Source: Clostridia bacterium (GTDB lineage: Bacteria; Bacillota; Clostridia; Oscillospirales; CAG-272). Taken from it: a DNA stretch of 60,761 bases. Below, one piece after another: positions 1 through 60,761 of the stretch. How positions within the stretch are numbered: the stretch's first letter is position 1; each line of letters begins with the position of its first letter. Where the stretch lies: the NCBI GenBank assembly GCA_024404505.1, contig JAKSPU010000003.1, forward strand, positions 1 through 60,761, in the 5' to 3' direction. The notes beneath the pieces were generated by a model. The model did not search any database. It was given only the letters and a program-made list of their open reading frames with translations, and was not told the DNA's origin. The position numbers were made by a program, and so were the translations under genes.

Positions 1-151
1 GACGAAATTTCTGACGGCGCATCTGTACCGTCATCATTGTGCGGTAATGCCTTAAACATACGCATTATATCATATTCCCGTGGATTTTGCAATGTGTCAG
101 AAAAAATTTGTTATCCTTTTTTGTCACTCCCGCGGGAAGCCGGCACGGACT

Positions 152-177
152 GTATACGGATGTCCGCATACTTTTTT
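152..177 (+). terminator. Putative rho-independent terminator of a (+) gene lying upstream of the window
   Basis: GTATACGGA-tg-TCCGCATAC stem (one A.C mismatch) followed by TTTTTT at 172-177. Confidence 0.4.
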
Positions 178-186
178 CAAAAAGAC

Positions 187-215
187 TTGACAAACAGGTG
201 CGGAAACTGTAAAAT
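187..215 (+). promoter_or_regulatory. SigmaA-type promoter for the GH127-like gene
   Basis: TTGACA (187-192), 17-nt spacer, TAAAAT (210-215). AGGGAGG RBS at about 232-238 precedes the ATG at 247. Confidence 0.6.
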
Positions 216-246
216 TGAAGTATCAAGATTCAGGGAGGTATTCTTC

Positions 247-2061
247 ATGAAAACCGATTACAGGTGCGTCCGCCTTACGGGCGGCTTCTGGAAAACAAAA
301 GAGGACCTCAACAGGGATGTGACCATCCCCGCCGTATATGACCGATTCGTCGAAACGGGGCGCATCGACGCCTTCAGATGTGATTGGAAGCCGGGTATGC
401 CCAACCAGCCGCATTTCTTCTGGGATTCCGACGTCGCCAAGTGGATGGAGAGCGCCGCTTACGTCCTTTCCCGTGAGGACGTTCCCGGGCTGCGGGACAA
501 GATCGAGACGCTGATCGACTGCATAGAACAGAATCAGGGCGAGGACGGATATTTCAATATCTATTTCACCGTCGTCGCGCCCGATAAGCGATTCACCGTC
601 CGGGATTGGCACGAGCTGTACTGCGCGGGACATCTGATGGAGGCCGCCTGCGCGTACTTCGGCGCAACGGGCAGCGACCGCTTCCTCAAGATCATGGAAA
701 AGTACGCGGACTATATCACGAAGGTGTTCATGATCGATAAGAGCGCGCCCTACCGTACACCCGGCCACGAGGAGATAGAGCTTGCGCTTTTCAAAATGTA
801 CCGTACCACGGGAAAGAAGAAATTCTTTGAGCTGGCGCAGTTCTTCCTTGAGAACCGCGGGCAGCCCGACAATGACGAAAAGCAGATCTTCGACGAGGCG
901 CACTACGCGCAGTCCCACGCGCCCATCCGTCGGCAGCGTGAGGCGGCAGGACACTCCGTCCGCGCCATGTATCTGTACTCAGGCATGACCGATCTCGCCG
1001 AGGAGACGGGCGACGAAGAGCTTCTGTCCGCCTGCCGCGATCTTTTCGAGGATACCGTCAACCGCAAGATGTATATCACCGGAGGCATCGGGTCGACCAA
1101 CATCGGTGAGGCCTTCACCATCCCCTACGATCTTCCGAACAGCCGCGCGTACACCGAGACCTGCGCGTCCCTCGGCCTTATGTTCTTTGCGAACAGGATG
1201 CTGAAGGCCGACCCGGAGCATCCGTCGAAGTACGCCGACATCGTAGAGCTCGAGATGTACAACGGCGCCCTGTCCGGTCTCTCTCTCGACGGTGAAAAAT
1301 TCTTCTACGAGAATCCGCTTGAAATTTACATGACCGAGCGCAGACGCATCACGGCAACGCACGATCACGAGCATTGGCCCATCACGCAGCGTGTACGGAT
1401 GTTCGGCTGCTCCTGCTGCCCGCCCAACCTCAACCGCGTGCTTGCCTCTCTCGGTGAATATTTCTACGCGTGGGATGAGAAGACGGGGAAGGTCTACGTC
1501 AACCAGTTCGGCAGCAGCACCTTTGCAAAGGACGGCATGACCGTCACCCAGACGACGGATTACCCGTTCAGCGGCAGGGTGGAGATACGTGCGAACGTGC
1601 CGATCTGCGTCCGTATCCCCGGATGGTGCCGCTCGTTCACCGCGGACGCGCCGTACGATATGGTAAACGGCTACGCGTCCTTCGGACCCGGCTGCGTGAC
1701 CGTTGAATTTGACATGAAGCCCGAGCTTGCGGGTACCAACGTGGGCGTCGTCCGCAACATCGGTCAGGCCGCGCTCCGCCGCGGTCCGGTCGTCTACTGC
1801 GTGGAGGGCGTGGATCACGAGGGCGATCTGCATACGCTTACATTCGACAGAAAAAAAGCTGCCGACGCAAAGATCGACGTCAACGACGTGAGCGGTCTGC
1901 CCGTCCTGACCGTCGAGGGTTGGAGAAGGCTGAATGTATCCGACGACCTGTACGCGCCGCTTGAAGAGAAATTCGAGCCCGCGGTCATCCGCTGCATCCC
2001 CTACTCTTCCTTCGCAAACCGAGGGGAGACCGATATGCTCGTGTTCCTCAGCTACCGCTGA
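247..2061 (+). CDS. Glycoside hydrolase family 127-like protein (DUF1680, beta-L-arabinofuranosidase HypBA1-type)
   Basis: Start moved to MKTDYRCVRLTGGFW, which has an RBS; the upstream in-frame part holds the promoter. Typical DUF1680 N-terminus, and the Cys-rich GCSCCPPN motif recalls the Zn/Cys catalytic centre of GH127. Confidence 0.8.
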   Translation: MKTDYRCVRLTGGFWKTKEDLNRDVTIPAVYDRFVETGRIDAFRCDWKPGMPNQPHFFWDSDVAKWMESAAYVLSREDVPGLRDKIETLIDCIEQNQGEDGYFNIYFTVVAPDKRFTVRDWHELYCAGHLMEAACAYFGATGSDRFLKIMEKYADYITKVFMIDKSAPYRTPGHEEIELALFKMYRTTGKKKFFELAQFFLENRGQPDNDEKQIFDEAHYAQSHAPIRRQREAAGHSVRAMYLYSGMTDLAEETGDEELLSACRDLFEDTVNRKMYITGGIGSTNIGEAFTIPYDLPNSRAYTETCASLGLMFFANRMLKADPEHPSKYADIVELEMYNGALSGLSLDGEKFFYENPLEIYMTERRRITATHDHEHWPITQRVRMFGCSCCPPNLNRVLASLGEYFYAWDEKTGKVYVNQFGSSTFAKDGMTVTQTTDYPFSGRVEIRANVPICVRIPGWCRSFTADAPYDMVNGYASFGPGCVTVEFDMKPELAGTNVGVVRNIGQAALRRGPVVYCVEGVDHEGDLHTLTFDRKKAADAKIDVNDVSGLPVLTVEGWRRLNVSDDLYAPLEEKFEPAVIRCIPYSSFANRGETDMLVFLSYR

Positions 2062-2076
2062 CGGCAAAAATGCGTC

Positions 2077-3825
2077 ATGAAACAGAACGGACTTACGGAA
2101 AAGCGTCTTGAGTGCGATCTCTGCATCGTAGGCGGTGGCATGGCTGGTCTGTGTGCGGCCGTGACGGCAGCGCGTGAGGGTCTTGACGTGGTCCTGATCC
2201 ACGAGCGTCCCGTACCGGGCGGAAACGCCTCGGGTGAAGTGCGGATGTGGATCTGCGGCGTGCAGGAGGCCCCCGTGCGCGAAGCGGGACTCGTGGAGGA
2301 GCTCGCGCTGGAGAATCTACGGTACAATCCGACCAAGAACTACGCGATCTGGGATACGCTGCTGTACGCCAAGGCGACGCGCACCGAGCGTCTGACGAGC
2401 CTTCTGAACTGCACCTGCTTCGCGGCGGAAACGGACGGTGAAACGATCCGTTCGGTAACGGCCTACCAGATGACCACGCAGACGCTGTATACCGTCACGG
2501 CCAAGCTGTTCGCGGACTGCTCCGGTGACAGCGTCCTCGCGCCGCTGACCGGCGCGGACTTCATGTACGGCAGGGAGAGCCTCGACGAGTACGGGGAGTC
2601 CATGATGCGTACACACAGGGACGCGGACCTCAGAACGATGGGGAACAGCTGCCTGCTGCAGGCGCGGGAGGTCGGGCATCCGGTACCGTTCCACGCGCCC
2701 GAATGGGCCGAACGCGTACCCGTAGAAAAGCTGCGGGAGCGCGGCGTGGATCTGCGGAACCCCGGAGAGAATTTCTGGTATATCGAGATCGGCGGCATGG
2801 ACGACGTCATAGGGAAGGCCGAGGACTATAATAAACGCCTGATTGCCGTCTGTCTCGGCATCTGGGATACGATCAAGAATTCGGGCCGGTATCCCGCCGA
2901 CAACCTTGAGCTTGACTTCATCGGTATGCTCGCGGCCAAGCGTGAGTCACGCCGCATGACGGGCGATTACGTGATGACGGCAAACGACGTAGCGGAGGGC
3001 CGGGCGTTCCCGGACGAGGTCGCCTACGGCGGCTGGCCGCTGGACGACCATATGCCGGAGGGCTGGGACGGCAGCCGCGGCAACTATTCGATACCCGTGA
3101 AGCCCTACGGCATCCCGTACCGCTGCCTTTATTCCGTGAACATTTCCAACCTGTTCTTTGCCGGACGCAACGTCAGCATGACGCACATGGCGATGTCCTC
3201 GGCCCGCGTCATGGGCACCTGCTCGACGCTCGGCCACGCCGTCGGCGCGGCGGCTTCCGTCTGCGTGCGGCACGGCGTGACTCCGCGCGGCGCGTCCGCG
3301 TACATCGACGAGATCCAGCAGACGCTGCTCCGGCACGACTGCTTCCTGCCGCACGTTGAACGAAGGATCATACCCGGGAATTTGTCTGCCGCCGCATCTC
3401 ATCCCGTCCTGATGAACGGACGAGACCGGGATCTTCCCGGTGAAGAAAACGGAGCTTACGTTCCGAACGGCCAGACGGTGACGATGACTTTCGCGGAGCC
3501 GGTCCGCGCGTCCGGCATCAAGCTCGTATTTGACAGTGATCTTGCGCGGTCGACGTACGACGTGCATTCCGTAGAGAAAACGCATATCATGCGGGCGAAT
3601 CAGCTGGAGTCGTCCCCCCTGATGGGACTTCCGCCGACGCTGGCGTCCGACTTTACCGTCACCGTGGTCAGCGGCGCGGAAAGCAGGAGCTTCGACTTCA
3701 GGGACAATATCAGGCGGAACGTCCTGATCCCGCTGGGCTGCGAGGTCAGCTCGGTGAGCCTGACCGTGAAAGCCAACCACGGCAAAACGGCGTACACAAA
3801 GGTTTTCACATTCGAGATATTCTGA
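2077..3825 (+). CDS. FAD-dependent oxidoreductase (FAD_oxidored-type)
   Basis: N-terminal dinucleotide-binding motif CDLCIVGGGMAGLCAAVTAAREG. 582-aa ORF starting 15 nt after the GH127-like gene. Confidence 0.75.
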   Translation: MKQNGLTEKRLECDLCIVGGGMAGLCAAVTAAREGLDVVLIHERPVPGGNASGEVRMWICGVQEAPVREAGLVEELALENLRYNPTKNYAIWDTLLYAKATRTERLTSLLNCTCFAAETDGETIRSVTAYQMTTQTLYTVTAKLFADCSGDSVLAPLTGADFMYGRESLDEYGESMMRTHRDADLRTMGNSCLLQAREVGHPVPFHAPEWAERVPVEKLRERGVDLRNPGENFWYIEIGGMDDVIGKAEDYNKRLIAVCLGIWDTIKNSGRYPADNLELDFIGMLAAKRESRRMTGDYVMTANDVAEGRAFPDEVAYGGWPLDDHMPEGWDGSRGNYSIPVKPYGIPYRCLYSVNISNLFFAGRNVSMTHMAMSSARVMGTCSTLGHAVGAAASVCVRHGVTPRGASAYIDEIQQTLLRHDCFLPHVERRIIPGNLSAAASHPVLMNGRDRDLPGEENGAYVPNGQTVTMTFAEPVRASGIKLVFDSDLARSTYDVHSVEKTHIMRANQLESSPLMGLPPTLASDFTVTVVSGAESRSFDFRDNIRRNVLIPLGCEVSSVSLTVKANHGKTAYTKVFTFEIF

Positions 3826-3838
3826 TCGACCGGAATCA

Positions 3839-3868
3839 AATCGGCTGCCCCTCGCAGGGCAGCCGATT
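3839..3868. terminator. Bidirectional intrinsic terminator between convergent genes
   Basis: AATCGGCTGCCC-ctcgca-GGGCAGCCGATT perfect stem flanked by A/T runs, between the stops at 3825 (+) and 3871 (-). Confidence 0.8.
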
Positions 3869-3870
3869 CT

Positions 3871-6453
3871 TTATTCATGTTTCCGCTTTCCGATGACAGG
3901 AGCGAGCAACGGGATCAGGATCGCAGCGAGCAGAGCGGGAAGTGCCGTCACGCTCGAGCATCCGCCGGTCTGCGTTCCCGTATCGGATTCCGCGCCGGGG
4001 GAAGCCGTCTCATCCGCAGCCGAGCCGCTTCCGGCACTCGTTTCGGGCATGGTGTCAGGCTCTGTTTCCGGTTCCGTTTCCGGCTGTGTCCCGATCTCAC
4101 CGGCCTCATAGGCGGCGATGAACGACCGCGCGGCGTCCTCGTTGAAGAAGAAGTAAAGCCCGGCCACGTCCAGCGAGACGTTGCGTATCTTGGCGCCGTC
4201 AACGGGATCGAAGCGGAAGTCGTTCGCCGTGCGGGCTTCCTCCGGTGTGAATTCTACCAGCACGCACTTGAACGCGCCGTCGGTGTTCTCCAGCGCGTAG
4301 TCCTGCTGTTCCGTGACGATCTGACCGTTCAGGGTCGTGATGGAGGAGTACATCCGTCCCGTCTGCTCCTTGTCGGAGCGGTAGATCAGCACCACGAACC
4401 GCGCACCCTGTGACAGGCAGATCGTGCCGTTGGGGTAGTTCGCGTACGGATCGCGCTTGCCCGTCATGCGGAGGAAGGTCACATCCTCCTCGGTCATTTG
4501 CGACATCTCACAGTCGTTGATCATGGATGCTTCGCCGAGAAGCTCGTCCGGGCCCATGGCATAGTATACGTCGGGAGAATCCTGCCGCTCCTTATAGACG
4601 TCGCTGTTTGCTCCCGAGGGGATGCTGTTGAATACCTGCGCGACGCCGACGGTCGAATGTGCGCCGAGCGAGGTGACGTCGTATTTCTGCATCAGCTTGC
4701 GAAGCTCGCTGACCGCGGTGAGGGAGCAGCGGGCCTGCGTCTGCTGGCAAAGGTCGGCGTAAAGTGCGTGGATCCGGGACTTTTCAACGTGAGAACAGTA
4801 TTCGCTGTCCTCCGGGACGGCCGCGAGAGCGGAAGTCCACAGACCGCGCAGCTCTGCCATCAGGCTGTCGTCGGCGTCGCTGCCGTCAAAATGCCACACG
4901 GCTGCGGCATCATCCCATATACCGTAGTGACCGGACGCCTGCCGCGCGGAAAGCTTGTCGATGTAGGTGCGGATATAGGACCAGCCGTCGCCGTAGTAAG
5001 CCTGCAGGAACTCGTCCATGTGACGGTAGTATTCCTCCTTCGTCATGTCGGGATCCCACAGCAGCTTGCCGAGCAGGTAGTGATTCAGCTCGGTGAACTG
5101 ACCCAGCTCGGTGCTTGAAACACATTCCATGAACACGCCGCCGACGCCGAGGGAGGCATAGGTGTGTACGTTTTCATACAGCACGTCGTAGTTGGTGAAC
5201 GGGGCAAGCGTATAGCCGAAGGGCGCGTTATAGTCCCAGATCCACAGATTGCCGCGGTCACAGAGCGCGGCCCATTCCTTCAGGTACGCGAAGGATTCCT
5301 CCGATTTATAGGAGGAGCTGTCGCACTTGCCGAGCGGATGGGCGTAGCAGGCCTGTATCGGCGCGAACTGTACGATCACGCGTTCATCGGGCTTGATCGT
5401 CTTCGGCGGCTTCGCCGTGTAGTGATAGGCGAGCGTGTGGATCTTTACGTCAGGGTATTCATCCTTGAGATCGTCGGCAAGACGATTGCAGAACAGGAGC
5501 AGCGTCGCCATTTCGCTGCCCTCGGCATCGTTGACGGCCTTGCAGGCGGCGCAATGGCATCCGCCCACGTTGACGTCGGAATCATACGGTGAGACGGACA
5601 CGAGGTGTCCCGGATTATGGGCAAGCGCGTCGCGTATATTCTTCAGCGCGTTCTGATAGTTGGTCTCGTCGGATAGGCACGGCTGCTTGTTGGTGCCGCC
5701 TTTCGTCTCCGTCCAGACGCCGATGGTGCTTGTGAAGGAGTAGAAGTTGACCGAGCCGTACTTGTTTTCGTAGTCGACGTTCCCGACGCCGCCTCCGATC
5801 ATCGTGCCGGTGTTGCCGTTGAGCTTGTTGGCGCAGACCCAGTTGTCGAGCGTGTCGGGCCAGTTGTCACGCCGGTAGGAGAAGCGGGGCACATAGGTGA
5901 CGTTCAGGTCTCCGGGGATCTCAACGAGGTCCGCGGGGACCGCGGGACGCAGCGTTCTGGTGAAGAACCGGACGCCGACGTAATCCTCAAGGAAAGAGTA
6001 GACGCCGTTGCAGGTGCCGCGCGCGGTCGCGCCGGAAATGAACAGCGAGCTGCCCTCGGACATGATCAGGTATCCGTCTTCTCCGAGCGATGCCCGTGCC
6101 GCGGATACGCGGTCGGTATCGCGGTTCGTGTATCCCACGCGGATCTCAGTCTGCCCGACGGGCGTATCCGTATCCGGCTTCAGCGGCACGTCGATGCCGG
6201 TCGAGGACAGCAGATACCGCGCGAGATGCTCCGCGCAGTCCGTGTAAGCCGAATCGTCGTTATGGATGATAACGTACTCCGAAAGGTCGTGTCCCGCGAC
6301 GGTCAGTTTTTTGACGGGAACGCCGTCGCAGGCAAACGGATTCTTCGGCGCCTCGTCGGCAGCCGCCGTCAGGGGAACGGCGGCAAGCAGGGAAAGGACG
6401 GTGAGGACGGTAAGGAGCAGACAGCCTGCACGTTTTAACATATTATTCTTCAT
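3871..6453 (-). CDS. Secreted DUF4838-like (glycosidase-like) protein with a C-terminal membrane anchor or sorting signal
   Basis: N-terminal signal peptide MKNNMLKRAGCLLLTVLTVLSLLAAVPLTAAA, with an AGGAGG RBS. C-terminus has a Pro/Thr/Glu linker, then GGCSS, a hydrophobic helix and KRKHE. The DUF4838 assignment is from overall sequence recollection only. Confidence 0.65.
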   Translation of the reverse strand: MKNNMLKRAGCLLLTVLTVLSLLAAVPLTAAADEAPKNPFACDGVPVKKLTVAGHDLSEYVIIHNDDSAYTDCAEHLARYLLSSTGIDVPLKPDTDTPVGQTEIRVGYTNRDTDRVSAARASLGEDGYLIMSEGSSLFISGATARGTCNGVYSFLEDYVGVRFFTRTLRPAVPADLVEIPGDLNVTYVPRFSYRRDNWPDTLDNWVCANKLNGNTGTMIGGGVGNVDYENKYGSVNFYSFTSTIGVWTETKGGTNKQPCLSDETNYQNALKNIRDALAHNPGHLVSVSPYDSDVNVGGCHCAACKAVNDAEGSEMATLLLFCNRLADDLKDEYPDVKIHTLAYHYTAKPPKTIKPDERVIVQFAPIQACYAHPLGKCDSSSYKSEESFAYLKEWAALCDRGNLWIWDYNAPFGYTLAPFTNYDVLYENVHTYASLGVGGVFMECVSSTELGQFTELNHYLLGKLLWDPDMTKEEYYRHMDEFLQAYYGDGWSYIRTYIDKLSARQASGHYGIWDDAAAVWHFDGSDADDSLMAELRGLWTSALAAVPEDSEYCSHVEKSRIHALYADLCQQTQARCSLTAVSELRKLMQKYDVTSLGAHSTVGVAQVFNSIPSGANSDVYKERQDSPDVYYAMGPDELLGEASMINDCEMSQMTEEDVTFLRMTGKRDPYANYPNGTICLSQGARFVVLIYRSDKEQTGRMYSSITTLNGQIVTEQQDYALENTDGAFKCVLVEFTPEEARTANDFRFDPVDGAKIRNVSLDVAGLYFFFNEDAARSFIAAYEAGEIGTQPETEPETEPDTMPETSAGSGSAADETASPGAESDTGTQTGGCSSVTALPALLAAILIPLLAPVIGKRKHE

Positions 6454-6469
6454 ATCGCAGCCTCCTGTG

Positions 6470-7912
6470 TCACACGCCGGATACCCGGACGCGCGTGAGT
6501 GTGTGATAAGCGCCGTCGAAGGTGTCCGGCTTCATACCGAGCCGCACGGGACGGCCCGTGGACGTGTCACGGATGCCGATGGAAAACTCGTATTCGCCTT
6601 CGGGCAGTCCGCGCAGATCGAGACGCGTTTCAAATTCTTTCTTTCCGCCGGCACCTATCTCCGACAGCCGGACGTCCGGAAGAAGCACGGTTTTTTCGCC
6701 GTTCGCGCCGCGCAGGCGCGCCGTGACCTCGTAGTCACGGTAGCATCCGGCGAAGCCGTGATTCTCCATGCAGAACGTGACGGCGTTCCACGCCGTATTC
6801 TGGAGCGGCGGCACCTTGATGAAGGGAAGGAACAGCCAGTAACCGAGCCGGTTTCCGGCGTACTCCGCCACGTGGCGTTCGTTGGCCAGCCATTCACGCG
6901 GGTACCAATGGAAGCCGCCGAAGGTGGCACGCGCAGTTTTCAGCGCCTCCACGAGGGTAAGCCCTCCGCGCGGCAGCGAGATCGGGTCGTGCGTGACCGC
7001 GTCGTAATGATCGCACTCGATGATATTCGGCGCGTGTTCGCCGAGCAGCTCGAAGGCCCACGGCGCGCGCAGCGAATCGTAGCCGCAGCCCTGCGCGTAT
7101 CCGCCGACAAGCGCGGAGTCATCCTGCAGACCGAAGCCGCGGGAGACAGCGTAGTCAAGGATCTCATTCACCTCATCCGCTCCGCGGGCGATCCGCCCGA
7201 CGATGTGGTCGTCGTTGCAGGCAAGATAGGTGTCCGGGAAGTATTTGGCGTGCAGATCGTAATGCTTTTTGACCACCGAAACGGGCGGAATGATCCCGTC
7301 TCCGAAAACGGTATGTCCCTCTCCCCACGTTCCGTAGGTGCCGATGTCGATGACCTCGATGCGCGGGTCGCCGTTATAGCGTTTCCCCATGACCTCAAGG
7401 AATCGTTCCAGCCGTTCAAGGAAGATCGGATCGCCGTAATCTGGCTGATACCCGAACCTCGGTGTCCTGCATACGCGGGCACCGTCCTCGAACACGTACC
7501 TCGGCGTGGCGAAGGGAATGGCGGGGTAGGCCTCGAAGCAGCACATCCCCATGGCGAACGAAAAGCCGTGCGGGCCCCATTCGTCCATGACCGCGTCGAG
7601 CTTTGAAAAATCGTACACGCCCCGTTCGACCTCCACGTCGGACCAATCGATCCGCAGGTACAGATGATTCATCGCGGGGAAATCCTCAAGATAATCCCCG
7701 GCGGGGTGCTTGTCGCGGTATTCCGGACGACCGAAGCCGTTGTCTACGTAATGGAAGAACCAGCCCTTGTGAGGATTGCGGAGGACAGTCCTGTCATCGG
7801 TCAGCGGACGCAGATCGATGAGATGCCTCGATACGGTCCTGTCGTCCCAGACGCCGAAAAGTGTCTGCGGCTCTATGGGATCTATGGGCAGATACTCATT
7901 TCTGAAGGTCAT
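6470..7912 (-). CDS. Putative clan GH-A glycoside hydrolase (DUF4874/DUF4832-like)
   Basis: Start set at MTFRNEY (GGAAAGGAAG RBS upstream). NPHKGW, YLRIDWSDVE..GVYDF and GTWGEGH motifs are typical of TIM-barrel glycosidases. Stop lies 16 nt before the DUF4838 start, so probably one operon. Confidence 0.55.
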   Translation of the reverse strand: MTFRNEYLPIDPIEPQTLFGVWDDRTVSRHLIDLRPLTDDRTVLRNPHKGWFFHYVDNGFGRPEYRDKHPAGDYLEDFPAMNHLYLRIDWSDVEVERGVYDFSKLDAVMDEWGPHGFSFAMGMCCFEAYPAIPFATPRYVFEDGARVCRTPRFGYQPDYGDPIFLERLERFLEVMGKRYNGDPRIEVIDIGTYGTWGEGHTVFGDGIIPPVSVVKKHYDLHAKYFPDTYLACNDDHIVGRIARGADEVNEILDYAVSRGFGLQDDSALVGGYAQGCGYDSLRAPWAFELLGEHAPNIIECDHYDAVTHDPISLPRGGLTLVEALKTARATFGGFHWYPREWLANERHVAEYAGNRLGYWLFLPFIKVPPLQNTAWNAVTFCMENHGFAGCYRDYEVTARLRGANGEKTVLLPDVRLSEIGAGGKKEFETRLDLRGLPEGEYEFSIGIRDTSTGRPVRLGMKPDTFDGAYHTLTRVRVSGV

Positions 7913-8038
7913 GACGAGCTTCCTTTCCTGTGATCGCACGCCCGCGCAGGGTGGGCGTTCTTTACAGAAAGTATATCATCACGCGCGGTTCCTGTCAAGA
8001 GAAATCTGAATAATTCCGGATCGGGAGAACATATAGGC

Positions 8039-8067
8039 TTGCTTTCCGGCGCGTTTTATGGTATAAT
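8039..8067 (+). promoter_or_regulatory. SigmaA-type promoter (extended -10) for the metallophosphoesterase gene
   Basis: TTGCTT (8039-8044), 17-nt spacer ending in TGg, TATAAT (8062-8067). Confidence 0.6.
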
Positions 8068-8132
8068 AGCGTCGGAAAAAAGAAGAGAGGGAGCAATGCG
8101 CTTTTCTCCCGGACCGAAAAGGAGACGTGAAA

Positions 8133-9236
8133 ATGAGTATCCCGGATATATTCGTAACCTACCCGACGGTCTACGCCGTGGCGGACCGATACCGGATCAT
8201 CGTGCCCGTGACGGCCGAGAGCGTGATGTGGGTAAAGGTCGGCGAACGATGCTTCTATGACGATTCAAACGGCATCCTCCGCTCCTCCTCGATGACGCAC
8301 ATCATGGAGGTGCCGGGACGTATGTTGGATGAGGCACGCGCCTATACCGTCTGCTGGAGGGTCGTTCGGGAGCGGAAGCCGTATTTTTCGGACCTCGGCG
8401 AGGCGGAGACGTTCACCGTTCCGTTCCGGCCCGTGGAGGGTAAGGAGATCCATATCTACCACGTGGCGGACGCGCACAACCGCGTCACGTCACCCATCCG
8501 CGCCGCATCGTGGTTCGGGGACGACCTTGATCTGCTTGTCCTGAACGGTGACGTCCCGGATCACAGCGGAGATATCCGCAATTTTGCCGCCATCCACCGC
8601 ATCGCGGGAGAGATCACGCACGGAGAAATCCCGGCGGTATTTTCTCGCGGCAATCACGATACCCGGGGCGTCTGCGCGGAAAAGCTCGCCGAACACACCC
8701 CGACGGACTGCGGGCGGTCCTACTACACCTTCCGTGTCGGTCCCGTGTGGGGCGTGGTGCTGGACTGTGCCGAGGACAAGCCGGACGATCATCCCGAGTA
8801 CGGCAATACGATCTGCTGTCACGATTTCCGCCTGCGGGAAACAGACTTTTTGCGCAGAGTCGCGCAGGACCCGGAGCATGAGTACGCCGCGCCGGGCGTG
8901 GAGCATCGCCTCGTCATCGTGCACAACCCGTTCCCGCAGACCTTTGAGCCGCCCTTTGACATCGAACAGCCGGTATTCACCGAGTGGTGCGAGATCCTCA
9001 GAGGATCCATACGTCCGGAGGCCATCCTCTGCGGACACGTCCACGCCTGTTACGTCACACGTCCCGGCGAAGAGCGCGACCACAAGGGGCAGCCCTGCCC
9101 GGTCATCTGCGCCTCAAGACCGGGGCACGGCGAGGAATTCATCGGCGGCGCCATCACCCTGACGGAAAAAGAGATCCGCGTAGAATTCACAGACCAGGAC
9201 CGGAACGTCCGCGGGACGGACGTGATAAAGCTCTGA
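8133..9236 (+). CDS. Metallophosphoesterase (calcineurin-like, purple-acid-phosphatase-type N-domain)
   Basis: ATG at 8133 lies 8 nt after GGAG (the GTG at 8127 is too close to it). Motifs HVADAH, NGDVPDH, GNHD, VHNP and GHVH. Confidence 0.8.
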   Translation: MSIPDIFVTYPTVYAVADRYRIIVPVTAESVMWVKVGERCFYDDSNGILRSSSMTHIMEVPGRMLDEARAYTVCWRVVRERKPYFSDLGEAETFTVPFRPVEGKEIHIYHVADAHNRVTSPIRAASWFGDDLDLLVLNGDVPDHSGDIRNFAAIHRIAGEITHGEIPAVFSRGNHDTRGVCAEKLAEHTPTDCGRSYYTFRVGPVWGVVLDCAEDKPDDHPEYGNTICCHDFRLRETDFLRRVAQDPEHEYAAPGVEHRLVIVHNPFPQTFEPPFDIEQPVFTEWCEILRGSIRPEAILCGHVHACYVTRPGEERDHKGQPCPVICASRPGHGEEFIGGAITLTEKEIRVEFTDQDRNVRGTDVIKL

Positions 9237-9240
9237 CGGA

Positions 9241-9281
9241 AAAAGCGGAGGAGCATCGCAGCGCGATGCTCCTCCGCTTTT
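9241..9281. terminator. Bidirectional intrinsic terminator
   Basis: AAAAGCGGAGGAGCATCGC-agc-GCGATGCTCCTCCGCTTTT between convergent stops (9236 + and 9294 -). Confidence 0.85.
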
Positions 9282-9293
9282 ATGTTTTATCGG

Positions 9294-9902
9294 TCATTCC
9301 TTCTGGACGATTGTAATCCCGACAGGCAGGATGCCGGTCTGCTCGTAGACGACGGCGTTGATCTGCGCGAGCTGTGCCGCCTGCAGCTTTTCCGGTGACT
9401 TGACCACGATATTGGCCGTGTCTCCGCTGATGACCGCGATGCACTGCGCGAAGCCCTTGCCCATCAGGATGGACTCGATATCGGCTTCCTTCGCCATCTC
9501 CTGCGCCAGCATCTCCATCTCCTGCATGGCTTCCGCTTTGACCTCCTCGGACGCCTTGTCGTTTTCGACGACTGCGTTCAGTACCTCAAGTGCCTCGTCA
9601 CGCGCCCGCTTGCGGCTGACCTCGACCGCGGAGAAGTAGGAGTCCGTATCGTCGACCGAGCCCTGTGCGGGAGACGTATCCTCCCCGACCTGCGTGTTGG
9701 TCAGATTGGTCCCGTAGGTCGTCGACATACCGGCGCTGTTCGTGTAGTCGAAGCCCTGATCTTCATTGCGCTTGTTGAAGAAGATCACGTTCAGGACCAC
9801 GGCGGCGCCGATGATGAGGATCGCGCCCGCAATGATCAGGTTGCGGCGTCCGATCCGCTCAAGGAAGCCCTTGAATTTTTCCCAACCGGTTTGTGTATTC
9901 AT
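9294..9902 (-). CDS. spoIIIAH: Stage III sporulation protein AH
   Basis: Last gene of the spoIIIA array. Start at MNTQTGW (GGAGGG RBS), single N-terminal TM, acidic coiled C-terminal domain. Confidence 0.75.
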   Translation of the reverse strand: MNTQTGWEKFKGFLERIGRRNLIIAGAILIIGAAVVLNVIFFNKRNEDQGFDYTNSAGMSTTYGTNLTNTQVGEDTSPAQGSVDDTDSYFSAVEVSRKRARDEALEVLNAVVENDKASEEVKAEAMQEMEMLAQEMAKEADIESILMGKGFAQCIAVISGDTANIVVKSPEKLQAAQLAQINAVVYEQTGILPVGITIVQKE

Positions 9903-9978
9903 GATTATGCCCTCCGTTCCGGATTTTGATTTCAATGCACTTTATGCACACAAGTCCGGAGATATTCCGGAAATGATC

Positions 9979-10563
9979 TCAATTTCTTCCGGTCACGTAG
10001 ATCCGGTTGCTCCCGAGCGAGAACGCTGCCGAGAGCAGCGACGTGATCTCCCGCTTTACGTCCGGATCGTTCCCGCCGGTGCAGACGATGCCGATCCCCG
10101 ACACGGAAGGCGCCTCACAGGTGATGAAAACGGCTGACTCCGACGACCCGGATCCGACCGTGACGTAAGTCCTCGTCACGCCTGCCGCACCCGCTTTTTC
10201 TTCGACCGCGTAAACCTGCCGGAAGCCGCCGTCCAGCGTCACGATGACGGATACCTCTCCCGCGCCGGTGACCTCGGAGCATATATCCCTGATCCTTCCT
10301 TCGATCCCGATCCTGTACACGTCGGTCTGCGCGCCAAGATCGGCTTCCGGCGGTGCGCTGTCGTTTCCGGGATCGGTCCCGCCGCAGGACGGGAACAGGC
10401 GGGATCCCCACAGAAGAAGGATCACCCCGAGCGACCCGATCAGGATCACCGGGATCAGGGAGTGCTTCATGCCCAAGGCCCGCCGCACGCCGGACGGCGT
10501 ATCGACGGGCAGCATCGTCCTGCCGGAATAATCGTGCTTTGCGTCCATTTCTTCTCCTTTCAT
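9979..10563 (-). CDS. spoIIIAG: Stage III sporulation protein AG
   Basis: Position in the operon. N-terminal TM plus a C-terminal ring-forming-type domain (EVSVIVTLDGG...GIGIVCTGG). Confidence 0.75.
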   Translation of the reverse strand: MKGEEMDAKHDYSGRTMLPVDTPSGVRRALGMKHSLIPVILIGSLGVILLLWGSRLFPSCGGTDPGNDSAPPEADLGAQTDVYRIGIEGRIRDICSEVTGAGEVSVIVTLDGGFRQVYAVEEKAGAAGVTRTYVTVGSGSSESAVFITCEAPSVSGIGIVCTGGNDPDVKREITSLLSAAFSLGSNRIYVTGRN

Positions 10564-10566
10564 CTT

Positions 10567-11115
10567 TCATCCGACCGCTACCCGGCACTCACAGCCGAGC
10601 TGACCGCTGATCCACTCCTCTATGAGATGCGGGTTCTTGAGTATCGCTTCCCCGGACAGGACGATGCTGACGCTCCGCACGCAAAAGGCGGAATCCGATC
10701 CGTTTCCGCTGCTGAAATCCGCGTCAACGATGACCCGGCAGGAGGATGGCGGGATGCCGAAGCGCTCGTTCATCTGCTCCGTCACCCACGAGGCGATCCC
10801 GTCCGCTCCGGACGATGCTATCATATTATCAAGCCCGCGGTCGGGATCTATGACCCCGGCGCCTGCGATATCCCGTCCGTAGGACTCGAGCCAATCCGCC
10901 GCCGCTTCGGGATCGCCCTCGGCGATCGTACGCAGGAATCGCGTTCCGGCACGCAGGGGGGCGAGCAGCGTGAGCAGCACGCAGAGTCCCGTGATCAGCC
11001 TCAGCGCACCCGCGAGACCGGGCGATCCGTCCTCTGGAAATAACGCCTCGATCAGCACGGCCGCAAGGGAAACGGTCAGGAGCGGGATAAACGAGGCTGT
11101 GAAAGCGTCAGACAT
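10567..11115 (-). CDS. spoIIIAF: Stage III sporulation protein AF
   Basis: Start at MSDAFTASFIPLL. Two N-terminal TM helices, and position between AE and AG. Confidence 0.7.
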   Translation of the reverse strand: MSDAFTASFIPLLTVSLAAVLIEALFPEDGSPGLAGALRLITGLCVLLTLLAPLRAGTRFLRTIAEGDPEAAADWLESYGRDIAGAGVIDPDRGLDNMIASSGADGIASWVTEQMNERFGIPPSSCRVIVDADFSSGNGSDSAFCVRSVSIVLSGEAILKNPHLIEEWISGQLGCECRVAVG

Positions 11116-11125
11116 ATTGCACCTC

Positions 11126-12271
11126 TCATAGCACGCCGGCGCAGGACGCCAGCAGCGCAAGCGACAGCGTGAAGAATACCGAGCTGACGGCGGCTGCCGC
11201 GGCCATATATCCGTACAGCCCCGCGATCTCACCGAGCAGACGGCTCTCCTCGGGACAATCCAGCATTTCCGCCGCGGACGACGACCACAGCAGCACCTGC
11301 CGCATGAGCAGCAGCTCGATCAGCGTCGGAAGCAGCAAAAGCCCGAGCAGCAGTATCCCGGCTGTCCCCGTGATCCGGCGCAGAACGGTGACCCCTGCCG
11401 ATATCGTGTTGAGCGACGCGGAAACGGCACCGCCGGCTACGGGAATCATCTGCGAAACGGCGTATCGCAGCCCCTTCATGCGTATGGTGTCGCGTCCGGC
11501 AGAGAGGAGCGTCTGCGTACCGAGCAGGGCGGACAGAAGAAACATGGCAAAGCCCAAAAGACCTGCGTAGGTCTTCCGTATACGCTCCGAAAGTGCGCCG
11601 GGGCGTATGCGCGTGCCGATCACGTCGAACAGAGACAGAGCCATACATACGCCGCAGATGCCCGGCGCGGGCTTCGTGCAAAGCAGATCGATAACGGCGA
11701 GGAACACGACCAGCAGTCCCTGACCGGCTGCGGCCTGCGTCACGTTCCCGCCGATCGCGTACAGCGTGCCGATCACGGGAATAAAACCGGCCGTCAATGA
11801 CGTCAACTGTCGGAAGTACGCGGTCACCGTTCCGGCAAGTCCGGCGGTCATCCCCGCAGCCGTGCCGAACAGAGAAAGCCTCATCAGGAACCCGGATACC
11901 TTGTCTGCCTGTCCGCCGAGTGCGCCGGAGACACGCCGCAGAACGGTTCCGAGCAGCAGAAGCCCGATAAGCACCGAAAGCATACGCGAAGCGTCCGCAA
12001 GGCGCAGACCGAGGCAGGATAAAAGCGTGGACAGCAGGACGGAAAACCGTGTCACGTCCGAGAGCGCCTCGGCTGCCTCGGCCGGATCGGTAGAAAACAA
12101 TCCTTCGGGCAAAAAGTCCGTCACGTCGCCAGGAAGATAATCCGGGACAGCGCAGTATTCAGGGGGCATGGATAAAGCAGGCTGCGTCTCGTCCTCGGCG
12201 GCTGCGGGAAGGACGCATAAAGCAAGCAGAAGCACCGCACAGATCAGGACACGCACCGCACGCCGCGTCAC
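11126..12271 (-). CDS. spoIIIAE: Stage III sporulation protein AE
   Basis: Polytopic membrane protein. I place the start at GTG (complement 12269-12271) directly after the spoIIIAD stop, because the longer ORF-track version would overlap spoIIIAD entirely. Signal-like N-terminus TRRAVRVLICAVLLLALCVLPAAA. Confidence 0.8.
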   Translation of the reverse strand: MTRRAVRVLICAVLLLALCVLPAAAEDETQPALSMPPEYCAVPDYLPGDVTDFLPEGLFSTDPAEAAEALSDVTRFSVLLSTLLSCLGLRLADASRMLSVLIGLLLLGTVLRRVSGALGGQADKVSGFLMRLSLFGTAAGMTAGLAGTVTAYFRQLTSLTAGFIPVIGTLYAIGGNVTQAAAGQGLLVVFLAVIDLLCTKPAPGICGVCMALSLFDVIGTRIRPGALSERIRKTYAGLLGFAMFLLSALLGTQTLLSAGRDTIRMKGLRYAVSQMIPVAGGAVSASLNTISAGVTVLRRITGTAGILLLGLLLLPTLIELLLMRQVLLWSSSAAEMLDCPEESRLLGEIAGLYGYMAAAAAVSSVFFTLSLALLASCAGVL

Positions 12272-12273
12272 GG

Positions 12274-12663
12274 TCAGCCGCCGGCGGACAAAAGCGTGGA
12301 AACGGTCTCGAGGACGTTCCGGACAAGCGGCATGGACGTCACGATCAGCTCCAGCCGCCCCATGTTCTCGACCCAGAGCCCGAGCGAGGGCTCGCCGCTG
12401 TCGCGGCAGATCCCGGCTGCACATTCGGTCAAGAGACACAACCCGAGCGCCTTGATCATGAGCAGCCATGTGTCCTCCGGCAGAGCGGATCCGAACAGGG
12501 AGACCGTGTCGCGTAGGAGCTGCCCTGTCATGGAGAGAGCTGCCGCGGCAAAGCAGATCGTGGCAGCCGTCCGAAGAAGCGGTGCCCATTCGGGCTTGTA
12601 CGAGCGCATAACGAGCAAAGCGCAGAGCGCCAGCAGACAACCGATACATACCTTCTCCGTCAT
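12274..12663 (-). CDS. spoIIIAD: Stage III sporulation protein AD
   Basis: 129-aa four-TM protein in the canonical position; resembles the SpoIIIAD pattern. Confidence 0.85.
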   Translation of the reverse strand: MTEKVCIGCLLALCALLVMRSYKPEWAPLLRTAATICFAAAALSMTGQLLRDTVSLFGSALPEDTWLLMIKALGLCLLTECAAGICRDSGEPSLGLWVENMGRLELIVTSMPLVRNVLETVSTLLSAGG

Positions 12664-12664
12664 G

Positions 12665-12859
12665 TCAGAAGCCGAATACCGTACAGATCAGATCGAAAAG
12701 GTCACCGATCTCCCGGATCAGAAGCAGCAGGACGACCACGATCCCCGCCAGCGTGACCAGTGTGGATTGTTCGTCCCGGCCCGATTTCCCGAGCAGCTGA
12801 CAGGCGACGGACACGAGTATGCCGACGCCCGCCACCTTGATGATGAGAGAAATATCCAT
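12665..12859 (-). CDS. spoIIIAC: Stage III sporulation protein AC
   Basis: 64-aa two-TM protein MDISLIIKVAGVGILVSVA..., closely resembling B. subtilis SpoIIIAC. Confidence 0.9.
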   Translation of the reverse strand: MDISLIIKVAGVGILVSVACQLLGKSGRDEQSTLVTLAGIVVVLLLLIREIGDLFDLICTVFGF

Positions 12860-12898
12860 ATTCCGTCCTTTCCGTTCCGATCCGACCGGATATACGTC

Positions 12899-13408
12899 TT
12901 ACCATAGAAGAACAGCTGCCGTCAGAAAGACGGTGACCAGCAGCGTACAGCCGGTGCGGACTCTCATCGGCAGCGTGTCCGCGAGCCGCCGACGCTGCTC
13001 GGAGAGCGCGGACAGGCAGACGTCACAGCGGCTGACCTGCTCGCGGCGGAAGGAGCGCCCGAGTCCCGCGGAAAACTCCATCAGCAGGCGCTCACATTCC
13101 GGGCCGAGCCATCTCCGGCTCTCATAAAGGAGATCATCCAGCCGAAGCGCGGGTCCGACCGTCGTCGGAGGCAGACGTCCGCTTTCGGACGGATGCCCGC
13201 GGCAGGCGTCCAGAACAGCCGGATCGGTCTCCCTCAGGATGACGTCGATCGGCATCGCAAAGCAGTCGATCTGTCCGCGGATACGCCGGAGCAGCGTGAT
13301 ATAGCCGTCCAGCACGGTGATCCGCCGTCTTTCGTATCCGGAAAGCGAGATCGCCGACCGGATACCGGCCAGCAGAAGCAGCAGCGTTCCGATCAGTTTG
13401 ACAGGCAT
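12899..13408 (-). CDS. spoIIIAB: Stage III sporulation protein AB
   Basis: Start at MPVKLIG. About 169 aa with TM helices at both ends; 16-nt overlap with spoIIIAA. Confidence 0.8.
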   Translation of the reverse strand: MPVKLIGTLLLLLAGIRSAISLSGYERRRITVLDGYITLLRRIRGQIDCFAMPIDVILRETDPAVLDACRGHPSESGRLPPTTVGPALRLDDLLYESRRWLGPECERLLMEFSAGLGRSFRREQVSRCDVCLSALSEQRRRLADTLPMRVRTGCTLLVTVFLTAAVLLW

Positions 13409-14472
13409 ACCTGATCCTCTGCGCAATTGGAGACGCTTGCCCGTGACGCGGGCAGCGGGGGAGGGAGGCAGCCGCGCGGATCATCGTCCGCATCAGACTG
13501 ACTCGTCACGTCGTACAGGAAGCCTCCGCACCCGTCCCGCATCAGACCGACGTAAGAGGCGAACAGATCCGCGTCGTGAAGCATCCGGATGCCGGGGCGC
13601 TTGAGCAGCTCCCGGCAGGAGCCGGCGTGCGCGGAGCAGACGAGCGGAACGCCGCCCCGGTGTGCCGCCGTCAGCGCGAACGCCTCCTTCGCGTCACCGA
13701 TCTCGTCACAGACAATGACCTGTGCGTTGAGCGTCCTCACGGCGATCTCCACGCCGAGCGGACGCGGATAACCGGAAAGCACGTCAAGGCATCCGCCGTT
13801 GTCTTTCAAGCCGAAGGACAGCTCGCACCGCGTATCCACGACGACGGTGCGCAGCGGGTCCGGCGGCGACGCAAGTAAAGAAGCGGCAGCGCGTAAAACC
13901 GTCGTTTTGCCGACACCCGGAGGACCGTAGATCAGGATCCCGCGTGCGTTGCCGCGCATCACCTCTTCCCGGATCATGCGGCACAGGCGTCCTCCGATGC
14001 CGTCGTGCGTATGCGGCAGACGGATGCAGAGTCCGCTCACGGAGCGCAGGCCGAGCACTCTGCCGTCCTCGACGGCGGCCTGTCCCGCCACGCCGACGCG
14101 GATACCGCCCGGCAAGGTCAGGAATCCCTGTGCGATCTCCCGCTCGTAGGCGTAGACGGATCCCCCGCACAGCCGGAAAAGAAGCTCGTTCAGATCGTGT
14201 CCGGACAGGTAAAGGTCGGTCAGCACGTTTCGTCCGCCCGCGGTAAAGGATACAGGTGCGTCCGCGCGGAAACGGATCTCTTCCACCGTTTCATACGGTG
14301 ACAGCCTGAGCCGCGATATCCGTTCCGTGACCGCCCCCGCAAGCGATGACGGAAGCCGTTCCGTCAATACGTGCGGGAGCCGGAAGTAAAGAGGATCGTT
14401 CTTCACATACGGCACGGGAGGGAGCGACGCGCCGTGAACGCTGTCCCAGGAGAAACGTTTTTCCGCCATCAT
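13393..14472 (-). CDS. spoIIIAA: Stage III sporulation protein AA (secretion-type ATPase)
   Basis: Walker A GPPGVGKTT; first gene of the spoIIIA array. Confidence 0.9.
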   Translation of the reverse strand: MMAEKRFSWDSVHGASLPPVPYVKNDPLYFRLPHVLTERLPSSLAGAVTERISRLRLSPYETVEEIRFRADAPVSFTAGGRNVLTDLYLSGHDLNELLFRLCGGSVYAYEREIAQGFLTLPGGIRVGVAGQAAVEDGRVLGLRSVSGLCIRLPHTHDGIGGRLCRMIREEVMRGNARGILIYGPPGVGKTTVLRAAASLLASPPDPLRTVVVDTRCELSFGLKDNGGCLDVLSGYPRPLGVEIAVRTLNAQVIVCDEIGDAKEAFALTAAHRGGVPLVCSAHAGSCRELLKRPGIRMLHDADLFASYVGLMRDGCGGFLYDVTSQSDADDDPRGCLPPPLPASRASVSNCAEDQVCLSN

Positions 14473-14495
14473 CGCTCACCCCCCGTCACACTCCA

Positions 14496-14524
14496 TGTAT
14501 ATGGGCAGCGGGCATCCGATATGA
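14496..14524 (-). promoter_or_regulatory. Candidate sigmaE-type (mother-cell) promoter of the spoIIIA operon
   Basis: On the minus strand: TCATATC, 14-nt spacer, CATATACA. This compares with the B. subtilis sigmaE consensus (kmATATT-N14-CATACAnT) as I recall it. Lies 24 nt upstream of the spoIIIAA ATG. Confidence 0.4.
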
Positions 14525-14529
14525 CAAAA

Positions 14530-14567
14530 GCAGGGCGGAAACCTTTCCGTTAAGGTTTCCGCCCTGC
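14530..14567 (-). terminator. Intrinsic terminator after the hom-membrane protein pair
   Basis: Minus strand: GCAGGGCGGAAACCTT-aacg-gAAAGGTTTCCGCCCTGC followed by TTTTG. Confidence 0.8.
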
Positions 14568-14582
14568 GGGTCGTATTCAGAT

Positions 14583-15398
14583 TCAAGGTTCCGGGACAGC
14601 CCCGGTAACAGCGTCCGTCGGCACACGCTCGTCATCGTCCGGGAGGATCTCCTCAAAGCGGATCATGACCTTCACGTCCGGCCAGAGCGTCGGCTCGTTG
14701 TACCGGTAGAATTTGACCGCGCGTTCCATGTGCGAGACGTTGTGCGGAACGCCGCGCCCGGACAGCTTCTCCACGACGGAACGGGCAAGCCCGACGGTGG
14801 AGGTGTACTTGTCGGCAAGCACCTTCGTGTCGGACACGGTGCCCTGCAGCACCTCAAAGCGTTTGCCGTCGCTCATCGTGTAGGTGACGGACAATCCCTT
14901 TTCCGTATCGCAGTCCACGCGTGAGGATACCACGTCGTCCCACGAGTGCGTTGACGTGTCAAAGAAGAAATGGCCCGTGATCCCGTCCTCGGACACCAGC
15001 GTATAGGTGTTGACGGATATGACGCCGCACAGCACGATCAGACCGAGGATGCCGACGCAGATCAGATTGACGGTCTTCTTTTTCCCGAGCGCCGTCTTTT
15101 TCGCTTTGAGCGGGGAGGTGAAATCCTGCTTTTCAAAGTCCTCCTCGTTCGGGAGGTACTTGAGGATCAGGATCGTGTCCATCAGCACGAACGCCGCGAT
15201 GATGGAGGGGAGCTGCAGCTTCATGAGTGCGTAGGCAGCCTGTCCGCCGTACTTGGCTTCGATCACGACGGACGTGATGCGGGTCACGGCGAACACGTAG
15301 ATCAGCATACCGGCGATGACGCACAGCGTGCCGAATATCAGGAACAGGCAGCCCCGTGCGCCTTCGGGATTCTTTTTCTTTTTTCTGCGGATAGCCAT
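14583..15398 (-). CDS. Hypothetical membrane protein (3 predicted TM helices)
   Basis: Basic N-terminus MAIRRKKKKNPEG followed by hydrophobic helices; no family recognised. The alternative TTG start at 15410 overlaps the hom stop. Confidence 0.65.
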   Translation of the reverse strand: MAIRRKKKKNPEGARGCLFLIFGTLCVIAGMLIYVFAVTRITSVVIEAKYGGQAAYALMKLQLPSIIAAFVLMDTILILKYLPNEEDFEKQDFTSPLKAKKTALGKKKTVNLICVGILGLIVLCGVISVNTYTLVSEDGITGHFFFDTSTHSWDDVVSSRVDCDTEKGLSVTYTMSDGKRFEVLQGTVSDTKVLADKYTSTVGLARSVVEKLSGRGVPHNVSHMERAVKFYRYNEPTLWPDVKVMIRFEEILPDDDERVPTDAVTGAVPEP

Positions 15399-15406
15399 AA
15401 CGCCTC

Positions 15407-16618
15407 TCAATCAAGTACTCGGATGCGTGACACGAGCGGGAAGCCTGCGGAAGCGATGCGGGCGAGCGTTTCGGCTTCGCTCATGGGTTTCGTCACGAAA
15501 GTGTGCTTTCCGTTTCGGCCGGTGAAGTAATCGGACGCGCCGAACACAGCCCTCAGCCCGGCGGCCTGCTCCTTGGGAACGTCGAAGGTCAGAAGGCTGC
15601 GGCAGACGTATCCGTCAAAATCAGCGATATCGTCGGTACCCGCATCCGTCCATTCGGCTGCGTCGACCGTGCGTCCGGACATGATCTCGATCATATCGGC
15701 TGCCACGGCGGAAGCCGTCGGCAGCTTGCCGGCGCCGGGACCGTAGAACATGACCTTGCCGACCATGTCGGCTTCAACGAGGATCCCGTTGAATACGTCG
15801 TTGACACCGTAGATCGGGTTATCTGCGCGCACGGCGCGCGGCGATACCATCGCCACGACCCGTCCGTCCATCAGCGAGGTGTGACCGATCAGCTTGATGG
15901 CGTAACCGGCGGACTCGGCATAAGCGCAATCCTCCGGCGTGATGTTCGTGATGCCCTCGCAGTGGATGGCATTGGGATCGAGCCGTTTGCCGAATGCCAT
16001 AGCCGCCAGAATGACGGTCTTGCGGGCAGCGTCGAGTCCCTCCACGTCGGCGGCGGGATTGCGCTCGGCGTAGCCGAGGCGCTGCGCGTCGCGCAGCACG
16101 TCGTCGAAGGCGGCGCCCTCGTTCTTCATGCGGGTCAGGATATAGTTCGTCGTGCCGTTCAGGATGCCGCTGATCGCGGTGATGCGGTTGGAGGAGAAGT
16201 CCTTGCGTAAGGGGCTGATGATCGGGATGCCGCCGCCGACGGACGCCTCAAAGAGGTAGTGTACGCCGTTCTCGCGGGCGATCTGCAGAAGCTCCGTGCC
16301 GAAGTTTGCCACGACCTCCTTGTTGGAGGTGACGACGCTCTTGCCCGCCATGAGCAGAGCCTTCGTAAAGTCGTAGGCGGGATGCGAGCCGCCCATCATC
16401 TCCGCGACGACGGAGATCTCGGGGTCGTTGAGGATGGTATTGAAATCGTGAACGATCAGCGGGGCAAACGGAGAATCCGGGAACTCACGCAGATCGAGTA
16501 TATATCGGATGCGGAAGCTGTCTCCGATCCTGCTTTCGATGAGAGCCTGATTACGCGTCAGGACCTCCGCTGTGCCGGAGCCGACAATGCCGAAGCCGAG
16601 AAGAGCCGTACTGATCAT
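15407..16618 (-). CDS. hom: Homoserine dehydrogenase
   Basis: N-terminal Rossmann motif LLGFGIVGSG, the NAD_binding_3/Homoserine_dh core and a C-terminal ACT-like tail. Confidence 0.9.
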   Translation of the reverse strand: MISTALLGFGIVGSGTAEVLTRNQALIESRIGDSFRIRYILDLREFPDSPFAPLIVHDFNTILNDPEISVVAEMMGGSHPAYDFTKALLMAGKSVVTSNKEVVANFGTELLQIARENGVHYLFEASVGGGIPIISPLRKDFSSNRITAISGILNGTTNYILTRMKNEGAAFDDVLRDAQRLGYAERNPAADVEGLDAARKTVILAAMAFGKRLDPNAIHCEGITNITPEDCAYAESAGYAIKLIGHTSLMDGRVVAMVSPRAVRADNPIYGVNDVFNGILVEADMVGKVMFYGPGAGKLPTASAVAADMIEIMSGRTVDAAEWTDAGTDDIADFDGYVCRSLLTFDVPKEQAAGLRAVFGASDYFTGRNGKHTFVTKPMSEAETLARIASAGFPLVSRIRVLD

Positions 16619-16650
16619 AGGATAGATCCTTTCAAATCTGTATTTGATTC

Positions 16651-16679
16651 ATTATAGCACATCCACGGAAAAAAATCAA
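16651..16679 (-). promoter_or_regulatory. SigmaA-type promoter for hom
   Basis: Minus strand: TTGATT, 17-nt spacer, TATAAT. Confidence 0.6.
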
Positions 16680-16780
16680 TCGGGTTTGATATAATTTGCG
16701 CTTTTTATTTTTCCCTGCGCATAAAGATGAATACGGAAGTGCGAAATTTTTAATAAATCGTAAAAAGTTTTAAAGATGAC

Positions 16781-16809
16781 TTGCTTTCCGGATCGACTTG
16801 TGCTATACT
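16781..16809 (+). promoter_or_regulatory. SigmaA-type promoter (extended -10) for the ABC pair
   Basis: TTGCTT (16781-16786), 17-nt spacer ending TGc, TATACT (16804-16809). A CCGGCGTC-ccc-GACGCCGG hairpin abuts the RBS. Confidence 0.6.
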
Positions 16810-16861
16810 ATACGCTGTTATAAAAGGCCGGCGTCCCCGACGCCGGAGGAAAGGAGACATC

Positions 16862-19225
16862 ATGGCAGCACCCTTGATAGAATTGAAGGGGATCGGTAAG
16901 ATCTACGTGTCGGAGGGCAGCGTCGCGGTCGGTATCCGCGGCGTGGACCTTTCGTTTGATAAAGGCGAATTCGTCGCGGTGACCGGTAAATCCGGCTCCG
17001 GTAAATCGACGCTTCTGAACGTCATCAGCGGCATGGATTCGTACGAGGAAGGCGAAATGTACGTGGAGGGGGAGCCTACCTCCCACTACCTGCAAAAGGA
17101 TTGGGAGGAGTACCGCAAGAAGTACATCTCCTTCATATTCCAGGAGTACAACATCATCGAGAGCTTCACGGTCCTGCAGAACGTAGAGTTGGCGCTCATG
17201 AATATCGACGACCCCGCCGCGCGTCGTGAGAAGGCGCAGGAGCTGCTCCGCCGCGTCGGACTCGAGGATTTCATGAATCATAAGGGCAGCAAGCTCTCCG
17301 GCGGTCAGAAGCAGCGGACCGTCATCGCCCGTGCGCTCGCCAAGGACAGCCCGGTCATTCTGGCCGACGAGCCGACCGGCAACCTCGACAGCAAGACGAG
17401 CGAGGAGATCATCAACCTTTTGCGGGAGGTGTCGCGGGATAAGCTCGTGATCGTCGTCACGCACAACTTCGAGCAGGTCGAGCATTGCGCCACCCGGCAC
17501 ATCCGCATTTTCGACGGTGCCGTTGAATCCGATCAGGTGCTGACCGCCGTCACGCCCGTTTCGGATAAAAACGCGGAAGTCAAGGAGGAAGCAGCCCCGG
17601 AGACGCTCGGGCGCACCCTCCGGAACGGCGCCGCGCTCGGACGCGTCCGCTTCGGCGCCACGCCCAAGCTGAGTGTCTTTCTCTGCCTGCTGATGACGGT
17701 GACGGCGCTCGTGCTGACCGTGCTCACGTCGGTGACGGCAGACTCAAAGGAACTGTTTGAAAAGAACTATATGTTCGAGCACATGAAGGGGCGCGTGATC
17801 GTCACCAAGGAGGACGGCTCGGTGCTTACCGACGACGAGCTGAAGGACGCCGCCGGAAAAACCGGTGCAAAGAGCGCGATCCGCTTCGACTATATGCTGG
17901 ACATGAACTCCTCGCTGTGGATCTCTCCGAACCCGAATCAGACCGTCTCTTCGTACGAGTATCTGACAGAATATCTCATCTTCCGGTTTGACGGTCCCGC
18001 CGATAAGGTGAAACTCGACGGCGGCAGATACCCGGAAAAGACCAACGAGGTGCTGCTGTATCTGCCCATCGCCTACAAGTCCGCGTTTGGCACCGGCGAC
18101 GGCTTCACGTCCTTTACCCTGTACGATATCCTGTCGCCGAATGATATGTCCGATGATACGGCCATGTTCTGCGTGACGGGCATCAGCTACTTCTACGACA
18201 ACACAAAGAACGCGGAGATCCTCTTTACCGCGGAGGGCTACGATATCGCGTCATCCCTCTACTACTTCACCAACAACAGCAGCGATTTCCGTTTCACCTA
18301 CAAGGTCCCGGCAGAGAATTCTCCGGAGGGCGAAGAGATCACGCGTCAGGGCTACAAGATCTACGTGGACAGCGAGCTTCCCGCCGGCACCTACTGCCTC
18401 GCAAATATCCGGAGAGAGGTGAAGGACGTCAACGGAGCGGTGAACGTCAGCCTGAGCGGCACGTTCACAAACCGGATCAGAAGCAACAACTACTATTGGG
18501 ATTACTATGACGGCACCTACGGCTCGACGCACGAGGTCGAGGGCCCGCTCGACGGCTACACGAGGCTTCCGGAGCTGCCGGACGACACGACCGTCAGAAG
18601 GATTGCCGAAACGGAAGGGAACAGCTCCGTGTACCTGCTCGTATCTCCCGATCTGCTCGACGGATTCATGAACGAGCAGTACTACGAAAAATCCTACACA
18701 CAGGCCACGCTCATGTACCGGAACGACAGGGAAGCACAGCGCAGGACGGAGGAGCTGCAGAAGCTCGGCTTCATTGCGGTCCCCTCGACCGAGACGGTCG
18801 AGGAGGACGAGATCGACCGTCTGTTGAACGTGCTCGCGGTCGGAGGGCTGCTGATCGTATGGATCGCCGGCGTCGTGTTCATCGCGCTGTTCATGAGCCT
18901 CTGCACGTCGCGCGCGATGAACGCCAACAAGGGCGATATCGCCATCATGCGCTCCATGGGCATCCCGACCGCTGTCGTCAAGACGAGCATCTACGTGCAG
19001 ACGCTGCTCGCTCTGATCCCCGCGTTCATCGTGACCGCGATCGCCTGTACCGTGATCTACCTGATCCCGAAGACCAATCCGCTCTTCCCGTTCCTGCACG
19101 TCATCGACTACCTGTTCGTCGCCGTGCTGATGATCGGCATCGCGGTCGTTCTGGCCAAGCGGTACTGCGCAAAGATGTTCAATGAATCAGTCAAGAAAAC
19201 GCTGAAGGGAGGCAACAAGTCGTGA
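16862..19225 (+). CDS. Fused ABC ATPase + FtsX-type permease (MacB-type architecture), protein 1
   Basis: Start at MAAPLIELKG (GGAGGAAAGGAG RBS). Walker A GKSGSGKST, signature LSGGQKQR, Walker [12 protein letters not shown]. Then TM1, a large extracytoplasmic region and a C-terminal 3-TM FtsX module. Confidence 0.85.
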   Translation: MAAPLIELKGIGKIYVSEGSVAVGIRGVDLSFDKGEFVAVTGKSGSGKSTLLNVISGMDSYEEGEMYVEGEPTSHYLQKDWEEYRKKYISFIFQEYNIIESFTVLQNVELALMNIDDPAARREKAQELLRRVGLEDFMNHKGSKLSGGQKQRTVIARALAKDSPVILADEPTGNLDSKTSEEIINLLREVSRDKLVIVVTHNFEQVEHCATRHIRIFDGAVESDQVLTAVTPVSDKNAEVKEEAAPETLGRTLRNGAALGRVRFGATPKLSVFLCLLMTVTALVLTVLTSVTADSKELFEKNYMFEHMKGRVIVTKEDGSVLTDDELKDAAGKTGAKSAIRFDYMLDMNSSLWISPNPNQTVSSYEYLTEYLIFRFDGPADKVKLDGGRYPEKTNEVLLYLPIAYKSAFGTGDGFTSFTLYDILSPNDMSDDTAMFCVTGISYFYDNTKNAEILFTAEGYDIASSLYYFTNNSSDFRFTYKVPAENSPEGEEITRQGYKIYVDSELPAGTYCLANIRREVKDVNGAVNVSLSGTFTNRIRSNNYYWDYYDGTYGSTHEVEGPLDGYTRLPELPDDTTVRRIAETEGNSSVYLLVSPDLLDGFMNEQYYEKSYTQATLMYRNDREAQRRTEELQKLGFIAVPSTETVEEDEIDRLLNVLAVGGLLIVWIAGVVFIALFMSLCTSRAMNANKGDIAIMRSMGIPTAVVKTSIYVQTLLALIPAFIVTAIACTVIYLIPKTNPLFPFLHVIDYLFVAVLMIGIAVVLAKRYCAKMFNESVKKTLKGGNKS

Positions 19226-22224
19226 GTGAGCAAAGCATCGTACGCGTAGACCACGCGCATAAGTATTACAACAAGGGACGCAGCAACGAGATCCACGTCA
19301 TGAACGACATAGACCTCTCCCTGCCGTCCTCGGGCATGGTCGCGATCTTCGGACAGAGCGGCTGCGGCAAAACGACGCTGCTCAACGCCATCGGCGGCCT
19401 CGACCGCATCAATTCCGGCAGAATCGAGATCTTCGGAGAGGACCTGTCGAAGGATACCGACACCGTCCGTAATAAGTATATAGGCTTCATCTTCCAGAAC
19501 TACAATCTGAACGTATCCGAGACCGTGCTGGAGAACGTCAGCGACTCGCTGCGTCTCTGCGGCATGACGGACGCTGACGAGATCCGCGAGCGGTCGCTGG
19601 CGGCCCTGAAGAACGTGGATATGGAGAAGTACCGCGACCGCACGCCGGATACGCTCTCCGGAGGCCAGCAGCAGCGGGTCGCCATCGCACGCGCCATCGT
19701 GAAAAGCCCGGCGATCATCCTCGCGGACGAGCCGACCGGAAACCTCGACGAGAACAACACCGTCAAGGTCATGGATATCCTCAAGGAGATCTCCCGCACG
19801 AGACTCGTCATTCTGGTCACGCACGAGGCGAACCTCGTGGATTACTACTGCGATCAGGTCATCGAGATGTCCGACGGACAGATCGTCAACGTGCGCGAGA
19901 ACGACGGTGCGAACGGATATATCCAGCGCAACAAGAACGATATCTGGCTCGGCGAGCTGGAAAAGCGCGAGGAGGACGTCCCCGGACTCAAGGTCACCTG
20001 CTACGGCGATATCCCCGCCGACGAACCCGTCAGGGTCCGCCTGATCTGTGAAAACGGACGTCTGTTCCTGAAATGCGACACGCCCGGCGTCAAGCTGCTG
20101 GACGATTCCAGCGAGATCACGCTGCGGGAGGGCGTATTCCGCGCCGCCCGTGAGGAGACGCCGGAGGAGGTGCGCCACGACGAGGCTCACCTCGATATGT
20201 CGAAGCTGACCCCGTTCGAGGGGACCGTGTTCGGCCGCCTGTTCCATCTGGACAACTCGCTCACGCTCGCGTGGCGTGAGAACTTCTCGAAAAAGAAGAA
20301 GAAAAAGGGCAAGGGCTTCCTGCGCTTCTGTCTCATCGCGCTGTCGTTCGTCATGGTGTTCATGACGGCAGTCTTTTCTGTCGATATCCGCGGATATCAG
20401 GAGGAGATCCGGGACCACAACGAATACGTTTTCTCGGTTCCTGCCGTCGTTGATGACAACGGAGAATTCCTGTACGATTACAACGGTCTGATCCGCGATC
20501 AGGTAGGACAGCACGGCATAGACGGCGTCATGCTCGTATCGTACGGAGCGGAGAACGCAAAGCAGAACATCGCCTTCGATACGGCCGTCTTCATGACGGC
20601 GGAGGCGCCCGCGCTCAAGGCAAGAGCGTACTTCTTCTCGCTGGACTTTGCCGGAGACAAGAAGCTGATCAAGGGGACGCGTCCCACGGATGACCGCAAC
20701 GACGTGCTGATCACGAGCGGACTTGCGGATACGCTGATCGAAAGCTCGCCCGTCAGCTATATCAACGATTACGATGACCTGATCGGGCTTGTCACGAGCA
20801 GCGACGTCTTGCGGAATTACTACGGCATCGCCATCGGCGGCCGCCTGCGCATCGTCGGTATCGTAGAGTCGGAAGAACAGGCCCTGTATATGAACGACCT
20901 CCTGTGGGCCTCCTTCACGATCAACACTTTCTACTACAACACCTTCACAGCGGCGTCTCTGTACGATGGTTATACGGGTGCGATCGCCAAGGGAGAAGCC
21001 GTCGCGGTAGGCGATACCGTCAGCAAGGGCGAAACGGTCCCGATCTTCGGCGAGAGCTTCAAAGTCACGGACGCGATAACGATGTATTATGACGTTTCCC
21101 AGTACGATATGTATTGGAAGGACCGCGCAGGTGAAGCGCTGATGCTTCCCGAGTCGTATGCTCTCAGTAAGGGCATTGACGCCGTCCCCGGCGACAAGGA
21201 TTTCCTTCCTGTCTTTTGGGAGTGGCTGTTCGATTATTATCCCACTTATCTCAAGGATTTCCTGAGCAGCAATGCGTTTGTCGGAAATATGGATCTCTGG
21301 CTTTACGCAAAGAAAGACAGTATCCCTGCTTATCTGAATTTCATTATGAACTACAATTCTTTGCATATAGACCCCATTTTTGCTGCCGGATACGACGAAA
21401 CCTACGAGGACTTCTTCGATCACGCCTATCGTGCATGGATCTTCAGAAATACCGCAGGTGAGTGGCCCGGAGCCGATACGACGCTCGGGAAGGAATTCAT
21501 CATTGAAGATTTCAAGAATGACTATTACCGGTACGAGCAGGAGTTCTGGTCTACTCAGAAATACGATTCAATGGAATACACCATTCTGATCAACGACGAG
21601 GACTATATACGGCTCGCGTCCAGCGTCGGTAAGAGCGACGGCCGTATCTGCGACAGCAACGTATTCTACCCGATTGAGTCGTGGGACGGTGAGACCTACT
21701 ATCGCTCTTATCTGCTGATCCACTCCGACGATCCGGAGGCTGCCGAGGCGTATCTCCGCACGTTCTGCGCGTCTGATCTCATCACGCCCGCGGACACGCT
21801 CAAGGAACAGACCGGTCAGAACATGGGCGAGGTGATCGCTTCCGTCGTATCGATCCTTGTCGTGGCGGCGCTGATGTGTCTCTGCGTGTTCTTCATCATG
21901 CGGGCTTCGTTCATGAGCCGGATCAAGGAGGTCGGCATCCTGCGCGCCATCGGCGTGTCGCGGTCGAATCTCCTGTTCCGCTTCCTGATCGAAACGCTCA
22001 TGCTCACCCTGATGACGGTCGGCATCGGCTACCTGCTCGCGTGGGCGCTGGAATCCTATATGGAGGCCGGCGTGCTGATGTCCAACAGCCTCTACTTCCC
22101 GATCTGGATCGCGCTGCCCATGCTCGTCCTTCTGCTGGCTGTCTGCGTGCTGTTCGGCCTGCTCCCGGCTATGCTCCTCCTGCGGCGGACTCCGAGCGAG
22201 ATCCTGTCCAAGTATGATATCTGA
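19222..22224 (+). CDS. Fused ABC ATPase + FtsX-type permease (MacB-type architecture), protein 2
   Basis: GTG start overlaps the upstream stop by 4 nt. Walker [29 protein letters not shown]. Lys-rich stop-transfer segment, TM1, a very large extracytoplasmic region and a C-terminal FtsX module. Confidence 0.85.
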
Positions 22225-22230
22225 TTTCCC

Positions 22231-22260
22231 AAAGGAGCGGCGCGAGCCGCTCCTTTTTTT
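22231..22260 (+). terminator. Intrinsic terminator after the ABC pair
   Basis: AAAGGAGCGGC-gcga-GCCGCTCCTTT with a T7 run. Confidence 0.9.
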
Positions 22261-22422
22261 CGGAATGAATGAAAAACAGCCGTCTCGTTTTCACGGAAAA
22301 TCAAGCAAATCCCCTATCATTCACATGACGTTCATAATTGTGTGATATAATATATTCATTATGGTATACTGCCCGTAAAAGGGGATGTCCGTATCTGTAC
22401 GGGCGTCAAGGAAAGGACGGAA

Positions 22423-23592
22423 ATGAGTAAAGATAGCAATAAGAATCAGGATAAAGAGGCGTGCTGCCCCATGAAAAAGACCTCGATCGGCGGTCAGGCG
22501 CTGATGGAGGGCATCATGATGCGCGGTCCGCAGACGACGGCTATGGCCGTCCGCAACCCGCAGGGGGAGATCGTGCTCGAGAAGTTCCCGACGAGCTCCG
22601 GAAAGCGTCCGTGGCCGTGGCGCGTCCCCGTGATCCGCGGCATTTTCAACTTCGTCGATACCATGGTCTTCGGCTACAAGTGTCTGATGCGTTCTGCCGA
22701 GATCTCCGGACTTGAGGAGGCGGAAGCGGAGCTTGAAAAGGAAAAGGCCGAAAAGAAGGCCGCAAAGGCCGCCGCGAAGGCAGCAAAACGCGGAATCGAG
22801 GAAGCAGAGCAGCCCGCCCCCGAGCCTGCGCCTGCGGCGCCCGAAGCTGAAGCAGAAACCGTTGATGAACCTGCTCCCGCAGCGGAAGACGCTCCCTCCG
22901 ACGCAGCCGAGGAGAAGAAAAAGGAAGGCACCTCCGGCCTGATGATCGGCATCACCGTGATCAGCATCATTCTCGCGTTCGCCATCATGGTAGGGCTTTT
23001 CATCATCCTGCCCACGTTCCTGTTTGAGACGGCCGCCAAGCATATCTCGTGGCTGGACGCCGACAACCGGTACGCCAAGTCCATCTTCACGGGCATCGTC
23101 AAGATCATCCTGCTCGTCGGGTACATGGCCGCCATCTCGCTGATGAAGGACATCCGCCGCACCTTCCAGTTCCACGGTGCCGAGCATAAGACCATCTTCT
23201 GCTATGAGGCCGGTCTTCCGCTGACCGTGGAGAACATCCGCGGCATGAAGCGCTTCCATCCCCGCTGCGGCACCTCGTTCCTGATCCTCATGGTGCTGGT
23301 CAGCATCCTCGTCGGCTTCTTCATCCCGCCCGTCATCGTGACGGGCAGCACGGCGCTGAACACGCTCGTTTACTCCGGCATCCGCCTCGCGCTGGTGCCG
23401 CTGATCTGCGGTCTCGGCTACGAGCTGATCAAGTTCTGCGGACGTCACGACAACTGGCTGACCCGCGTCATCGCCGCGCCCGGTCTTGCGCTGCAGCACA
23501 TCACCGTATTCGAGCCTGACGACGACATGATCGAGTGTGCCATCGCCGCCATGAACGAGGTCATCCCGCAGGACGGGAGCGACAACTGGTGA
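22423..23592 (+). CDS. DUF1385 family membrane protein with a low-complexity insert
   Basis: KKTSIGGQALMEGIMMRGP and HGAEHK motifs are typical of DUF1385. An extra Ala/Glu/Lys/Pro-rich stretch sits between the N-terminal domain and the TM region. Confidence 0.75.
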   Translation: MSKDSNKNQDKEACCPMKKTSIGGQALMEGIMMRGPQTTAMAVRNPQGEIVLEKFPTSSGKRPWPWRVPVIRGIFNFVDTMVFGYKCLMRSAEISGLEEAEAELEKEKAEKKAAKAAAKAAKRGIEEAEQPAPEPAPAAPEAEAETVDEPAPAAEDAPSDAAEEKKKEGTSGLMIGITVISIILAFAIMVGLFIILPTFLFETAAKHISWLDADNRYAKSIFTGIVKIILLVGYMAAISLMKDIRRTFQFHGAEHKTIFCYEAGLPLTVENIRGMKRFHPRCGTSFLILMVLVSILVGFFIPPVIVTGSTALNTLVYSGIRLALVPLICGLGYELIKFCGRHDNWLTRVIAAPGLALQHITVFEPDDDMIECAIAAMNEVIPQDGSDNW

Positions 23593-23664
23593 ATCCGCGG
23601 CATAAACTGACTCCGGATAACGCATACTGTCAAATATTCATTTTTGGAAAGGATATATACTGCC

Positions 23665-24393
23665 ATGAGCATCAAAGTCATCAGATGTGAGAATTATGCC
23701 GAAATGTCCCGCGCGGCGGCTTCCATCGTCGCAAAGGTCATGATCGAAAAGAAAAACGCCGTCCTCGGTCTTGCCACCGGCTCGACGCCCGTCGGAATGT
23801 ACGGGGAATTGGCTGAAATGAACAGGATCGGTGTACTCGACTTCTCCGACGTCACTACCGTCAATCTTGACGAATACTACCCCATCTCCCCGGACAACGA
23901 TCAGTCCTACCGTTACTTCATGAACGAGAACCTGTTCGATCACGTCAATATCGACAAGTCCCGCACCTACGTGCCGGACGGCACCGCCGCAGACCCGGAC
24001 GATGCCTGCCGCAGATACGAGGAGATCCTCGATTCCGTCGGTCAGGTGGACATCCAGGTCCTCGGCATCGGACAGAACGGGCACATCGGCTTCAACGAGC
24101 CCGCGGAAAGCCTTGAGGTGCTGACGCACGTGACCGGTCTCACGGCTTCCACCATCAAGGCAAACGCGCGCTTCTTCGCCTCCGAGGCGGACGTCCCCAC
24201 CAAGGCGCTGACCATGGGCATGGGCACCATCCTGCGCGCGAAGAAGATCATCATCATGGCAAACGGCGCTGCCAAGCGTGACGCCGTGGCCGTCATGCTG
24301 AAGGGCGGACTGACCACCTCCTGCCCCGCCTCTCTGCTCAATCTCCATCCCGATGTCACGCTGATCTGCGATCCCGCGGCGCTCGGCGAATGA
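23665..24393 (+). CDS. nagB: Glucosamine-6-phosphate deaminase
   Basis: Start at MSIKVIRCENY. Motifs LGLATGSTP and LGIGQNGHIGFNEP. Confidence 0.9.
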   Translation: MSIKVIRCENYAEMSRAAASIVAKVMIEKKNAVLGLATGSTPVGMYGELAEMNRIGVLDFSDVTTVNLDEYYPISPDNDQSYRYFMNENLFDHVNIDKSRTYVPDGTAADPDDACRRYEEILDSVGQVDIQVLGIGQNGHIGFNEPAESLEVLTHVTGLTASTIKANARFFASEADVPTKALTMGMGTILRAKKIIIMANGAAKRDAVAVMLKGGLTTSCPASLLNLHPDVTLICDPAALGE

Positions 24394-24409
24394 CCCGCCG
24401 GCACCGCGT

Positions 24410-24438
24410 GTATAACCCTGTCGGAATACGCGCATACT
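24410..24438 (+). promoter_or_regulatory. Candidate forespore (sigmaF/sigmaG-type) promoter of sigG
   Basis: GTATA (24410-24414), 18-nt spacer, CATACT (24433-24438). This resembles the recalled sigmaF/G consensus GnATA-N17/18-CATAnTA. Confidence 0.45.
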
Positions 24439-24465
24439 CTCCGTACCAACGGAAGGAGAGTATGC
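24432..24465 (+). promoter_or_regulatory. RBS-sequestering stem-loop immediately upstream of sigG
   Basis: Perfect 11-bp inverted repeat: GCATACTCTCC (24432-24442) and GGAGAGTATGC (24455-24465). The right arm contains the GGAGAG Shine-Dalgarno 1 nt before the ATG; the left arm overlaps the candidate -10. Confidence 0.6.
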
Positions 24466-24466
24466 G

Positions 24467-25267
24467 ATGTACCACAACAAGGTTTCCATTTGCGGTGTCA
24501 ACACGTCTCATCTCCGGGTCCTGACAGAAGACGAAAAGAAAGCGCTGCTCCTGACCATCAAAAACGGCAGCCCCGAGGAGCGTGCGCAAGCCAGACAGGA
24601 CATGATCTGCGGCAATCTGAGGCTGGTCCTCTCCATCACCCAGCGCTTCGCCAACCGGCGTGACGCGGGAGGCGTGATGGACGATCTGTTTCAGGTAGGC
24701 TGCATCGGGCTTATCAAGGCTGTGGACAATTTTGATCCGGACCGCGAGGTCATGTTTTCGACCTACGCCGTCCCGATGATACTCGGTGAGGTCAGGCGCT
24801 TCCTGCGCGACAGCTCTGCCGTCAGGATCAGCCGGTCGGTACGCGATCTCGCGTACCGCGCATTGCAGGTAAGGGAGGATATGTCGTCCGAGCTCGGACG
24901 TGACCCGACCATTGACGAGATCGCCGCAAAGCTGGAGATGCCGCGCGAGCAGGTCGTGCAGGCGCTGGACGCCATCGTCGAGCCGATCTCTCTTTACGAG
25001 CCCGTGTACAGCGACAGCGGTGATTCCCTCTACGTGATCGACCAGCTCAGCGATACCTCGCGTGATGCGAGTGATGAATCGTGGCTGGAGAACATCGCCC
25101 TGCGGGAAGCCGTTGCCACGCTCAACAAACGCGAGCAGACCATCATAAAGCTGCGCTTCTTCCGCGACAAGACACAGATGGAGATCGCGTCTGAGATCGG
25201 CATCTCGCAGGCGCAGGTCTCCCGGCTTGAGAAGGCAGCACTCGAAAAGCTGCGGAAACAATTATGA
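24467..25267 (+). CDS. sigG: RNA polymerase sporulation sigma factor SigG
   Basis: N-terminus NKVSICGVNTSHLRVLTEDE, plus GNLRLVLSITQRF and DLFQVGCIGLIKAVDNFD, closely parallel B. subtilis SigG. Confidence 0.85.
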   Translation: MYHNKVSICGVNTSHLRVLTEDEKKALLLTIKNGSPEERAQARQDMICGNLRLVLSITQRFANRRDAGGVMDDLFQVGCIGLIKAVDNFDPDREVMFSTYAVPMILGEVRRFLRDSSAVRISRSVRDLAYRALQVREDMSSELGRDPTIDEIAAKLEMPREQVVQALDAIVEPISLYEPVYSDSGDSLYVIDQLSDTSRDASDESWLENIALREAVATLNKREQTIIKLRFFRDKTQMEIASEIGISQAQVSRLEKAALEKLRKQL

Positions 25268-25270
25268 GAG

Positions 25271-25295
25271 AAACGGCACGATCCGCGTGCCGTTT
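25271..25295 (+). terminator. Probable terminator after sigG
   Basis: AAACGGCACG-atccg-CGTGCCGTTT; the U-run is part of the stem only. Confidence 0.55.
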
Positions 25296-25312
25296 GAAAA
25301 GAAGGGATACGA

Positions 25313-26140
25313 ATGTCAGAAATACTTCTTCCGGCCGCCTTTGAGCGGGACGCCGCCCGTGTCATACGGGAGGCGGGCCGCATCATGCTGGAGGCCGACC
25401 GGGAAGGGAAGGACGGCGAGGGTGCCCTCGGCATACAGGAAAAGGACGACCGGCAGACGCACGTCAACTTCGTGACGCTGTACGACAGCCGCGTTCAGGC
25501 TTTCCTGACCGAGCGCTTTTCCTCCCTCCTGCCCGAAGCCGGTTTCCTCGCGGAGGAGGACGGCGCGTCGACCGGAGATACGCACAAGGGCCTTTGCTTT
25601 GTCATCGACCCGATCGACGGCACCTGCAACTTCATCCACGATTACCGACGATCGGCCATTTCGGTCGGTCTGCTGTCCGACGGTGTGCCGGTCTACGGCG
25701 CGATCCTTGACCCGTACCTCGACGAGCTGTTCACAGCCGTCAAAGGAAAGGGAGCCTGCGTCAACGGGAAGCCCATCCGTGTCAGCGCGCGTCCGCTTGA
25801 CCGCTCCGTCATCAATATCGGTACGTCGCCCTACTACAAGGAGCGCTTCGGTGATTTCACCGTTGAAGCGTTCCGCAGGCTGCTCTTCAACGCCTCAGAC
25901 ATCCGCAGAAGCGGCTCGGCGGCCATCGACTTTGCGTCCGTGGCCTCCGGCCGCATCGACGGCTTCACGGAAGCCCTGCTGTCCCCGTGGGACTACGCGG
26001 CAGGCTCCCTGCTCGTGACCGAAGCGGGCGGCTTGGTCACGCAGCTTGACGGCAGCCCGATCCGCTTTGACACCCCCGTGTCCATACTCGCCGGAAACTC
26101 CGTCAACTACTCCGAACTCAAGCAGCTTCTGGATTTCTGA
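25313..26140 (+). CDS. Inositol monophosphatase family protein
   Basis: Motifs FVIDPIDGTCNF and SPWDYAAG. Confidence 0.85.
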   Translation: MSEILLPAAFERDAARVIREAGRIMLEADREGKDGEGALGIQEKDDRQTHVNFVTLYDSRVQAFLTERFSSLLPEAGFLAEEDGASTGDTHKGLCFVIDPIDGTCNFIHDYRRSAISVGLLSDGVPVYGAILDPYLDELFTAVKGKGACVNGKPIRVSARPLDRSVINIGTSPYYKERFGDFTVEAFRRLLFNASDIRRSGSAAIDFASVASGRIDGFTEALLSPWDYAAGSLLVTEAGGLVTQLDGSPIRFDTPVSILAGNSVNYSELKQLLDF

Positions 26141-26192
26141 ATGACATCTTTATATGAATTTCATTCCGAAGGGAAAGGGAGGATTACATATC

Positions 26193-27824
26193 ATGCCGGA
26201 AAAGCATTTCAAGCTCATCCTGAAGGATGACGGACAGGACGTCTATACCCCGAGGCAGAGTCAGTCGTGGGGATACCGCTACGGGCCGAGCATCATGGTC
26301 CATAACGGCATCTGCGAGGCGTGGTTCGCGTCTCCGGGAGACGGATACGAGGCCGATTGGTTCACCTACCGCCGCAGCGATGACAACGGAAAAACGTGGA
26401 CCGAGGAAAAGGTCGTCATGAGCCCCGTGCCGGACTCTATGGACTGGTTCTCCGTCTGCGATCCCGCCGTCTTCAAGTACGGTAAATATTACTACATAGG
26501 CTATACCTCCACCGTCTTTTCCAATAGCGGCGGCGTGTGCAACAACGGCTTCATCGCCCGCTCCACGTCACCGACAGGCCCCTTTGAACGCTGGACCGAA
26601 ACCGGCTGGGGCGCCGGAAAAGAGGGCTTCCGCTGGCTGGGCAAGCCGGCTCCCGTCATCTATTTCGACGAGGATTGGCGGTATTGGGGCGCGGGTGAGT
26701 TCTCCTTCGTCGTGAAGGACACCACGCTGTTCATGTACTACACGTGGACCTCCAAGGACCGTGACGGCAATCCCATCCACGAGACGCGCGTCTGCACGGC
26801 CGACCTGACCGTCGAGGAATGGCCCCGCACCGTGACCTACCGGGGCGTCGCCGTCAAGCGGCCCGCGTCCGGGAACGATTCCTACGACATGATCTACTGT
26901 GAGGATATCGGCAAGTTCGTGGCGCTTTCGACCGATCGGCGCTTCAGCGAGGAGAGTATGCTGGCCGTATACGAATCCGACGACGGTCTGCGCTACCGCC
27001 GCGTCAACGAGCTGCGCACCCACACGGGCTGGATGCTGCACAACTGCGGCATTTCCGGCGACGAGCTGCACCATATCCGCAAGGGAGACACCATGCTGCT
27101 CGGTTACGCCTACGGCAACAAGTGGGGCTGCTGGGGCACACGTTTCCACGCCTACGACTTTGAGGCGATGGACGAGGACTTTTACTCCGAGGCTGATCTG
27201 CCGAACGTCCACCGCGAGATCGAGAAGTGGCCGGATCCTGTCGAGTTCACCCCGACCGCTCTGTTCCTTGCCGCTCCTCACTACCTCCGGATGCAGGTCG
27301 GCGAAGTGCTCGACGTACCGCTGCACTGCCTGAACGTCACGTACAGCATGAGGCCCGTCACGCAGGGCGTCAAGTATTCGGACTACGACAAGGAGATCGC
27401 CTCCATCCGCTGCGGCCGCATCACCGCCCGCAAGGCCGGCATGACTTATGTCACCGCTTCGTGGAACGGACTGCGCTGTGAATTCCCGGTCTACGTTTCC
27501 GAGGATACTCCCGCCAAGCCGGAGCCGATGCGTCCGTATCCCGAAAAGAAGGTCGTATTCTTCGTACCGCTCATCAAGGAATATAAGGCAAGCCTTGAAA
27601 AGCGAGAGATGAAGCAGCTGCGCGGTCTCGCCACCTACGCGGACGGCTCGTGGTTTGAGCTGGCAGGTAACGTAGACGGCGTGAACTATATCAATCACAG
27701 CCCCGACCTGTTCGATATTGACGAAAAAGGCCACGTCCTTCCGAAGGGCGTTCAGGGCGCGGGGACCGTCACGCTGATCTGCGGCGGTCACGAATTCGAC
27801 GTTTCCGTGGTCATTACGGAATGA
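26193..27824 (+). CDS. Beta-propeller glycosidase-like protein (one Asp-box) with two C-terminal Big_2-like domains; no signal peptide
   Basis: Start at MPEKHFK (GGGAAAGGGAGG RBS). Asp-box RSDDNGKTW. The C-terminal roughly 190 aa resemble two Ig-like group 2 repeats. The N-terminus is hydrophilic. Confidence 0.55.
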   Translation: MPEKHFKLILKDDGQDVYTPRQSQSWGYRYGPSIMVHNGICEAWFASPGDGYEADWFTYRRSDDNGKTWTEEKVVMSPVPDSMDWFSVCDPAVFKYGKYYYIGYTSTVFSNSGGVCNNGFIARSTSPTGPFERWTETGWGAGKEGFRWLGKPAPVIYFDEDWRYWGAGEFSFVVKDTTLFMYYTWTSKDRDGNPIHETRVCTADLTVEEWPRTVTYRGVAVKRPASGNDSYDMIYCEDIGKFVALSTDRRFSEESMLAVYESDDGLRYRRVNELRTHTGWMLHNCGISGDELHHIRKGDTMLLGYAYGNKWGCWGTRFHAYDFEAMDEDFYSEADLPNVHREIEKWPDPVEFTPTALFLAAPHYLRMQVGEVLDVPLHCLNVTYSMRPVTQGVKYSDYDKEIASIRCGRITARKAGMTYVTASWNGLRCEFPVYVSEDTPAKPEPMRPYPEKKVVFFVPLIKEYKASLEKREMKQLRGLATYADGSWFELAGNVDGVNYINHSPDLFDIDEKGHVLPKGVQGAGTVTLICGGHEFDVSVVITE

Positions 27825-27881
27825 TTCGGCGGAAAATCTGTGTCTCCGGATGCGGATTTGCATGATTTTCTCAAAAATCTC

Positions 27882-27910
27882 TTTACAAAACGCCTGTTTT
27901 GTAGTACAAT
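27882..27910 (+). promoter_or_regulatory. SigmaA-type promoter for pyrH-frr
   Basis: TTTACA (27882-27887), 17-nt spacer, TACAAT (27905-27910). Confidence 0.55.
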
Positions 27911-27963
27911 ATCCTTGTATAAGTGTGTCTGCCGTCGTATATGACAAGAAAGGAATGATCAAC

Positions 27964-28683
27964 ATGGAAAAACCTGTTTATAAACGGATCCTCCTCAAGC
28001 TGTCCGGTGAGGCGCTGTCTCCCGAGAAGCGCGAGGACGGAATCCTTGATTTTGCATTCATCGACCGCATCGCGGGTGTCCTGAAGAAGTGCCGCGAGGC
28101 CGGCGTCGAGATCGGCATCATCGTCGGTGCGGGGAACATCTGGCGCGGCAAGACCGGCGCCTCCAAGATGGACCGCTGCCGTGCCGACCATATGGGGATG
28201 CTCGCCACCACGATCAACGCGCTTGCACTGCAGGACGGCTTCCGGCAGAACGGACTTGACACGGTCGTCATGACCGCCGTCGAGATGGACGCCTTCGCCG
28301 ACCGCTACAACGCCCGCACCGCCGACAAGCTGCTCTCCGAGGGCAAGATCGTCATCTTCGGCTGCGGACTCGGCGCCCCCTTCTTCTCGACCGACACCGC
28401 CGCCGTGCTGCGTGCCGCCGAGATCAAGGCAGACGCGATCCTCATGGCCAAGAACATCGACTACCTGTATGACGCCGATCCCGGGAAGCATCCCGACGCC
28501 AAGCCGATCTACGATATCACCTACGCGGATATCATCGAAAGAAATCTGCGTGCGTTCGATATGACCGCCGTCATCTTCTGTCAGGACAACGACATCGAAT
28601 CCTTCGGCTTCGGGCTGGCAGATCCCGAAAACATCTACCGTGTGGTCATGGGACAGCCCGTGGGCACCCGGATGCATAACTGA
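27964..28683 (+). CDS. pyrH: UMP kinase
   Basis: Start at MEKPVYKRILLKLSGEAL; canonical PyrH sequence throughout. Confidence 0.95.
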   Translation: MEKPVYKRILLKLSGEALSPEKREDGILDFAFIDRIAGVLKKCREAGVEIGIIVGAGNIWRGKTGASKMDRCRADHMGMLATTINALALQDGFRQNGLDTVVMTAVEMDAFADRYNARTADKLLSEGKIVIFGCGLGAPFFSTDTAAVLRAAEIKADAILMAKNIDYLYDADPGKHPDAKPIYDITYADIIERNLRAFDMTAVIFCQDNDIESFGFGLADPENIYRVVMGQPVGTRMHN

Positions 28684-28722
28684 AACCTGTAACCAGAAAA
28701 TAAATAAAAAGGAGACTACACG

Positions 28723-29277
28723 ATGAAGTACGATACCAAAGCACTTGAAGCCCAGATGAAGAAGACCGTATCCGCTTACGAGTCCAATCTGGCAACCATC
28801 CGCGCCGGACAGGCCAATGCAGCCGTCCTCAGCCGTGTGACCTTCGAATACTACGGCGCCCCCACCCCGCTCAATACCATGGCAGATATCCGTCTGGCCG
28901 ATGCACGCACGCTGGTCATCCAGCCCTACGACCGCTCCACGCTCAAGGCAATGGAGAAGGCCATCCTCGCCTCCGACGTCGGCATCACGCCGAGCAACGA
29001 CGGTCAGGTGATCCGCCTTATCTTCCCGCAGCTGACCGAGGAGCGCCGTAAGGAGCTGACCAAGCAGGTCGCCAAGCTCGGTGAGGAAGCCAAGGTCGCC
29101 CTCCGGAATCAGCGCCGCACCGCAAACGACGAGTGCAAGAAGATGAAGAAGGACAGCACCATGACCGAGGACGAGGTATCCGACGCCGAGAAGCGGATCC
29201 AGGAAATGACCGACAAGTACATCAAGAACATCGACGCCGTGACCGCGGCCAAGAACAAGGAAGTCATGGCCATCTGA
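28723..29277 (+). CDS. frr: Ribosome recycling factor
   Basis: 184 aa with canonical Frr motifs (IRAGQANAAVL, VIRLIFPQLTEERRKEL). Confidence 0.95.
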   Translation: MKYDTKALEAQMKKTVSAYESNLATIRAGQANAAVLSRVTFEYYGAPTPLNTMADIRLADARTLVIQPYDRSTLKAMEKAILASDVGITPSNDGQVIRLIFPQLTEERRKELTKQVAKLGEEAKVALRNQRRTANDECKKMKKDSTMTEDEVSDAEKRIQEMTDKYIKNIDAVTAAKNKEVMAI

Positions 29278-29432
29278 CCGAAAACCGACAGGGCTGGGGT
29301 ACGAACGTGCCCCAACCCTTCCTTGCGTTTTATGCCTGACGCTTTTGCCGCCCGCAAGACGAACGACCGTCTTACGAACGGCAAAATCATCCGGTTTCCT
29401 CTGCGGAATCACGACCTTCAAAAGGAGATACA

Positions 29433-30158
29433 ATGGAAAAATCAACGACAACACAACGCGAGCGCCCCGTGCTTGACAGCAGCTTCCGCCATATCGCGTT
29501 CATCATGGACGGCAACGGCCGCTGGGCAAAGCGGCAGGGCAAGCCCCGCGAATTCGGCCACAAAGCCGGCGCGGAGACCTTCAGACGCATCTGCCTCTAC
29601 TGCTCCGAGGTCGGCTTCGAGGCCGTGACCGTGTACGCCTTTTCGACGGAAAATTGGAAACGACCTAAGCACGAGGTCGCGGCGATCATGGCGCTGCTGG
29701 ACACCTTCCTTGACGAGCTGAAACGGGATTATAAGAAGTACAATAACCGCATACGCTTTATCGGGGACCTCACCGTTCTCACACCCTCCCTTCAGGAGAA
29801 GATCGCATACGTCGAGACACTGAACAGCCACTGCAGGACTGTCGTCAACGTCGCGCTGAACTACGGAGGACGCGCGGAGATCGCGCACGCCTGCAATGAA
29901 CTGATCCGGGAAGGGAAGAAGCCAGGAGAGGTCACCGAGGACGATATTTCCCGCACCGTTTGGACGTCAGGCTGCCCCGATCCCGATATGATCGTCCGCA
30001 CCGGAGGCGACCTCCGCATCTCCAACTTCCTTTTGTGGCAGGCCGCCTATGCTGAGCTGTACTTCATCGACACGCTCTGGCCCGATCTGACGCCTGACGA
30101 CGTGGACGACTGCATCCGGGAATTCTACTCCAGGAAACGCCGGTACGGCGGCCTGTGA
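29433..30158 (+). CDS. uppS: Isoprenyl transferase (undecaprenyl diphosphate synthase)
   Basis: HIAFIMDGNGRWA, FSTENWKRP and RISNFLLWQAAYAELYF. Confidence 0.95.
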   Translation: MEKSTTTQRERPVLDSSFRHIAFIMDGNGRWAKRQGKPREFGHKAGAETFRRICLYCSEVGFEAVTVYAFSTENWKRPKHEVAAIMALLDTFLDELKRDYKKYNNRIRFIGDLTVLTPSLQEKIAYVETLNSHCRTVVNVALNYGGRAEIAHACNELIREGKKPGEVTEDDISRTVWTSGCPDPDMIVRTGGDLRISNFLLWQAAYAELYFIDTLWPDLTPDDVDDCIREFYSRKRRYGGL

Positions 30159-30182
30159 GATTTTAAAAAAGAGGTATGTAAT

Positions 30183-31043
30183 ATGCTGAAGCGTATCATC
30201 ACAGCGATAGCCGCGTTGATCGTATTCGTCCCCTGTATGATCTTTTCCGATACGTGGATATATCCGATCTTCTTCTCATTGTGCGGCGTGGTCGCCGTGT
30301 TTGAGATGGCAAGATGCGTCGGCCTGCATAAGAACCTGTGGGTCACGATACCGCTCTACATAGCCGCAGCCGCAGCCCCGTGCTATATGAGACTCGCATA
30401 CCTGAAGATACATATATTCAGTTATATGAATCCGGCAGCCGGCTTCCTGCTGCTTGCACTGCTGATCGTCGTCTGGCTGTACGGCGTCACCGTCTTTTCC
30501 AAGGGCGCCCTTGACGTCACGACCGTATCTACTGCCTTCTTCGGCTGTCTGTACGCGGTCGGCGGCTTCACCTGCGCCGTCTACCTTCACGATTTCGCGT
30601 CCGGCTACGGAAAATATTTCTACCTGATGATATTCATCGGCGCGTGGATGACCGATACCTTCGCCTACTTCACCGGACGCCTGTTCGGAAAGCACAAGCT
30701 GATCCCGGAGATCAGCCCCAAGAAGACGGTCGAGGGCGCGATAGGCGGGCTCGTGTTCTGCGTGATCGCGTTCATCGCCTACGCGCTGCTGTACAACAAT
30801 CTGTGGATCACTCATGATGCAGAACCGCTGAGCGTCGCGGTCTTTGCCGTCGTCGGTCTGATCACGTCCGTCGTTTCCATGATCGGCGATCTCGCCATGT
30901 CCGCCGTCAAGCGCCGCTTTGACATCAAGGATTACGGTCAGATCCTGCCCGGCCACGGCGGCGTACTCGACCGTTTCGATTCCGTGCTGGCCGTATCCAT
31001 CCTGCTCACCGCTGCCTACGTCGTGCTGAACGGCAGCCTCTGA
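30183..31043 (+). CDS. cdsA: Phosphatidate cytidylyltransferase
   Basis: Polytopic membrane protein with the CTP_transf_1 signature SMIGDLAMSAVKRRFDIKDYGQILPGHGGVLDRFDS. Confidence 0.9.
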   Translation: MLKRIITAIAALIVFVPCMIFSDTWIYPIFFSLCGVVAVFEMARCVGLHKNLWVTIPLYIAAAAAPCYMRLAYLKIHIFSYMNPAAGFLLLALLIVVWLYGVTVFSKGALDVTTVSTAFFGCLYAVGGFTCAVYLHDFASGYGKYFYLMIFIGAWMTDTFAYFTGRLFGKHKLIPEISPKKTVEGAIGGLVFCVIAFIAYALLYNNLWITHDAEPLSVAVFAVVGLITSVVSMIGDLAMSAVKRRFDIKDYGQILPGHGGVLDRFDSVLAVSILLTAAYVVLNGSL

Positions 31044-31056
31044 TCCATTACCTGTA

Positions 31057-32271
31057 TTGATGATGAACAACGAAATGACACCTAACGAACAATATCCCGA
31101 TCTGATCATCCTCGGCTCGACCGGTTCGGTCGGTACGCAGGCGGCTGACGTTGCCCGAAGCCAAGGTATCCGCGTCCGCGGTCTTTCCGCGAACAGAAAC
31201 GTGGACACGGTCGAAGCGCAGGCCCGCCGCTTCCGACCCGATTACGCCGTCATGACAGACCCCGAAGCCGCAAAAGACCTGCGTGTAAAGCTCGCCGACA
31301 CCGGAATAAAGGTGCTTTCGGGCTTTGAAGGCATTACGGAGATGATCCGGGAGACCGGAACGGATAACCCGCACGGCATTACTGTAGAGAATTCCATTCT
31401 CGGCTCCGCCGGACTCGTCCCCACACTCGAAACGCTCAAGGCGGGACACAGGCTCGCTCTTGCCAACAAGGAATCCATGGTCGTGGGCGGCGAGCTGGTC
31501 ACGGCTCTCGCCGGGGCAGCGGGCGCCGAAATATTGCCCGTCGACTCCGAGCATTGCGCGATCTTCCAGTGCCTGCGGGCGGGGCGGCGCGAGGAGATCA
31601 AAAAGATCCTGCTGACCGCGTCCGGCGGTCCGTTCTTCGGATATACGAAGGAGCAGCTGAACGGCGTCACCAAGGCCATGACGCTTGCCCACCCGACGTG
31701 GAAAATGGGCGCGAAGATCACGGTCGACAGCGCCACGCTGATGAACAAGGGCTTTGAGGTCATCGAGGCCGTGCATCTGTTCGGCGTCCGTCCGGAGCAG
31801 ATACAGGTCGTCGTCCACCGGGAGAGCATGATACACTCCATGGTGGAATATACTGATCACAGCATCATCGCCCAGCTGTCCGTGCCCGATATGCGGCACT
31901 GCGTACAGTACGCCCTGACACACCCCTCCCGCCTTCCGGCGGGCGACGTGCTCGGCGAGCTTGACTTGTTCTCGGTCGGGAAGCTGACCTTCAGCCCGCC
32001 TGACACCGATACCTTCCCGCTGCTCGCCCTCGCCGTGGACTGCATCAAGGCAGGCGGCGCGCTTCCCGCAGCACTCAACGCCGCCAACGAGGTCGTGGTC
32101 GCCGCTTTCCTTGCGGATAAGCTCCGCTTCTGTGAGATCCCGGAGACCGTGACCCGCGTCGTGGAGGATATGCGGCAGGTGTCCGCATGGCATTCCTACG
32201 AGCAGATCATGGCCGCCGACCGGCTCGCCAGAAGGAGTGCCGAGGCACTTATACGGATGCGCGGCGTCTGA
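31057..32271 (+). CDS. dxr: 1-deoxy-D-xylulose 5-phosphate reductoisomerase
   Basis: ILGSTGSVGTQ, LANKESMV and HPTWKMG. The exact start among the N-terminal Met codons is uncertain. Confidence 0.93.
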   Translation: MMMNNEMTPNEQYPDLIILGSTGSVGTQAADVARSQGIRVRGLSANRNVDTVEAQARRFRPDYAVMTDPEAAKDLRVKLADTGIKVLSGFEGITEMIRETGTDNPHGITVENSILGSAGLVPTLETLKAGHRLALANKESMVVGGELVTALAGAAGAEILPVDSEHCAIFQCLRAGRREEIKKILLTASGGPFFGYTKEQLNGVTKAMTLAHPTWKMGAKITVDSATLMNKGFEVIEAVHLFGVRPEQIQVVVHRESMIHSMVEYTDHSIIAQLSVPDMRHCVQYALTHPSRLPAGDVLGELDLFSVGKLTFSPPDTDTFPLLALAVDCIKAGGALPAALNAANEVVVAAFLADKLRFCEIPETVTRVVEDMRQVSAWHSYEQIMAADRLARRSAEALIRMRGV

Positions 32272-32296
32272 ATCAAACCGGAGGAACACGCTTTTC

Positions 32297-33373
32297 ATGC
32301 AAATACTCAAATTTCTCTTATACCTGCTCCTGACGATCGTCGGACTCGGCATCCTGATCTTCGTTCACGAGCTGGGACATTACCTGACGGCCCGCGCGTG
32401 CCACGTGACCATCCACGAGTTCTCACTCGGCATGGGCAAGAGGCTGTGCGGCTTCAAATCCAAGAAAACGGGGATCGAATACAATCTGCGCCTGTTCCCG
32501 ATCGGCGGTTACGTGGCCATGGCCGGTGAGGACGTCGCGGAGGAGGGGGAGGACGCAGGAGACCCCAACGCGTTCTGCAAAAAGAATGTCTGGCAGCGCA
32601 TCCTGATCCTTGTCGCGGGCGCGGGGATGAATATCATCGTCGGTTTCCTTTGCATGGTCATCCTGACCTTCGGCCTGTTTGCCTCCGGCATGAAGATGCC
32701 GTCCACGCAGATCGGAGCCTTTGACGAGGCAGCCCCGAGCCATATCACCGGGCTTGAGCTGAACGACACCATCCTGCGCGTCAACGGCACCGGTGTCCAT
32801 ACCGGCTACGACCTTTCCTATGAGATCATGAATTCCGGATACGAGCCGGTGGATATCCTCGTTCTGCGGGACGGGCAAAAAGTCCTGATCCGCGGCGTCG
32901 TATTTCCGAACAGCACGACGGACGGGATCACGCTCGGCGACATGGACTTCCGCGTTTACGCAATGGACAATACTTTTGCCAACGTGTGGAAGGTATCCTT
33001 CTGGCGCTCGGTATCGTCCATCAAGATGGTCTTCGACTCTCTCGGCGGACTCATCACAGGCCGGTACAGCCTTTCAACGCTGTCCGGACCGATCGGTGTT
33101 TCCTCCGCCGTGCAGGACGTGGCCTCGCAGCCGATGGCCGGCTGGAATCTTCTGTACCTGTTTGCCCTGATCGCGATGAATCTCGGCGTGATGAATCTTC
33201 TGCCGCTGCCCGCACTCGACGGCGGACGCCTGTTCTTCCGCGTTCTTGAGGTCATCTGCTTCGGACACGCGGTAGACCCCAAGCTCGAGGCGCGCATCCA
33301 CGGGGCCGGCATGATGATACTTCTGGCGCTGACAGCCGTCATCGCACTCAAGGATATTTTCACTCTGATCTGA
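32297..33373 (+). CDS. rseP: RIP metalloprotease RseP/YluC family (site-2 protease)
   Basis: Start at MQILKFLL. HELGHY zinc motif in TM1, a PDZ-like middle region and a C-terminal LPLPALDGG motif. Confidence 0.85.
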   Translation: MQILKFLLYLLLTIVGLGILIFVHELGHYLTARACHVTIHEFSLGMGKRLCGFKSKKTGIEYNLRLFPIGGYVAMAGEDVAEEGEDAGDPNAFCKKNVWQRILILVAGAGMNIIVGFLCMVILTFGLFASGMKMPSTQIGAFDEAAPSHITGLELNDTILRVNGTGVHTGYDLSYEIMNSGYEPVDILVLRDGQKVLIRGVVFPNSTTDGITLGDMDFRVYAMDNTFANVWKVSFWRSVSSIKMVFDSLGGLITGRYSLSTLSGPIGVSSAVQDVASQPMAGWNLLYLFALIAMNLGVMNLLPLPALDGGRLFFRVLEVICFGHAVDPKLEARIHGAGMMILLALTAVIALKDIFTLI

Positions 33374-33391
33374 AAGAAAGTGTGACAAACT

Positions 33392-34486
33392 ATGATCTAT
33401 AACGATATACGCCGCAGTACGCGGGAGGTTCGCATCGGACGCGTTCCGATCGGCGGAAAGAACAAGATCGCGATCCAATCCATGACCAACACGGATACGC
33501 ACGACGCAGACGCCACGATCAGCCAGATCAAGGCGCTTGCGGCTGCGGGATGCGATATCGTCCGCATCACCGTCCCGGATCTTGAGGCCGCCGAGACCGT
33601 CCGTGTCATCAAGGAGAGCGGATTGAACATCCCCGTCGTAGCGGACATCCACTTCGACTACCGCGTCGCGCTCAAGTGCGCCGAGTACGGCATCGACAAG
33701 ATCCGCATCAATCCCGGCAATATCGGAGACGACGACAGGGTCAAGGCGGTCGCCGACGCCTGCCGGACGAGGCATATCCCGATCCGTATAGGTGTCAACA
33801 GCGGCTCTCTTGAGAAGCACATTCTCGCAAAGTACGGTGCGCCGACCGCCGAGGCGCTGACCGAATCCGCGCTGTACCACGCGGGACTTCTCGAAAAGTT
33901 CGGCTTTGAGGATATCGTCATCTCCATCAAGGCCTCCACGGTTCCGGCCATGATCGCCGCAAACCGTAAGCTCGCCTCCGTCTGCGACTATCCGCTGCAT
34001 CTCGGTGTCACCGAGGCGGGAGGCGCGGAGATCGGACTTGTCAAGTCCGCGGCCGGCATCGGGTCGCTGCTCTGTGACGGAATCGGAGACACATTCCGCG
34101 TATCGCTGACCGCCGACCCCGACAGAGAGGTCGAGGCGGCGCATAAGATCCTCAACGCCCTCGGCGTCGAAGGACAGAGCGGTCTTCAGATCGTCTCCTG
34201 CCCGACCTGTGGACGTACCAAGATCGATCTCATCAGCCTGTCCGGGCAGTTCGAGCAGGCAGTCAGGGCCGAAGGACTCGGTGACCTGCCCGTCAAGGTC
34301 GCGCTGATGGGCTGCGTGGTCAACGGACCCGGTGAAGCGCGGGAATGCGACATCGGTATCGCGGGCGGCAAGGGGGAAGCACTCTTATTTGCCCACGGTG
34401 AGCCGATCTGCAAGATCCCCGAACAAAACGTGATACCCGTACTGATTGAAAGATTGAAGAAAATGAAGGCAGATATGAACGCCTGA
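33392..34486 (+). CDS. ispG: 4-hydroxy-3-methylbut-2-en-1-yl diphosphate synthase
   Basis: Canonical GcpE motifs (IQSMTNT, RINPGNIG, SCPTCGR, GCVVNGPGE). Confidence 0.95.
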   Translation: MIYNDIRRSTREVRIGRVPIGGKNKIAIQSMTNTDTHDADATISQIKALAAAGCDIVRITVPDLEAAETVRVIKESGLNIPVVADIHFDYRVALKCAEYGIDKIRINPGNIGDDDRVKAVADACRTRHIPIRIGVNSGSLEKHILAKYGAPTAEALTESALYHAGLLEKFGFEDIVISIKASTVPAMIAANRKLASVCDYPLHLGVTEAGGAEIGLVKSAAGIGSLLCDGIGDTFRVSLTADPDREVEAAHKILNALGVEGQSGLQIVSCPTCGRTKIDLISLSGQFEQAVRAEGLGDLPVKVALMGCVVNGPGEARECDIGIAGGKGEALLFAHGEPICKIPEQNVIPVLIERLKKMKADMNA

Positions 34487-34556
34487 TCCCGGTTTTTCAT
34501 ATACCCCGGGACCGTCAGACGCCCTGCCAAGGAATCGGAAGGACTCGGATAATCCC

Positions 34557-37500
34557 ATGAAAACGCTTCCCGAAATATTGAGCAAATACACGCCGGACGT
34601 CGAGATTTACAAGATCCTGATGTCCGCGACCGATCTCAGACGTAGTGCCGACGTCGCGAACCGTATGCTGCAGATCGAGGCACATTTCCCGACGCTCATC
34701 CCCAAGGAGACGTTGTACAAAATCGAGGACGGGATCTGTAAGGCGTACGAGCTGAACTACGTCAAGCTGCTGCCCCACTACGATCGTGAGCTGTTCACGG
34801 AGGCCTATATCCCTGAGCTGCTCAAGGAGACGGAACGCGTCGGCATCGTGGCGCGCGGCTTCTTCAATACGTACCGCTATAATCTGGAAGGGAACAGCCT
34901 GACCGTTGAGATCCCGTACAGCGTCGATCTGCTGATCGACGCGAGGACACCGCAGGTCATGTCCGCTATCCTGAGAAGCGAGTTCGGGCTGGATCTTCAG
35001 GTGCAGGTCGTATCCTATCAGGACGTACCGGACGAGATGACGCCGCGCATGAAGGAGCTGCTGAACACCTACGATCAGCAGATCATGCGTGCCAGCCGCG
35101 AATACGACAGCCGCCCGCGTCAGACGCAGGGCGCTCCGGCCGCCGGACAGGCTCCCAAGACGCCAGAGGCGATCCTGCCCCGCGTTCAGACGCTGTACGG
35201 ACCGCTGCCGGACCCGCCCGCCGCGGAGAACGCTGAAGACAAATCCGCGGACAAGCCTGCTGAAGATCATAAAGCCGAAGAGAAAAAAGAAAAACCCGTT
35301 TCGGATATGGCTAAGGTCATCCCGGTCGGAGAGGGCGTATGCCGCATCGGCTTTATGACCTTTGATTACTCCGCCCCGACGTTCGCCATCGGAGGCGAGT
35401 TCGATATCATTCCCACGCCGCTCGCCGCGATCGACAAGCCCCAGCGGAACATCGTCGTTCTTGGTCAGGTCTTCGGATTCACCAAAGAGGCCAACCGCAC
35501 CGGCGATAAATTCAATATCACCTACTACCTGACGGATAACGCCGCATCCATCGAGTGCAAGTCGTTCGGTATGGTCCCCGAGGACGCCGCCGAGCTGGAA
35601 AAGGTCGTCAAGGACGGTCAGGTGCTTGCCGTGCGCGGGTACTGCCGTCATGAGGTCCGCCGCGACCGCACGGAGGGACCCGACCTCATCTTCTACCACA
35701 GCGCCATAGCGTCGATCAAGAAAAAAGGCCGCGTGGACAACGCACCGGTCAAGCGCGTCGAGCTGCATCTCCACACGCAGATGTCCGCGCAGGACGCGCT
35801 GATCCAGCCCGCCGACGCCGTCACGCAGGCTCAGAAGTGGGGACATCCCGCCGTCACGATCACCGACCACGGCAACGTGCAGGGCTTCATGGACGCCATG
35901 GTGGCTCATGAAAATACCGGTCAGAAGGTCATATGGGGCATGGAGGCGTATTTCGTCAACAATACCGCCAGCGCCATGTACGGCTCCTGTCCCGGCTCCA
36001 TGCGGGGAGAAGCGGTCGTCTTTGACCTTGAGACGACCGGCCTTTCCGCGCAGAACTGCCGCATCATCGAGATCGGCGCCGTCAGGATCAAGGACGGCGA
36101 GGTCCTCGGCTCGTTCGATACCTTCGTGGACCCGGAGGGGCCGATCCCGCCTGAGATCACCAAGCTGACCGGCATTGACGACAGCATGGTCGCCGGAGCG
36201 CCGGACGAGCTGACCGCGCTCGAAGCGTTCTTCGATTTCGTCGGCAAACGTGAGGACGGCGGCGACATGATCCTCATCGCCCACAACGCCGATTTCGATA
36301 CCGGATTTCTGCGTGCCGCGTGCGTCCGCAACGGACGTGAATTCGCAAACCCGTATCTCGATACGCTGGCGCTTGCACGATACCTTGTCCCGACGCTGAA
36401 GAACCACAAGCTCGACACCGTCGCCAACCATTACGGCCTCGGAGACTTCAACCATCACCGCGCGTCTGACGACGCCGAGATGCTGGCCCGTATCTACTTC
36501 TGTATGCTGCGGGATCTGGACGAGTCGGATATACGCACCTACGACAAGCTCGTTTCGGACATGGCCGAGAAGACCGATCCGACCAAGCTCCGGACCTACC
36601 ATCAGATCATCCTGATCAAGAACAAGACCGGCCAGAAGAATCTCTACAAGCTGATTTCGGACAGCTACCTCAAATACTATAAGAAGAATCCGCGCATCCC
36701 CAAGACGGAGTTGGAAAAGTACCGCGAGGGCCTGATCATCGGCTCCGCCTGCGAGGCGGGCGAGCTGTTCCGGGCGATCCTTGACAACAAGCCGGACGCC
36801 GAGATCGAAAGCATCGTGGAATTCTACGACTACCTTGAGATCCAGCCGATCTGCAACAACCGCTTCCTTATCGCGGAGGGCAAAGCCAAGGACGACGAGG
36901 ACCTCCGTGACCTCAACCGCCGCGTGGTCGCACTCGGTGAAAAGTACGGCAAGCCCGTCGTCGCCACCTGCGACGTGCATTTCATGAATCCGGAGGACGA
37001 GATCTACCGCAAGATCCTTTTGTCCGGTCAGAAGTACAAGGACGCCGACAAGGACGTCGGCATCTACTACCGCACGACCGAGGAGATGCTGGAGGAATTC
37101 GCCTATCTCGGCGAAGAAAAGGCGTACGAGGTCGTCGTCACCAACACCAACTATATCGCCGACTGCATCGAGTACGACGTCAAGCCGTTCCCGCGAGGCA
37201 CCTTCACGCCGCACATGGACGGCGCGGAGGAGGACCTGACCCGTATCTGCTACGAGAACGCCAAAAAGCGGTACGGCGACCCGCTGCCCCCGATCGTGCA
37301 GGCGCGTCTTGAGAAGGAGCTGTCCTCCATCATCAAGAACGGCTTTGCCGTGCTGTACATGATCGCGCAGAAGCTGGTCAGCTACTCCGAGAGTCAGGGC
37401 TACCTCGTCGGCTCCCGCGGCTCTGTCGGATCGTCCATCGTCGCTTCCATGGCCGGTATTTCCGAGGTCTGCCCGCTCCCGCCGCACTATTGGTGTCCGA

Positions 37501-39080
37501 AATGTCAGTACAGCGACTTCGACGTCCCCGAAGGCATCGGCTCCGGCTTCGATCTGCCCGATAAGGACTGTCCGCGCTGCGGCCATAAGCTCAATTACGA
37601 CGGACACGATATCCCGTTTGAGACGTTCCTCGGCTTCTACGGTGATAAATCACCCGATATAGACCTGAACTTCTCCGGAGAGGTGCAGGGCAAGGTGCAT
37701 AAGTATACCGAGCAGCTATTCGGCGCGGAGAACGTGTTCCGTGCAGGCACCATCGGCGCTCTGGCCGACAAGACCGCGTACGGCTTCGTCATGAAGTATC
37801 TCGAAGGTAAGGGCATCAGCCTCAACCGCGCGGAGGTCAACCGTCTGACCGCCGGCTGCGTCGGCGTCAAGCGCACCACGGGACAGCATCCCGGCGGCAT
37901 CGTCGTCGTGCCGAAGGAGTATTCCGTGTTCGACTTCTGCCCGGTACAGCACCCGGCGGACGACCCCGATTCGGATATCGTCACCACGCACTTCACGTTT
38001 GAGTACCTGCACGACACGCTGCTCAAGCTGGACGAGCTGGGACACGATATGCCGACGAAGTATAAGTACCTCGAGAAGTATTCCGGCACCTCGGTCATGG
38101 ACGTCCCCATGAACGACCGTTCCATTTACGACCTGTTCCTTTCCACCAAGCCGCTCGGCATCTCGCCCGACGACATCGCCGGAATCCCGCTCGGTACGCT
38201 CGGTCTGCCGGAGCTGGGCACCAAATTCGTCATCAAGATGCTGCAGGAATCCAAGCCGCAGTCCTTTGCGGACCTTTTGCAGGTCTCCGGTCTTTCCCAC
38301 GGCACCGACGTCTGGACCGGAAACGCGCAGGACCTGATCAAAGACGGCACCTGCACGATCTCCACCGTCATCGGCACCCGTGACTCCATCATGCTCGCTC
38401 TCATCAAGTACGGTGTCGAAAAGAGCCACGCTTTCAAGATCATGGAAATGGTCCGCAAGGGCAAGGGACTTACACCTGAATTTGAGGCGGAGATGCGCGC
38501 GGCGAACGTCCCGGATTGGTACATCGGCTCCTGCAAAAAGATCAAGTATATGTTCCCGAAGGCACACGCGGCCGCCTACGATATGTCCGCGATCCGCCTC
38601 GGCTGGTACAAGGTGCATATCCCGCTCGCCTTTTACTGTGCCATGTTCACCGTCCAGCCGCAGGGCTTTGACGCCGAGCTGGTCATGAAGGGCAAAAAGG
38701 CCGTTCAGGATTACATCCTCGACGTTGAGAAGCGCGGCAACGACGCGCTCCCCAAGGAGCAGCAGGCGCTTCCCGTGCTTCAGCTGATCAACGAGGCTAT
38801 GGCGCGGAAAATCGGCTTCCTTCCCGTGGACATCGAAAGATCCAGCGACGTCGAGTACCTTCCCGAGAACGGCAAGATCCGGATGCCCTTCTCGGCGCTT
38901 CCGGGACTCGGAGACAACGCCGCGGCGAGCATCAAGAAGGCCCGCGACGAGAAGCCGTTCTTCTCGGTTGACGACCTCAAGACCCGCGCCAAACTGACCG
39001 GCGCCGTCATCGAGATCCTGCGCCAGAACGGCGTGCTGGACAACCTTGACGAAACCGACCAGCTGACCATATCCTTCTGA
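34557..39080 (+). CDS. polC: DNA polymerase III PolC-type
   Basis: 1507 aa. Has PHP (VELHLHTQMS), an inserted DEDD exonuclease (VVFDLETTGLS ... HRASDDA), the zinc module CPKC...CPRCG and the pol III alpha core. The N-terminal region carries a Pro/Ala/Lys/Glu-rich linker. Confidence 0.95.
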   Translation: MKTLPEILSKYTPDVEIYKILMSATDLRRSADVANRMLQIEAHFPTLIPKETLYKIEDGICKAYELNYVKLLPHYDRELFTEAYIPELLKETERVGIVARGFFNTYRYNLEGNSLTVEIPYSVDLLIDARTPQVMSAILRSEFGLDLQVQVVSYQDVPDEMTPRMKELLNTYDQQIMRASREYDSRPRQTQGAPAAGQAPKTPEAILPRVQTLYGPLPDPPAAENAEDKSADKPAEDHKAEEKKEKPVSDMAKVIPVGEGVCRIGFMTFDYSAPTFAIGGEFDIIPTPLAAIDKPQRNIVVLGQVFGFTKEANRTGDKFNITYYLTDNAASIECKSFGMVPEDAAELEKVVKDGQVLAVRGYCRHEVRRDRTEGPDLIFYHSAIASIKKKGRVDNAPVKRVELHLHTQMSAQDALIQPADAVTQAQKWGHPAVTITDHGNVQGFMDAMVAHENTGQKVIWGMEAYFVNNTASAMYGSCPGSMRGEAVVFDLETTGLSAQNCRIIEIGAVRIKDGEVLGSFDTFVDPEGPIPPEITKLTGIDDSMVAGAPDELTALEAFFDFVGKREDGGDMILIAHNADFDTGFLRAACVRNGREFANPYLDTLALARYLVPTLKNHKLDTVANHYGLGDFNHHRASDDAEMLARIYFCMLRDLDESDIRTYDKLVSDMAEKTDPTKLRTYHQIILIKNKTGQKNLYKLISDSYLKYYKKNPRIPKTELEKYREGLIIGSACEAGELFRAILDNKPDAEIESIVEFYDYLEIQPICNNRFLIAEGKAKDDEDLRDLNRRVVALGEKYGKPVVATCDVHFMNPEDEIYRKILLSGQKYKDADKDVGIYYRTTEEMLEEFAYLGEEKAYEVVVTNTNYIADCIEYDVKPFPRGTFTPHMDGAEEDLTRICYENAKKRYGDPLPPIVQARLEKELSSIIKNGFAVLYMIAQKLVSYSESQGYLVGSRGSVGSSIVASMAGISEVCPLPPHYWCPKCQYSDFDVPEGIGSGFDLPDKDCPRCGHKLNYDGHDIPFETFLGFYGDKSPDIDLNFSGEVQGKVHKYTEQLFGAENVFRAGTIGALADKTAYGFVMKYLEGKGISLNRAEVNRLTAGCVGVKRTTGQHPGGIVVVPKEYSVFDFCPVQHPADDPDSDIVTTHFTFEYLHDTLLKLDELGHDMPTKYKYLEKYSGTSVMDVPMNDRSIYDLFLSTKPLGISPDDIAGIPLGTLGLPELGTKFVIKMLQESKPQSFADLLQVSGLSHGTDVWTGNAQDLIKDGTCTISTVIGTRDSIMLALIKYGVEKSHAFKIMEMVRKGKGLTPEFEAEMRAANVPDWYIGSCKKIKYMFPKAHAAAYDMSAIRLGWYKVHIPLAFYCAMFTVQPQGFDAELVMKGKKAVQDYILDVEKRGNDALPKEQQALPVLQLINEAMARKIGFLPVDIERSSDVEYLPENGKIRMPFSALPGLGDNAAASIKKARDEKPFFSVDDLKTRAKLTGAVIEILRQNGVLDNLDETDQLTISF

Positions 39081-39114
39081 GGCGAAAAAAGTGAAATTTC
39101 CTTTAAGGAACGTC

Positions 39115-39143
39115 TTGTAATTCCTGTAGGTTTATGCTATAAT
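39115..39143 (+). promoter_or_regulatory. SigmaA-type promoter for the CNB/TIM/cyclase/DUF1643 operon
   Basis: TTGTAA (39115-39120), 17-nt spacer, TATAAT (39138-39143). AAAGGAGAA RBS before the ATG at 39186. Confidence 0.65.
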
Positions 39144-39185
39144 AATACATAATTAAAATCACTTATATGTGAAAAGGAGAAAACA

Positions 39186-40160
39186 ATGAAAAATATTACA
39201 TTCAAGAAAAATGACATGATCATCCGTAAGGGCGATGAGTCCAACGGTATGTACCTGATCAAGTCCGGTATCGTCGGCGTGTATTCCGACCTTCCCAAGA
39301 AGGGCCGTACCATGATCTCCATGCTCGGCAAGGGCAAGTTCATCGGTGAGATGGGCGTCATCGATAACGAAAAGAGAAGTGCCGACGTCGTTGCTCTGCA
39401 GGATACCGAAGTGATCGAGATCCCCGCAGAGGACTTCGGTTCCTTTGTCGCCGGGAACACGACGGATGTCATCGCCCTCATGAAGAATCTCTGTGAGCGT
39501 CTTCGCAGCACCAACAAGGACCTCGATAAGGCCGCCCGTACCATCAGCTGCTTCGTTGAGGAGAACGACAATCTGAACACCAAGTCCGTCACCGGCCTGA
39601 AGGGCGCTATCACCTCCGCGCTCAAGTTCCTCGGTATTTCCGGCAAGGAAAAGCAGCCCAAAACCAAGTACGCAGCCGGCGAGGTCATCTTCGAGCAGGG
39701 CGATATCGGCACCACGATGTTCCGTATCCTCGAGGGCGAGGCTTCCGTCGTTGCCGATTACGGCAAGGCCGATCAGGCTGAGCTGGCCGTTCTGAAGAAG
39801 GGTGATATCTTCGGTGAGATGGCCGTGATCGAGGAGGAGAGACGCACCGCGACCGTCATCGCCAAGACCGACCTGACCGTCGACACCGTTGCCAACGGGA
39901 AGCTGAAGTCCTTCCTGACCGCTTATCCCGAGGATGCCGTCAAGATCATGGCGAATATGTCCGCCAAGCTGAGAGCCACCACGCAGAAGTATCTGGAGAC
40001 CCTCGGTTCCATTTCCGAGTTCGTTGCGTCCGAGAGAGATTCCATGGGTATGTATGTCGGCGGCGAGGACTTCATCCAGTATGCCGCCTACTACGATTCG
40101 ATCATGGAATACAGCGCCATCGAGCCCAGCATGGCCTTCTACTCTCACTATAACTTCTGA
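39186..40160 (+). CDS. Stand-alone tandem cyclic-nucleotide-binding (CNB) domain protein
   Basis: Two CNB domains, each with an intact phosphate-binding cassette (IGEMGVIDNEKRSADV; FGEMAVIEEERRTATV). No HTH, TM or enzymatic domain. About 50-aa aromatic-rich C-terminal tail. Confidence 0.85.
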   Translation: MKNITFKKNDMIIRKGDESNGMYLIKSGIVGVYSDLPKKGRTMISMLGKGKFIGEMGVIDNEKRSADVVALQDTEVIEIPAEDFGSFVAGNTTDVIALMKNLCERLRSTNKDLDKAARTISCFVEENDNLNTKSVTGLKGAITSALKFLGISGKEKQPKTKYAAGEVIFEQGDIGTTMFRILEGEASVVADYGKADQAELAVLKKGDIFGEMAVIEEERRTATVIAKTDLTVDTVANGKLKSFLTAYPEDAVKIMANMSAKLRATTQKYLETLGSISEFVASERDSMGMYVGGEDFIQYAAYYDSIMEYSAIEPSMAFYSHYNF

Positions 40161-40168
40161 TCTGCAAC

Positions 40169-40954
40169 ATGATCCTCTTTCAACCCAAGCCATCCGAATA
40201 TGCGGCTGCGGCGGAATACGCCGCAGCCGCCGGACTCGGATTTGAATTGACGGATTTCATGTTCTGCCCGGTCCTTGAGGATACCGACGTCTGCCGGAGG
40301 CTGATCGGGAAGTTCAGAAACGCACCGGTCAGAGCATTGCACGGTCCGTTCGCCGACCTGAATTTTTCCGGAGGCGATCCGGAGATACAGGCCGTTACGG
40401 AAAAGCGCATCGTCCGCTGCTGCGAATGTGCCGCTGAGCTCGGCGTGGAGAAGATCGTGCTGCATTCGTGCTTCTTCCCGCTCATGCCGCCGGGAGATAT
40501 GCTGTATCAGATATGGAGTGAAAACAGCGCCGAAATGCTGACTCGTCTGGCCGAGCGCTTTTCGGTCGTTTTTTGTTTGGAGAATCTGCTCGACATCACG
40601 CCGGATATCCTCGTCGGAATGCTGAAGGCCGCCGGAGGACATCCGCGCATCCGTGCCTGCCTTGACGCCGGACACGCCAATCTCTCCCGCACGTCCCAGA
40701 CGGAATGGAACAGGGCGCTCTCTCCGTGGCTGTCGCACTTCCATCTGAGTGATAACGGAGGGATGTACGACGATCATATCGCGATCGGTGACGGAACCGT
40801 CGAGTGGGATCAGTTCTTTGCCTCACTCGATCCGCGGGGGGGCTCCGTGGATTTCACGCTCGAGGTCACCGGACTCGCGCGGGTGCAGAAATCCGTCGCG
40901 TGGCTGAAGGCAAACGGTTACTATGACCGTTTGGCGGGCTGTGAGAAAGCGTGA
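40169..40954 (+). CDS. Xylose-isomerase-like / AP_endonuc_2 TIM-barrel protein (Endo IV-like metal-ligand pattern)
   Basis: Motifs ALHGP, VLHSC, CLEN, LDAGHAN, HFHLSDN, DDHIAIGDG and TLEV. Starts 8 nt after the CNB gene. Confidence 0.75.
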   Translation: MILFQPKPSEYAAAAEYAAAAGLGFELTDFMFCPVLEDTDVCRRLIGKFRNAPVRALHGPFADLNFSGGDPEIQAVTEKRIVRCCECAAELGVEKIVLHSCFFPLMPPGDMLYQIWSENSAEMLTRLAERFSVVFCLENLLDITPDILVGMLKAAGGHPRIRACLDAGHANLSRTSQTEWNRALSPWLSHFHLSDNGGMYDDHIAIGDGTVEWDQFFASLDPRGGSVDFTLEVTGLARVQKSVAWLKANGYYDRLAGCEKA

Positions 40955-42360
40955 AGCCGATGAATCAGAACGACCATATTTTCAACGAGTCCATCATCCG
41001 CAATATGCGGGAGGGTGTGTTCACCGTAGACAGGACCGGGCATATCACCTCCATGAATCCCTCGGCCATGAAGATCCTGCAGCGCGACGGGACCGTGATC
41101 GGTCAGACCGTCGTCAACGTTTTCTTCGACGGCGAGGGGAACGACGAGTTCTGCGAGGCGATCTTAGCCGCGATCTACCAGAACGCCGAAGCACACAACG
41201 AGATCGTCAATTACCGTGTGCCGGGCGGCGTGAGACAGCTCTTCATGAGCACCTCCTACCTGACGGACGAGCAGACGACCGTAGGACTTACCGTGGTCAT
41301 CAACGATATCACGGAGCTGAACGAGCTGCGTGACGCGGTCAAAGCCATGGAGAAGATCCGCGCCCTCAACGCGGAGCTGGAAAAGCGCAATCAATTCATC
41401 AAGAAGACCTTCGGGCGCTACCTCTCGGACGAGATCGTGTCCACCATTCTGGAAACGCGTGACGGCCTTGATATAGGAGGCAAGAAGCAGGATGTGACCA
41501 TCATGTTCACGGACCTGCGCGGATTCACCGCTCTTTCCGAGAAAATGCTGCCCGCCGACCTGATCTCCATGCTCAACCACTACCTTGAGCGCATGATAGA
41601 GATCATATTTGCCCACAAGGGCACGATCCTTGAATTCATCGGTGACGCGATCGTATGCGTCTTCGGTGCGCCGCTTGAAAGAAGCACGCGCAACTATGAC
41701 GCCGTCGCCTGCGCGATCAGTATGCAGCGGGATATGGAAAACGTCAACGGCTTCAACCGCGAGCATGGGTATCCGTCCATCGAGATGGGCATCGGCATCC
41801 ACAGCGGAGAGGTCGTCCTCGGCAATATCGGCTCCACGCAGAAAACGAAGTACGATATCATAGGCCGCAACGTGAATCTTGCTTCCCGCATAGAAACCTA
41901 CACGGTCGGAGGACAGATACTGATCTCCGACACGGTCAGGCAGGCGCTCGGTACCTCGCTTTCCGTCGGAAAGATCATCGAGATCATGCCCAAGGGCGTC
42001 AGCAGCCCGATCCCCGTTTATGAGGTCCGCGCGCTTGACGACCTGCAGATGCCGGACGAAACCCAGCACTTCCGGGTGATCGACCCGCCCGCCATCCTTG
42101 AATGCTGTCCGATCGACGGCAAGCATATGTCCGCTCACGGCTTCACGGCCGAGCTGCGGGCCCTGTCCGAAAAGCAAATGCTGCTCAGCTTCAAGCCGCC
42201 GATCAGTGACGGCGAGCTGACGCCGAACACGACGGTCTGCATCACGGTGCCCGCGGGCACGGTTTACGCAAAGCTGATCGGCGAGCGGGACGGCCTCCGC
42301 CTGTTCCATATCACGTCCGGAAGCGCCGATGATCTGAAAAGCATACTGACGCAAGGATGA
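40951..42360 (+). CDS. PAS - coiled coil - class III nucleotidyl cyclase with a C-terminal beta-rich domain
   Basis: GTG at 40951 overlaps the upstream TGA (GTGA); an alternative ATG lies at 40960. PAS (FTVDRTGHITSMNPSAMKIL), cyclase core (VTIMFTDLRGFT, EFIGDAIV, GRNVNLASRIE). Confidence 0.85.
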   Translation: MKPMNQNDHIFNESIIRNMREGVFTVDRTGHITSMNPSAMKILQRDGTVIGQTVVNVFFDGEGNDEFCEAILAAIYQNAEAHNEIVNYRVPGGVRQLFMSTSYLTDEQTTVGLTVVINDITELNELRDAVKAMEKIRALNAELEKRNQFIKKTFGRYLSDEIVSTILETRDGLDIGGKKQDVTIMFTDLRGFTALSEKMLPADLISMLNHYLERMIEIIFAHKGTILEFIGDAIVCVFGAPLERSTRNYDAVACAISMQRDMENVNGFNREHGYPSIEMGIGIHSGEVVLGNIGSTQKTKYDIIGRNVNLASRIETYTVGGQILISDTVRQALGTSLSVGKIIEIMPKGVSSPIPVYEVRALDDLQMPDETQHFRVIDPPAILECCPIDGKHMSAHGFTAELRALSEKQMLLSFKPPISDGELTPNTTVCITVPAGTVYAKLIGERDGLRLFHITSGSADDLKSILTQG

Positions 42361-42390
42361 CAGTTCTACCTGCCGAAAGGAGACAGCCCG

Positions 42391-43011
42391 ATGCACATAC
42401 CCAAGCAGAATACCGCCGGTATCGAGGTCCTGCCCTTTGAGGAAGCGCTGACACTGTCCTCCGGACCGCAGACCGGCTACGACGTGGACAAATGGCTGTA
42501 CGTTCCGCCCGTCTACGACGAATACCGGTACATACTCGGCACAAAAGGGAAGCACCCGCTGATCTGTGTGGGCATCAACCCGTCCACCGCCGAGCCGGAT
42601 CACCTTGACCCGACGCTGCAATCCGCCCAGCGGATCGCGCTGCATAACGGTTACGACAGCTTCCTCATGTTCAACGTGTACGCGCAGCGTGCTACCCGCC
42701 CCGACGATATGGAGAAGGAGATGAATCCGTGGATGCACGGGGAGAACCTGAAAGCGTTCGGCCACCTTCTTTCCCTGTGCGGGGAAAAGCCCGCCGTGTG
42801 GGCTGCGTGGGGCGCCATCATCGAGAAGCGGGCCTATCTGCCCGCCTGCATCCGGGATATGCTGAATGTCGGACGGGAGCGGGGCGCCGTCTGGTACCAC
42901 GCGGGACCCGTTTCCAAAGCGGGACACCCGCACCACCCGCTGTATCTCAAAGCGGATACCCTGCTCGAGCCGTTCGATACCGAAGCCTATCTTTCCCGTC
43001 TGACCTATTGA
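42391..43011 (+). CDS. DUF1643 domain protein (UDG-superfamily-like motifs)
   Basis: AAAGGAGA RBS. LICVGINPSTAEPD ... GHPHHPLYL matches my recollection of DUF1643. Confidence 0.65.
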   Translation: MHIPKQNTAGIEVLPFEEALTLSSGPQTGYDVDKWLYVPPVYDEYRYILGTKGKHPLICVGINPSTAEPDHLDPTLQSAQRIALHNGYDSFLMFNVYAQRATRPDDMEKEMNPWMHGENLKAFGHLLSLCGEKPAVWAAWGAIIEKRAYLPACIRDMLNVGRERGAVWYHAGPVSKAGHPHHPLYLKADTLLEPFDTEAYLSRLTY

Positions 43012-43065
43012 TCCCGCATATACTCTGTCCGCACATCCAATTCATATACCGGAAAGGAAACAATC

Positions 43066-46000
43066 ATGAAAAAGCGCAGCTTCAAGTTATTTCTTCTGGC
43101 TGTGGCAGTTCTTCTGACTGCTGCCGTCCTGTTCTCCTGTCATAACGAAGGAGACGACCCGGCAGAATCGGAGACCCTGCCCGGCGTCATCGAGACAGTA
43201 GAATCCGATCAGCCCACCGAGGCCGACACCGAAGCCGAGACGCTCCCGCCCTCGATCTACGCGGTCAGCTTCCCGGCAAAGGATACGCCCGACTATGCGA
43301 AATACCTGACGGAAGCCCGCATCCCCGAGATGCTGAAGAACACCGACTGCGTGGTGGTCGCCGCGGGTGCTTCCACACTTTATCGCAACGACAAGGCCAT
43401 TGACTGCAACGAAGGCATGGCCTACAAGAATGACGGCCTTCTTTACGTCGATGTGAGCGAGATCGCATCCGCGTTCGGCAAGACCGTAGACGTCAGCGGC
43501 GATATGACCGTAAACGAGGCTGCCAACGCGCTCAAATGCTTCGTCATCGACTACGATCATAAGCTGGCCGTGTTCTATTTCGGCAAGACGGACATCGACG
43601 CCTATGACGATATGTATACGCTGGAGGGTCTGTACCTCCGCATGACGGGCGCCGACGAGACCGAGATCGTGAACGCTTTCATAGATCTGCCGTCCGTCAT
43701 CTCCAACGGCTCCACGAATACGCAGTTCTACACCGCCCCTGATCTCAACCTCGGCGTACAGTCCAGCGTGTACTACTCGCAGCTCGGCAACGTCGAAGGT
43801 GTGAGCAACGGTCCCCGCATCGTGGCGGGTGAGGGACGCTGGAACGGCAGCGACACGGTCGGTGCCAACCATACCGTCGTCCGTGTGATGAACGAGCAGC
43901 AGACCGTGACCGCGCAGTTCCTCGCGTTTGATTCCTCCGTGACAGGAGGCGTGCAGGTCGGGGCGGCCAAGGTCGGAAACGAGACTCTGATCGCAGCCTG
44001 CCCGTTTGTAAAGTACGAGGGAACTGACGGCGACGTCCGCGTCTTCGACATCTTCGGCTCACTCCGCATGGACATCGTTCTGCGTGACGTGGTCGAAGGT
44101 CCCTTCACCATCCTGACGGGACGCTTCGACGCTTCGAGAACGGATGAGGTCCTGTTGGTCATGTCCCAGAAGCCCGATGCAAACGGCATGGTCGACATGA
44201 TCCTGATCGACCTCTCTGACGGTTCCGTCATTTCCAAGGATAAGCTCAACTGCTCCTTCGCCAAGGGCGCAGGGGAGGAAGGCTACGGTGAGATGTCCGC
44301 TTCCGTCCGCTTCTCCGTTGACGGCACGGCAGACAGCGTGATCCTGTTCTTCCCGGCAGTACACGCCGTGTACGAGGGCCATCCCGGCAAGGGTGACTTC
44401 GTCAACGCCGGCATCACGCTGCCCGACAACGCAAAGGGCGTCAGCGCCTCCGCCAACATGGGCGAAAAATACATCATCACCCTGTCCGAGACCGAGGACG
44501 CGCTCAACCGCTCCTTCATGACCGTCAGCTACAACGACGGCAGAAAGGACAACATGATGGACGTCGGCTTCCGCGAGAACGTCTTCTACACCGCCTACTA
44601 TTGGCACGAGAGTGACGATTACGTCTGCACCGGCTCCTTCCAGCACATCCGCTGCGACCTTTCCAACGGCGTCATGAACAAGCTGAACAGCTCCAGAACC
44701 GTTGCCGCGATCGACGCCGTGTTCGAGAACGCCAAGTACGATGACTACACCTTCAGCTCCATCAAGCAGTACGTGAATATGCTCAACGACGGCCACGTCT
44801 TCCTTGAGCCGTGCTTCACGCACCGCTGGAACAAGATCAGCGGCACCAACAATCTGCGTGACTACATCGACGAGGATACAGGCACGCACCTGTACGTCTC
44901 CATCGGCAACACCGGTGAGTATACCGACTACCTTGAGCTCGGCTCCTCCTTCAATATCGGCACCTACGCGGACGGTATCCTTGAGCTGGCCAAGCTGCGT
45001 ATCTTCCCGCTGCGCTCCTTCCTGCGCGGCACCGTGTCCGCCTTCCGGGGTGAGAACGGTCATCCCGAGAACCTCGTCGGTGTGTCTCCCGTGCACGAGC
45101 ATGAGATCGACGTTGCCGGCACCGTCGGCGACTACAACGTCCGCATGATCCGCGGCTTCCAGATCTACATGATGGATCTGTACGGCACCGTCGAACATAT
45201 CAACGAGCAGTTCGGCACCGAATTCACCGACGAGTACGAGATCGACCCGCCCCGCAAGCTCGGCCGCGGCGACTGGGATAAATACAGCGGTGATTACTTC
45301 ACGCAGTGGATCATGTATAACCGCTATATCGTCAGCAAGCGCATCATGGAGGCTTACCGTGAGGCCCTGATCGCCGGCTTCCCGCCCGAATCCATCTCCG
45401 CGCACAGCATCCCCGAGGGCGATGCCGTTGCCGGCTTCCTCGGTGAAGCCGATACCCGTATCTCCCCCATCGACATCGTCACCACCTGCGGCACCGCCTA
45501 CGGCGGCACACGTTACGGCACCTTCTACAACGGCAAGACCAACTTCTTCAACGTAGCCAACCGCGCGGGTCAGTGGTCCATCACGCTCGGTGAATACAGC
45601 GCTACCTCCGAGAGCAGCGGCACCGCCTATCAACAGCTGTATTGGCTGTGGTCGCACGGTCTGCGTATGGTCCACTTCATCACCTTCAACGACAATCAGG
45701 CCAAGGCCGAGGAAGCTGCCGTCAAGAAGCTGGGCGAGCTGAATCAGCCGCGTCCCGGTTACACGCACGGCACCACGGACGCCCACGGCGTCACGCAGAA
45801 CGGCAAGACCTACAACATCGTCCAGATCGGCGCCGGCGCCGACAGTGAGACCGAGGGCCTTCTGAAGTCCCTGACCGCCGACGGCAAGTGGGAGGGCACC
45901 GTTTACGTCGTACCGTTCCACGCACATGTCAACGTCTTCGACATCGCCGCGATCCGCACGCCCGTCGAGGGTGACGCGTACACCTACTCCACCGGCAAAC

Positions 46001-46401
46001 TTTCCGATTGCGTCAAGTTCATCAAGAACGCAGACGTCATGGAGCTTACCTTCAAGGCAGCCTACAGCGGCGAGGGCAAGGCATACGCTCATATTTCCGT
46101 CTATAACCACGGCTGTGAGATCCCCGCGGCCGAGACCGTCTACGAGTTGACAAACACGACGACCCCGTACCGCTACGTACTGTTCAACCAGCTGTACTTC
46201 GACGACGTCGAGATCCGCATCACGTTCAGCACCGAGGGCGGCGACAACGCCGGCATCTCCGTGACCGATATGAAGGGAACGATCCAGCAGGATACCGTGT
46301 ATGTCAAGTACTATGACAAGAACCCCAAGTCCTTCAAGAACAGCCTGCCTCATCAGGGCGGCGTGACCTTCGATCTCATCGACCGCGATATGAGAGGCTG
46401 A
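43066..46401 (+). CDS. Large surface lipoprotein, multi-domain (stalk-like N-domain, propeller-like region, glycosidase-like TIM barrel)
   Basis: Signal peptide with lipobox LFSC (MKKRSFKLFLLAVAVLLTAAVLFSC). Copper-amine-oxidase-N-like segment near the N-terminus. The C-terminal half has GH42-like features (SPVHEHE, AHSIPEG). No precise family assigned. Confidence 0.7.
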   Translation: MKKRSFKLFLLAVAVLLTAAVLFSCHNEGDDPAESETLPGVIETVESDQPTEADTEAETLPPSIYAVSFPAKDTPDYAKYLTEARIPEMLKNTDCVVVAAGASTLYRNDKAIDCNEGMAYKNDGLLYVDVSEIASAFGKTVDVSGDMTVNEAANALKCFVIDYDHKLAVFYFGKTDIDAYDDMYTLEGLYLRMTGADETEIVNAFIDLPSVISNGSTNTQFYTAPDLNLGVQSSVYYSQLGNVEGVSNGPRIVAGEGRWNGSDTVGANHTVVRVMNEQQTVTAQFLAFDSSVTGGVQVGAAKVGNETLIAACPFVKYEGTDGDVRVFDIFGSLRMDIVLRDVVEGPFTILTGRFDASRTDEVLLVMSQKPDANGMVDMILIDLSDGSVISKDKLNCSFAKGAGEEGYGEMSASVRFSVDGTADSVILFFPAVHAVYEGHPGKGDFVNAGITLPDNAKGVSASANMGEKYIITLSETEDALNRSFMTVSYNDGRKDNMMDVGFRENVFYTAYYWHESDDYVCTGSFQHIRCDLSNGVMNKLNSSRTVAAIDAVFENAKYDDYTFSSIKQYVNMLNDGHVFLEPCFTHRWNKISGTNNLRDYIDEDTGTHLYVSIGNTGEYTDYLELGSSFNIGTYADGILELAKLRIFPLRSFLRGTVSAFRGENGHPENLVGVSPVHEHEIDVAGTVGDYNVRMIRGFQIYMMDLYGTVEHINEQFGTEFTDEYEIDPPRKLGRGDWDKYSGDYFTQWIMYNRYIVSKRIMEAYREALIAGFPPESISAHSIPEGDAVAGFLGEADTRISPIDIVTTCGTAYGGTRYGTFYNGKTNFFNVANRAGQWSITLGEYSATSESSGTAYQQLYWLWSHGLRMVHFITFNDNQAKAEEAAVKKLGELNQPRPGYTHGTTDAHGVTQNGKTYNIVQIGAGADSETEGLLKSLTADGKWEGTVYVVPFHAHVNVFDIAAIRTPVEGDAYTYSTGKLSDCVKFIKNADVMELTFKAAYSGEGKAYAHISVYNHGCEIPAAETVYELTNTTTPYRYVLFNQLYFDDVEIRITFSTEGGDNAGISVTDMKGTIQQDTVYVKYYDKNPKSFKNSLPHQGGVTFDLIDRDMRG

Positions 46402-46427
46402 CAGACGGAGAGTCTGAAAATCAAAAT

Positions 46428-46457
46428 GAGAGCGGAGCCGTCCCGGCTTCCGCTCTC
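46428..46457 (+). terminator. Strong hairpin after the lipoprotein gene (possible terminator, no U-tract)
   Basis: GAGAGCGGAGCCG-tcc-CGGCtTCCGCTCTC (13 bp, one bulge). Confidence 0.45.
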
Positions 46458-46475
46458 CCGAAGGGAATTTGAAAA

Positions 46476-47204
46476 ATGAGTACCGTTTTCAGAGCAGCGA
46501 CCTATAATATCCAGCACGGAGCCATAGCGGACTTTGATTGGGCAGCCCTTATGCAGCCCGTGAAAAGTGTCCGTGCGGCACTCGTCGGCGTGCAGGAGGT
46601 GGATATGCACACCAAGCGCAGCCGCGATCTTGATTCTGTGGAGGGAATCCGGCTGGCGCTCGGCTGGCCGGAGGGAAGATTCATTCCCTCGATGCCGTAC
46701 AGCGGAGGCCTTTACGGCAACGCCGTTTTTTCCGCGCTGCCGCTTGAAGCTTTTGAGGTCGCTGCTTTGGTAAACCGTCCGGGTCAGGAGCCGCGCTCCT
46801 GCGGTCACGCCGTTCTCCGCATGGATAACGGGAAAAGGCTGCATTTCCTTACCGCGCACCTCGCATATGAAAATGCTGCCTCCAGAAAGCCGCAGTTTGA
46901 GCAGCTTCGCGCCATTCTTGACGCCATTCCCGGGGACGAAGCCTTTATCCTGACCGGCGACTTCAATACGGAACGTGAGGAAGAATTCCTTCCGCTGTTC
47001 AACGGTCGTGCCGCTCTCGCCAACACGCTTTCCGAGGAAAGATCCGCGTCCGATCCCCATTACCGCACCTTCCCGGGTACGGGGCACGCCATCGACAACC
47101 TTGTCTACGATGTCCGAAATCTGAAAATGACAGCTGTCGGCATGAAACTGGATTGCCTTTCGGATCATAATATGCTCTGGGCGGAATTCGCATACCGCGA
47201 CTGA
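46476..47204 (+). CDS. Endonuclease/exonuclease/phosphatase (EEP) family protein
   Basis: YNIQHG, VGVQEV, LTGDFN and SDHNMLWAEF motifs; no signal peptide. Confidence 0.85.
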   Translation: MSTVFRAATYNIQHGAIADFDWAALMQPVKSVRAALVGVQEVDMHTKRSRDLDSVEGIRLALGWPEGRFIPSMPYSGGLYGNAVFSALPLEAFEVAALVNRPGQEPRSCGHAVLRMDNGKRLHFLTAHLAYENAASRKPQFEQLRAILDAIPGDEAFILTGDFNTEREEEFLPLFNGRAALANTLSEERSASDPHYRTFPGTGHAIDNLVYDVRNLKMTAVGMKLDCLSDHNMLWAEFAYRD

Positions 47205-47224
47205 CAAGAAACAAACAACAAACT

Positions 47225-47259
47225 CAAACAGGCACCCGCGTCGCGCGGGTGCCTGTTTG
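47225..47259. terminator. Bidirectional intrinsic terminator
   Basis: CAAACAGGCACCCGCG-tcg-CGCGGGTGCCTGTTTG between convergent stops (47204 + and 47260 -). Confidence 0.85.
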
Positions 47260-48417
47260 TCAGTTTTCTTCATCGCCCTCAAAGGCGGATATCTGTCCCT
47301 CGGGGCTTTCGCCTCCGATGGCGCCCTTGGGAGCGCGCAGACCGAGATGCTCGTAAGCGAGTCTTGTGACACAGCGTCCGCGGGGTGTGCGGTTGATGAA
47401 GCCGATCTGCATCAGATACGGCTCGTATACGTCCTCGATCGTCACAGCCTCCTCACCGATGGTCGCGGCCAGCGTGTCAAGACCGACAGGCCCGCCGCCG
47501 TAGAACTTGATGATGGACTGCATTAGCCTGCGGTCGGTGTTGTCAAGGCCGAGCTCGTCGATCTCAAGGCGGTCAAGTGCGTAGGAAGCCGAGGCTGCGT
47601 CGATCTCACGCTTGCCCTGCACCTGTGCGAAATCGCGCACGCGCTTGAGCAGACGATTGGCGATACGGGGCGTGCCTCTTGACCTCGACGCGAGCTCAAA
47701 AGCGCCGTCGTCGGAGATCGGGATACCGAGGATGTTCGCGCTTCTTTTGACGATCTGCGCTAACTGCTCGGGCGTGTACAGCTCCAGCTTGAACAGGACG
47801 CCGAAGCGGTCCCGGAGCGGCGTCGTCAGCTGACCGGCACGCGTCGTGGCGCCGATCAGGGTGAAATGCGGCAGGTCGATCCGGATACTGCGGGCGGCCG
47901 GTCCCTTGCCGATGATGATATCCAGCGCGAAATCCTCCATCGCGGGATACAGGATCTCCTCGACCATGCGGGGCAGACGGTGGATCTCGTCGATGAACAG
48001 CACGTCTCCCTCGTTGAGATTGGTCAGCAGCGCGGCCAGATCGCCCTGTTTTTCAATAGCGGGACCGGACGTCACGCGCAGATTGACACCCATCTCGGCG
48101 GCAATGATATTGGACAGCGTGGTCTTGCCGAGTCCGGGAGGGCCGTAGAGAAGGACGTGATCCAGCGACTCCTTGCGGAGCTTGGCGGACTCGATGAATA
48201 CGCGGAGGTTCTCCTTTACCTTATCCTGACCGATGTAATCCTCCAGGCGGCGCGGACGCAGGGAATTCTCGGCATCCTCGTCCCCGGGCGTGTACGTCGT
48301 TGAGACGACGCGGTTTTCAAAATCATAATCGTCCCCGGATCCGCTGTCCGCGTCCGGCAGCATATCTTCGTACGAAAGACCCGGATTCGTGTCAAATTCG
48401 TTTTCCTTTTTTTTCAT
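47260..48417 (-). CDS. ruvB: Holliday junction branch migration DNA helicase RuvB
   Basis: [12 protein letters not shown], Walker [18 protein letters not shown]. Acidic N- and C-terminal extensions. Confidence 0.95.
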
Positions 48418-48436
48418 ACGCAGTTCCTTTCGGGAG

Positions 48437-49075
48437 TCAGTTCTTCATCAGCTGCTTCAGGGCCTGCTTGATGATGTCCTCAAGCGAGAGGGAGGTCACG
48501 TCGATGTTCTTGAGCGCGTTCTGCGCCTCTGCGCGGGAATATCCAAGCACGATGAGAGCGTCCTGCGCCTCGGACAGCTTGCCGCGTGCCGGCGCGTCGG
48601 CGGTCTCGTTCGTATGATCCGTGATCGCCTTTGAAAGATCGTCGTCGTCCATGCTGGTTTCCTTCATCAGCTTGTCGCGCAGCTCAAGGATGATGCGCGC
48701 GGCGGTCTTGGGACCGACACCCTGTGCCTTGGAAATCGCCTTCTTGTCCTCGGTGCATACGGCAAGAGCAAATTTTTCGGGCGTCATCTGGGACAGGATG
48801 GCCATGGCGGCCTTCGGACCTACGCCGGAGACCGAAAGAAGCATCCGGAAGGACGCAAGCTCCCGCTCGTTGCCGAAGCCGTACAGCTCGATCCCGTCCT
48901 CGCGGACGGAGAAATAGGTGTACAGCAGCACCTCCTTCGGATCGGAAAGAGAGGCGCGGGGCAGGGAACGCCAAGTCGTTTCGCTGACGGTCAGCTTATA
49001 GCCGACGCCGCCTGCTTCGACCACCGCCATGGTGGGATTGGATACGGTCAGGCCGCCTTTGATGTAGTAGAACAT
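48437..49075 (-). CDS. ruvA: Holliday junction branch migration complex subunit RuvA
   Basis: [11 protein letters not shown]..., HhH region [16 protein letters not shown] ... [12 protein letters not shown]. Confidence 0.95.
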
Positions 49076-49124
49076 ATCGTCTCCTCATCCGCGTCACCGG
49101 TATGCCCGGTGACGCATCATTACC

Positions 49125-52100
49125 TTACTTTTTCTTGCTTATCCGGCTGTTCTGCTTTTTGACCGCGGAGTCCTTGTCAGCCGGCTTGCCGTCGGAGGCG
49201 GGCTTTTTGGGCGGGATGCGGAACGGCTTCTCGTCCGCGTTGGACGGGACCGTGTGATCGACCGGCTCCGTGAACGCTCCGGGTTCACCGAGATCACCGG
49301 GTTCAAGGCCCTTGCGCTCCTCTGCGGACTCAACGGGAGGCAGATCCTCGCCGGGAACGGCGAACACGACCTTCAGAAGCGGGATCTTCTTCAGCAGGGG
49401 ATACAGGATGCACAGCAGGATGAACACGACCGTACAAACGATTGAGCAGATGATGCCGAGTCTGACGACCGCGGGCATATACTTCATTTCGATCGTATGC
49501 TCACCTGCGCCGTCGATATGGAACGCGATCAGCGCGTCGGAGGTCTTGAAGATGTCGACCTTTTCACCGTCGACGAATACGTTCCAGCCCTCGTCCCACG
49601 CGATGGTGGTCGCCATCGTCTGGACGGCTTCCTGCGTGGTCACCGTACCGAAGATATGATCGTCCGTGGATTCGGGGTCGATCTGCATATTCATGGCCTG
49701 CAGCCGCGGGAATACCTCGGTGAAGACGTCCCAGTCGATATAGTACACGTAGGAATCGTAGGGATGCAGATCACCGGACTGCTTGATATACAGGTTGTTG
49801 GAGGAATTCTTGATGGTCATCTCCAGCGTGAGAGAGGTGCTCGTGGATTTGCCGATGGAAGCAATGCGGCGGTAGCTGGACTCCGAGCTTCCGTAGAAGC
49901 CGCCCTTGGAGGTGCCGTTGACCTTGAGCGTGACCTCACGCGGGTAATCGGACGGGAAGAACACGAACAACTCCTTATCGGTCGGGACCTCGTAGTTGAT
50001 CGTTACGGTCGCCTTGTCGGCGGTGTTGGTGATCACCCACTTGTGATGGCCCGCAATGGTGGAGTAATCGCAGTTGACGCACTTGGCGTCCTTGGTTTCA
50101 ACGGTCTGGGGAACGGTCTTGAAGATCTCGATCAGTTCGTCTTCACCCAGCATCGCCGTGACCAAGGCGTTCAGCTGATCCATCGGCGTATCGAAGATCC
50201 AATCCTTGTCTCCGTCATCGTCCAGCCCGTAAACGTCGAACGTGTCGTACGCCTCGCTGACGCCGAACACGAGCGAAAGCGCGTAGGGATTGAGATAAAC
50301 GTCGGGATTGTTGACGGGCGTCAGGTCCTCATCATACTCGAACGTATCGTTCGGGTACAGCGCGTTACCGTAATAATCGACGTTCACCTTATCGTCGGAA
50401 ACAAGGTACTTGATGCCCATGATGGAGTCGCTGACCGGGTTGCCGCCGCAGTATTTGGACCAGTGGGACGTACCGGCATAACCCATCGTGCCGAGGAAGT
50501 CGATGGTGTCACGGTTGAGCGTGGACGTCGAGCAGGAAAGGCCCTTGAATTTGAGGGAGAAGTTATCGTTCGTCTTGCGGTGATAGATCTTTTCGGTGCG
50601 GTAGAAGCCGTCGTCGTTCTCACGTATCGTTTCGGAGATCGGCAGGAAGGTCTTCAGGAAATCGTTGTAGCGGGAATACTTGGAGTAGGTGACGTCCTTG
50701 TCAAACGCGTTCATTTCGCTCAGTCCGCTGAGGAAGGTCTCGACGCAAACGAAGAACGCGAGGATGATGCCGACGGTCTCGCGGCTGCGGAAGTCGGAGG
50801 CCTGTACGGAGATCAGCACGTAGTAGACGGCGAGGCATCCGAGCGCCAGCCAGATCGTGGCAAAGGGACGGATCTTGATATACTCGTTCTGCTCGGTCAG
50901 GTAGTCGCCCATCTTCTGGATGACGAGGATGATCAGCGCCCACGCCGCCGTGACTGCCAGCAGCGACTTCCGGGATACGTACCTGATCTCACAGAACGCG
51001 CGGTACGCCAGCACCAGCAGGAAGAAGCAAAGCATGAAGGAGTAGCGGTAGTTGAGCCAGTTGGGCTTCTGGAAGCCGTGCCAGATCAGGTCGATCGTCG
51101 AGGTGGCGAAGGAGACGACGAAGAACAGGATGAAGCAGCCGGCAGCGATCTTCTCGCGGTCGGAGAATTTCTTGCACAGGAAGAACGCGGGAACGAGCAG
51201 CAGCGTCAGCGTGCCGCAGTAGATGAACGGAAGCCCTGCGGGACGCACGGTATCGTAAGAGGAGGGCAGCAGCTTGTACAGCAGCTCGATCAGGTCGAAG
51301 CGCTGCTCGACCGCCCAGCTCGGATTCGAGAATTCGTCCTTACCGAAGGCCAGAGAGTAGCGTGCGGAGAGGATCGCGAGCGATGCCATACCGGCAGCCA
51401 GCAGGGACCAGAGGATCACGCGCCCGACGGAACGCGTAAAGTGGTTCTTTTCGCCGGTGGGGTTGTTCTCGTTGTTCTGATTGTGTGCGAAATACCAGTA
51501 GAAGCAGTATGCGACGGTGTAGATGCACACCATGTATCCGATGTAGAAGTTGGAGAACAGGGTCAGCGCCAGCACGAAGGCGTACAGGCGGAATTTTCCG
51601 TACTTGATCAGCTCCTCGATGGCGTAGGTCAGAATAGGCAGCCACAGCATCGCGTCGATCCACATGGAGTTGTGCTGCTGGACGACGGCGTAGGTGCAGA
51701 GCGCGTACAGGATGGAGATGATCACGACAGCCAGCCGGTTGGGGTTTCCCTTGCTGATCTTGTGGAGGTAGAAGCCCATGTTGAAGCCGAGCAGACCCGT
51801 CTTCAGGAGGAACAGTACGAGCAGGGCCTCGAGCATCCGCGTCTCGGGGAACAACGCGATCAGCCACGCGAAGGGACTTGCAACGTAGTAGTCGAAAATA
51901 CCGAGGAATTCACCGCCCATGTTCCGGCAGAACGTGTACAGAAGGCTTGCGTCGCCCTTCAGCACGTCCCGGAGACCGTGGTAGAAAGCGGAATACTGTC
52001 CGTTGAGGTCCAGCACCAGCACGCAGCCGTCGCCGAACGGATATATCTCCTTCGCAAGGTACAGAAGATACATCAGCACGACGGGAATGAGCGCACCGAT

Positions 52101-52277
52101 CAGCAGGTACCCGTATTCGGCAAGCCAATCCTGCGCGGCGAACACGGCACGGCTGAAGAGCGTGTCCCGCGCGCGGCCCGTTTTCGGCTTCGGCATCTCT
52201 TCATTGAGGAAGGTGTCTGCGGTCGGGGTTTCCGTATCCTTTACGATATTTTCGTTCTGATTCTGATCCATTTCCAT
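49125..52277 (-). CDS. YfhO family membrane protein (putative glycosyltransferase), 1050 aa
   Basis: Many TM helices in the N-terminal two-thirds with YfhO-like motifs (YPFGDGCVLVLDLNGQY, NMGGEFLG), a large extracytoplasmic domain, a terminal TM and a basic tail. Confidence 0.75.
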   Translation of the reverse strand: MEMDQNQNENIVKDTETPTADTFLNEEMPKPKTGRARDTLFSRAVFAAQDWLAEYGYLLIGALIPVVLMYLLYLAKEIYPFGDGCVLVLDLNGQYSAFYHGLRDVLKGDASLLYTFCRNMGGEFLGIFDYYVASPFAWLIALFPETRMLEALLVLFLLKTGLLGFNMGFYLHKISKGNPNRLAVVIISILYALCTYAVVQQHNSMWIDAMLWLPILTYAIEELIKYGKFRLYAFVLALTLFSNFYIGYMVCIYTVAYCFYWYFAHNQNNENNPTGEKNHFTRSVGRVILWSLLAAGMASLAILSARYSLAFGKDEFSNPSWAVEQRFDLIELLYKLLPSSYDTVRPAGLPFIYCGTLTLLLVPAFFLCKKFSDREKIAAGCFILFFVVSFATSTIDLIWHGFQKPNWLNYRYSFMLCFFLLVLAYRAFCEIRYVSRKSLLAVTAAWALIILVIQKMGDYLTEQNEYIKIRPFATIWLALGCLAVYYVLISVQASDFRSRETVGIILAFFVCVETFLSGLSEMNAFDKDVTYSKYSRYNDFLKTFLPISETIRENDDGFYRTEKIYHRKTNDNFSLKFKGLSCSTSTLNRDTIDFLGTMGYAGTSHWSKYCGGNPVSDSIMGIKYLVSDDKVNVDYYGNALYPNDTFEYDEDLTPVNNPDVYLNPYALSLVFGVSEAYDTFDVYGLDDDGDKDWIFDTPMDQLNALVTAMLGEDELIEIFKTVPQTVETKDAKCVNCDYSTIAGHHKWVITNTADKATVTINYEVPTDKELFVFFPSDYPREVTLKVNGTSKGGFYGSSESSYRRIASIGKSTSTSLTLEMTIKNSSNNLYIKQSGDLHPYDSYVYYIDWDVFTEVFPRLQAMNMQIDPESTDDHIFGTVTTQEAVQTMATTIAWDEGWNVFVDGEKVDIFKTSDALIAFHIDGAGEHTIEMKYMPAVVRLGIICSIVCTVVFILLCILYPLLKKIPLLKVVFAVPGEDLPPVESAEERKGLEPGDLGEPGAFTEPVDHTVPSNADEKPFRIPPKKPASDGKPADKDSAVKKQNSRISKKK

Positions 52278-52306
52278 TTCAGTCCTTTCTTATCTGTCGG
52301 GTCTTA

Positions 52307-52525
52307 TCACTCGGCGTCAGCCGGCACGTCGGCCGGGGACGCGGGGAAGACCTTTCTGACGGCTTTTTCAAGCCTGACTCTTTCCATGACCATATCGCGC
52401 CCGCAGGCCTCGCACACGACGCGGACCTCGCTGCCGACGCGCATCACCTTGAATCTTTTGTTCCCGCAGGGATGCGGCTTTTTCAATTCCAGAATATCCC
52501 CCGGATTCATCCTGATGATCTGCAT
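52307..52525 (-). CDS. DUF951 family small protein
   Basis: 72 aa. GDILELKKPHPCG...VVCEACGRD zinc-ribbon-like pattern typical of DUF951; GGAGGA RBS. Confidence 0.8.
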   Translation of the reverse strand: MQIIRMNPGDILELKKPHPCGNKRFKVMRVGSEVRVVCEACGRDMVMERVRLEKAVRKVFPASPADVPADAE

Positions 52526-52693
52526 AAAGACGTATCCTCCGTCCGGCCTTGTCGGCCGGAAAACATTCTTATTTATTATAACACAAATAAAATGATTTGT
52601 AAACCCATTTACGGAATTTCACAAATAAGTCATATATAGTCTGTCCCCGTATCCGGCGTCCCGGCAAAGGGCCGACTTTTTTCACCTTTCGTA

Positions 52694-52722
52694 TTGACAA
52701 AAACGCAAAAAAATGATATACT
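52694..52722 (+). promoter_or_regulatory. SigmaA-type promoter for tRNA-Leu
   Basis: TTGACA (52694-52699), 17-nt spacer, TATACT (52717-52722). Confidence 0.7.
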
Positions 52723-52756
52723 TTCAAAAAGCTTTGTTTATGCAGGTGTGGTCAAT

Positions 52757-52841
52757 GCGGGTATGGCGGAATTGGCAGACGCGCCGGATTTAGGATCCGG
52801 TTCCTCACGGAATGCAGGTTCAAGTCCTGTTACCCGCACCA
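52757..52841 (+). tRNA. tRNA-Leu (anticodon TAG), CCA encoded
   Basis: Hand-folded cloverleaf: acceptor GCGGGTA/TACCCGC, anticodon stem CCGGA/TCCGG with loop TTTAGGA, long variable arm TTCC-tcac-GGAA, T-arm GCAGG-TTCAAGT-CCTGT, and 3' ACCA. Confidence 0.9.
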
Positions 52842-52888
52842 ACAAAAAAACATCTTTTGTCTACCAAGACAAATGAGGCTTTTTACAA

Positions 52889-53059
52889 CGAAATTTGCCC
52901 TGCGGGCAAGTGAAATAGCTTCGCTGTGAAATATTTGCTTCGCAAATGTGAAATGTTCGCTGACGCGAACGTGGCAAATTTCATTTCACGTCGAGGCGGA
53001 GCCGAGACATTTCACAATGCCGAAGGCATTATTTCACATCGGCGGAGCCGATATTTCAC
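52889..53059. repeat. Mirror-symmetric array of 7 short variable-stem hairpins separated by the heptamer GTGAAAT (left half) / ATTTCAC (right half)
   Basis: GTGAAAT at 52910, 52926 and 52948 (degenerate GTGgcAAAT at 52971). ATTTCAC at 52983, 53009, 53031 and 53053. Hairpins: TTGCCC-tgc-GGGCAA, AGC-ttc-GCT, ATTTGC-ttc-GCAAAT, GTTCGC-tgac-GCGAAC, GTCgaGGC-gga-GCCgaGAC, AATGCC-gaa-GGCATT, ATCGGC-gga-GCCGAT. Confidence 0.85.
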
Positions 53060-53066
53060 TTATCAT

Positions 53067-53108
53067 GCCCCCGATACCCGTCAGCAGTCGGAAGTCGAGG
53101 GCTTTTTT
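53067..53108 (+). terminator. Candidate intrinsic terminator closing the tRNA-Leu/hairpin-array transcription unit
   Basis: GCCCCCGA (53067-53074) pairs with TCGAGGGC (53095-53102) with one mismatch and a 20-nt loop, followed by TTTTTT (53103-53108). Confidence 0.45.
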
Positions 53109-53120
53109 GCGCAAAACCGG

Positions 53121-53149
53121 TTGAAAAGTTCACGAAATTGTGTTATAAT
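53121..53149 (+). promoter_or_regulatory. SigmaA-type promoter (extended -10) for the AT-rich orphan gene
   Basis: TTGAAA (53121-53126), 17-nt spacer ending TGt, TATAAT (53144-53149). Confidence 0.65.
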
Positions 53150-53182
53150 GATCTCGATAAATCAGAATTTGCGGAGGCAAGA

Positions 53183-53671
53183 ATGAAGTATAAAAAAGAA
53201 CGCGGACAGTTTCGGAAAATGAGAAGACTGTTAATAAATATTGAGAAAATTATTCCGTATGAGAATACCGAAAGAAGCTATGAGCATTTTCACGTTCCGT
53301 CCGATCCGTTTATTTCATCTCCCAAAACAAGTGGCAAAATAAAAACAACATTCTGCAAAGCATGGCTGAAAAAAACAGTCGAAATCATGGAGCAAAAGCC
53401 AAAATCGTTGCCATTTTGCAAGGTGGTTTCTTGCATTGTTGAGAATGATCTTTGGAGTTCGCAGATTATTATTTTCTACGATGAAGAATATTATAACAAC
53501 TTTTGGAAAAGGGATACGTCGGATCAAACTTGGGTTCCAATTTCAACCCCAAAATCATTTGCTTCTGAACGAAAAATAATCACTTCTTTGAATGAAAAAG
53601 GGTATTTTGAAAAAATAAATGATGGAGAAACATTAAGCACATCTGTCATATGGTTTTATGGTGATATATAA
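53183..53671 (+). CDS. Hypothetical protein, AT-rich orphan gene (possibly DUF3916-like)
   Basis: ATG at 53183 lies 7 nt after GGAGG. 162 aa. About one-third GC in the first 100 nt by hand count, against GC-rich flanks. Pattern HFHVP...LWSSQIIIFYDEEYYNNFWKRD...WVPI resembles my memory of Bacillus DUF3916 proteins (unverified). Confidence 0.6.
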   Translation: MKYKKERGQFRKMRRLLINIEKIIPYENTERSYEHFHVPSDPFISSPKTSGKIKTTFCKAWLKKTVEIMEQKPKSLPFCKVVSCIVENDLWSSQIIIFYDEEYYNNFWKRDTSDQTWVPISTPKSFASERKIITSLNEKGYFEKINDGETLSTSVIWFYGDI

Positions 53672-53721
53672 AACAAAAAGGACATTGACAAATCCCGGTT
53701 TGGCGAGCAGACAGCCTCGTG

Positions 53722-53763
53722 TACCTTTTGGTCTGTTTTTGTTTGAAAATATACCTTTTGGTC
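53722..53763 (+). repeat. 12-bp perfect direct repeat TACCTTTTGGTC x2 upstream of the lipid-kinase gene
   Basis: Copies at 53722-53733 and 53752-53763 (15 bp with one mismatch), 30-bp period. Confidence 0.7.
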
Positions 53764-53816
53764 AGTCTTTGGCAAATAGCAGATGTATTGAAATAACCAT
53801 CCCGGAGGAAACAAGT

Positions 53817-54719
53817 ATGTCAACCTATTATGTCCTCTCCAACCCGAAGGCCGACAGCGGCCGCGGGACCGAAAACGCCCACAAACTCGACAGCATCCTG
53901 AGCGGACATACCCTGATCTATGCCGACGTGACGCAGATCAACGACATGAAGTCCTACATAAGCGGTCTTCCTGCCGATGCCGCCGTCATACTCTGCGGAG
54001 GAGACGGTACGCTGAATCATTTCATCAACGATATCGACTCCAAGGATCCCGGACGGGATATCTACCTGTTCGGCACGGGCACCGGCAACGATTTCATGAA
54101 GGATATCGGGCATGAGCCGGAGACAGAGCCCGTACTGATCAATCAATACATCGTCGACCTGCCGACCATCACGGTCAACGGCATGACGCGCTACTTCATC
54201 AACGGTATCGGCTACGGCATAGACGGCTACTGCTGCGAGGAGGGCGACCGTATCCGTACGAAAACGGATAAGCCCATCAACTACACCACCATTGCCGTCA
54301 AAGGCCTCCTGTACGCCTATAAACGCGTCAGCGCGGAGGTCACGGTAGACGGCGTCACCACGAAGCATACCAAGGTCTGGCTCGCGCCGAGCATGAAGGG
54401 CCGCTTCTTCGGCGGCGGCATGATGTGCGCGCCCACGCAGAAAAGGCTTGATCCGGAACACAAGGTCTCCGTCATGATCATGAGGAGCGTGTCCAAGCTC
54501 AAGGCGCTGGTCGTTTTCCCGTCCATCTTCAAGGGAAATCATATCCGGCATACCGAGATGGTCACTATCCGCCAGGGACACGACGTATCCGTCGTCTTTG
54601 ACAAGCCCACCGCCCTGCAGATCGACGGCGAGACCGTGCTGAACGTGCAGGAATACACCGTGACCACCCGGTACGGCAGCACACAAAAGCAGGAAAATAA
54701 GGAATACGCCGGCGTATAA
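53817..54719 (+). CDS. Diacylglycerol/lipid kinase family protein (YegS/BmrU-type)
   Basis: Start at MSTYYVLSNPKADSGRG (GGAGGAA RBS). Motifs GGDGTLNHFIN and GTGNDF. Confidence 0.85.
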   Translation: MSTYYVLSNPKADSGRGTENAHKLDSILSGHTLIYADVTQINDMKSYISGLPADAAVILCGGDGTLNHFINDIDSKDPGRDIYLFGTGTGNDFMKDIGHEPETEPVLINQYIVDLPTITVNGMTRYFINGIGYGIDGYCCEEGDRIRTKTDKPINYTTIAVKGLLYAYKRVSAEVTVDGVTTKHTKVWLAPSMKGRFFGGGMMCAPTQKRLDPEHKVSVMIMRSVSKLKALVVFPSIFKGNHIRHTEMVTIRQGHDVSVVFDKPTALQIDGETVLNVQEYTVTTRYGSTQKQENKEYAGV

Positions 54720-54730
54720 ACAATGTGAAA

Positions 54731-54757
54731 GGGACCGCAGAGCGGCCCCTTTTCTTT
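54731..54757 (+). terminator. Intrinsic terminator after the lipid-kinase gene
   Basis: GGGaCCGC-aga-GCGGcCCC followed by TTTTCTTTT. Confidence 0.7.
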
Positions 54758-54815
54758 TCCGCCGGTCACGGGAAGACCGAACGGATTTTGGTTGAATCTG
54801 TTCATAAGTTATGTA

Positions 54816-54844
54816 TTGACAAGCAGGCGAAAAAATGCTATCAT
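54816..54844 (+). promoter_or_regulatory. SigmaA-type promoter for clpE
   Basis: TTGACA (54816-54821), 17-nt spacer, TATCAT (54839-54844). The 5' UTR contains a GAGCA-ttttt-TGCTC hairpin. Confidence 0.65.
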
Positions 54845-54913
54845 ATATTTTGGAGCATTTTTTGCTCACCATTTATAGATCAACGATCGCACACACGGGA
54901 GAAATAACAAAGT

Positions 54914-57274
54914 ATGGTCATGTGTTCAAAATGCCGCAAAAGAGTTGCGGTGATATTCGTAACGAAGGTCGAAAACGGGCAGCGCACGTCCGAGGGCTTC
55001 TGCATCAGATGCGCGAAGGAGGCCGGTATGCCGGTCAACCAGATGCTCGACGATATAGCGGGAAAGATCGGCGTCTCGCCCGAAATGCTGGAAAGTATGG
55101 AGGACAGCGTCGGCGGTATGATCGCACCGTCCGATCAGGACGATCTCGAGGACGGAGGCGCCCCCGCCGTAGATATGCCCAAGTTCGTTGAGGAGCTTGA
55201 GCGGTCCCTGAAAGATATGGCAGGCGATCAGGAAGGGAAGGACGGGCAGGATGAAAAGTCCGCGCCGTCCGGTCAGTCCGAACGTCCGCAGAAACGTGAA
55301 GGCCGTGCCGAAAACCGCCGCAAACCGGAGGGCGACAAACGCAAGAATCTGAAATACCTCACGACCTACTGCCGCTGTCTGACGGACGCCGCCCGCGAGG
55401 GCAAGCTCGACCGCATCGTCGGACGTGACAAGGAGCTTTCGCGCGTCACGCAGATACTCTGCCGCCGTCAGAAGAACAATCCCTGCCTCATCGGTGAACC
55501 CGGCGTCGGTAAGACAGCCATCGCCGAGGCGCTGGCTATCCGCATCGCGTCGGGAGACGTGCCTTACGTTCTGAAGAAAAAGGAGGTCTACCTTGTCGAC
55601 CTGACCGCGCTGGTAGCCGGAACACAGTTCCGCGGACAGTACGAGCAGCGTATCCTCGGCCTTCTGTCCGAGGTGCAGCAGGAGGGCAATATCATCCTTG
55701 TCATAGACGAGGTACACAACATCATCGGCTCCGGACAGGCGGACGGCTCCGTAAACGCCGCCAATATCCTCAAGCCCGCGCTTTCCCGCGGAGAGGTGCA
55801 GGTCATCGGCGCCACCACGCTTACGGAATACCGGAAATATATCGAGAAGGATACGGCCCTTGAACGCCGCTTCCAGCCCGTTATCGTCGAGGAGCCGTCC
55901 ATCGCGGATTCCGTCGAGATGCTCAAGGGCATCAAGCACTACTACGAGAGCTTCCACCGCGTAACCATTCCGGACGCGATGCTGCAGCGCGCCGTCGTGC
56001 TGTCCGAGCGGTACATCACCGACCGCTATCTGCCCGACAAGGCCATTGACCTGCTCGACGAGGCAGCCTCCTATCTGTCGCTGTCCTCCGCCTCTCTCAA
56101 CGAGTCCCGCGAGATACGCGACGAGCTGCTTCGTCTGAGGGATAAACGTGAGGAGATCGAGAACGACACCAAGCAGGTCAACGATTCCGACCAGCAGAAA
56201 AAATACGAGGCGCTTGCAGACATCAAGGCCAACGAGCTCCGGCTCACGAGCCGCCTTGCCGAGATCGAGCCGGACTGCGGCAGCGTTTCTCTCACCAACG
56301 ACGACCTTGCCCACGTCATCGAGGTGTGGACCGGTATCCCGGCGGACACCATCACAGAGAACGAATTTGAGCGTGTCGAGCAGTTGGAGTCCCGTCTGAA
56401 GCAGCATATCATCGGACAGGACAGCGCCGTCAACGCCGTCGCACGCGCCGTCAAGCGCAGCCGTGCCGGCGTCAGCGCCAAAAGGAAGCCGGTGTCCTTC
56501 ATCTTTGCCGGACCGACCGGTGTCGGCAAGACCGAGCTGGTCAAGCGGCTGGCAGACGATCTGTTCCACGTTCCCGAGACGCTGATCCGTCTGGATATGT
56601 CCGAATTCATGGAAAAGGAGTCCGTCTCCCGCCTCATCGGGTCGCCTCCCGGATACGTCGGATACGACGATGCCGGTCAGCTCACCGAGAAGATCCGCCG
56701 AAAGCCGTACTCCGTCATCCTGTTCGACGAGATAGAGAAGGCACATCCCGACGTCCTGAACATCCTGCTCCAGATCCTCGACGACGGACGTCTCACCGAT
56801 GCACACGGTAAAACGGTCAACTTTGAGAACACGATCATCGTCATGACGACCAACGCCGGCTCCGAGCACAGGACAGCCAAGATCGGGTTCTCGGGCGAGG
56901 GCGAGGAGGATTCCGCCACCATGAAGGCCCTCGAGGGCTTCCTGCGCCCCGAATTCATCAACCGCGTGGACGAGATCATCACGTTCCGTCCGCTTGACAG
57001 GGACGATTTCGTCCGCATCGCCCGCATCATGCTCGACGAGCTGGCCGCGGCATTGACAGAGAAGGGGATCACCTTCACGTATACCGACAAAGCAGCGGCG
57101 CTCGTTGCGACAGAGTCCTTCTCCGAGAAGTACGGCGCCCGCAATATGCGGCGCTATATCCAGCGGCATGTCGAAGACCCCGTAGCCGAGGCCGTCATTG
57201 CCGATTACCGCCGCGGTGTCACGCAGGTCAAGCTTTCCGTCGCTGACGGGAAGCCCGTCGTCACGACCGCCTGA
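54914..57274 (+). CDS. clpE: ATP-dependent Clp protease ATP-binding subunit, ClpE-type (N-terminal zinc ribbon, two AAA+ modules)
   Basis: CSKC-x22-CIRC N-terminal zinc ribbon, Walker A GEPGVGKT and GPTGVGKT, short coiled-coil middle domain, and a ClpP-docking loop KIGFSGEG. Confidence 0.8.
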
Positions 57275-57318
57275 TCCGCAGCATACAAAAATCCATCACG
57301 AAAGGAGGGAACGACACG

Positions 57319-60093
57319 ATGCCCGTTTCCGCCGAGCAGAAATCGCGCAGACCCGGAAGGATCAACCCTGCGCTGACCTCTGTCGAATCGCTTGCATCCG
57401 CATTGGGAACGGATATTGAAAAGGGCCTTGCTCCGAAGGAAGCAGCCAAGCGCCTTGCCCGCAGCGAGGGATTACTGTTCTCGTCCGGCACGATGTCACT
57501 TCGGACGTGCATCGGCAGGATGTGCCGGGAGCCGGTACTGTGGCTGTTCCTTGCTTTCAGCATAGTAGCCGTATTCTTCGGGCGGACCGCGATCGGTCTT
57601 GTCTGCACGGGACTTACGCTGCTGTATGCCGCTTTCTCCGTCTATATGCTGTATCGTTCGGAGCAGATCGACGCTGCCATGTCGGTATACGACCGCCCGC
57701 TTTGCCACGTCGTCCGCGGCGGGCGCGTCAGACGCGTCCGTGGGGACGCTGTCGTCCGGGGCGACGTGCTGATCCTGTTCCCCGGTGATCTTGTTCCCGC
57801 GGACTGCCGCCTCATCTCCGCAGACGCTGACTTTACGGTCACGGAACGCGAGCTTGAAAGCCGCGAAAACCTCCGGCACGCCGTCAGGCTGGTCAAAAAC
57901 GCGTCGGCTCACCCTGTACCGAGCGCACGGCATACGCATTCACCGGAGAATATGGTGTTTGCGGGCGGTATCGTCGAATCAGGGACGGCACGCGCGCTGG
58001 TCACAGCCGTCGGACAGCATACGCATCTCGCGGGCCTTACGGGCAGCATACGCCCATCCCGCGGAAAGAGAGTCCCCGAATCCGCGTCAGCCGCGAAAAA
58101 GCGGCTCGACAGCGTCAATATCCTTCTCGTTCTGCTTGTCATCCCGCTGACAGCGGTCGGCATCCTCACGCTGCGGAGCAGGTACGATCTTCTTGACATC
58201 GTGCTGGCAGCCGCTTCCCTCTGCGTCCTCACGCTGCGTACTCCGATGCTCATCCGGGAAGGCTGGATCGGCGCGATGATACGGCATAAAACAGCCGTCA
58301 GCCGTGACGCCGACAGCACCGCCGACATCCGCACCTCCGTCGTTCTCGACAGCCTTGACAGCCTTGACGAGATCATGCTCGTCGGGACAGCCGGCCTGCA
58401 CGACGGCGCTTGTCATCCTGACTCGCTCTGCGTGGGCACCGATTCCTACGATTGCACGCGATTCTGTGATGCGGGACTGCCCTCCCGCTTCATAGAGGGG
58501 CTGTTCATGATCCGGACGGCGCTGTCCGAATATGGTCAGCCGATCGACGTCACCGAGCAGCTGCACGGTCAGGAGGGAATGGCACTGATCGCGGAGCTGA
58601 TATCCCGTTCACAGTTCGAGCCGGAGGCGCTGCGCCTGCGCGCCGACACCGTGACAGCCTACGTATCCGGATCGGCCAACCGGGTGCTGACGAGTGTCAC
58701 CGCCGAAATGAAAAGCGGACGCACGGTATCCTACCGCCTGACAGATCGCTTTCTGGACGTAACGGGCTGTACGACAGCAGCCGCCGGTGAGGATGAATAT
58801 CCGATATCCGAGGCTGTCCTCGGGTATATCCGTACACAGGCCCGGAAGGCCCAGCTGGCGGGTTACCGCAGCCTGTATCTCGTATCCGTGTGCGGAGCAA
58901 ATACCTGTCTTGAGGGATTGCTGATCTACACACCGCATACCTGCCGGAAGACGGCAGGCATCATAAGAAGCCTTGAGGAGGACGGCATCCGGGTGACAGC
59001 CTTCCTGCACGGGTCCTCCGAGGAGGATGCGCGCTGCCTTTCCGAGTGCGGACTTACTTCATCATGTCCGGCTGACCTGCCGACCGGTACCTCGTCCCGT
59101 ATCCCCGCCGTGGTAAAAACTATGGACGGAGTCTGCGCGTTTGAGGGATGCGACAATGCGTACATCCTTTCCTATCTGCGCACCCGTCAGAAGCAGGGCG
59201 CAAAGGTCGGCGTGCTTGCCTCGGACGCGGGTGATCTCGCGCTGCTGTCCGCCGCCGACGTATCGTTTACCGTTTCTCCGAGTCTTTACGGTGCCGGGTC
59301 CGGCGCAGCTTCCGAATTCATCGTCGGTGAATACGCGGATGCCGACGGTCTCCCCGACGGCAACTGCGCGACGGACCTCTGCCGCCGCCGTTCGGACGTC
59401 ATCGTCCGCCGCACGACCGACGACGGAGGCGGTATCCACGGCGTCAGGAAAGCCATTTCCGCCGCCCGTCATTACCGGCATCTGCTGCACAGCGTCCGGC
59501 GTTTTGCTGTCTGCTCCCAGATCATCAGAGCGGCTGCCTTCATCATCCCGCTCTGCTTCGGGCTGTCGCTCACGTCGGCGATCCTGATGCTCTGCTCCGG
59601 ATTCGTGGTTGACACCGCGCTGACCGTCATGACGGTATTGGCGCGTTTCCCCTCCGAGCGCGATCTTCGTACCGAGGGCGAGCCCTTGTCCCGCAAGACC
59701 CCGCAGGCGTCCGATTGGACAGGCTTCCGCCGCGCGTTCTTCAAGGACATCATCGTCTCCGCTGCCGCCGCCCTTGTCCCGTGGTGCATCGCCATATTCG
59801 CCTCGCTGACCGGTATGCAGTTCGGCAATTCACTCGGGTATTACGCAGCGCTCTGTATGTTCGCCGGACAGACGGCTGTCTGCCTGACCGATCCTTGTCT
59901 GCGCGGACGTATGAAATACGGTTTCCCGGGCGGCCTGTTCATGGTGTGTGTATATGTCGGATGCCTTGCCGCCGCGCTCGGCGGCGGTCTGGCTCCGTGG
60001 TGGAGCCTCGTATTCCCGCTGACGTCAGCGGCTGTGATCGCGCTGATCAACGTGGTTTCCGCCGGAGGCAGGAATTCGGGAATGAAGAAATGA
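57319..60093 (+). CDS. P-type ATPase homologue with all catalytic signature motifs degenerate (probable pseudo-enzyme)
   Basis: Cation_ATPase_N-like N-terminus and P2-type colinearity (VVRGG..VRGDVLILFPGDLVPADCRLI, NMVFAGGIVESGTARALVTAVG, 10-TM layout). But DKTGT is replaced by VGTAG (codons 355-359), TGES by ESRE (180-183) and GDGxND by SDAGDL (635-640). AAAGGAGGG RBS, 44 nt after clpE. Confidence 0.75.
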   Translation: MPVSAEQKSRRPGRINPALTSVESLASALGTDIEKGLAPKEAAKRLARSEGLLFSSGTMSLRTCIGRMCREPVLWLFLAFSIVAVFFGRTAIGLVCTGLTLLYAAFSVYMLYRSEQIDAAMSVYDRPLCHVVRGGRVRRVRGDAVVRGDVLILFPGDLVPADCRLISADADFTVTERELESRENLRHAVRLVKNASAHPVPSARHTHSPENMVFAGGIVESGTARALVTAVGQHTHLAGLTGSIRPSRGKRVPESASAAKKRLDSVNILLVLLVIPLTAVGILTLRSRYDLLDIVLAAASLCVLTLRTPMLIREGWIGAMIRHKTAVSRDADSTADIRTSVVLDSLDSLDEIMLVGTAGLHDGACHPDSLCVGTDSYDCTRFCDAGLPSRFIEGLFMIRTALSEYGQPIDVTEQLHGQEGMALIAELISRSQFEPEALRLRADTVTAYVSGSANRVLTSVTAEMKSGRTVSYRLTDRFLDVTGCTTAAAGEDEYPISEAVLGYIRTQARKAQLAGYRSLYLVSVCGANTCLEGLLIYTPHTCRKTAGIIRSLEEDGIRVTAFLHGSSEEDARCLSECGLTSSCPADLPTGTSSRIPAVVKTMDGVCAFEGCDNAYILSYLRTRQKQGAKVGVLASDAGDLALLSAADVSFTVSPSLYGAGSGAASEFIVGEYADADGLPDGNCATDLCRRRSDVIVRRTTDDGGGIHGVRKAISAARHYRHLLHSVRRFAVCSQIIRAAAFIIPLCFGLSLTSAILMLCSGFVVDTALTVMTVLARFPSERDLRTEGEPLSRKTPQASDWTGFRRAFFKDIIVSAAAALVPWCIAIFASLTGMQFGNSLGYYAALCMFAGQTAVCLTDPCLRGRMKYGFPGGLFMVCVYVGCLAAALGGGLAPWWSLVFPLTSAAVIALINVVSAGGRNSGMKK

Positions 60094-60099
60094 TACGAT

Positions 60100-60133
60100 G
60101 AGGTGCGTGGGCAGCCGCGCACCTCTCTTTATT
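60100..60133 (+). terminator. Intrinsic terminator after the P-type ATPase homologue
   Basis: GAGGTGCG-tgggcagc-CGCACCTC followed by TCTTTATT. Confidence 0.65.
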
Positions 60134-60184
60134 CATCTCTCCGGCATCCGGCCGCATATACTGTCCCCGAGGAGGTGATCTGCC

Positions 60185-60487
60185 ATGCAAATCACGAGTA
60201 CGGACGTCCTGTTCTCCATGGAGGTCATCAATCTGTGCGGAGGAACGAGGCTCGGCTGTGTATCGGAACTCGAGATCGATCTGTGCGGAGGGCAGCCGAC
60301 CGTCACCGCACTCGTCATACCGGTCGGAACGGGGATCACGGGTCTGTTTTCTTTTTCCGGCAGGGAAGTGTACCGGATCCCGTGGTGCCGGGTTGAATGT
60401 ATCGGCAAGGATGCGGTGCTTGTCCGGCTGACTTCGGGAGAGCTGTCCGAATGCCGTCAGAGAGCCGGGGACCGCAGGAAAGAGTGA
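60185..60487 (+). CDS. YlmC/YmxH family sporulation protein (PRC-barrel)
   Basis: 100 aa. EVINLCGGTRLGCVSELEIDL ... IPWCRVECIGKDAVLV is typical of YlmC/YmxH; GAGGAGG RBS. Confidence 0.8.
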   Translation: MQITSTDVLFSMEVINLCGGTRLGCVSELEIDLCGGQPTVTALVIPVGTGITGLFSFSGREVYRIPWCRVECIGKDAVLVRLTSGELSECRQRAGDRRKE

Positions 60488-60537
60488 CGTAAGACGTTTA
60501 ACATTTGTAAATAAATTGTTAAAGTTTGACTTTCCGC

Positions 60538-60566
60538 TTGTAAAATGATGGAGTGTATGGTATAAT
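60538..60566 (+). promoter_or_regulatory. SigmaA-type promoter (extended -10) for rpsB
   Basis: TTGTAA (60538-60543), 17-nt spacer ending TGg, TATAAT (60561-60566). Leaves a roughly 125-nt structured leader. Confidence 0.65.
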
Positions 60567-60697
60567 ACTCGCGTTGTGCGAAAAGCACGGCAAATAATAC
60601 ACACACAGGACGGCAGGCGACCCGGTGTTCCTCCGTGCGGAGGAATCGGCCTTCCCCGAGTACCTGTGGTGGAAAAAACCGAAGGAGGACATTGAAA

Positions 60698-60761
60698 ATG
60701 TCTATTATCACCATCAAGCAGCTGCTGGAAGCCGGTGTGCATTTCGGCCACCATACCAGAC
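60698..60761 (+). CDS. rpsB: 30S ribosomal protein S2 (5' partial, runs off the window)
   Basis: MSIITIKQLLEAGVHFGHHTR is the canonical S2 N-terminus; GAAGGAGGA RBS at 60681-60689. Confidence 0.9.
   Translation, partial: MSIITIKQLLEAGVHFGHHTR

Follow-up and report, generated by a model that had tools for sequence, protein, structure and literature searches.

The 60,761-nucleotide stretch of Clostridia bacterium DNA analysed here (the window) carries a cassette of three genes, coding respectively for a stand-alone protein with two cyclic-nucleotide-binding (CNB) domains, a TIM-barrel metalloenzyme and a PAS-regulated class III cyclase. We propose, at a probability of about one half, that it forms a self-contained cyclic-nucleotide signalling system in which the messenger is probably cGMP and the barrel is most likely the phosphodiesterase, with the adjoining DUF1643 gene standing outside the system.

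Organization and transcription of the locus

The relevant features of the window are as follows:

34557..39080, + strand: polC, 1507 aa; left flank, outside the cassette
39082..42390, + strand: cassette insertion, upstream region included, ~3.3 kb (blastn break-points and junction alignment)
39115..39143, + strand: sigma-70-like promoter TTGTAA-17-TATAAT with TG-extended -10; 10/12 positions matched
39186..40160, + strand: stand-alone tandem-CNB protein, 324 aa (Pfam cNMP_binding x2, 3.5e-45)
40169..40954, + strand: TIM-barrel metalloenzyme of the AP_endonuc_2 superfamily, 261 aa (Pfam AP_endonuc_2, 1.8e-23)
40951..42360, + strand: PAS-cyclase, GTG start (Pfam PAS + Guanylate_cyc, 1.2e-33)
42391..43011, + strand: DUF1643 protein, 206 aa (Pfam DUF1643, 1.8e-31)
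43066..46401, + strand: 1111-aa protein with a lipoprotein-like N-terminus; right flank

Re-derivation of the locus recovered what a preliminary description of this DNA had reported: four same-strand open reading frames whose junctions are, in order, an 8-nt gap, a GTGA overlap of 4 nt and a 30-nt gap, their domain assignments (reproduced by Pfam at the values listed), and flanks formed by polC and a lipoprotein-like gene. In the last of these the Pfam search found no domain; it also lies downstream of DUF1643 in loci L005, L093-L095 and L173. The cyclase start lies within the overlap with the barrel gene, to which it is translationally coupled. Pfam likewise upholds the view of the CNB protein as a stand-alone receptor, recovering no domain beyond the two cNMP_binding units and no HTH, TM, TIR or catalytic domain; both of its phosphate-binding cassettes are intact, and aromatic residues abound in its conserved C-terminal tail.

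The promoter reported earlier is present in a 105-nt AT-rich spacer (GC 0.46). The promoter scan as a whole did not exceed chance (3 sites versus 2.2 expected); most homologous cassettes show similar promoter-like elements, matching 10-11/12 positions, 34-64 nt 5' of the CNB gene. Given that no terminator was found between the PAS-cyclase and DUF1643 genes, the latter is now probably co-transcribed with the cassette through read-through, as a by-product of the insertion of the cassette.

A conserved cassette inserted between polC and DUF1643

Examination of 17 cassette loci (barrel match at phmmer E <= 4e-38, 30-74% identity) reveals that the barrel gene directly precedes the PAS-cyclase gene in every one, in many with a 4-nt overlap, and that a CNB gene lies 5' of this pair in 14/17, in its tandem form at seven and as a single-domain version at seven. 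L004 and L016 have no CNB gene and keep the barrel and cyclase, with a GAF-domain ABC ATPase and a MacB-type permease adjoining; this ATPase is likely the receptor there. Thus, the enzyme pair is constant across the loci and the receptor variable. Pairwise divergences of the CNB, barrel and cyclase proteins correlate (r = 0.91-0.97), and these three genes alone constitute the conserved unit. DUF1643 adjoins the cassette only in the window: the remaining 16 cassette loci have no DUF1643 gene, and a survey of 83 DUF1643 loci turned up no cassette. Of the earlier interpretation, then, the linkage of cyclase, CNB receptor and barrel stands, and the four-gene unit, which fails the synteny comparison in relatives, does not.

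Around the homologous cassette loci no cobamide, envelope or sugar-catabolic genes are conserved, nor is there a conserved DNA-repair context; the neighbours elsewhere are housekeeping or transport genes rather than defence islands. At L010 the gene downstream of the cassette is AlkZ-related. Viral contigs yielded no cassette matches and plasmids only distant relatives.

In the nearest cassette-free relatives the gene order is ispG-polC-DUF1643-1111-aa protein, the polC stop codon preceding the DUF1643 start by 8-24 nt; across L005 and L093-L095, 8-63 nt take the place of the 3.3 kb of the window. According to blastn break-points, a 63-nt spacer replaces the ~3.3 kb in L093, and L005-L007 have similarly short spacers. 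The arrangement of the window recurs in L173, an independent second assembly that is 97.0% identical over 12.7 kb with the same gene order, and a contig from another metagenome spans window positions 42000-42478. Elsewhere the cassette occupies at least six unrelated neighbourhoods. Here it landed between polC and its usual follower; DUF1643 is a resident gene following polC and a bystander to the cassette.

The cyclase and the metal-binding barrel

The cyclase combines a PAS sensor, a coiled coil with the FGRY transducer motif, the class III cyclase domain and, at the C-terminus, a 124-aa domain that matched no family. Its best solved relative is Cya2 of Synechocystis PCC 6803 (PDB 2W01, 2.6e-45), with which it has the catalytic domain, the specificity-determining Glu and the FGRY motif in common; whereas Cya2 carries a CHASE2 domain with a TM segment, the cassette enzyme has a cytoplasmic PAS domain and the additional C-terminal domain. 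The Glu at the Cya2 E488 position, where the substitution E488K (PDB 6FHT) switches Cya2 to ATP, is invariant in 17/17 cassette cyclases. At the second specificity position one clade has the Gly of Cya2, whereas the other, which includes the window, has Asp. Judged by these residues, the protein looks like a guanylate-cyclase-like enzyme of the Cya2 type, and cGMP is its most likely product because it carries the specificity-determining Glu; the Glu/Asp pair of the window's clade is not canonical for guanylate cyclases and could denote another nucleotide product.

In the barrel, the nine ligands of an endonuclease IV-type trinuclear metal site that had been recognized by eye are all present (H58, H99, E138, D166, H169, H192, D201, H203 and E232) and invariant in 17 homologues; hhalign aligns 8/9 of them to the ligands of E. 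coli endonuclease IV, for which the Nfo query sequence was checked against PDB 1QTW. The further claim of an endonuclease IV-like AP endonuclease is not borne out. The best sequence and fold matches are the orphan TIM barrels MJ1311 (PDB 3WQO; profile E 1.7e-37) and TTHB071 (PDB 3AYT/3AYV; profile E 7e-25), at TM 0.73-0.77, whereas endonuclease IV, in spite of the common fold and ligands, is a much more distant relative (profile E 1.6e-11 to 1e-7, TM 0.65, single-sequence E = 0.42) with which the N-terminal third of the barrel does not align. MJ1311 itself is said, by Uechi et al. in 2014, to keep the nine endonuclease IV zinc ligands without the DNA-binding groove. The top NCBIfam match is CbiR, a phosphodiesterase of cobamide remodelling; at 46 bits it falls far under the 105-bit cut-off. 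Sequence comparison assigns the barrel to an MJ1311/TTHB071/CbiR-like branch.

Genomic contexts in this branch differ from that of the cassette barrel, which always accompanies a cyclase. Outgroup barrels (25-34% identity) adjoin a corrinoid ABC transporter, cobT or cobTUS; archaeal relatives neighbour corrinoid transport genes, and in Thermus the TTHB071 orthologue sits between genes for a TIGR00282 metallophosphoesterase and a SurE nucleotidase. The nearest relatives of the barrel are orphans and cobamide- or nucleotide-linked phosphoesterases, in phosphodiesterase rather than DNA-repair contexts. Endonuclease IV cleavage leaves a 3'-OH. The oxygen-sensitive CbiR of Akkermansia muciniphila, which has the AP_endonuc_2 branch and the His/Asp/Glu metal ligands in common with the barrel, cleaves a ribose 3'-O-P phosphodiester bond, since its product is cobinamide-phosphate (PMC7733943); the cassette barrel differs from it in falling under the family cut-off and in having no cobamide genes nearby. 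Conversion of a 3',5'-cNMP to a 5'-NMP likewise breaks the bond that CbiR and endonuclease IV cleave.

In light of these connections, we propose that the PAS-regulated cyclase would respond to a cue by making a 3',5'-cyclic nucleotide, cGMP being the likeliest, for which the tandem-CNB protein would be the receptor. The barrel, with its endonuclease IV/CbiR-type multinuclear metal site, would most likely hydrolyse the messenger at its ribose 3'-O-P bond, serving as the phosphodiesterase of the cassette and the off-switch of the signal.

Comparison with known systems and alternative roles of the barrel

The known cNMP phosphodiesterases fall into class I (HD-type), class II (metallo-beta-lactamase fold) and class III (calcineurin-like, CpdA/Rv0805). 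The role proposed for the barrel, metal-dependent 3'-O-P hydrolysis of a 3',5'-cNMP by an enzyme encoded beside a cyclase, is like theirs, but the fold is entirely different, and we know of no described cNMP phosphodiesterase with a xylose-isomerase-like TIM-barrel fold. Dedicated guanylate cyclases encoded with a CNB-domain receptor are established in Proteobacteria, namely GcyA/CgrA of Rhodospirillum centenum and XC_0250/XC_0249 of Xanthomonas, whose receptors bear an output domain (HTH or GGDEF) and which have no TIM-barrel partner. The cassette likewise encodes a cyclase with a CNB receptor, but that receptor is devoid of an output domain and a TIM barrel is added.

A tentative alternative, possible though less probable than our preferred reading, is that the barrel is the output enzyme: the messenger-bound CNB protein would activate or release it in the style of a PKA regulatory subunit, and it would cut some other phosphodiester, for instance in an envelope polymer or a cofactor that contains a nucleotide, such as a cobamide. 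Consistent with this, the CNB protein lacks an effector domain of its own, its gene lies directly 5' of the barrel gene at the 14 loci, its aromatic tail could be a docking peptide, and the nearest characterised relative of the barrel has a cofactor, not a messenger, as its substrate. However, the barrel-cyclase pair persists in the two loci lacking a CNB gene (L004 and L016), and the surroundings conserve neither cobamide nor envelope genes. It is unlikely that the barrel belongs to the ordinary sugar or sugar-phosphate isomerases/epimerases and shares an operon with signalling genes by coincidence. Such enzymes make up most of AP_endonuc_2, ketose 3-epimerases rank third among the PDB groups matched (E = 1e-14 to 1e-9) and MJ1311 was deposited as 'D-tagatose 3-epimerase-like'; yet ketose epimerases use four of the nine ligands, leaving five invariant ones beyond their set, no NCBIfam epimerase model matches, no sugar-catabolic gene travels with the cassette, and the tight coupling to the cyclase extends down to 30% identity.

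Pycsar and Pucsar systems also join a class III-type cyclase to a CNB-domain protein, and the cassette might be supposed to be an abortive-infection defence in which phage infection switches on the cyclase, its product is detected by the CNB protein and the barrel serves as nuclease effector. The domain-level PADLOC matches (Pycsar cyclase to the PAS-cyclase, 5e-23; CNB-TIR effector to the CNB protein, 9e-28), the variable genomic location of the cassette and the use of cGMP by Pucsar (bioRxiv 10.64898/2026.08.12.744502) agree with such a role. We consider it quite improbable: in those systems CNB is fused to TIR or TM effectors and the cyclases have no PAS domain, whereas the cassette has a bare receptor and adds a TIM barrel, which matches nothing in PADLOC or PHROG, the PAS sensor and FGRY transducer are those of housekeeping sensor cyclases, the cyclase is nearer to Cya2 than to PycC models, and both the neighbourhoods and the viral and plasmid searches speak against it.

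The cNMP-gated base-excision module of the preliminary description, with DUF1643 as glycosylase and the barrel as AP endonuclease, is highly improbable. It could draw on the nine ligands, the AlkZ-related gene at L010, the position of DUF1643 next to polC in this lineage, weak Foldseek matches of DUF1643 to uracil-DNA glycosylases (UDGs; 5gn2, 5e-3; crAssphage UDG, 0.047; UdgX, 0.088) and the VGINPS and HPHHPLY motifs, which are indeed present and conserved (N63, S65 and P180 invariant; H182-P183-L184 nearly so). The likeness of these motifs to those of UDGs, however, finds no statistical support: no Foldseek match to a UDG reaches E <= 1e-3, and hhalign gives a probability of 1.7% against MUG. 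The proposed pair fails because DUF1643 is a resident neighbour of polC, brought beside the cassette by insertion in this species only, and the nearest relatives of the other partner are not endonuclease IV.

If the barrel only degrades the messenger, the cassette would be without an identified output, and a CNB receptor with no effector domain fits a model with the barrel as regulated effector equally well. The constant adjacency of barrel and cyclase shows a functional link between the two enzymes, in whichever direction it runs.

Locus structure and conservation of the cassette

The preliminary description read this locus as very likely a single four-gene operon, with a possible cyclic nucleotide-gated role in base excision. 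Every statement that it made at the sequence level was borne out: the promoter is present as described, and the four same-strand ORFs, their domain content (Pfam) and their spacing (8 nt between genes 1 and 2, a GTGA overlap between genes 2 and 3, and 30 nt between genes 3 and 4) were all recovered in the window.

39115-39143, + strand: promoter TTGTAA-17-TATAAT with a TG-extended -10 element, in an AT-rich stretch of 105 nt that follows polC (34557-39080)
39186-40160, + strand: gene 1, CNB receptor; two cNMP_binding domains and nothing else
40169-40954, + strand: gene 2, TIM barrel; AP_endonuc_2 domain
40951-42360, + strand: gene 3, cyclase with a GTG start; PAS and Guanylate_cyc domains
42391-43011, + strand: gene 4; DUF1643 domain

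A promoter scan of the region as a whole gave 3 sites against 2.2 expected, which is not above chance; most homologous cassette loci have comparable promoter elements (10-11/12) situated 34-64 nt 5' of the CNB gene. Apart from the AT-rich promoter spacer, base composition does not set the insert apart, in line with the earlier impression. A hairpin with a trailing T-run, resembling a terminator, in the interior of gene 2 (40548-40568) is probably a chance occurrence, as the scan returned 3 such sites where shuffled sequences gave an expectation of 3.4.

Relatives of gene 2 are few (15 matches among 5.8 billion proteins), and those of gene 4 number more than 8000. The contigs encoding gene 2 homologues of 73%, 62%, 59% and 48% identity all display the CNB, TIM barrel and PAS-cyclase genes in the same order, in unrelated neighborhoods devoid of DUF1643, and a 43% identical homologue is found in a TIM-cyclase pair without a CNB gene. 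A locus scan with a profile built from 10 sequences, limited to a single genome for each species, yielded 80 loci, in which every barrel with a phmmer E-value of 4e-38 or better has a PAS-cyclase directly 3' of it, frequently with a 4-nt overlap; a cyclase or CNB neighbor was never found beside weaker relatives. After removal of duplicates 17 cassette loci remained, the window included. The genes that constantly accompany the barrel encode the cyclase and the CNB protein; the CNB gene lies upstream of the barrel in 14 of the 17: seven encode the tandem form and seven, all in Lachnospiraceae genomes, a single-domain form of ~175 aa. One locus is broken by a contig end, and the remaining two (L004 and L016) lack a CNB gene and are adjoined by genes for a GAF-domain ABC ATPase and a MacB-type permease. 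The pairwise divergences of the three cassette proteins are correlated (r = 0.91-0.97), indicating that they have been inherited together. The linkage of cyclase, receptor and endonuclease IV-like barrel seen earlier in a single genome is conserved across the cassette loci. The cassette is uncommon, all examples so far being from Clostridia of the gut and rumen, and no description of it was found in the literature searched.

Several further genes were observed around individual cassettes. In L004 (8169-12482) and L016 (1524-5985) the permease is of the MacB/FtsX type, with partner-switching genes (SpoIIE, STAS and HATPase_c_2) in the vicinity; the GAF-ABC ATPase and the permease could constitute an alternative receptor and output. 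Loci of the single-CNB clade have a divergent CYTH-domain gene upstream and a DJ-1/PfpI gene downstream (4788-5234 on the - strand and 8033-8581 in L019; also L020, L021, L047 and L072), which may reflect mere shared ancestry of close genomes.

DUF1643 is not part of this unit: it does not occur within 6 kb of the cassette in any of the other 16 loci, and none of 83 DUF1643 loci contains a barrel, CNB gene or cyclase. Relatives with 70-77% identical DUF1643 proteins show the order ispG-polC-DUF1643, in which DUF1643 begins 8-24 nt past the stop codon of polC, and four of the compared loci (L005 and L093-L095) have the same gene for an 1111-aa protein after DUF1643 as the window. The blastn match between L093 and the window runs to 39081 and resumes at 42391; where the window has its 3.3 kb, L093 has a 63-nt stretch of its own. 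The order polC-CNB-TIM-cyclase-DUF1643-1111 aa recurs in a second assembly (L173; 97.0% identity over 12.7 kb), and a contig of another metagenome crosses the junction of genes 3 and 4, which rules out a chimera produced by assembly. Among the fragmentary contigs from other metagenomes no cassette-free joint was found and none spanned 39037-39250. Most parsimoniously, a cassette of three genes with its own promoter entered the polC-DUF1643 junction in this species, and we regard an anatomy of cassette plus bystander as very likely. Given that no terminator-like site was detected 3' of gene 3, the cassette promoter probably now drives DUF1643 as well; being a consequence of the insertion, such shared transcription is no evidence of common function. 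More generally, a tidy promoter-led row of four genes may be a recent insertion beside a resident gene, so that the layout of an operon is not enough by itself to delimit a system.

The 1111-aa protein (43066-46401), which follows DUF1643 in L005, L093-L095 and L173, has a lipoprotein-like N-terminus and no Pfam domain, the only sub-threshold match being to Glyco_hydro_42 (0.043). Adjacency of polC and DUF1643 proved not to be a general rule: DUF1643 lies 8-24 nt after polC in 11 of 75 assessable loci, all from the lineage of the window (including L005-L009 and L093-L098). In other lineages it is found beside genes for a ~235-aa membrane protein and a YfcE-like metallophosphoesterase, in a neighbor clustering that is partly contaminated by spurious antisense ORFs in GC-rich DNA. 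Its close spacing to the gene of the replicative polymerase in the lineage of the window may hint at what DUF1643 does.

The proposed pairing of a glycosylase with an AP-endonuclease is not supported, with DUF1643 outside the conserved cassette and the barrel not an endonuclease IV (see below). A model of the DUF1643 protein (pLDDT 94.9, from a 51-sequence alignment) retrieved no PDB structure at E <= 1e-3 with Foldseek; the list was headed by cutinases, among which the best match to a uracil-DNA glycosylase (UDG) was UNG 5GN2 (E = 5.1e-3, TM 0.39), with UdgX at 0.088. In BFVD no more than two proteins fell below 1e-3, a DUF1643 protein of phage origin and an uncharacterized one, with a crAssphage UDG at 0.047. 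The 51-sequence profile recovered no UDG from all PDB chains, and the single sequence gave only noise against the PDB. An hhalign comparison with a provisional E. coli MUG sequence aligned only 12 columns around GINPS (motif A only) with a probability of 1.7%. DUF1643 may or may not be a distant relative of the UDGs; the question is without bearing on the cassette any longer. In L010 the gene downstream of the cassette (9223-9915) encodes a member of an AlkZ-related, DNA-glycosylase-related family (PF24741, 1.6e-79), a single case that is probably a coincidence.

Cyclase, CNB receptor and the defense alternative

The catalytic domain of gene 3 is nearest to that of Cya2 from Synechocystis (2W01, 2.6e-45). 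The latter enzyme is a guanylate cyclase, and one substitution, E488K, the variant seen in 6FHT, is enough to shift its preference to ATP (PMC5995499). In the alignments the motif reads ..tidEFmgd.. in 2W01, ..tidKFmgd.. in 6FHT and ..tilEFigd.. in gene 3, placing a glutamate at the position of Cya2 E488; this Lys/Glu specificity position is occupied by glutamate in all 17 cassette cyclases. Likewise conserved in 17 of 17 are the motifs FTD...GD, NVNLASR and ILEFIGD, which supply the metal-binding Asp pair, the transition-state Asn and Arg, and the Glu; the FGRY transducer motif is also present. The second specificity residue is Cys, Ser or Gly in the guanylate-cyclase type; the single-CNB clade shares the Gly of Cya2 at this position, and the clade of the window has Asp. 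The Cya2-type glutamate and catalytic residues argue for cGMP as the probable messenger of the cassette, a prediction from sequence that is more secure in the Gly clade than in that of the window. The last 124 cyclase residues (41986-42357 in the window) are conserved among the cassette cyclases and have no Pfam match even at E <= 1.

The CNB receptor consists of two CNB domains alone, as previously noted, and both phosphate-binding cassettes are intact and conserved. A role as a CRP/FNR transcription factor was rejected: no C-terminal helix-turn-helix was found with Pfam or NCBIfam, and the NCBIfam CRP matches cover only the CNB region, far below their cut-offs. All cassette CNB proteins, tandem or single, end in an aromatic-rich tail without a known domain (40020-40160 in the window; ..YAAYYDSIMEY..FYSHYNF and ..YDAYYMMDHFSMYY), which might be a docking element.

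A cyclase encoded beside a CNB protein recalls Pycsar, Pucsar and CBASS defense, and the PADLOC models for the Pycsar cyclase and the CNB-TIR effector do match genes 3 and 1; these matches, however, derive from the shared domains only. Neither the barrel nor DUF1643 has a PADLOC match, and the barrel also has none among PHROG families. cGMP-based 'Pucsar' systems deploy TIR or transmembrane (TM) effectors (2026 preprint, bioRxiv 10.64898/2026.08.12.744502); the cassette encodes neither, and its CNB protein also lacks a nuclease effector domain. Together with the PAS sensor of the cyclase, the housekeeping neighbors in place of a defense island, and the absence of the barrel from viral contigs (plasmids hold only distant relatives), this makes a defense system highly improbable.

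Metal site and relatives of the TIM barrel

In the preliminary description the barrel had been aligned by eye with the nine metal ligands of endonuclease IV, and this correspondence holds. H58, H99, E138, D166, H169, H192, D201, H203 and E232 are invariant in all 17 barrel homologues, and hhalign pairs eight of the nine (all but H58) with H109, E145, D179, H182, H216, D229, H231 and E261 of E. coli endonuclease IV (Nfo; the query sequence was 284/285 identical to 1QTW). The N-terminal 89 residues of the barrel are unaligned to Nfo, leaving H58 outside the block. The epimerase-type Glu-Asp-His-Glu single-metal residues are also present, but as a subset of the nine ligands, and neither a sugar-catabolic context nor an NCBIfam epimerase match was found for gene 2.

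The nearest relatives of the barrel are not endonucleases. Its single sequence gave E = 0.42 against the endonuclease IV structure 5ZHZ, and its profile best matched two solved orphan TIM barrels, MJ1311 (1.7e-37) and TTHB071 (7e-25), followed by ketose epimerases (1e-14 to 1e-9) and then endonuclease IV (1.6e-11 to 1e-7). Foldseek searches with a predicted structure (pLDDT 91) gave the same order, with TM scores of 0.73-0.77 for MJ1311/TTHB071 versus 0.65 for endonuclease IV. Given these affinities, the lack of an NCBIfam deoxyribonuclease IV match and the lack of conserved DNA-repair neighbors, identification of the barrel as an endonuclease IV was rejected. Its sole NCBIfam match is CbiR (NF041277; 46.1 bits, E = 4.2e-12), a cobamide-remodelling phosphodiesterase; the score is nevertheless below the 105-bit curated cut-off, and no cobamide biosynthesis or transport gene was seen beside the cassette in any of the 17 loci.

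Outgroup barrels of the MJ1311 type support the CbiR lead by their neighbors. Barrels at 25-34% identity adjoin genes for a corrinoid ABC ATPase and a BtuC permease (several Clostridia and Methanocorpusculum) or cobT, and score 39-60 bits on the CbiR model, again below the 105-bit cut-off. In Vescimonas fastidiosa, a cultured member of the Oscillospiraceae, a barrel annotated only as 'TIM barrel protein' overlaps cobT and heads a cobT-cobU-cobS cluster (L175, 4935-5693). The loci with a BtuC/D-like transporter, cobT or cobTUS beside such a barrel are L023, L025, L026, L033, L034, L046 and L050-L080; L032, L049 and L057; and L175. MJ1311, deposited as 'tagatose 3-epimerase-like', may represent a further, second clade of phosphodiesterases linked to cobamides. 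The TTHB071 orthologue on a Thermus thermophilus plasmid (L174, 3387-6443) lies in a nucleotide-phosphoester neighborhood, between genes for a TIGR00282 (YmdB-like) metallophosphoesterase and a SurE 5'/3'-nucleotidase.

A candidate cyclic-nucleotide phosphodiesterase

[quoted passage not shown] Formation of cobinamide-phosphate implies that the ribose 3'-O-P bond is cut. Endonuclease IV leaves a 3'-OH, and hydrolysis of a 3',5'-cNMP to the 5'-NMP is a cut of the same kind of bond. Based on this common bond type, the branch to which the barrel belongs resembles a nucleotide phosphodiesterase family. The most economical account of a barrel permanently coupled to a cyclase is that it would degrade the product of that cyclase. 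Consistent with this, the barrel-cyclase pair is constant whereas the receptor varies (tandem CNB, single CNB or GAF-ABC). The main rival, in which the barrel is an effector under control of the CNB protein and acts on another phosphodiester, is considered somewhat less likely. That the barrel is the phosphodiesterase of the cassette messenger is, in turn, a tentative assignment, based on analogy with its relatives and on gene context.

We know of no cNMP phosphodiesterase with a TIM-barrel fold, and of no description of cGMP signaling in anaerobic gut or rumen Clostridia. We propose, with a probability of roughly 0.35, that the barrel founds a new structural class of cyclic-nucleotide phosphodiesterase, a TIM barrel with a multinuclear metal site of the endonuclease IV/CbiR type. 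It would be paired with a guanylate cyclase resembling Cya2 and a receptor made of CNB domains alone, in a dedicated cGMP cassette of these bacteria. If the barrel hydrolyzes the product of the cyclase, it would bring the number of folds known among cNMP phosphodiesterases to four, and provide a first function for the orphan branch with an endonuclease IV-like site, including the solved MJ1311 and TTHB071. If that product is cGMP, the cassette would represent a compact and portable form of bacterial cGMP signaling in Firmicutes.

Follow-up and report, generated by a model that had tools for sequence, protein, structure and literature searches.

A complete two-armed copy of the Rfam Gut-1 motif behind a tRNA-Leu gene of a Clostridia bacterium, and the PF05635 genes that adjoin its relatives

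The ladder of hairpins and seven-nucleotide repeats that lies directly behind the tRNA-Leu(TAG) gene in a 60,761-nucleotide stretch of Clostridia bacterium DNA (contig JAKSPU010000003.1 of assembly GCA_024404505.1; hereafter the window) is one complete canonical two-armed copy of the Gut-1 motif, RF01706, with three GTGAAAT words and a degenerate leader in the left arm and four ATTTCAC words in the right. The two-armed module is polar and non-coding and extends over about 175 nt. With the RF01706 covariance model the left arm scored 65.8 bits (E = 1e-12) across the full model (positions 1-77) and displayed the hallmarks of Gut-1, namely three covarying hairpins of variable stem with GUGAAAU linkers between them, while the right arm scored 49.4 bits on the opposite strand, marginally under the curated gathering score of 50 bits. 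The first-pass annotation, made from the letters of the window, had counted a novel structured ncRNA among its candidates and had itself named membership in a catalogued repeat family as grounds for giving up its reading; the covariance-model match places the array in just such a dispersed family, and it is thus no novel ncRNA.

The Gut-1 motif was found in human-gut environmental sequence as a probable non-coding RNA and was graded as certainly RNA on the basis of covariation, and its published description comprises one arm only (Weinberg et al. 2010, Genome Biol 11:R31, PMC2864571). Rfam has listed it since 2010, giving a single sentence of description and no function, and the literature on Gut-1/RF01706 consists of the original description and otherwise of its use as a folding benchmark. 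The window array shares with published Gut-1 the three GUGAAAU-joined hairpins, the occurrence in gut Clostridia and a left arm that matches the model end to end, and differs from it in carrying a mirrored second arm. The mirrored halves are already visible in the flanking sequence of the original seed alignment, one member of which has an upstream tRNA. Undescribed in the published motif are the mirrored arm, the leader sequence complementary to the centre, the fixed orientation behind tRNA terminators, the heptamer variants and the PF05635 neighbour.

Table 1. Coordinates of the array behind tRNA-Leu(TAG) and of its flanking features (window positions; T1 and T2, terminators).
Feature	Position	Strand	Source
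tRNA-Leu promoter (context, outside the module): TTGACA, 17-nt spacer, TATACT, TG; 11/12 consensus positions	52694-52722	+	
tRNA-Leu(TAG), CCA encoded; anchor gene 5' of the module	52757-52841	+	ARAGORN; Rfam tRNA, 59.2 bits
T1: A-tract, 12-position stem (10 paired), loop ACCA, T-run	52844-52884 (hairpin 52851-52878)	two-way	
Left arm, the Rfam Gut-1 motif proper: ACGAAAT leader, 3 hairpins, 3 GTGAAAT	52886-52959	+	RF01706 covariance model
Leader heptamer ACGAAAT, degenerate	52888-52894		
GTGAAAT heptamers (starts)	52910, 52926, 52948		
Hairpin 1, TTGCCC/GGGCAA	52895-52909		
Hairpin 2, AGC/GCT	52917-52925		
Hairpin 3, ATTTGC/GCAAAT	52933-52947		
Hairpin 4, GTTCGC tgac GCGAAC	52955-52970		
Hairpin 4 and centre piece gtGGCAAATTTC	52955-52982	+	Inverted-repeat analysis
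Right arm: 4 ATTTCAC, 3 longer hairpins between	52978-53061	-	RF01706 covariance model
ATTTCAC heptamers (starts)	52983, 53009, 53031, 53053		
Right-arm hairpin, GTCgaGGC/GCCgaGAC, tandem G·A	52990-53008		
Right-arm hairpin, AATGCC/GGCATT	53016-53030		
Right-arm hairpin, ATCGGC/GCCGAT	53038-53052		
T2: imperfect hairpin, then TTTTTT	53067-53108	+	Predicted fold
Promoter, 11/12 consensus positions, TG	53121-53149	+	
AT-rich DUF3916 gene	53183-53671	+	

Seven perfect heptamers lie inside 150 nt (Table 1), which is half of the 14 counted on both strands of the whole window (shuffled sequences: mean 6, maximum 13), and among the 232 heptamers of the 2.95-Mb genome only two such clusters exist, both in the order +++----. 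Successive heptamers are 16, 22, 35, 26, 22 and 22 nt apart, and every spacer between them is a flush hairpin, so that the seven-hairpin anatomy is as first described; the stems differ from unit to unit and still pair, a covariation that argues for selection on intra-strand pairing. The loops are TGC, TTC, TTC and TGAC in the left half and GGA, GAA and GGA in the right. The two halves are, however, not the same unit placed head-to-head, as had been proposed, since the left stems measure 3-6 bp and the right stems 6-8 bp. A further inverted repeat joins leader and centre (52887-52899, AACGAAATTTGCC, against 52973-52985, GGCAAATTTCATT; 92% complementary), and this complementarity covaries across heptamer variants at other loci. 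The doubts of the first-pass annotation about the 86-aa ORF across the array are borne out by the lack of any match to a Pfam family, and its view that the array is not CRISPR stands: judged against direct repeats of at least about 23 nt with unique, non-palindromic spacers, the constant part is 7 nt, its orientation flips and the spacers are palindromes. The sole Rfam CRISPR match (52480-52511) falls outside the array and below threshold.

The strand on which the hairpins fold was read from the mismatches in unique hairpins with many different stems, 131 from left arms and 233 from right arms. On the sense strand of the right arm, G·A/A·G pairs outnumber C·T/T·C pairs 88 to 2 (p about 7e-24) and G·T outnumbers A·C 27 to 9 (p = 0.004); no such asymmetry was seen in the left arm (G·T 7, A·C 10). 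The hairpins are thus selected for folding within the tRNA-sense strand, as demonstrated for the right arm. Right-arm hairpins are longer, their loops are of the form G..A, tandem G·A pairs are common in them, and 108 of 123 have a C-G closing pair; left-arm hairpins are short, with triloops. The right-arm tetraloops are of the type GNNA and not GNRA, since the third base can be any (A 19, C 17, T 15, G 5). That each arm might fold on its own strand, an idea drawn from the mirrored loops, was considered and set aside, because the left arm is devoid of mismatch asymmetry and the stem lengths differ; a single sense strand is the simpler account.

It had also been suggested that left and right heptamers pair to form a ladder of serial four-way junctions. 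Thermodynamically this is possible, as at least two heptamer rungs occur in the minimum free energy (MFE) folds of 45 of 60 canonical arrays, in varying registers, and a z-score of -6.8 was obtained for the fold of the window region. Register-specific compensation, in contrast, was looked for and rejected: where a single heptamer deviates, the partner rung mostly fails to follow, with few compensated cases (L096, L023 and L018). The heptamer variant is nevertheless the same in both arms of 117 of 125 arrays, and one genome holds four variants (GTGAAAT, ATGAAAT, ATGATAT and GTGAAGT); it is the concordance of the whole array, and not particular rungs, that has been kept in evolution. Only 4 of 60 MFE folds contain the helix that would close leader on centre, a helix in competition with hairpin 1.

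On its upstream side the array is separated from the tRNA by T1, the native, flush intrinsic terminator of tRNA-Leu; 26 tRNA genes were found in the genome, and nearly every one is followed by a terminator of this style. Close copies of T1 occur elsewhere in the genome (contigs C24, C188, C192 and C228). All 26 tRNA genes encode CCA, so that an encoded CCA, considered as a possible sign of retro-insertion at mature CCA ends, does not set the array-linked tRNAs apart. The small hairpin noted earlier at 52856-52873, with its better T-run on the minus strand, lies within this two-way tRNA terminator. On the downstream side, the hairpin and T-run of the candidate terminator T2 are likewise seen in the predicted fold, but T2 delimits the downstream gene cassette on its 5' side and not the array; the module formed by T2 and the promoter is also found 5' of other AT-rich genes (C195:2560-2648, C228:236-338 and on C24). 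The gene of this cassette (DUF3916; PF13079, E = 1e-21 in a Pfam search) lies in an islet of 34-37% GC, against about 60% over the rest of the window, and sits where many relatives of the array have a PF05635 gene.

Among 125 unique oriented arrays that were parsed, 60 have the layout of the window, three left and four right heptamers, and two arms are the rule for the Gut-1 motif. The polarity of the module is strict: 51 of 117 arrays have a tRNA or tmRNA gene, on the same strand and within 110 nt, 5' of the left arm, with 15 amino-acid identities represented, and 0 of 111 have one in the mirror position, on the side of the right arm. It is always the left arm that faces the 3' end and flush terminator of a tRNA or tmRNA gene, and the right arms face a small gene downstream that bears a promoter. 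Arrays are carried by 119 of 201 genomes of the family, with a maximum load of 34 matches (about 17 arrays) in one genome, many of them at contig ends. Behind the orthologous tRNA-Leu(TAG) of 11 congeneric species the array is absent, so that the locus is not conserved in close relatives, which the first-pass annotation had likewise named among the grounds against its reading, and the array is not tied to tRNA-Leu(TAG). Arrays follow tRNAs of the 15 identities and non-tRNA genes as well. At least 15 other genera hold the closest relatives of the window array (83-88% identical), which have tRNA-Gln, tRNA-Tyr or no tRNA in front of them, and the genome's own paralogue on contig C24 is 72% identical to it. 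The Gut-1 module is therefore not a locus-specific regulator of tRNA-Leu; from these comparisons it is evidently a multi-copy, patchy module that spreads horizontally in gut Clostridia. Pattern matches outside Clostridia were mostly unrelated tandem repeats; genuine single-arm arrays were seen in Akkermansia, and a full two-armed array in one metagenome-assembled genome (MAG) labelled Bacteroidaceae.

The gene next to the array in relatives belongs to PF05635 (E = 6e-10), the family of the Avd and "23S rRNA intervening-sequence" proteins, and its nearest solved relative is 2RLD (E = 5e-23), an entry with five chains. Close relatives of the window array carry this gene downstream. Overall, 19 of 110 arrays (about 17%) are followed on the same strand by a PF05635-like ORF, and 0 of 105 are preceded by one. 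Across the 201 genomes, 89 have both array and gene, 30 the array only, 19 the gene only and 63 neither (odds ratio 9.8, p = 4.5e-13, a statistic that ignores phylogeny). In the reverse direction, all of 31 sampled PF05635 genes with at least 300 nt of upstream sequence, from one bacterial family, are preceded by heptad repeats: about 21 by mirrored hairpin arrays of many heptamer variants and 10 by contiguous tandem heptads (3-4 copies, period 7). In the array-type cassettes of relatives the heptads lie 5' of the PF05635 promoter, whose -35 element, TTGAAA, abuts the last ATTTCAC; the contiguous heptads apparently lie in the leader, and were found between predicted promoter and start codon in two of three cases checked. 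The window copy is followed by DUF3916 instead, and the source genome yielded no PF05635 match; because 30 of the 119 array-bearing genomes, the source included, are devoid of the gene, the array can persist without it.

Two known systems offer points of comparison. Members of PF05635 are known beside stable-RNA genes and also act as nucleic-acid-binding cofactors. Unlike in Avd systems, neither a reverse transcriptase nor a template or variable repeat was seen at the array loci, and the source window and genome contain no PF05635 gene at all. TRAP is an oligomeric ring protein that reads evenly repeated short words in the trp leader RNA. The analogy with it, in which binding by PF05635 is putative, lies in a short word repeated beside the gene of a small oligomeric protein, with the contiguous heptads apparently in a transcribed leader; the differences are that the Gut-1 word is of 7 nt, separated by hairpins and mirrored, and that the array type lies 5' of the promoter. 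PF05635 proteins, moreover, are four-helix bundles and do not have the TRAP fold.

Our preferred reading, held tentatively and with rather less than even confidence, is that the words of such two-armed Gut-1 copies dock a PF05635 protein in relatives and that the window copy is an orphan in the source genome. The flush hairpins would display the repeated 7-nt words on one folded strand, either an RNA that arises by reading through the terminator or the unwound sense strand of the DNA, and the words would be putative docking sites for the small, ring-forming PF05635 (Avd-like) protein, an assignment made because in many relatives the gene begins directly after the last ATTTCAC and because heptads precede the sampled PF05635 genes. 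The agreement between the arms in heptamer variant may be due to a cognate reader or to promiscuous pairing of one arm with the other. A single mode of action must cover both the heptads 5' of a promoter and those in a leader. The window copy and its C24 paralogue are read as orphans because the source genome is without PF05635; they were presumably acquired horizontally behind a tRNA terminator, where they abut an unrelated DUF3916 cassette, and would probably serve at most as passive structured spacers. Both copies retain perfect stems, which would be unexpected of decaying relics unless they arrived recently. The protein-binding array envisaged in the first-pass annotation is indirectly supported by the PF05635 link seen in relatives, but the source genome has no such gene.

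A more general proposal goes further and is correspondingly more doubtful, though possible: Gut-1 arrays and contiguous heptads alike would be the cognate sites of PF05635 ring proteins, one 7-nt word per subunit on a folded single strand, in mobile cassettes that each have their own word variant and are parked behind stable-RNA genes. If the proposal holds, Gut-1 is not an autonomous sRNA and PF05635, a protein family widespread in bacteria and no better explained except in diversity-generating retroelements, gains a testable ligand. The present results already make the two orphan families a testable pair: Gut-1 as catalogued is one half of a polar module that crosses genera and lodges behind tRNA terminators, and heptads stand in front of every sampled PF05635 gene. 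For annotation, the labels novel sRNA, origin, parS site and CRISPR-like array should not be applied to the region.

An autonomous or trailer RNA is the best surviving alternative, although we consider it rather unlikely. Read-through of T1 would yield a sense RNA of about 230-270 nt ending at T2, in which GUGAAAU and AUUUCAC form 7-bp rungs with protruding hairpins and which acts as a stable 3' trailer, sponge or scaffold. The grading of Gut-1 by Weinberg et al. speaks for it, as do the fixed sense polarity of the module behind genes, the plus-strand terminator T2 that follows the array in the window and at C24, some single-arm arrays that are preceded by a stop codon or a terminator and followed by a terminator (L028 and L014), and the rungs and fold z-score reported above. 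Only on the sense strand, moreover, are G·U and tandem G·A pairs tolerated in the right-arm stems, and such pairs are more typical of RNA than of DNA elements. Against the RNA form argue the strong flush intrinsic terminator upstream and the want of a promoter, none having passed in a promoter scan in or before the array; the heptamers themselves have a -35/-10-like spacing, but were rejected as a promoter because the second base of the -10 hexamer is not the essential A. The predicted rung registers vary and single heptamer deviations are mostly uncompensated, and the right-arm tetraloops are not GNRA. Absence from the orthologous locus in the 11 congeners, together with near-identity across genera at other loci, is less what one would expect of a housekeeping sRNA than of a mobile module. 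As to the CsrA-type decoy that had been suggested from the GGA and GAA loops, nothing observed supported that reading.

Improbable, in our estimation, is a selfish dispersed palindromic repeat that inserts behind terminators with no dedicated host function, the small genes being hitch-hikers or co-targets of a safe harbour. Such an element would account for the multiple copies, tandem duplications and enrichment at contig ends, for a position always directly after the terminator T-run, for the high identity across genera and for orphan copies in genomes without PF05635; in the source genome, moreover, otherwise homologous T1-T2 junctions differ in the presence or absence of the array. The REP/BIME-like nature proposed earlier agrees with REP/BIME and REPIN elements of Proteobacteria in placement and copy number, both being extragenic, multi-copy palindromes 3' of transcription units that form inverted doublets, but it fails on the stems and on the transposase: REP stems are constant within a family and the elements depend on RAYT (Y1), whereas the Gut-1 stems all differ between units and only the 7-nt linkers are constant. 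A search of the 201 genomes for PF01797 (Y1/RAYT) gave no match in the source genome, none in the high-copy genomes and no association with arrays (odds ratio 1.8, p = 0.086), and RAYT/IS200-type mobilisation was rejected on these grounds. Nor were MITE features seen: the outer ends (CAACGAAAT... and ...ATTTCACTTAT) share the heptamer only and thus form no terminal inverted repeats, no flanking direct repeat indicative of a target-site duplication was found in the window, at C24 or in the closest relatives, and the tRNA 3' end is not duplicated downstream. The strict polarity and the strongly kept rules for loops and closing pairs imply selection beyond propagation.

A B-form duplex operator or iteron array, resembling ParB box A or omega heptads and bound by a dimeric or multimeric DNA-binding protein, is very unlikely. 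Consistent with it are the heptamers that run direct and then inverted, the agreement of the arms in variant, the location of arrays immediately 5' of the -35 element in PF05635 cassettes, and a resemblance of the heptamer to P1 parS box A and to chromosomal parS half-sites. Duplex heptads or iterons, however, are contiguous or constant in phase and need no intra-strand pairing. Here the spacers are palindromes, and recognition of a duplex would not select covarying stems with strand-specific mismatches (G·A 88 against C·T 2); the spacing of the heptamers varies (16-26 nt), so that helical phase is not kept, and stems of 3-7 bp are probably too short for cruciform extrusion.

Least credible of all is the relic of an integrase attachment or recombination site at the junction with the AT-rich islet, a candidate that was rejected because the tRNA tail does not recur over 11 nt or more downstream in the window or at most tRNA-linked loci and no integrase gene is adjacent; the variety of genes that arrays follow and the presence of the T2-promoter-gene cassette elsewhere in the genome without this array also count against it. 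In its favour are the location of the array, with a tRNA 3' end on one side and an AT-rich gene of foreign appearance on the other, a conserved T-loop-like motif in the right flank at other loci, and the tandem copies of the tRNA 3' end that follow tRNA-Leu(TAG) in congeners, because of which we regard this tRNA gene as a recombination hot spot.

The heptamer ladder behind tRNA-Leu(TAG), for which the first-pass annotation had listed a novel structured ncRNA among its candidates, belongs to a catalogued Rfam family, Gut-1 (RF01706), the left half scoring above and the right half slightly below the gathering score (table below). A second Gut-1 pair is present in the same genome on contig C24 (74.6 and 44.9 bits, 72% identical to the window array), directly 3' of tRNA-Glu(CTC) and the terminator of that tRNA. 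Gut-1 was introduced in a one-sentence note as certainly RNA, not cis-regulatory, with 43 members and from the human gut only (Weinberg et al. 2010, PMC2864571), and the sparse literature beyond that description uses it only as a folding benchmark. The flanks of the original seed alignment already hold mirrored halves, of variant GUGAUAU/AUAUCAC, and one seed has a tRNA upstream; neither is discussed in that paper. The window element is almost certainly a new copy of this family, in a two-armed form so far undescribed.

Features of the array and its immediate surroundings
Feature	Position	Strand	Basis or remark
tRNA promoter	52694-52722		
tRNA-Leu(TAG)	52757-52841		
T1 hairpin, between tRNA-Leu(TAG) and array	52844-52884		own terminator of the tRNA
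Gut-1 RF01706, left half	52886-52959	+	Rfam scan, 65.8 bits (gathering score 50)
Degenerate leader heptamer ACGAAAT	52888-52894		sequence
GTGAAAT heptamers	starts 52910, 52926, 52948	+	sequence
Gut-1 model RF01706, right half	52978-53061	-	Rfam scan, 49.4 bits (gathering score 50)
ATTTCAC heptamers	starts 52983, 53009, 53031, 53053		sequence
T2 hairpin	53067-53108		3' of array, before downstream promoter
Second promoter, downstream	53121-53149		

The ladder itself is as first described, every spacer between heptamers being a hairpin flush with them. GTGAAAT/ATTTCAC occurs 14 times on both strands of the 60.8-kb window (shuffles: mean 6, maximum 13), with seven of these copies within 150 nt, and the 232 copies in the 2.95-Mb genome (GC 60.7%) form only two clusters, both of order +++----, a clustering far in excess of chance. 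The upstream tRNA and its promoter were likewise confirmed. Each of the 26 tRNA genes detected in the genome encodes CCA, and almost all of them carry an A-tract/stem/T-run hairpin within 0-5 nt of their 3' end, so that T1 is the tRNA's own terminator; several of these hairpins share the core CTTTTGTCTACCAAGACAAAAG.

Loci were collected from named MAGs, from metagenomes and from 200 genomes in the bacterial family of the window, and 125 unique arrays orientable by leader-centre complementarity were parsed. This complementarity between the degenerate opening of the left arm and the piece separating the arms (12-14 nt; 52887-52899 with 52973-52985 in the window) covaries across heptamer variants, yet competes with hairpin 1. 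Three left and four right heptamers, the layout of the window array, are commonest (60/125). The arms differ in build: on the left, stems measure 3-5 bp and enclose T..C triloops, whereas on the right most stems are 7 bp long and the loops are G..A triloops or tetraloops. In 51 of 117 arrays the left arm has the end of a same-strand tRNA or tmRNA gene at most 110 nt upstream of it; the mirror arrangement, beside the right arm, was found in 0 of 111. The real unit is thus two-armed and polar.

The diverse stems show selection for intra-strand pairing, and the right arm is selected as a sense-strand fold, because its non-canonical pairs, read on the tRNA-sense strand, comprise 88 G·A/A·G but only 2 C·T/T·C (p about 7e-24) and 27 G·T but 9 A·C (p = 0.004). 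The G·A pairs usually stand in tandem (GTCgaGGC/GCCgaGAC in the window), and a C-G pair closes 108 of 123 right-arm hairpins; in the left arm neither strand is favoured (G·T 7, A·C 10). Right-arm tetraloops are GNNA, and the free third base (A 19, C 17, T 15, G 5) rules out GNRA identity.

A fixed stack of serial four-way junctions, as earlier envisaged, does not fit the pattern of conservation: the registers of minimum-free-energy folds shift (at least two rungs, or paired left and right heptamers, in 45/60 arrays) and single deviant heptamers are mostly uncompensated in the partner rung across the 125 parsed arrays. What is conserved is the concordance of the heptamer variant between arms (117/125 arrays), rather than defined rungs; one genome holds four variants, GTGAAAT, ATGAAAT, ATGATAT and GTGAAGT, each with its matching mirror. 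Whole-array concordance of this kind is compatible with one reader that recognises the word throughout, or with promiscuous pairing between the arms.

In many relatives the right arm is followed by a promoter whose -35 element abuts the last ATTTCAC, and then by a gene of PF05635, the Avd-like or "23S rRNA intervening-sequence" family. Across 201 genomes, 89 have both array and gene, 30 the array only, 19 the gene only and 63 neither (odds ratio 9.8, p = 4.5e-13, uncorrected for phylogeny). A PF05635-like ORF lies 3' of the array on the same strand in 19 of 110 arrays and precedes it in 0 of 105. Of 40 sampled genes, 31 had sufficient sequence on their 5' side, and heptad repeats precede every one of these: mirrored hairpin arrays in about 21, and in 10, without a hairpin array, a contiguous tandem run of three or four heptads with period 7 (L339, L340, L343-L346, L349, L355, L369, L376). 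The contiguous word varies gene by gene (AATGCAG, CAATTGA and TTCTCAA types among others) and lies between predicted promoter and start codon in two of three cases checked (L339, L346). Two-armed arrays linked to the gene at L352, L360, L365, L370, L372 and L374 use ATGAAGC/GCTTCAT, GTGATGC/GCATCAC, AATGAAGA/TCTTCATT, ATATCGC and others, and are probably missed by the Rfam model; that at L365 stands behind a tmRNA gene. The closest relative with a solved structure is 2RLD, an entry of five chains. No PF05635 gene was found in the window's own genome.

Gut-1 matches occur in 119 of the 201 genomes of the family, with up to 34 matches (about 17 arrays) in one genome, and many lie at contig ends. 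Named carriers are gut MAGs assigned to Clostridia, Oscillospiraceae, Ruminococcaceae, Acutalibacteraceae and Christensenellaceae. Akkermansia MAGs (L039, L044, L100) hold single-arm GTGAAAT-hairpin arrays, and a contig labelled Bacteroidaceae (L038) a full two-armed array adjoining a tRNA; these represent either cross-phylum spread or mis-binned contigs. At least 15 other genera hold copies 83-88% identical to the window array over its full length, which stand behind tRNA-Gln or tRNA-Tyr or have no tRNA before them, so tRNA-Leu(TAG) is not a constant neighbour, and no array follows the orthologous tRNA-Leu(TAG) (90-94% identical) in 11 congeneric species. Membership of a catalogued family and absence from this locus in close relatives are the two outcomes that the first-pass annotation had named as counting against its reading. 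In several of these congeners the 3' end of the tRNA is repeated in tandem instead: at L199, L200, L201, L204 and L206, two or three units of ~130 nt, each closed by 18-26 nt copied from it (GTCCTGTTACCCGTACCA) and a terminator hairpin, look like decayed tRNA-Leu copies, and contain one right-arm-type hairpin with ATTTCAT.

Our best explanation of the whole, still tentative, is that a polar heptad-and-hairpin module arrives by horizontal acquisition, would fold on the sense strand and, in relatives, offer its heptads to a reader of the PF05635 type, the window copy being a presumptive orphan in a genome without that gene. An autonomous or trailer RNA is a lesser possibility. The right-arm asymmetry fits sense RNA and sense DNA alike and does not separate them. 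The sense strand of co-directional genes would be the lagging-strand template, and loops of the cGNAg and cGNNAg kinds have marked stability in DNA, a hint at the sense DNA strand for the right-arm loops. A selfish repeat is unlikely; no association of arrays with Y1 (RAYT-type) transposases was found. A duplex operator is very improbable, pure duplex recognition, like symmetric cruciforms, being excluded by the right-arm asymmetry, and an att relic is scarcely credible, the upstream tRNAs of arrays spanning 15 amino-acid identities.

Beyond the array, T2 and the downstream promoter lead into an AT-rich DUF3916 gene (GC about 35% versus 60% for the genome), the three together taking up 53067-53671. 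T2 with a near-consensus promoter recurs at C195:2560-2648, C228:236-338 and on C24 (L002 about 1690-1800 and 2150-2230), preceding other small AT-rich genes, and these modules look like a cassette family in which each gene comes with a promoter. T2 is preceded on C195 by a degenerate array of another variant (ATGAAGA/TCTTCATT type) and on C228 by only a single hairpin with CTTCATT, and one T1-T2 junction on C24 is devoid of any array. The 12-nt word TACCTTTTGGTC, repeated at cassette 3' ends before a T1-type hairpin (window 53722-53763, L002 about 2030-2090, C228:830-850), may mark a cassette boundary.

A conserved motif of ~70 nt lies right of arrays at L008, L009, L012, L013, L016, L018, L020, L033 and L165, and also separates tandem arrays; it includes, in this order, a T-loop-like GTTCGA, TCATACGCAAAA, CCGAAAATATCTTTTTCGTAG and a stretch resembling GACAGAAAAAAG. 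At L008 a structured stretch of ~150 nt (AGGGCTCGAAGGGGAAGCGGTAGTGAATTGACAGTCCGG...) flanks an array twice (about 1330-1500 and 1720-1900), has an end resembling that of tRNA-Trp (...GCCCCTGCCA) and may represent an atypical tRNA-like gene. Elsewhere in the window's own genome, a cluster of DnaA-box-like TGTGGAA/TTCCACA and TGTGGATAA words at C193:2250-2580 may be a replication origin region, and four tandem ~37-nt units containing the hairpin GTGGGGCtctGCCCCAC at C33:1270-1400 are another local hairpin repeat.
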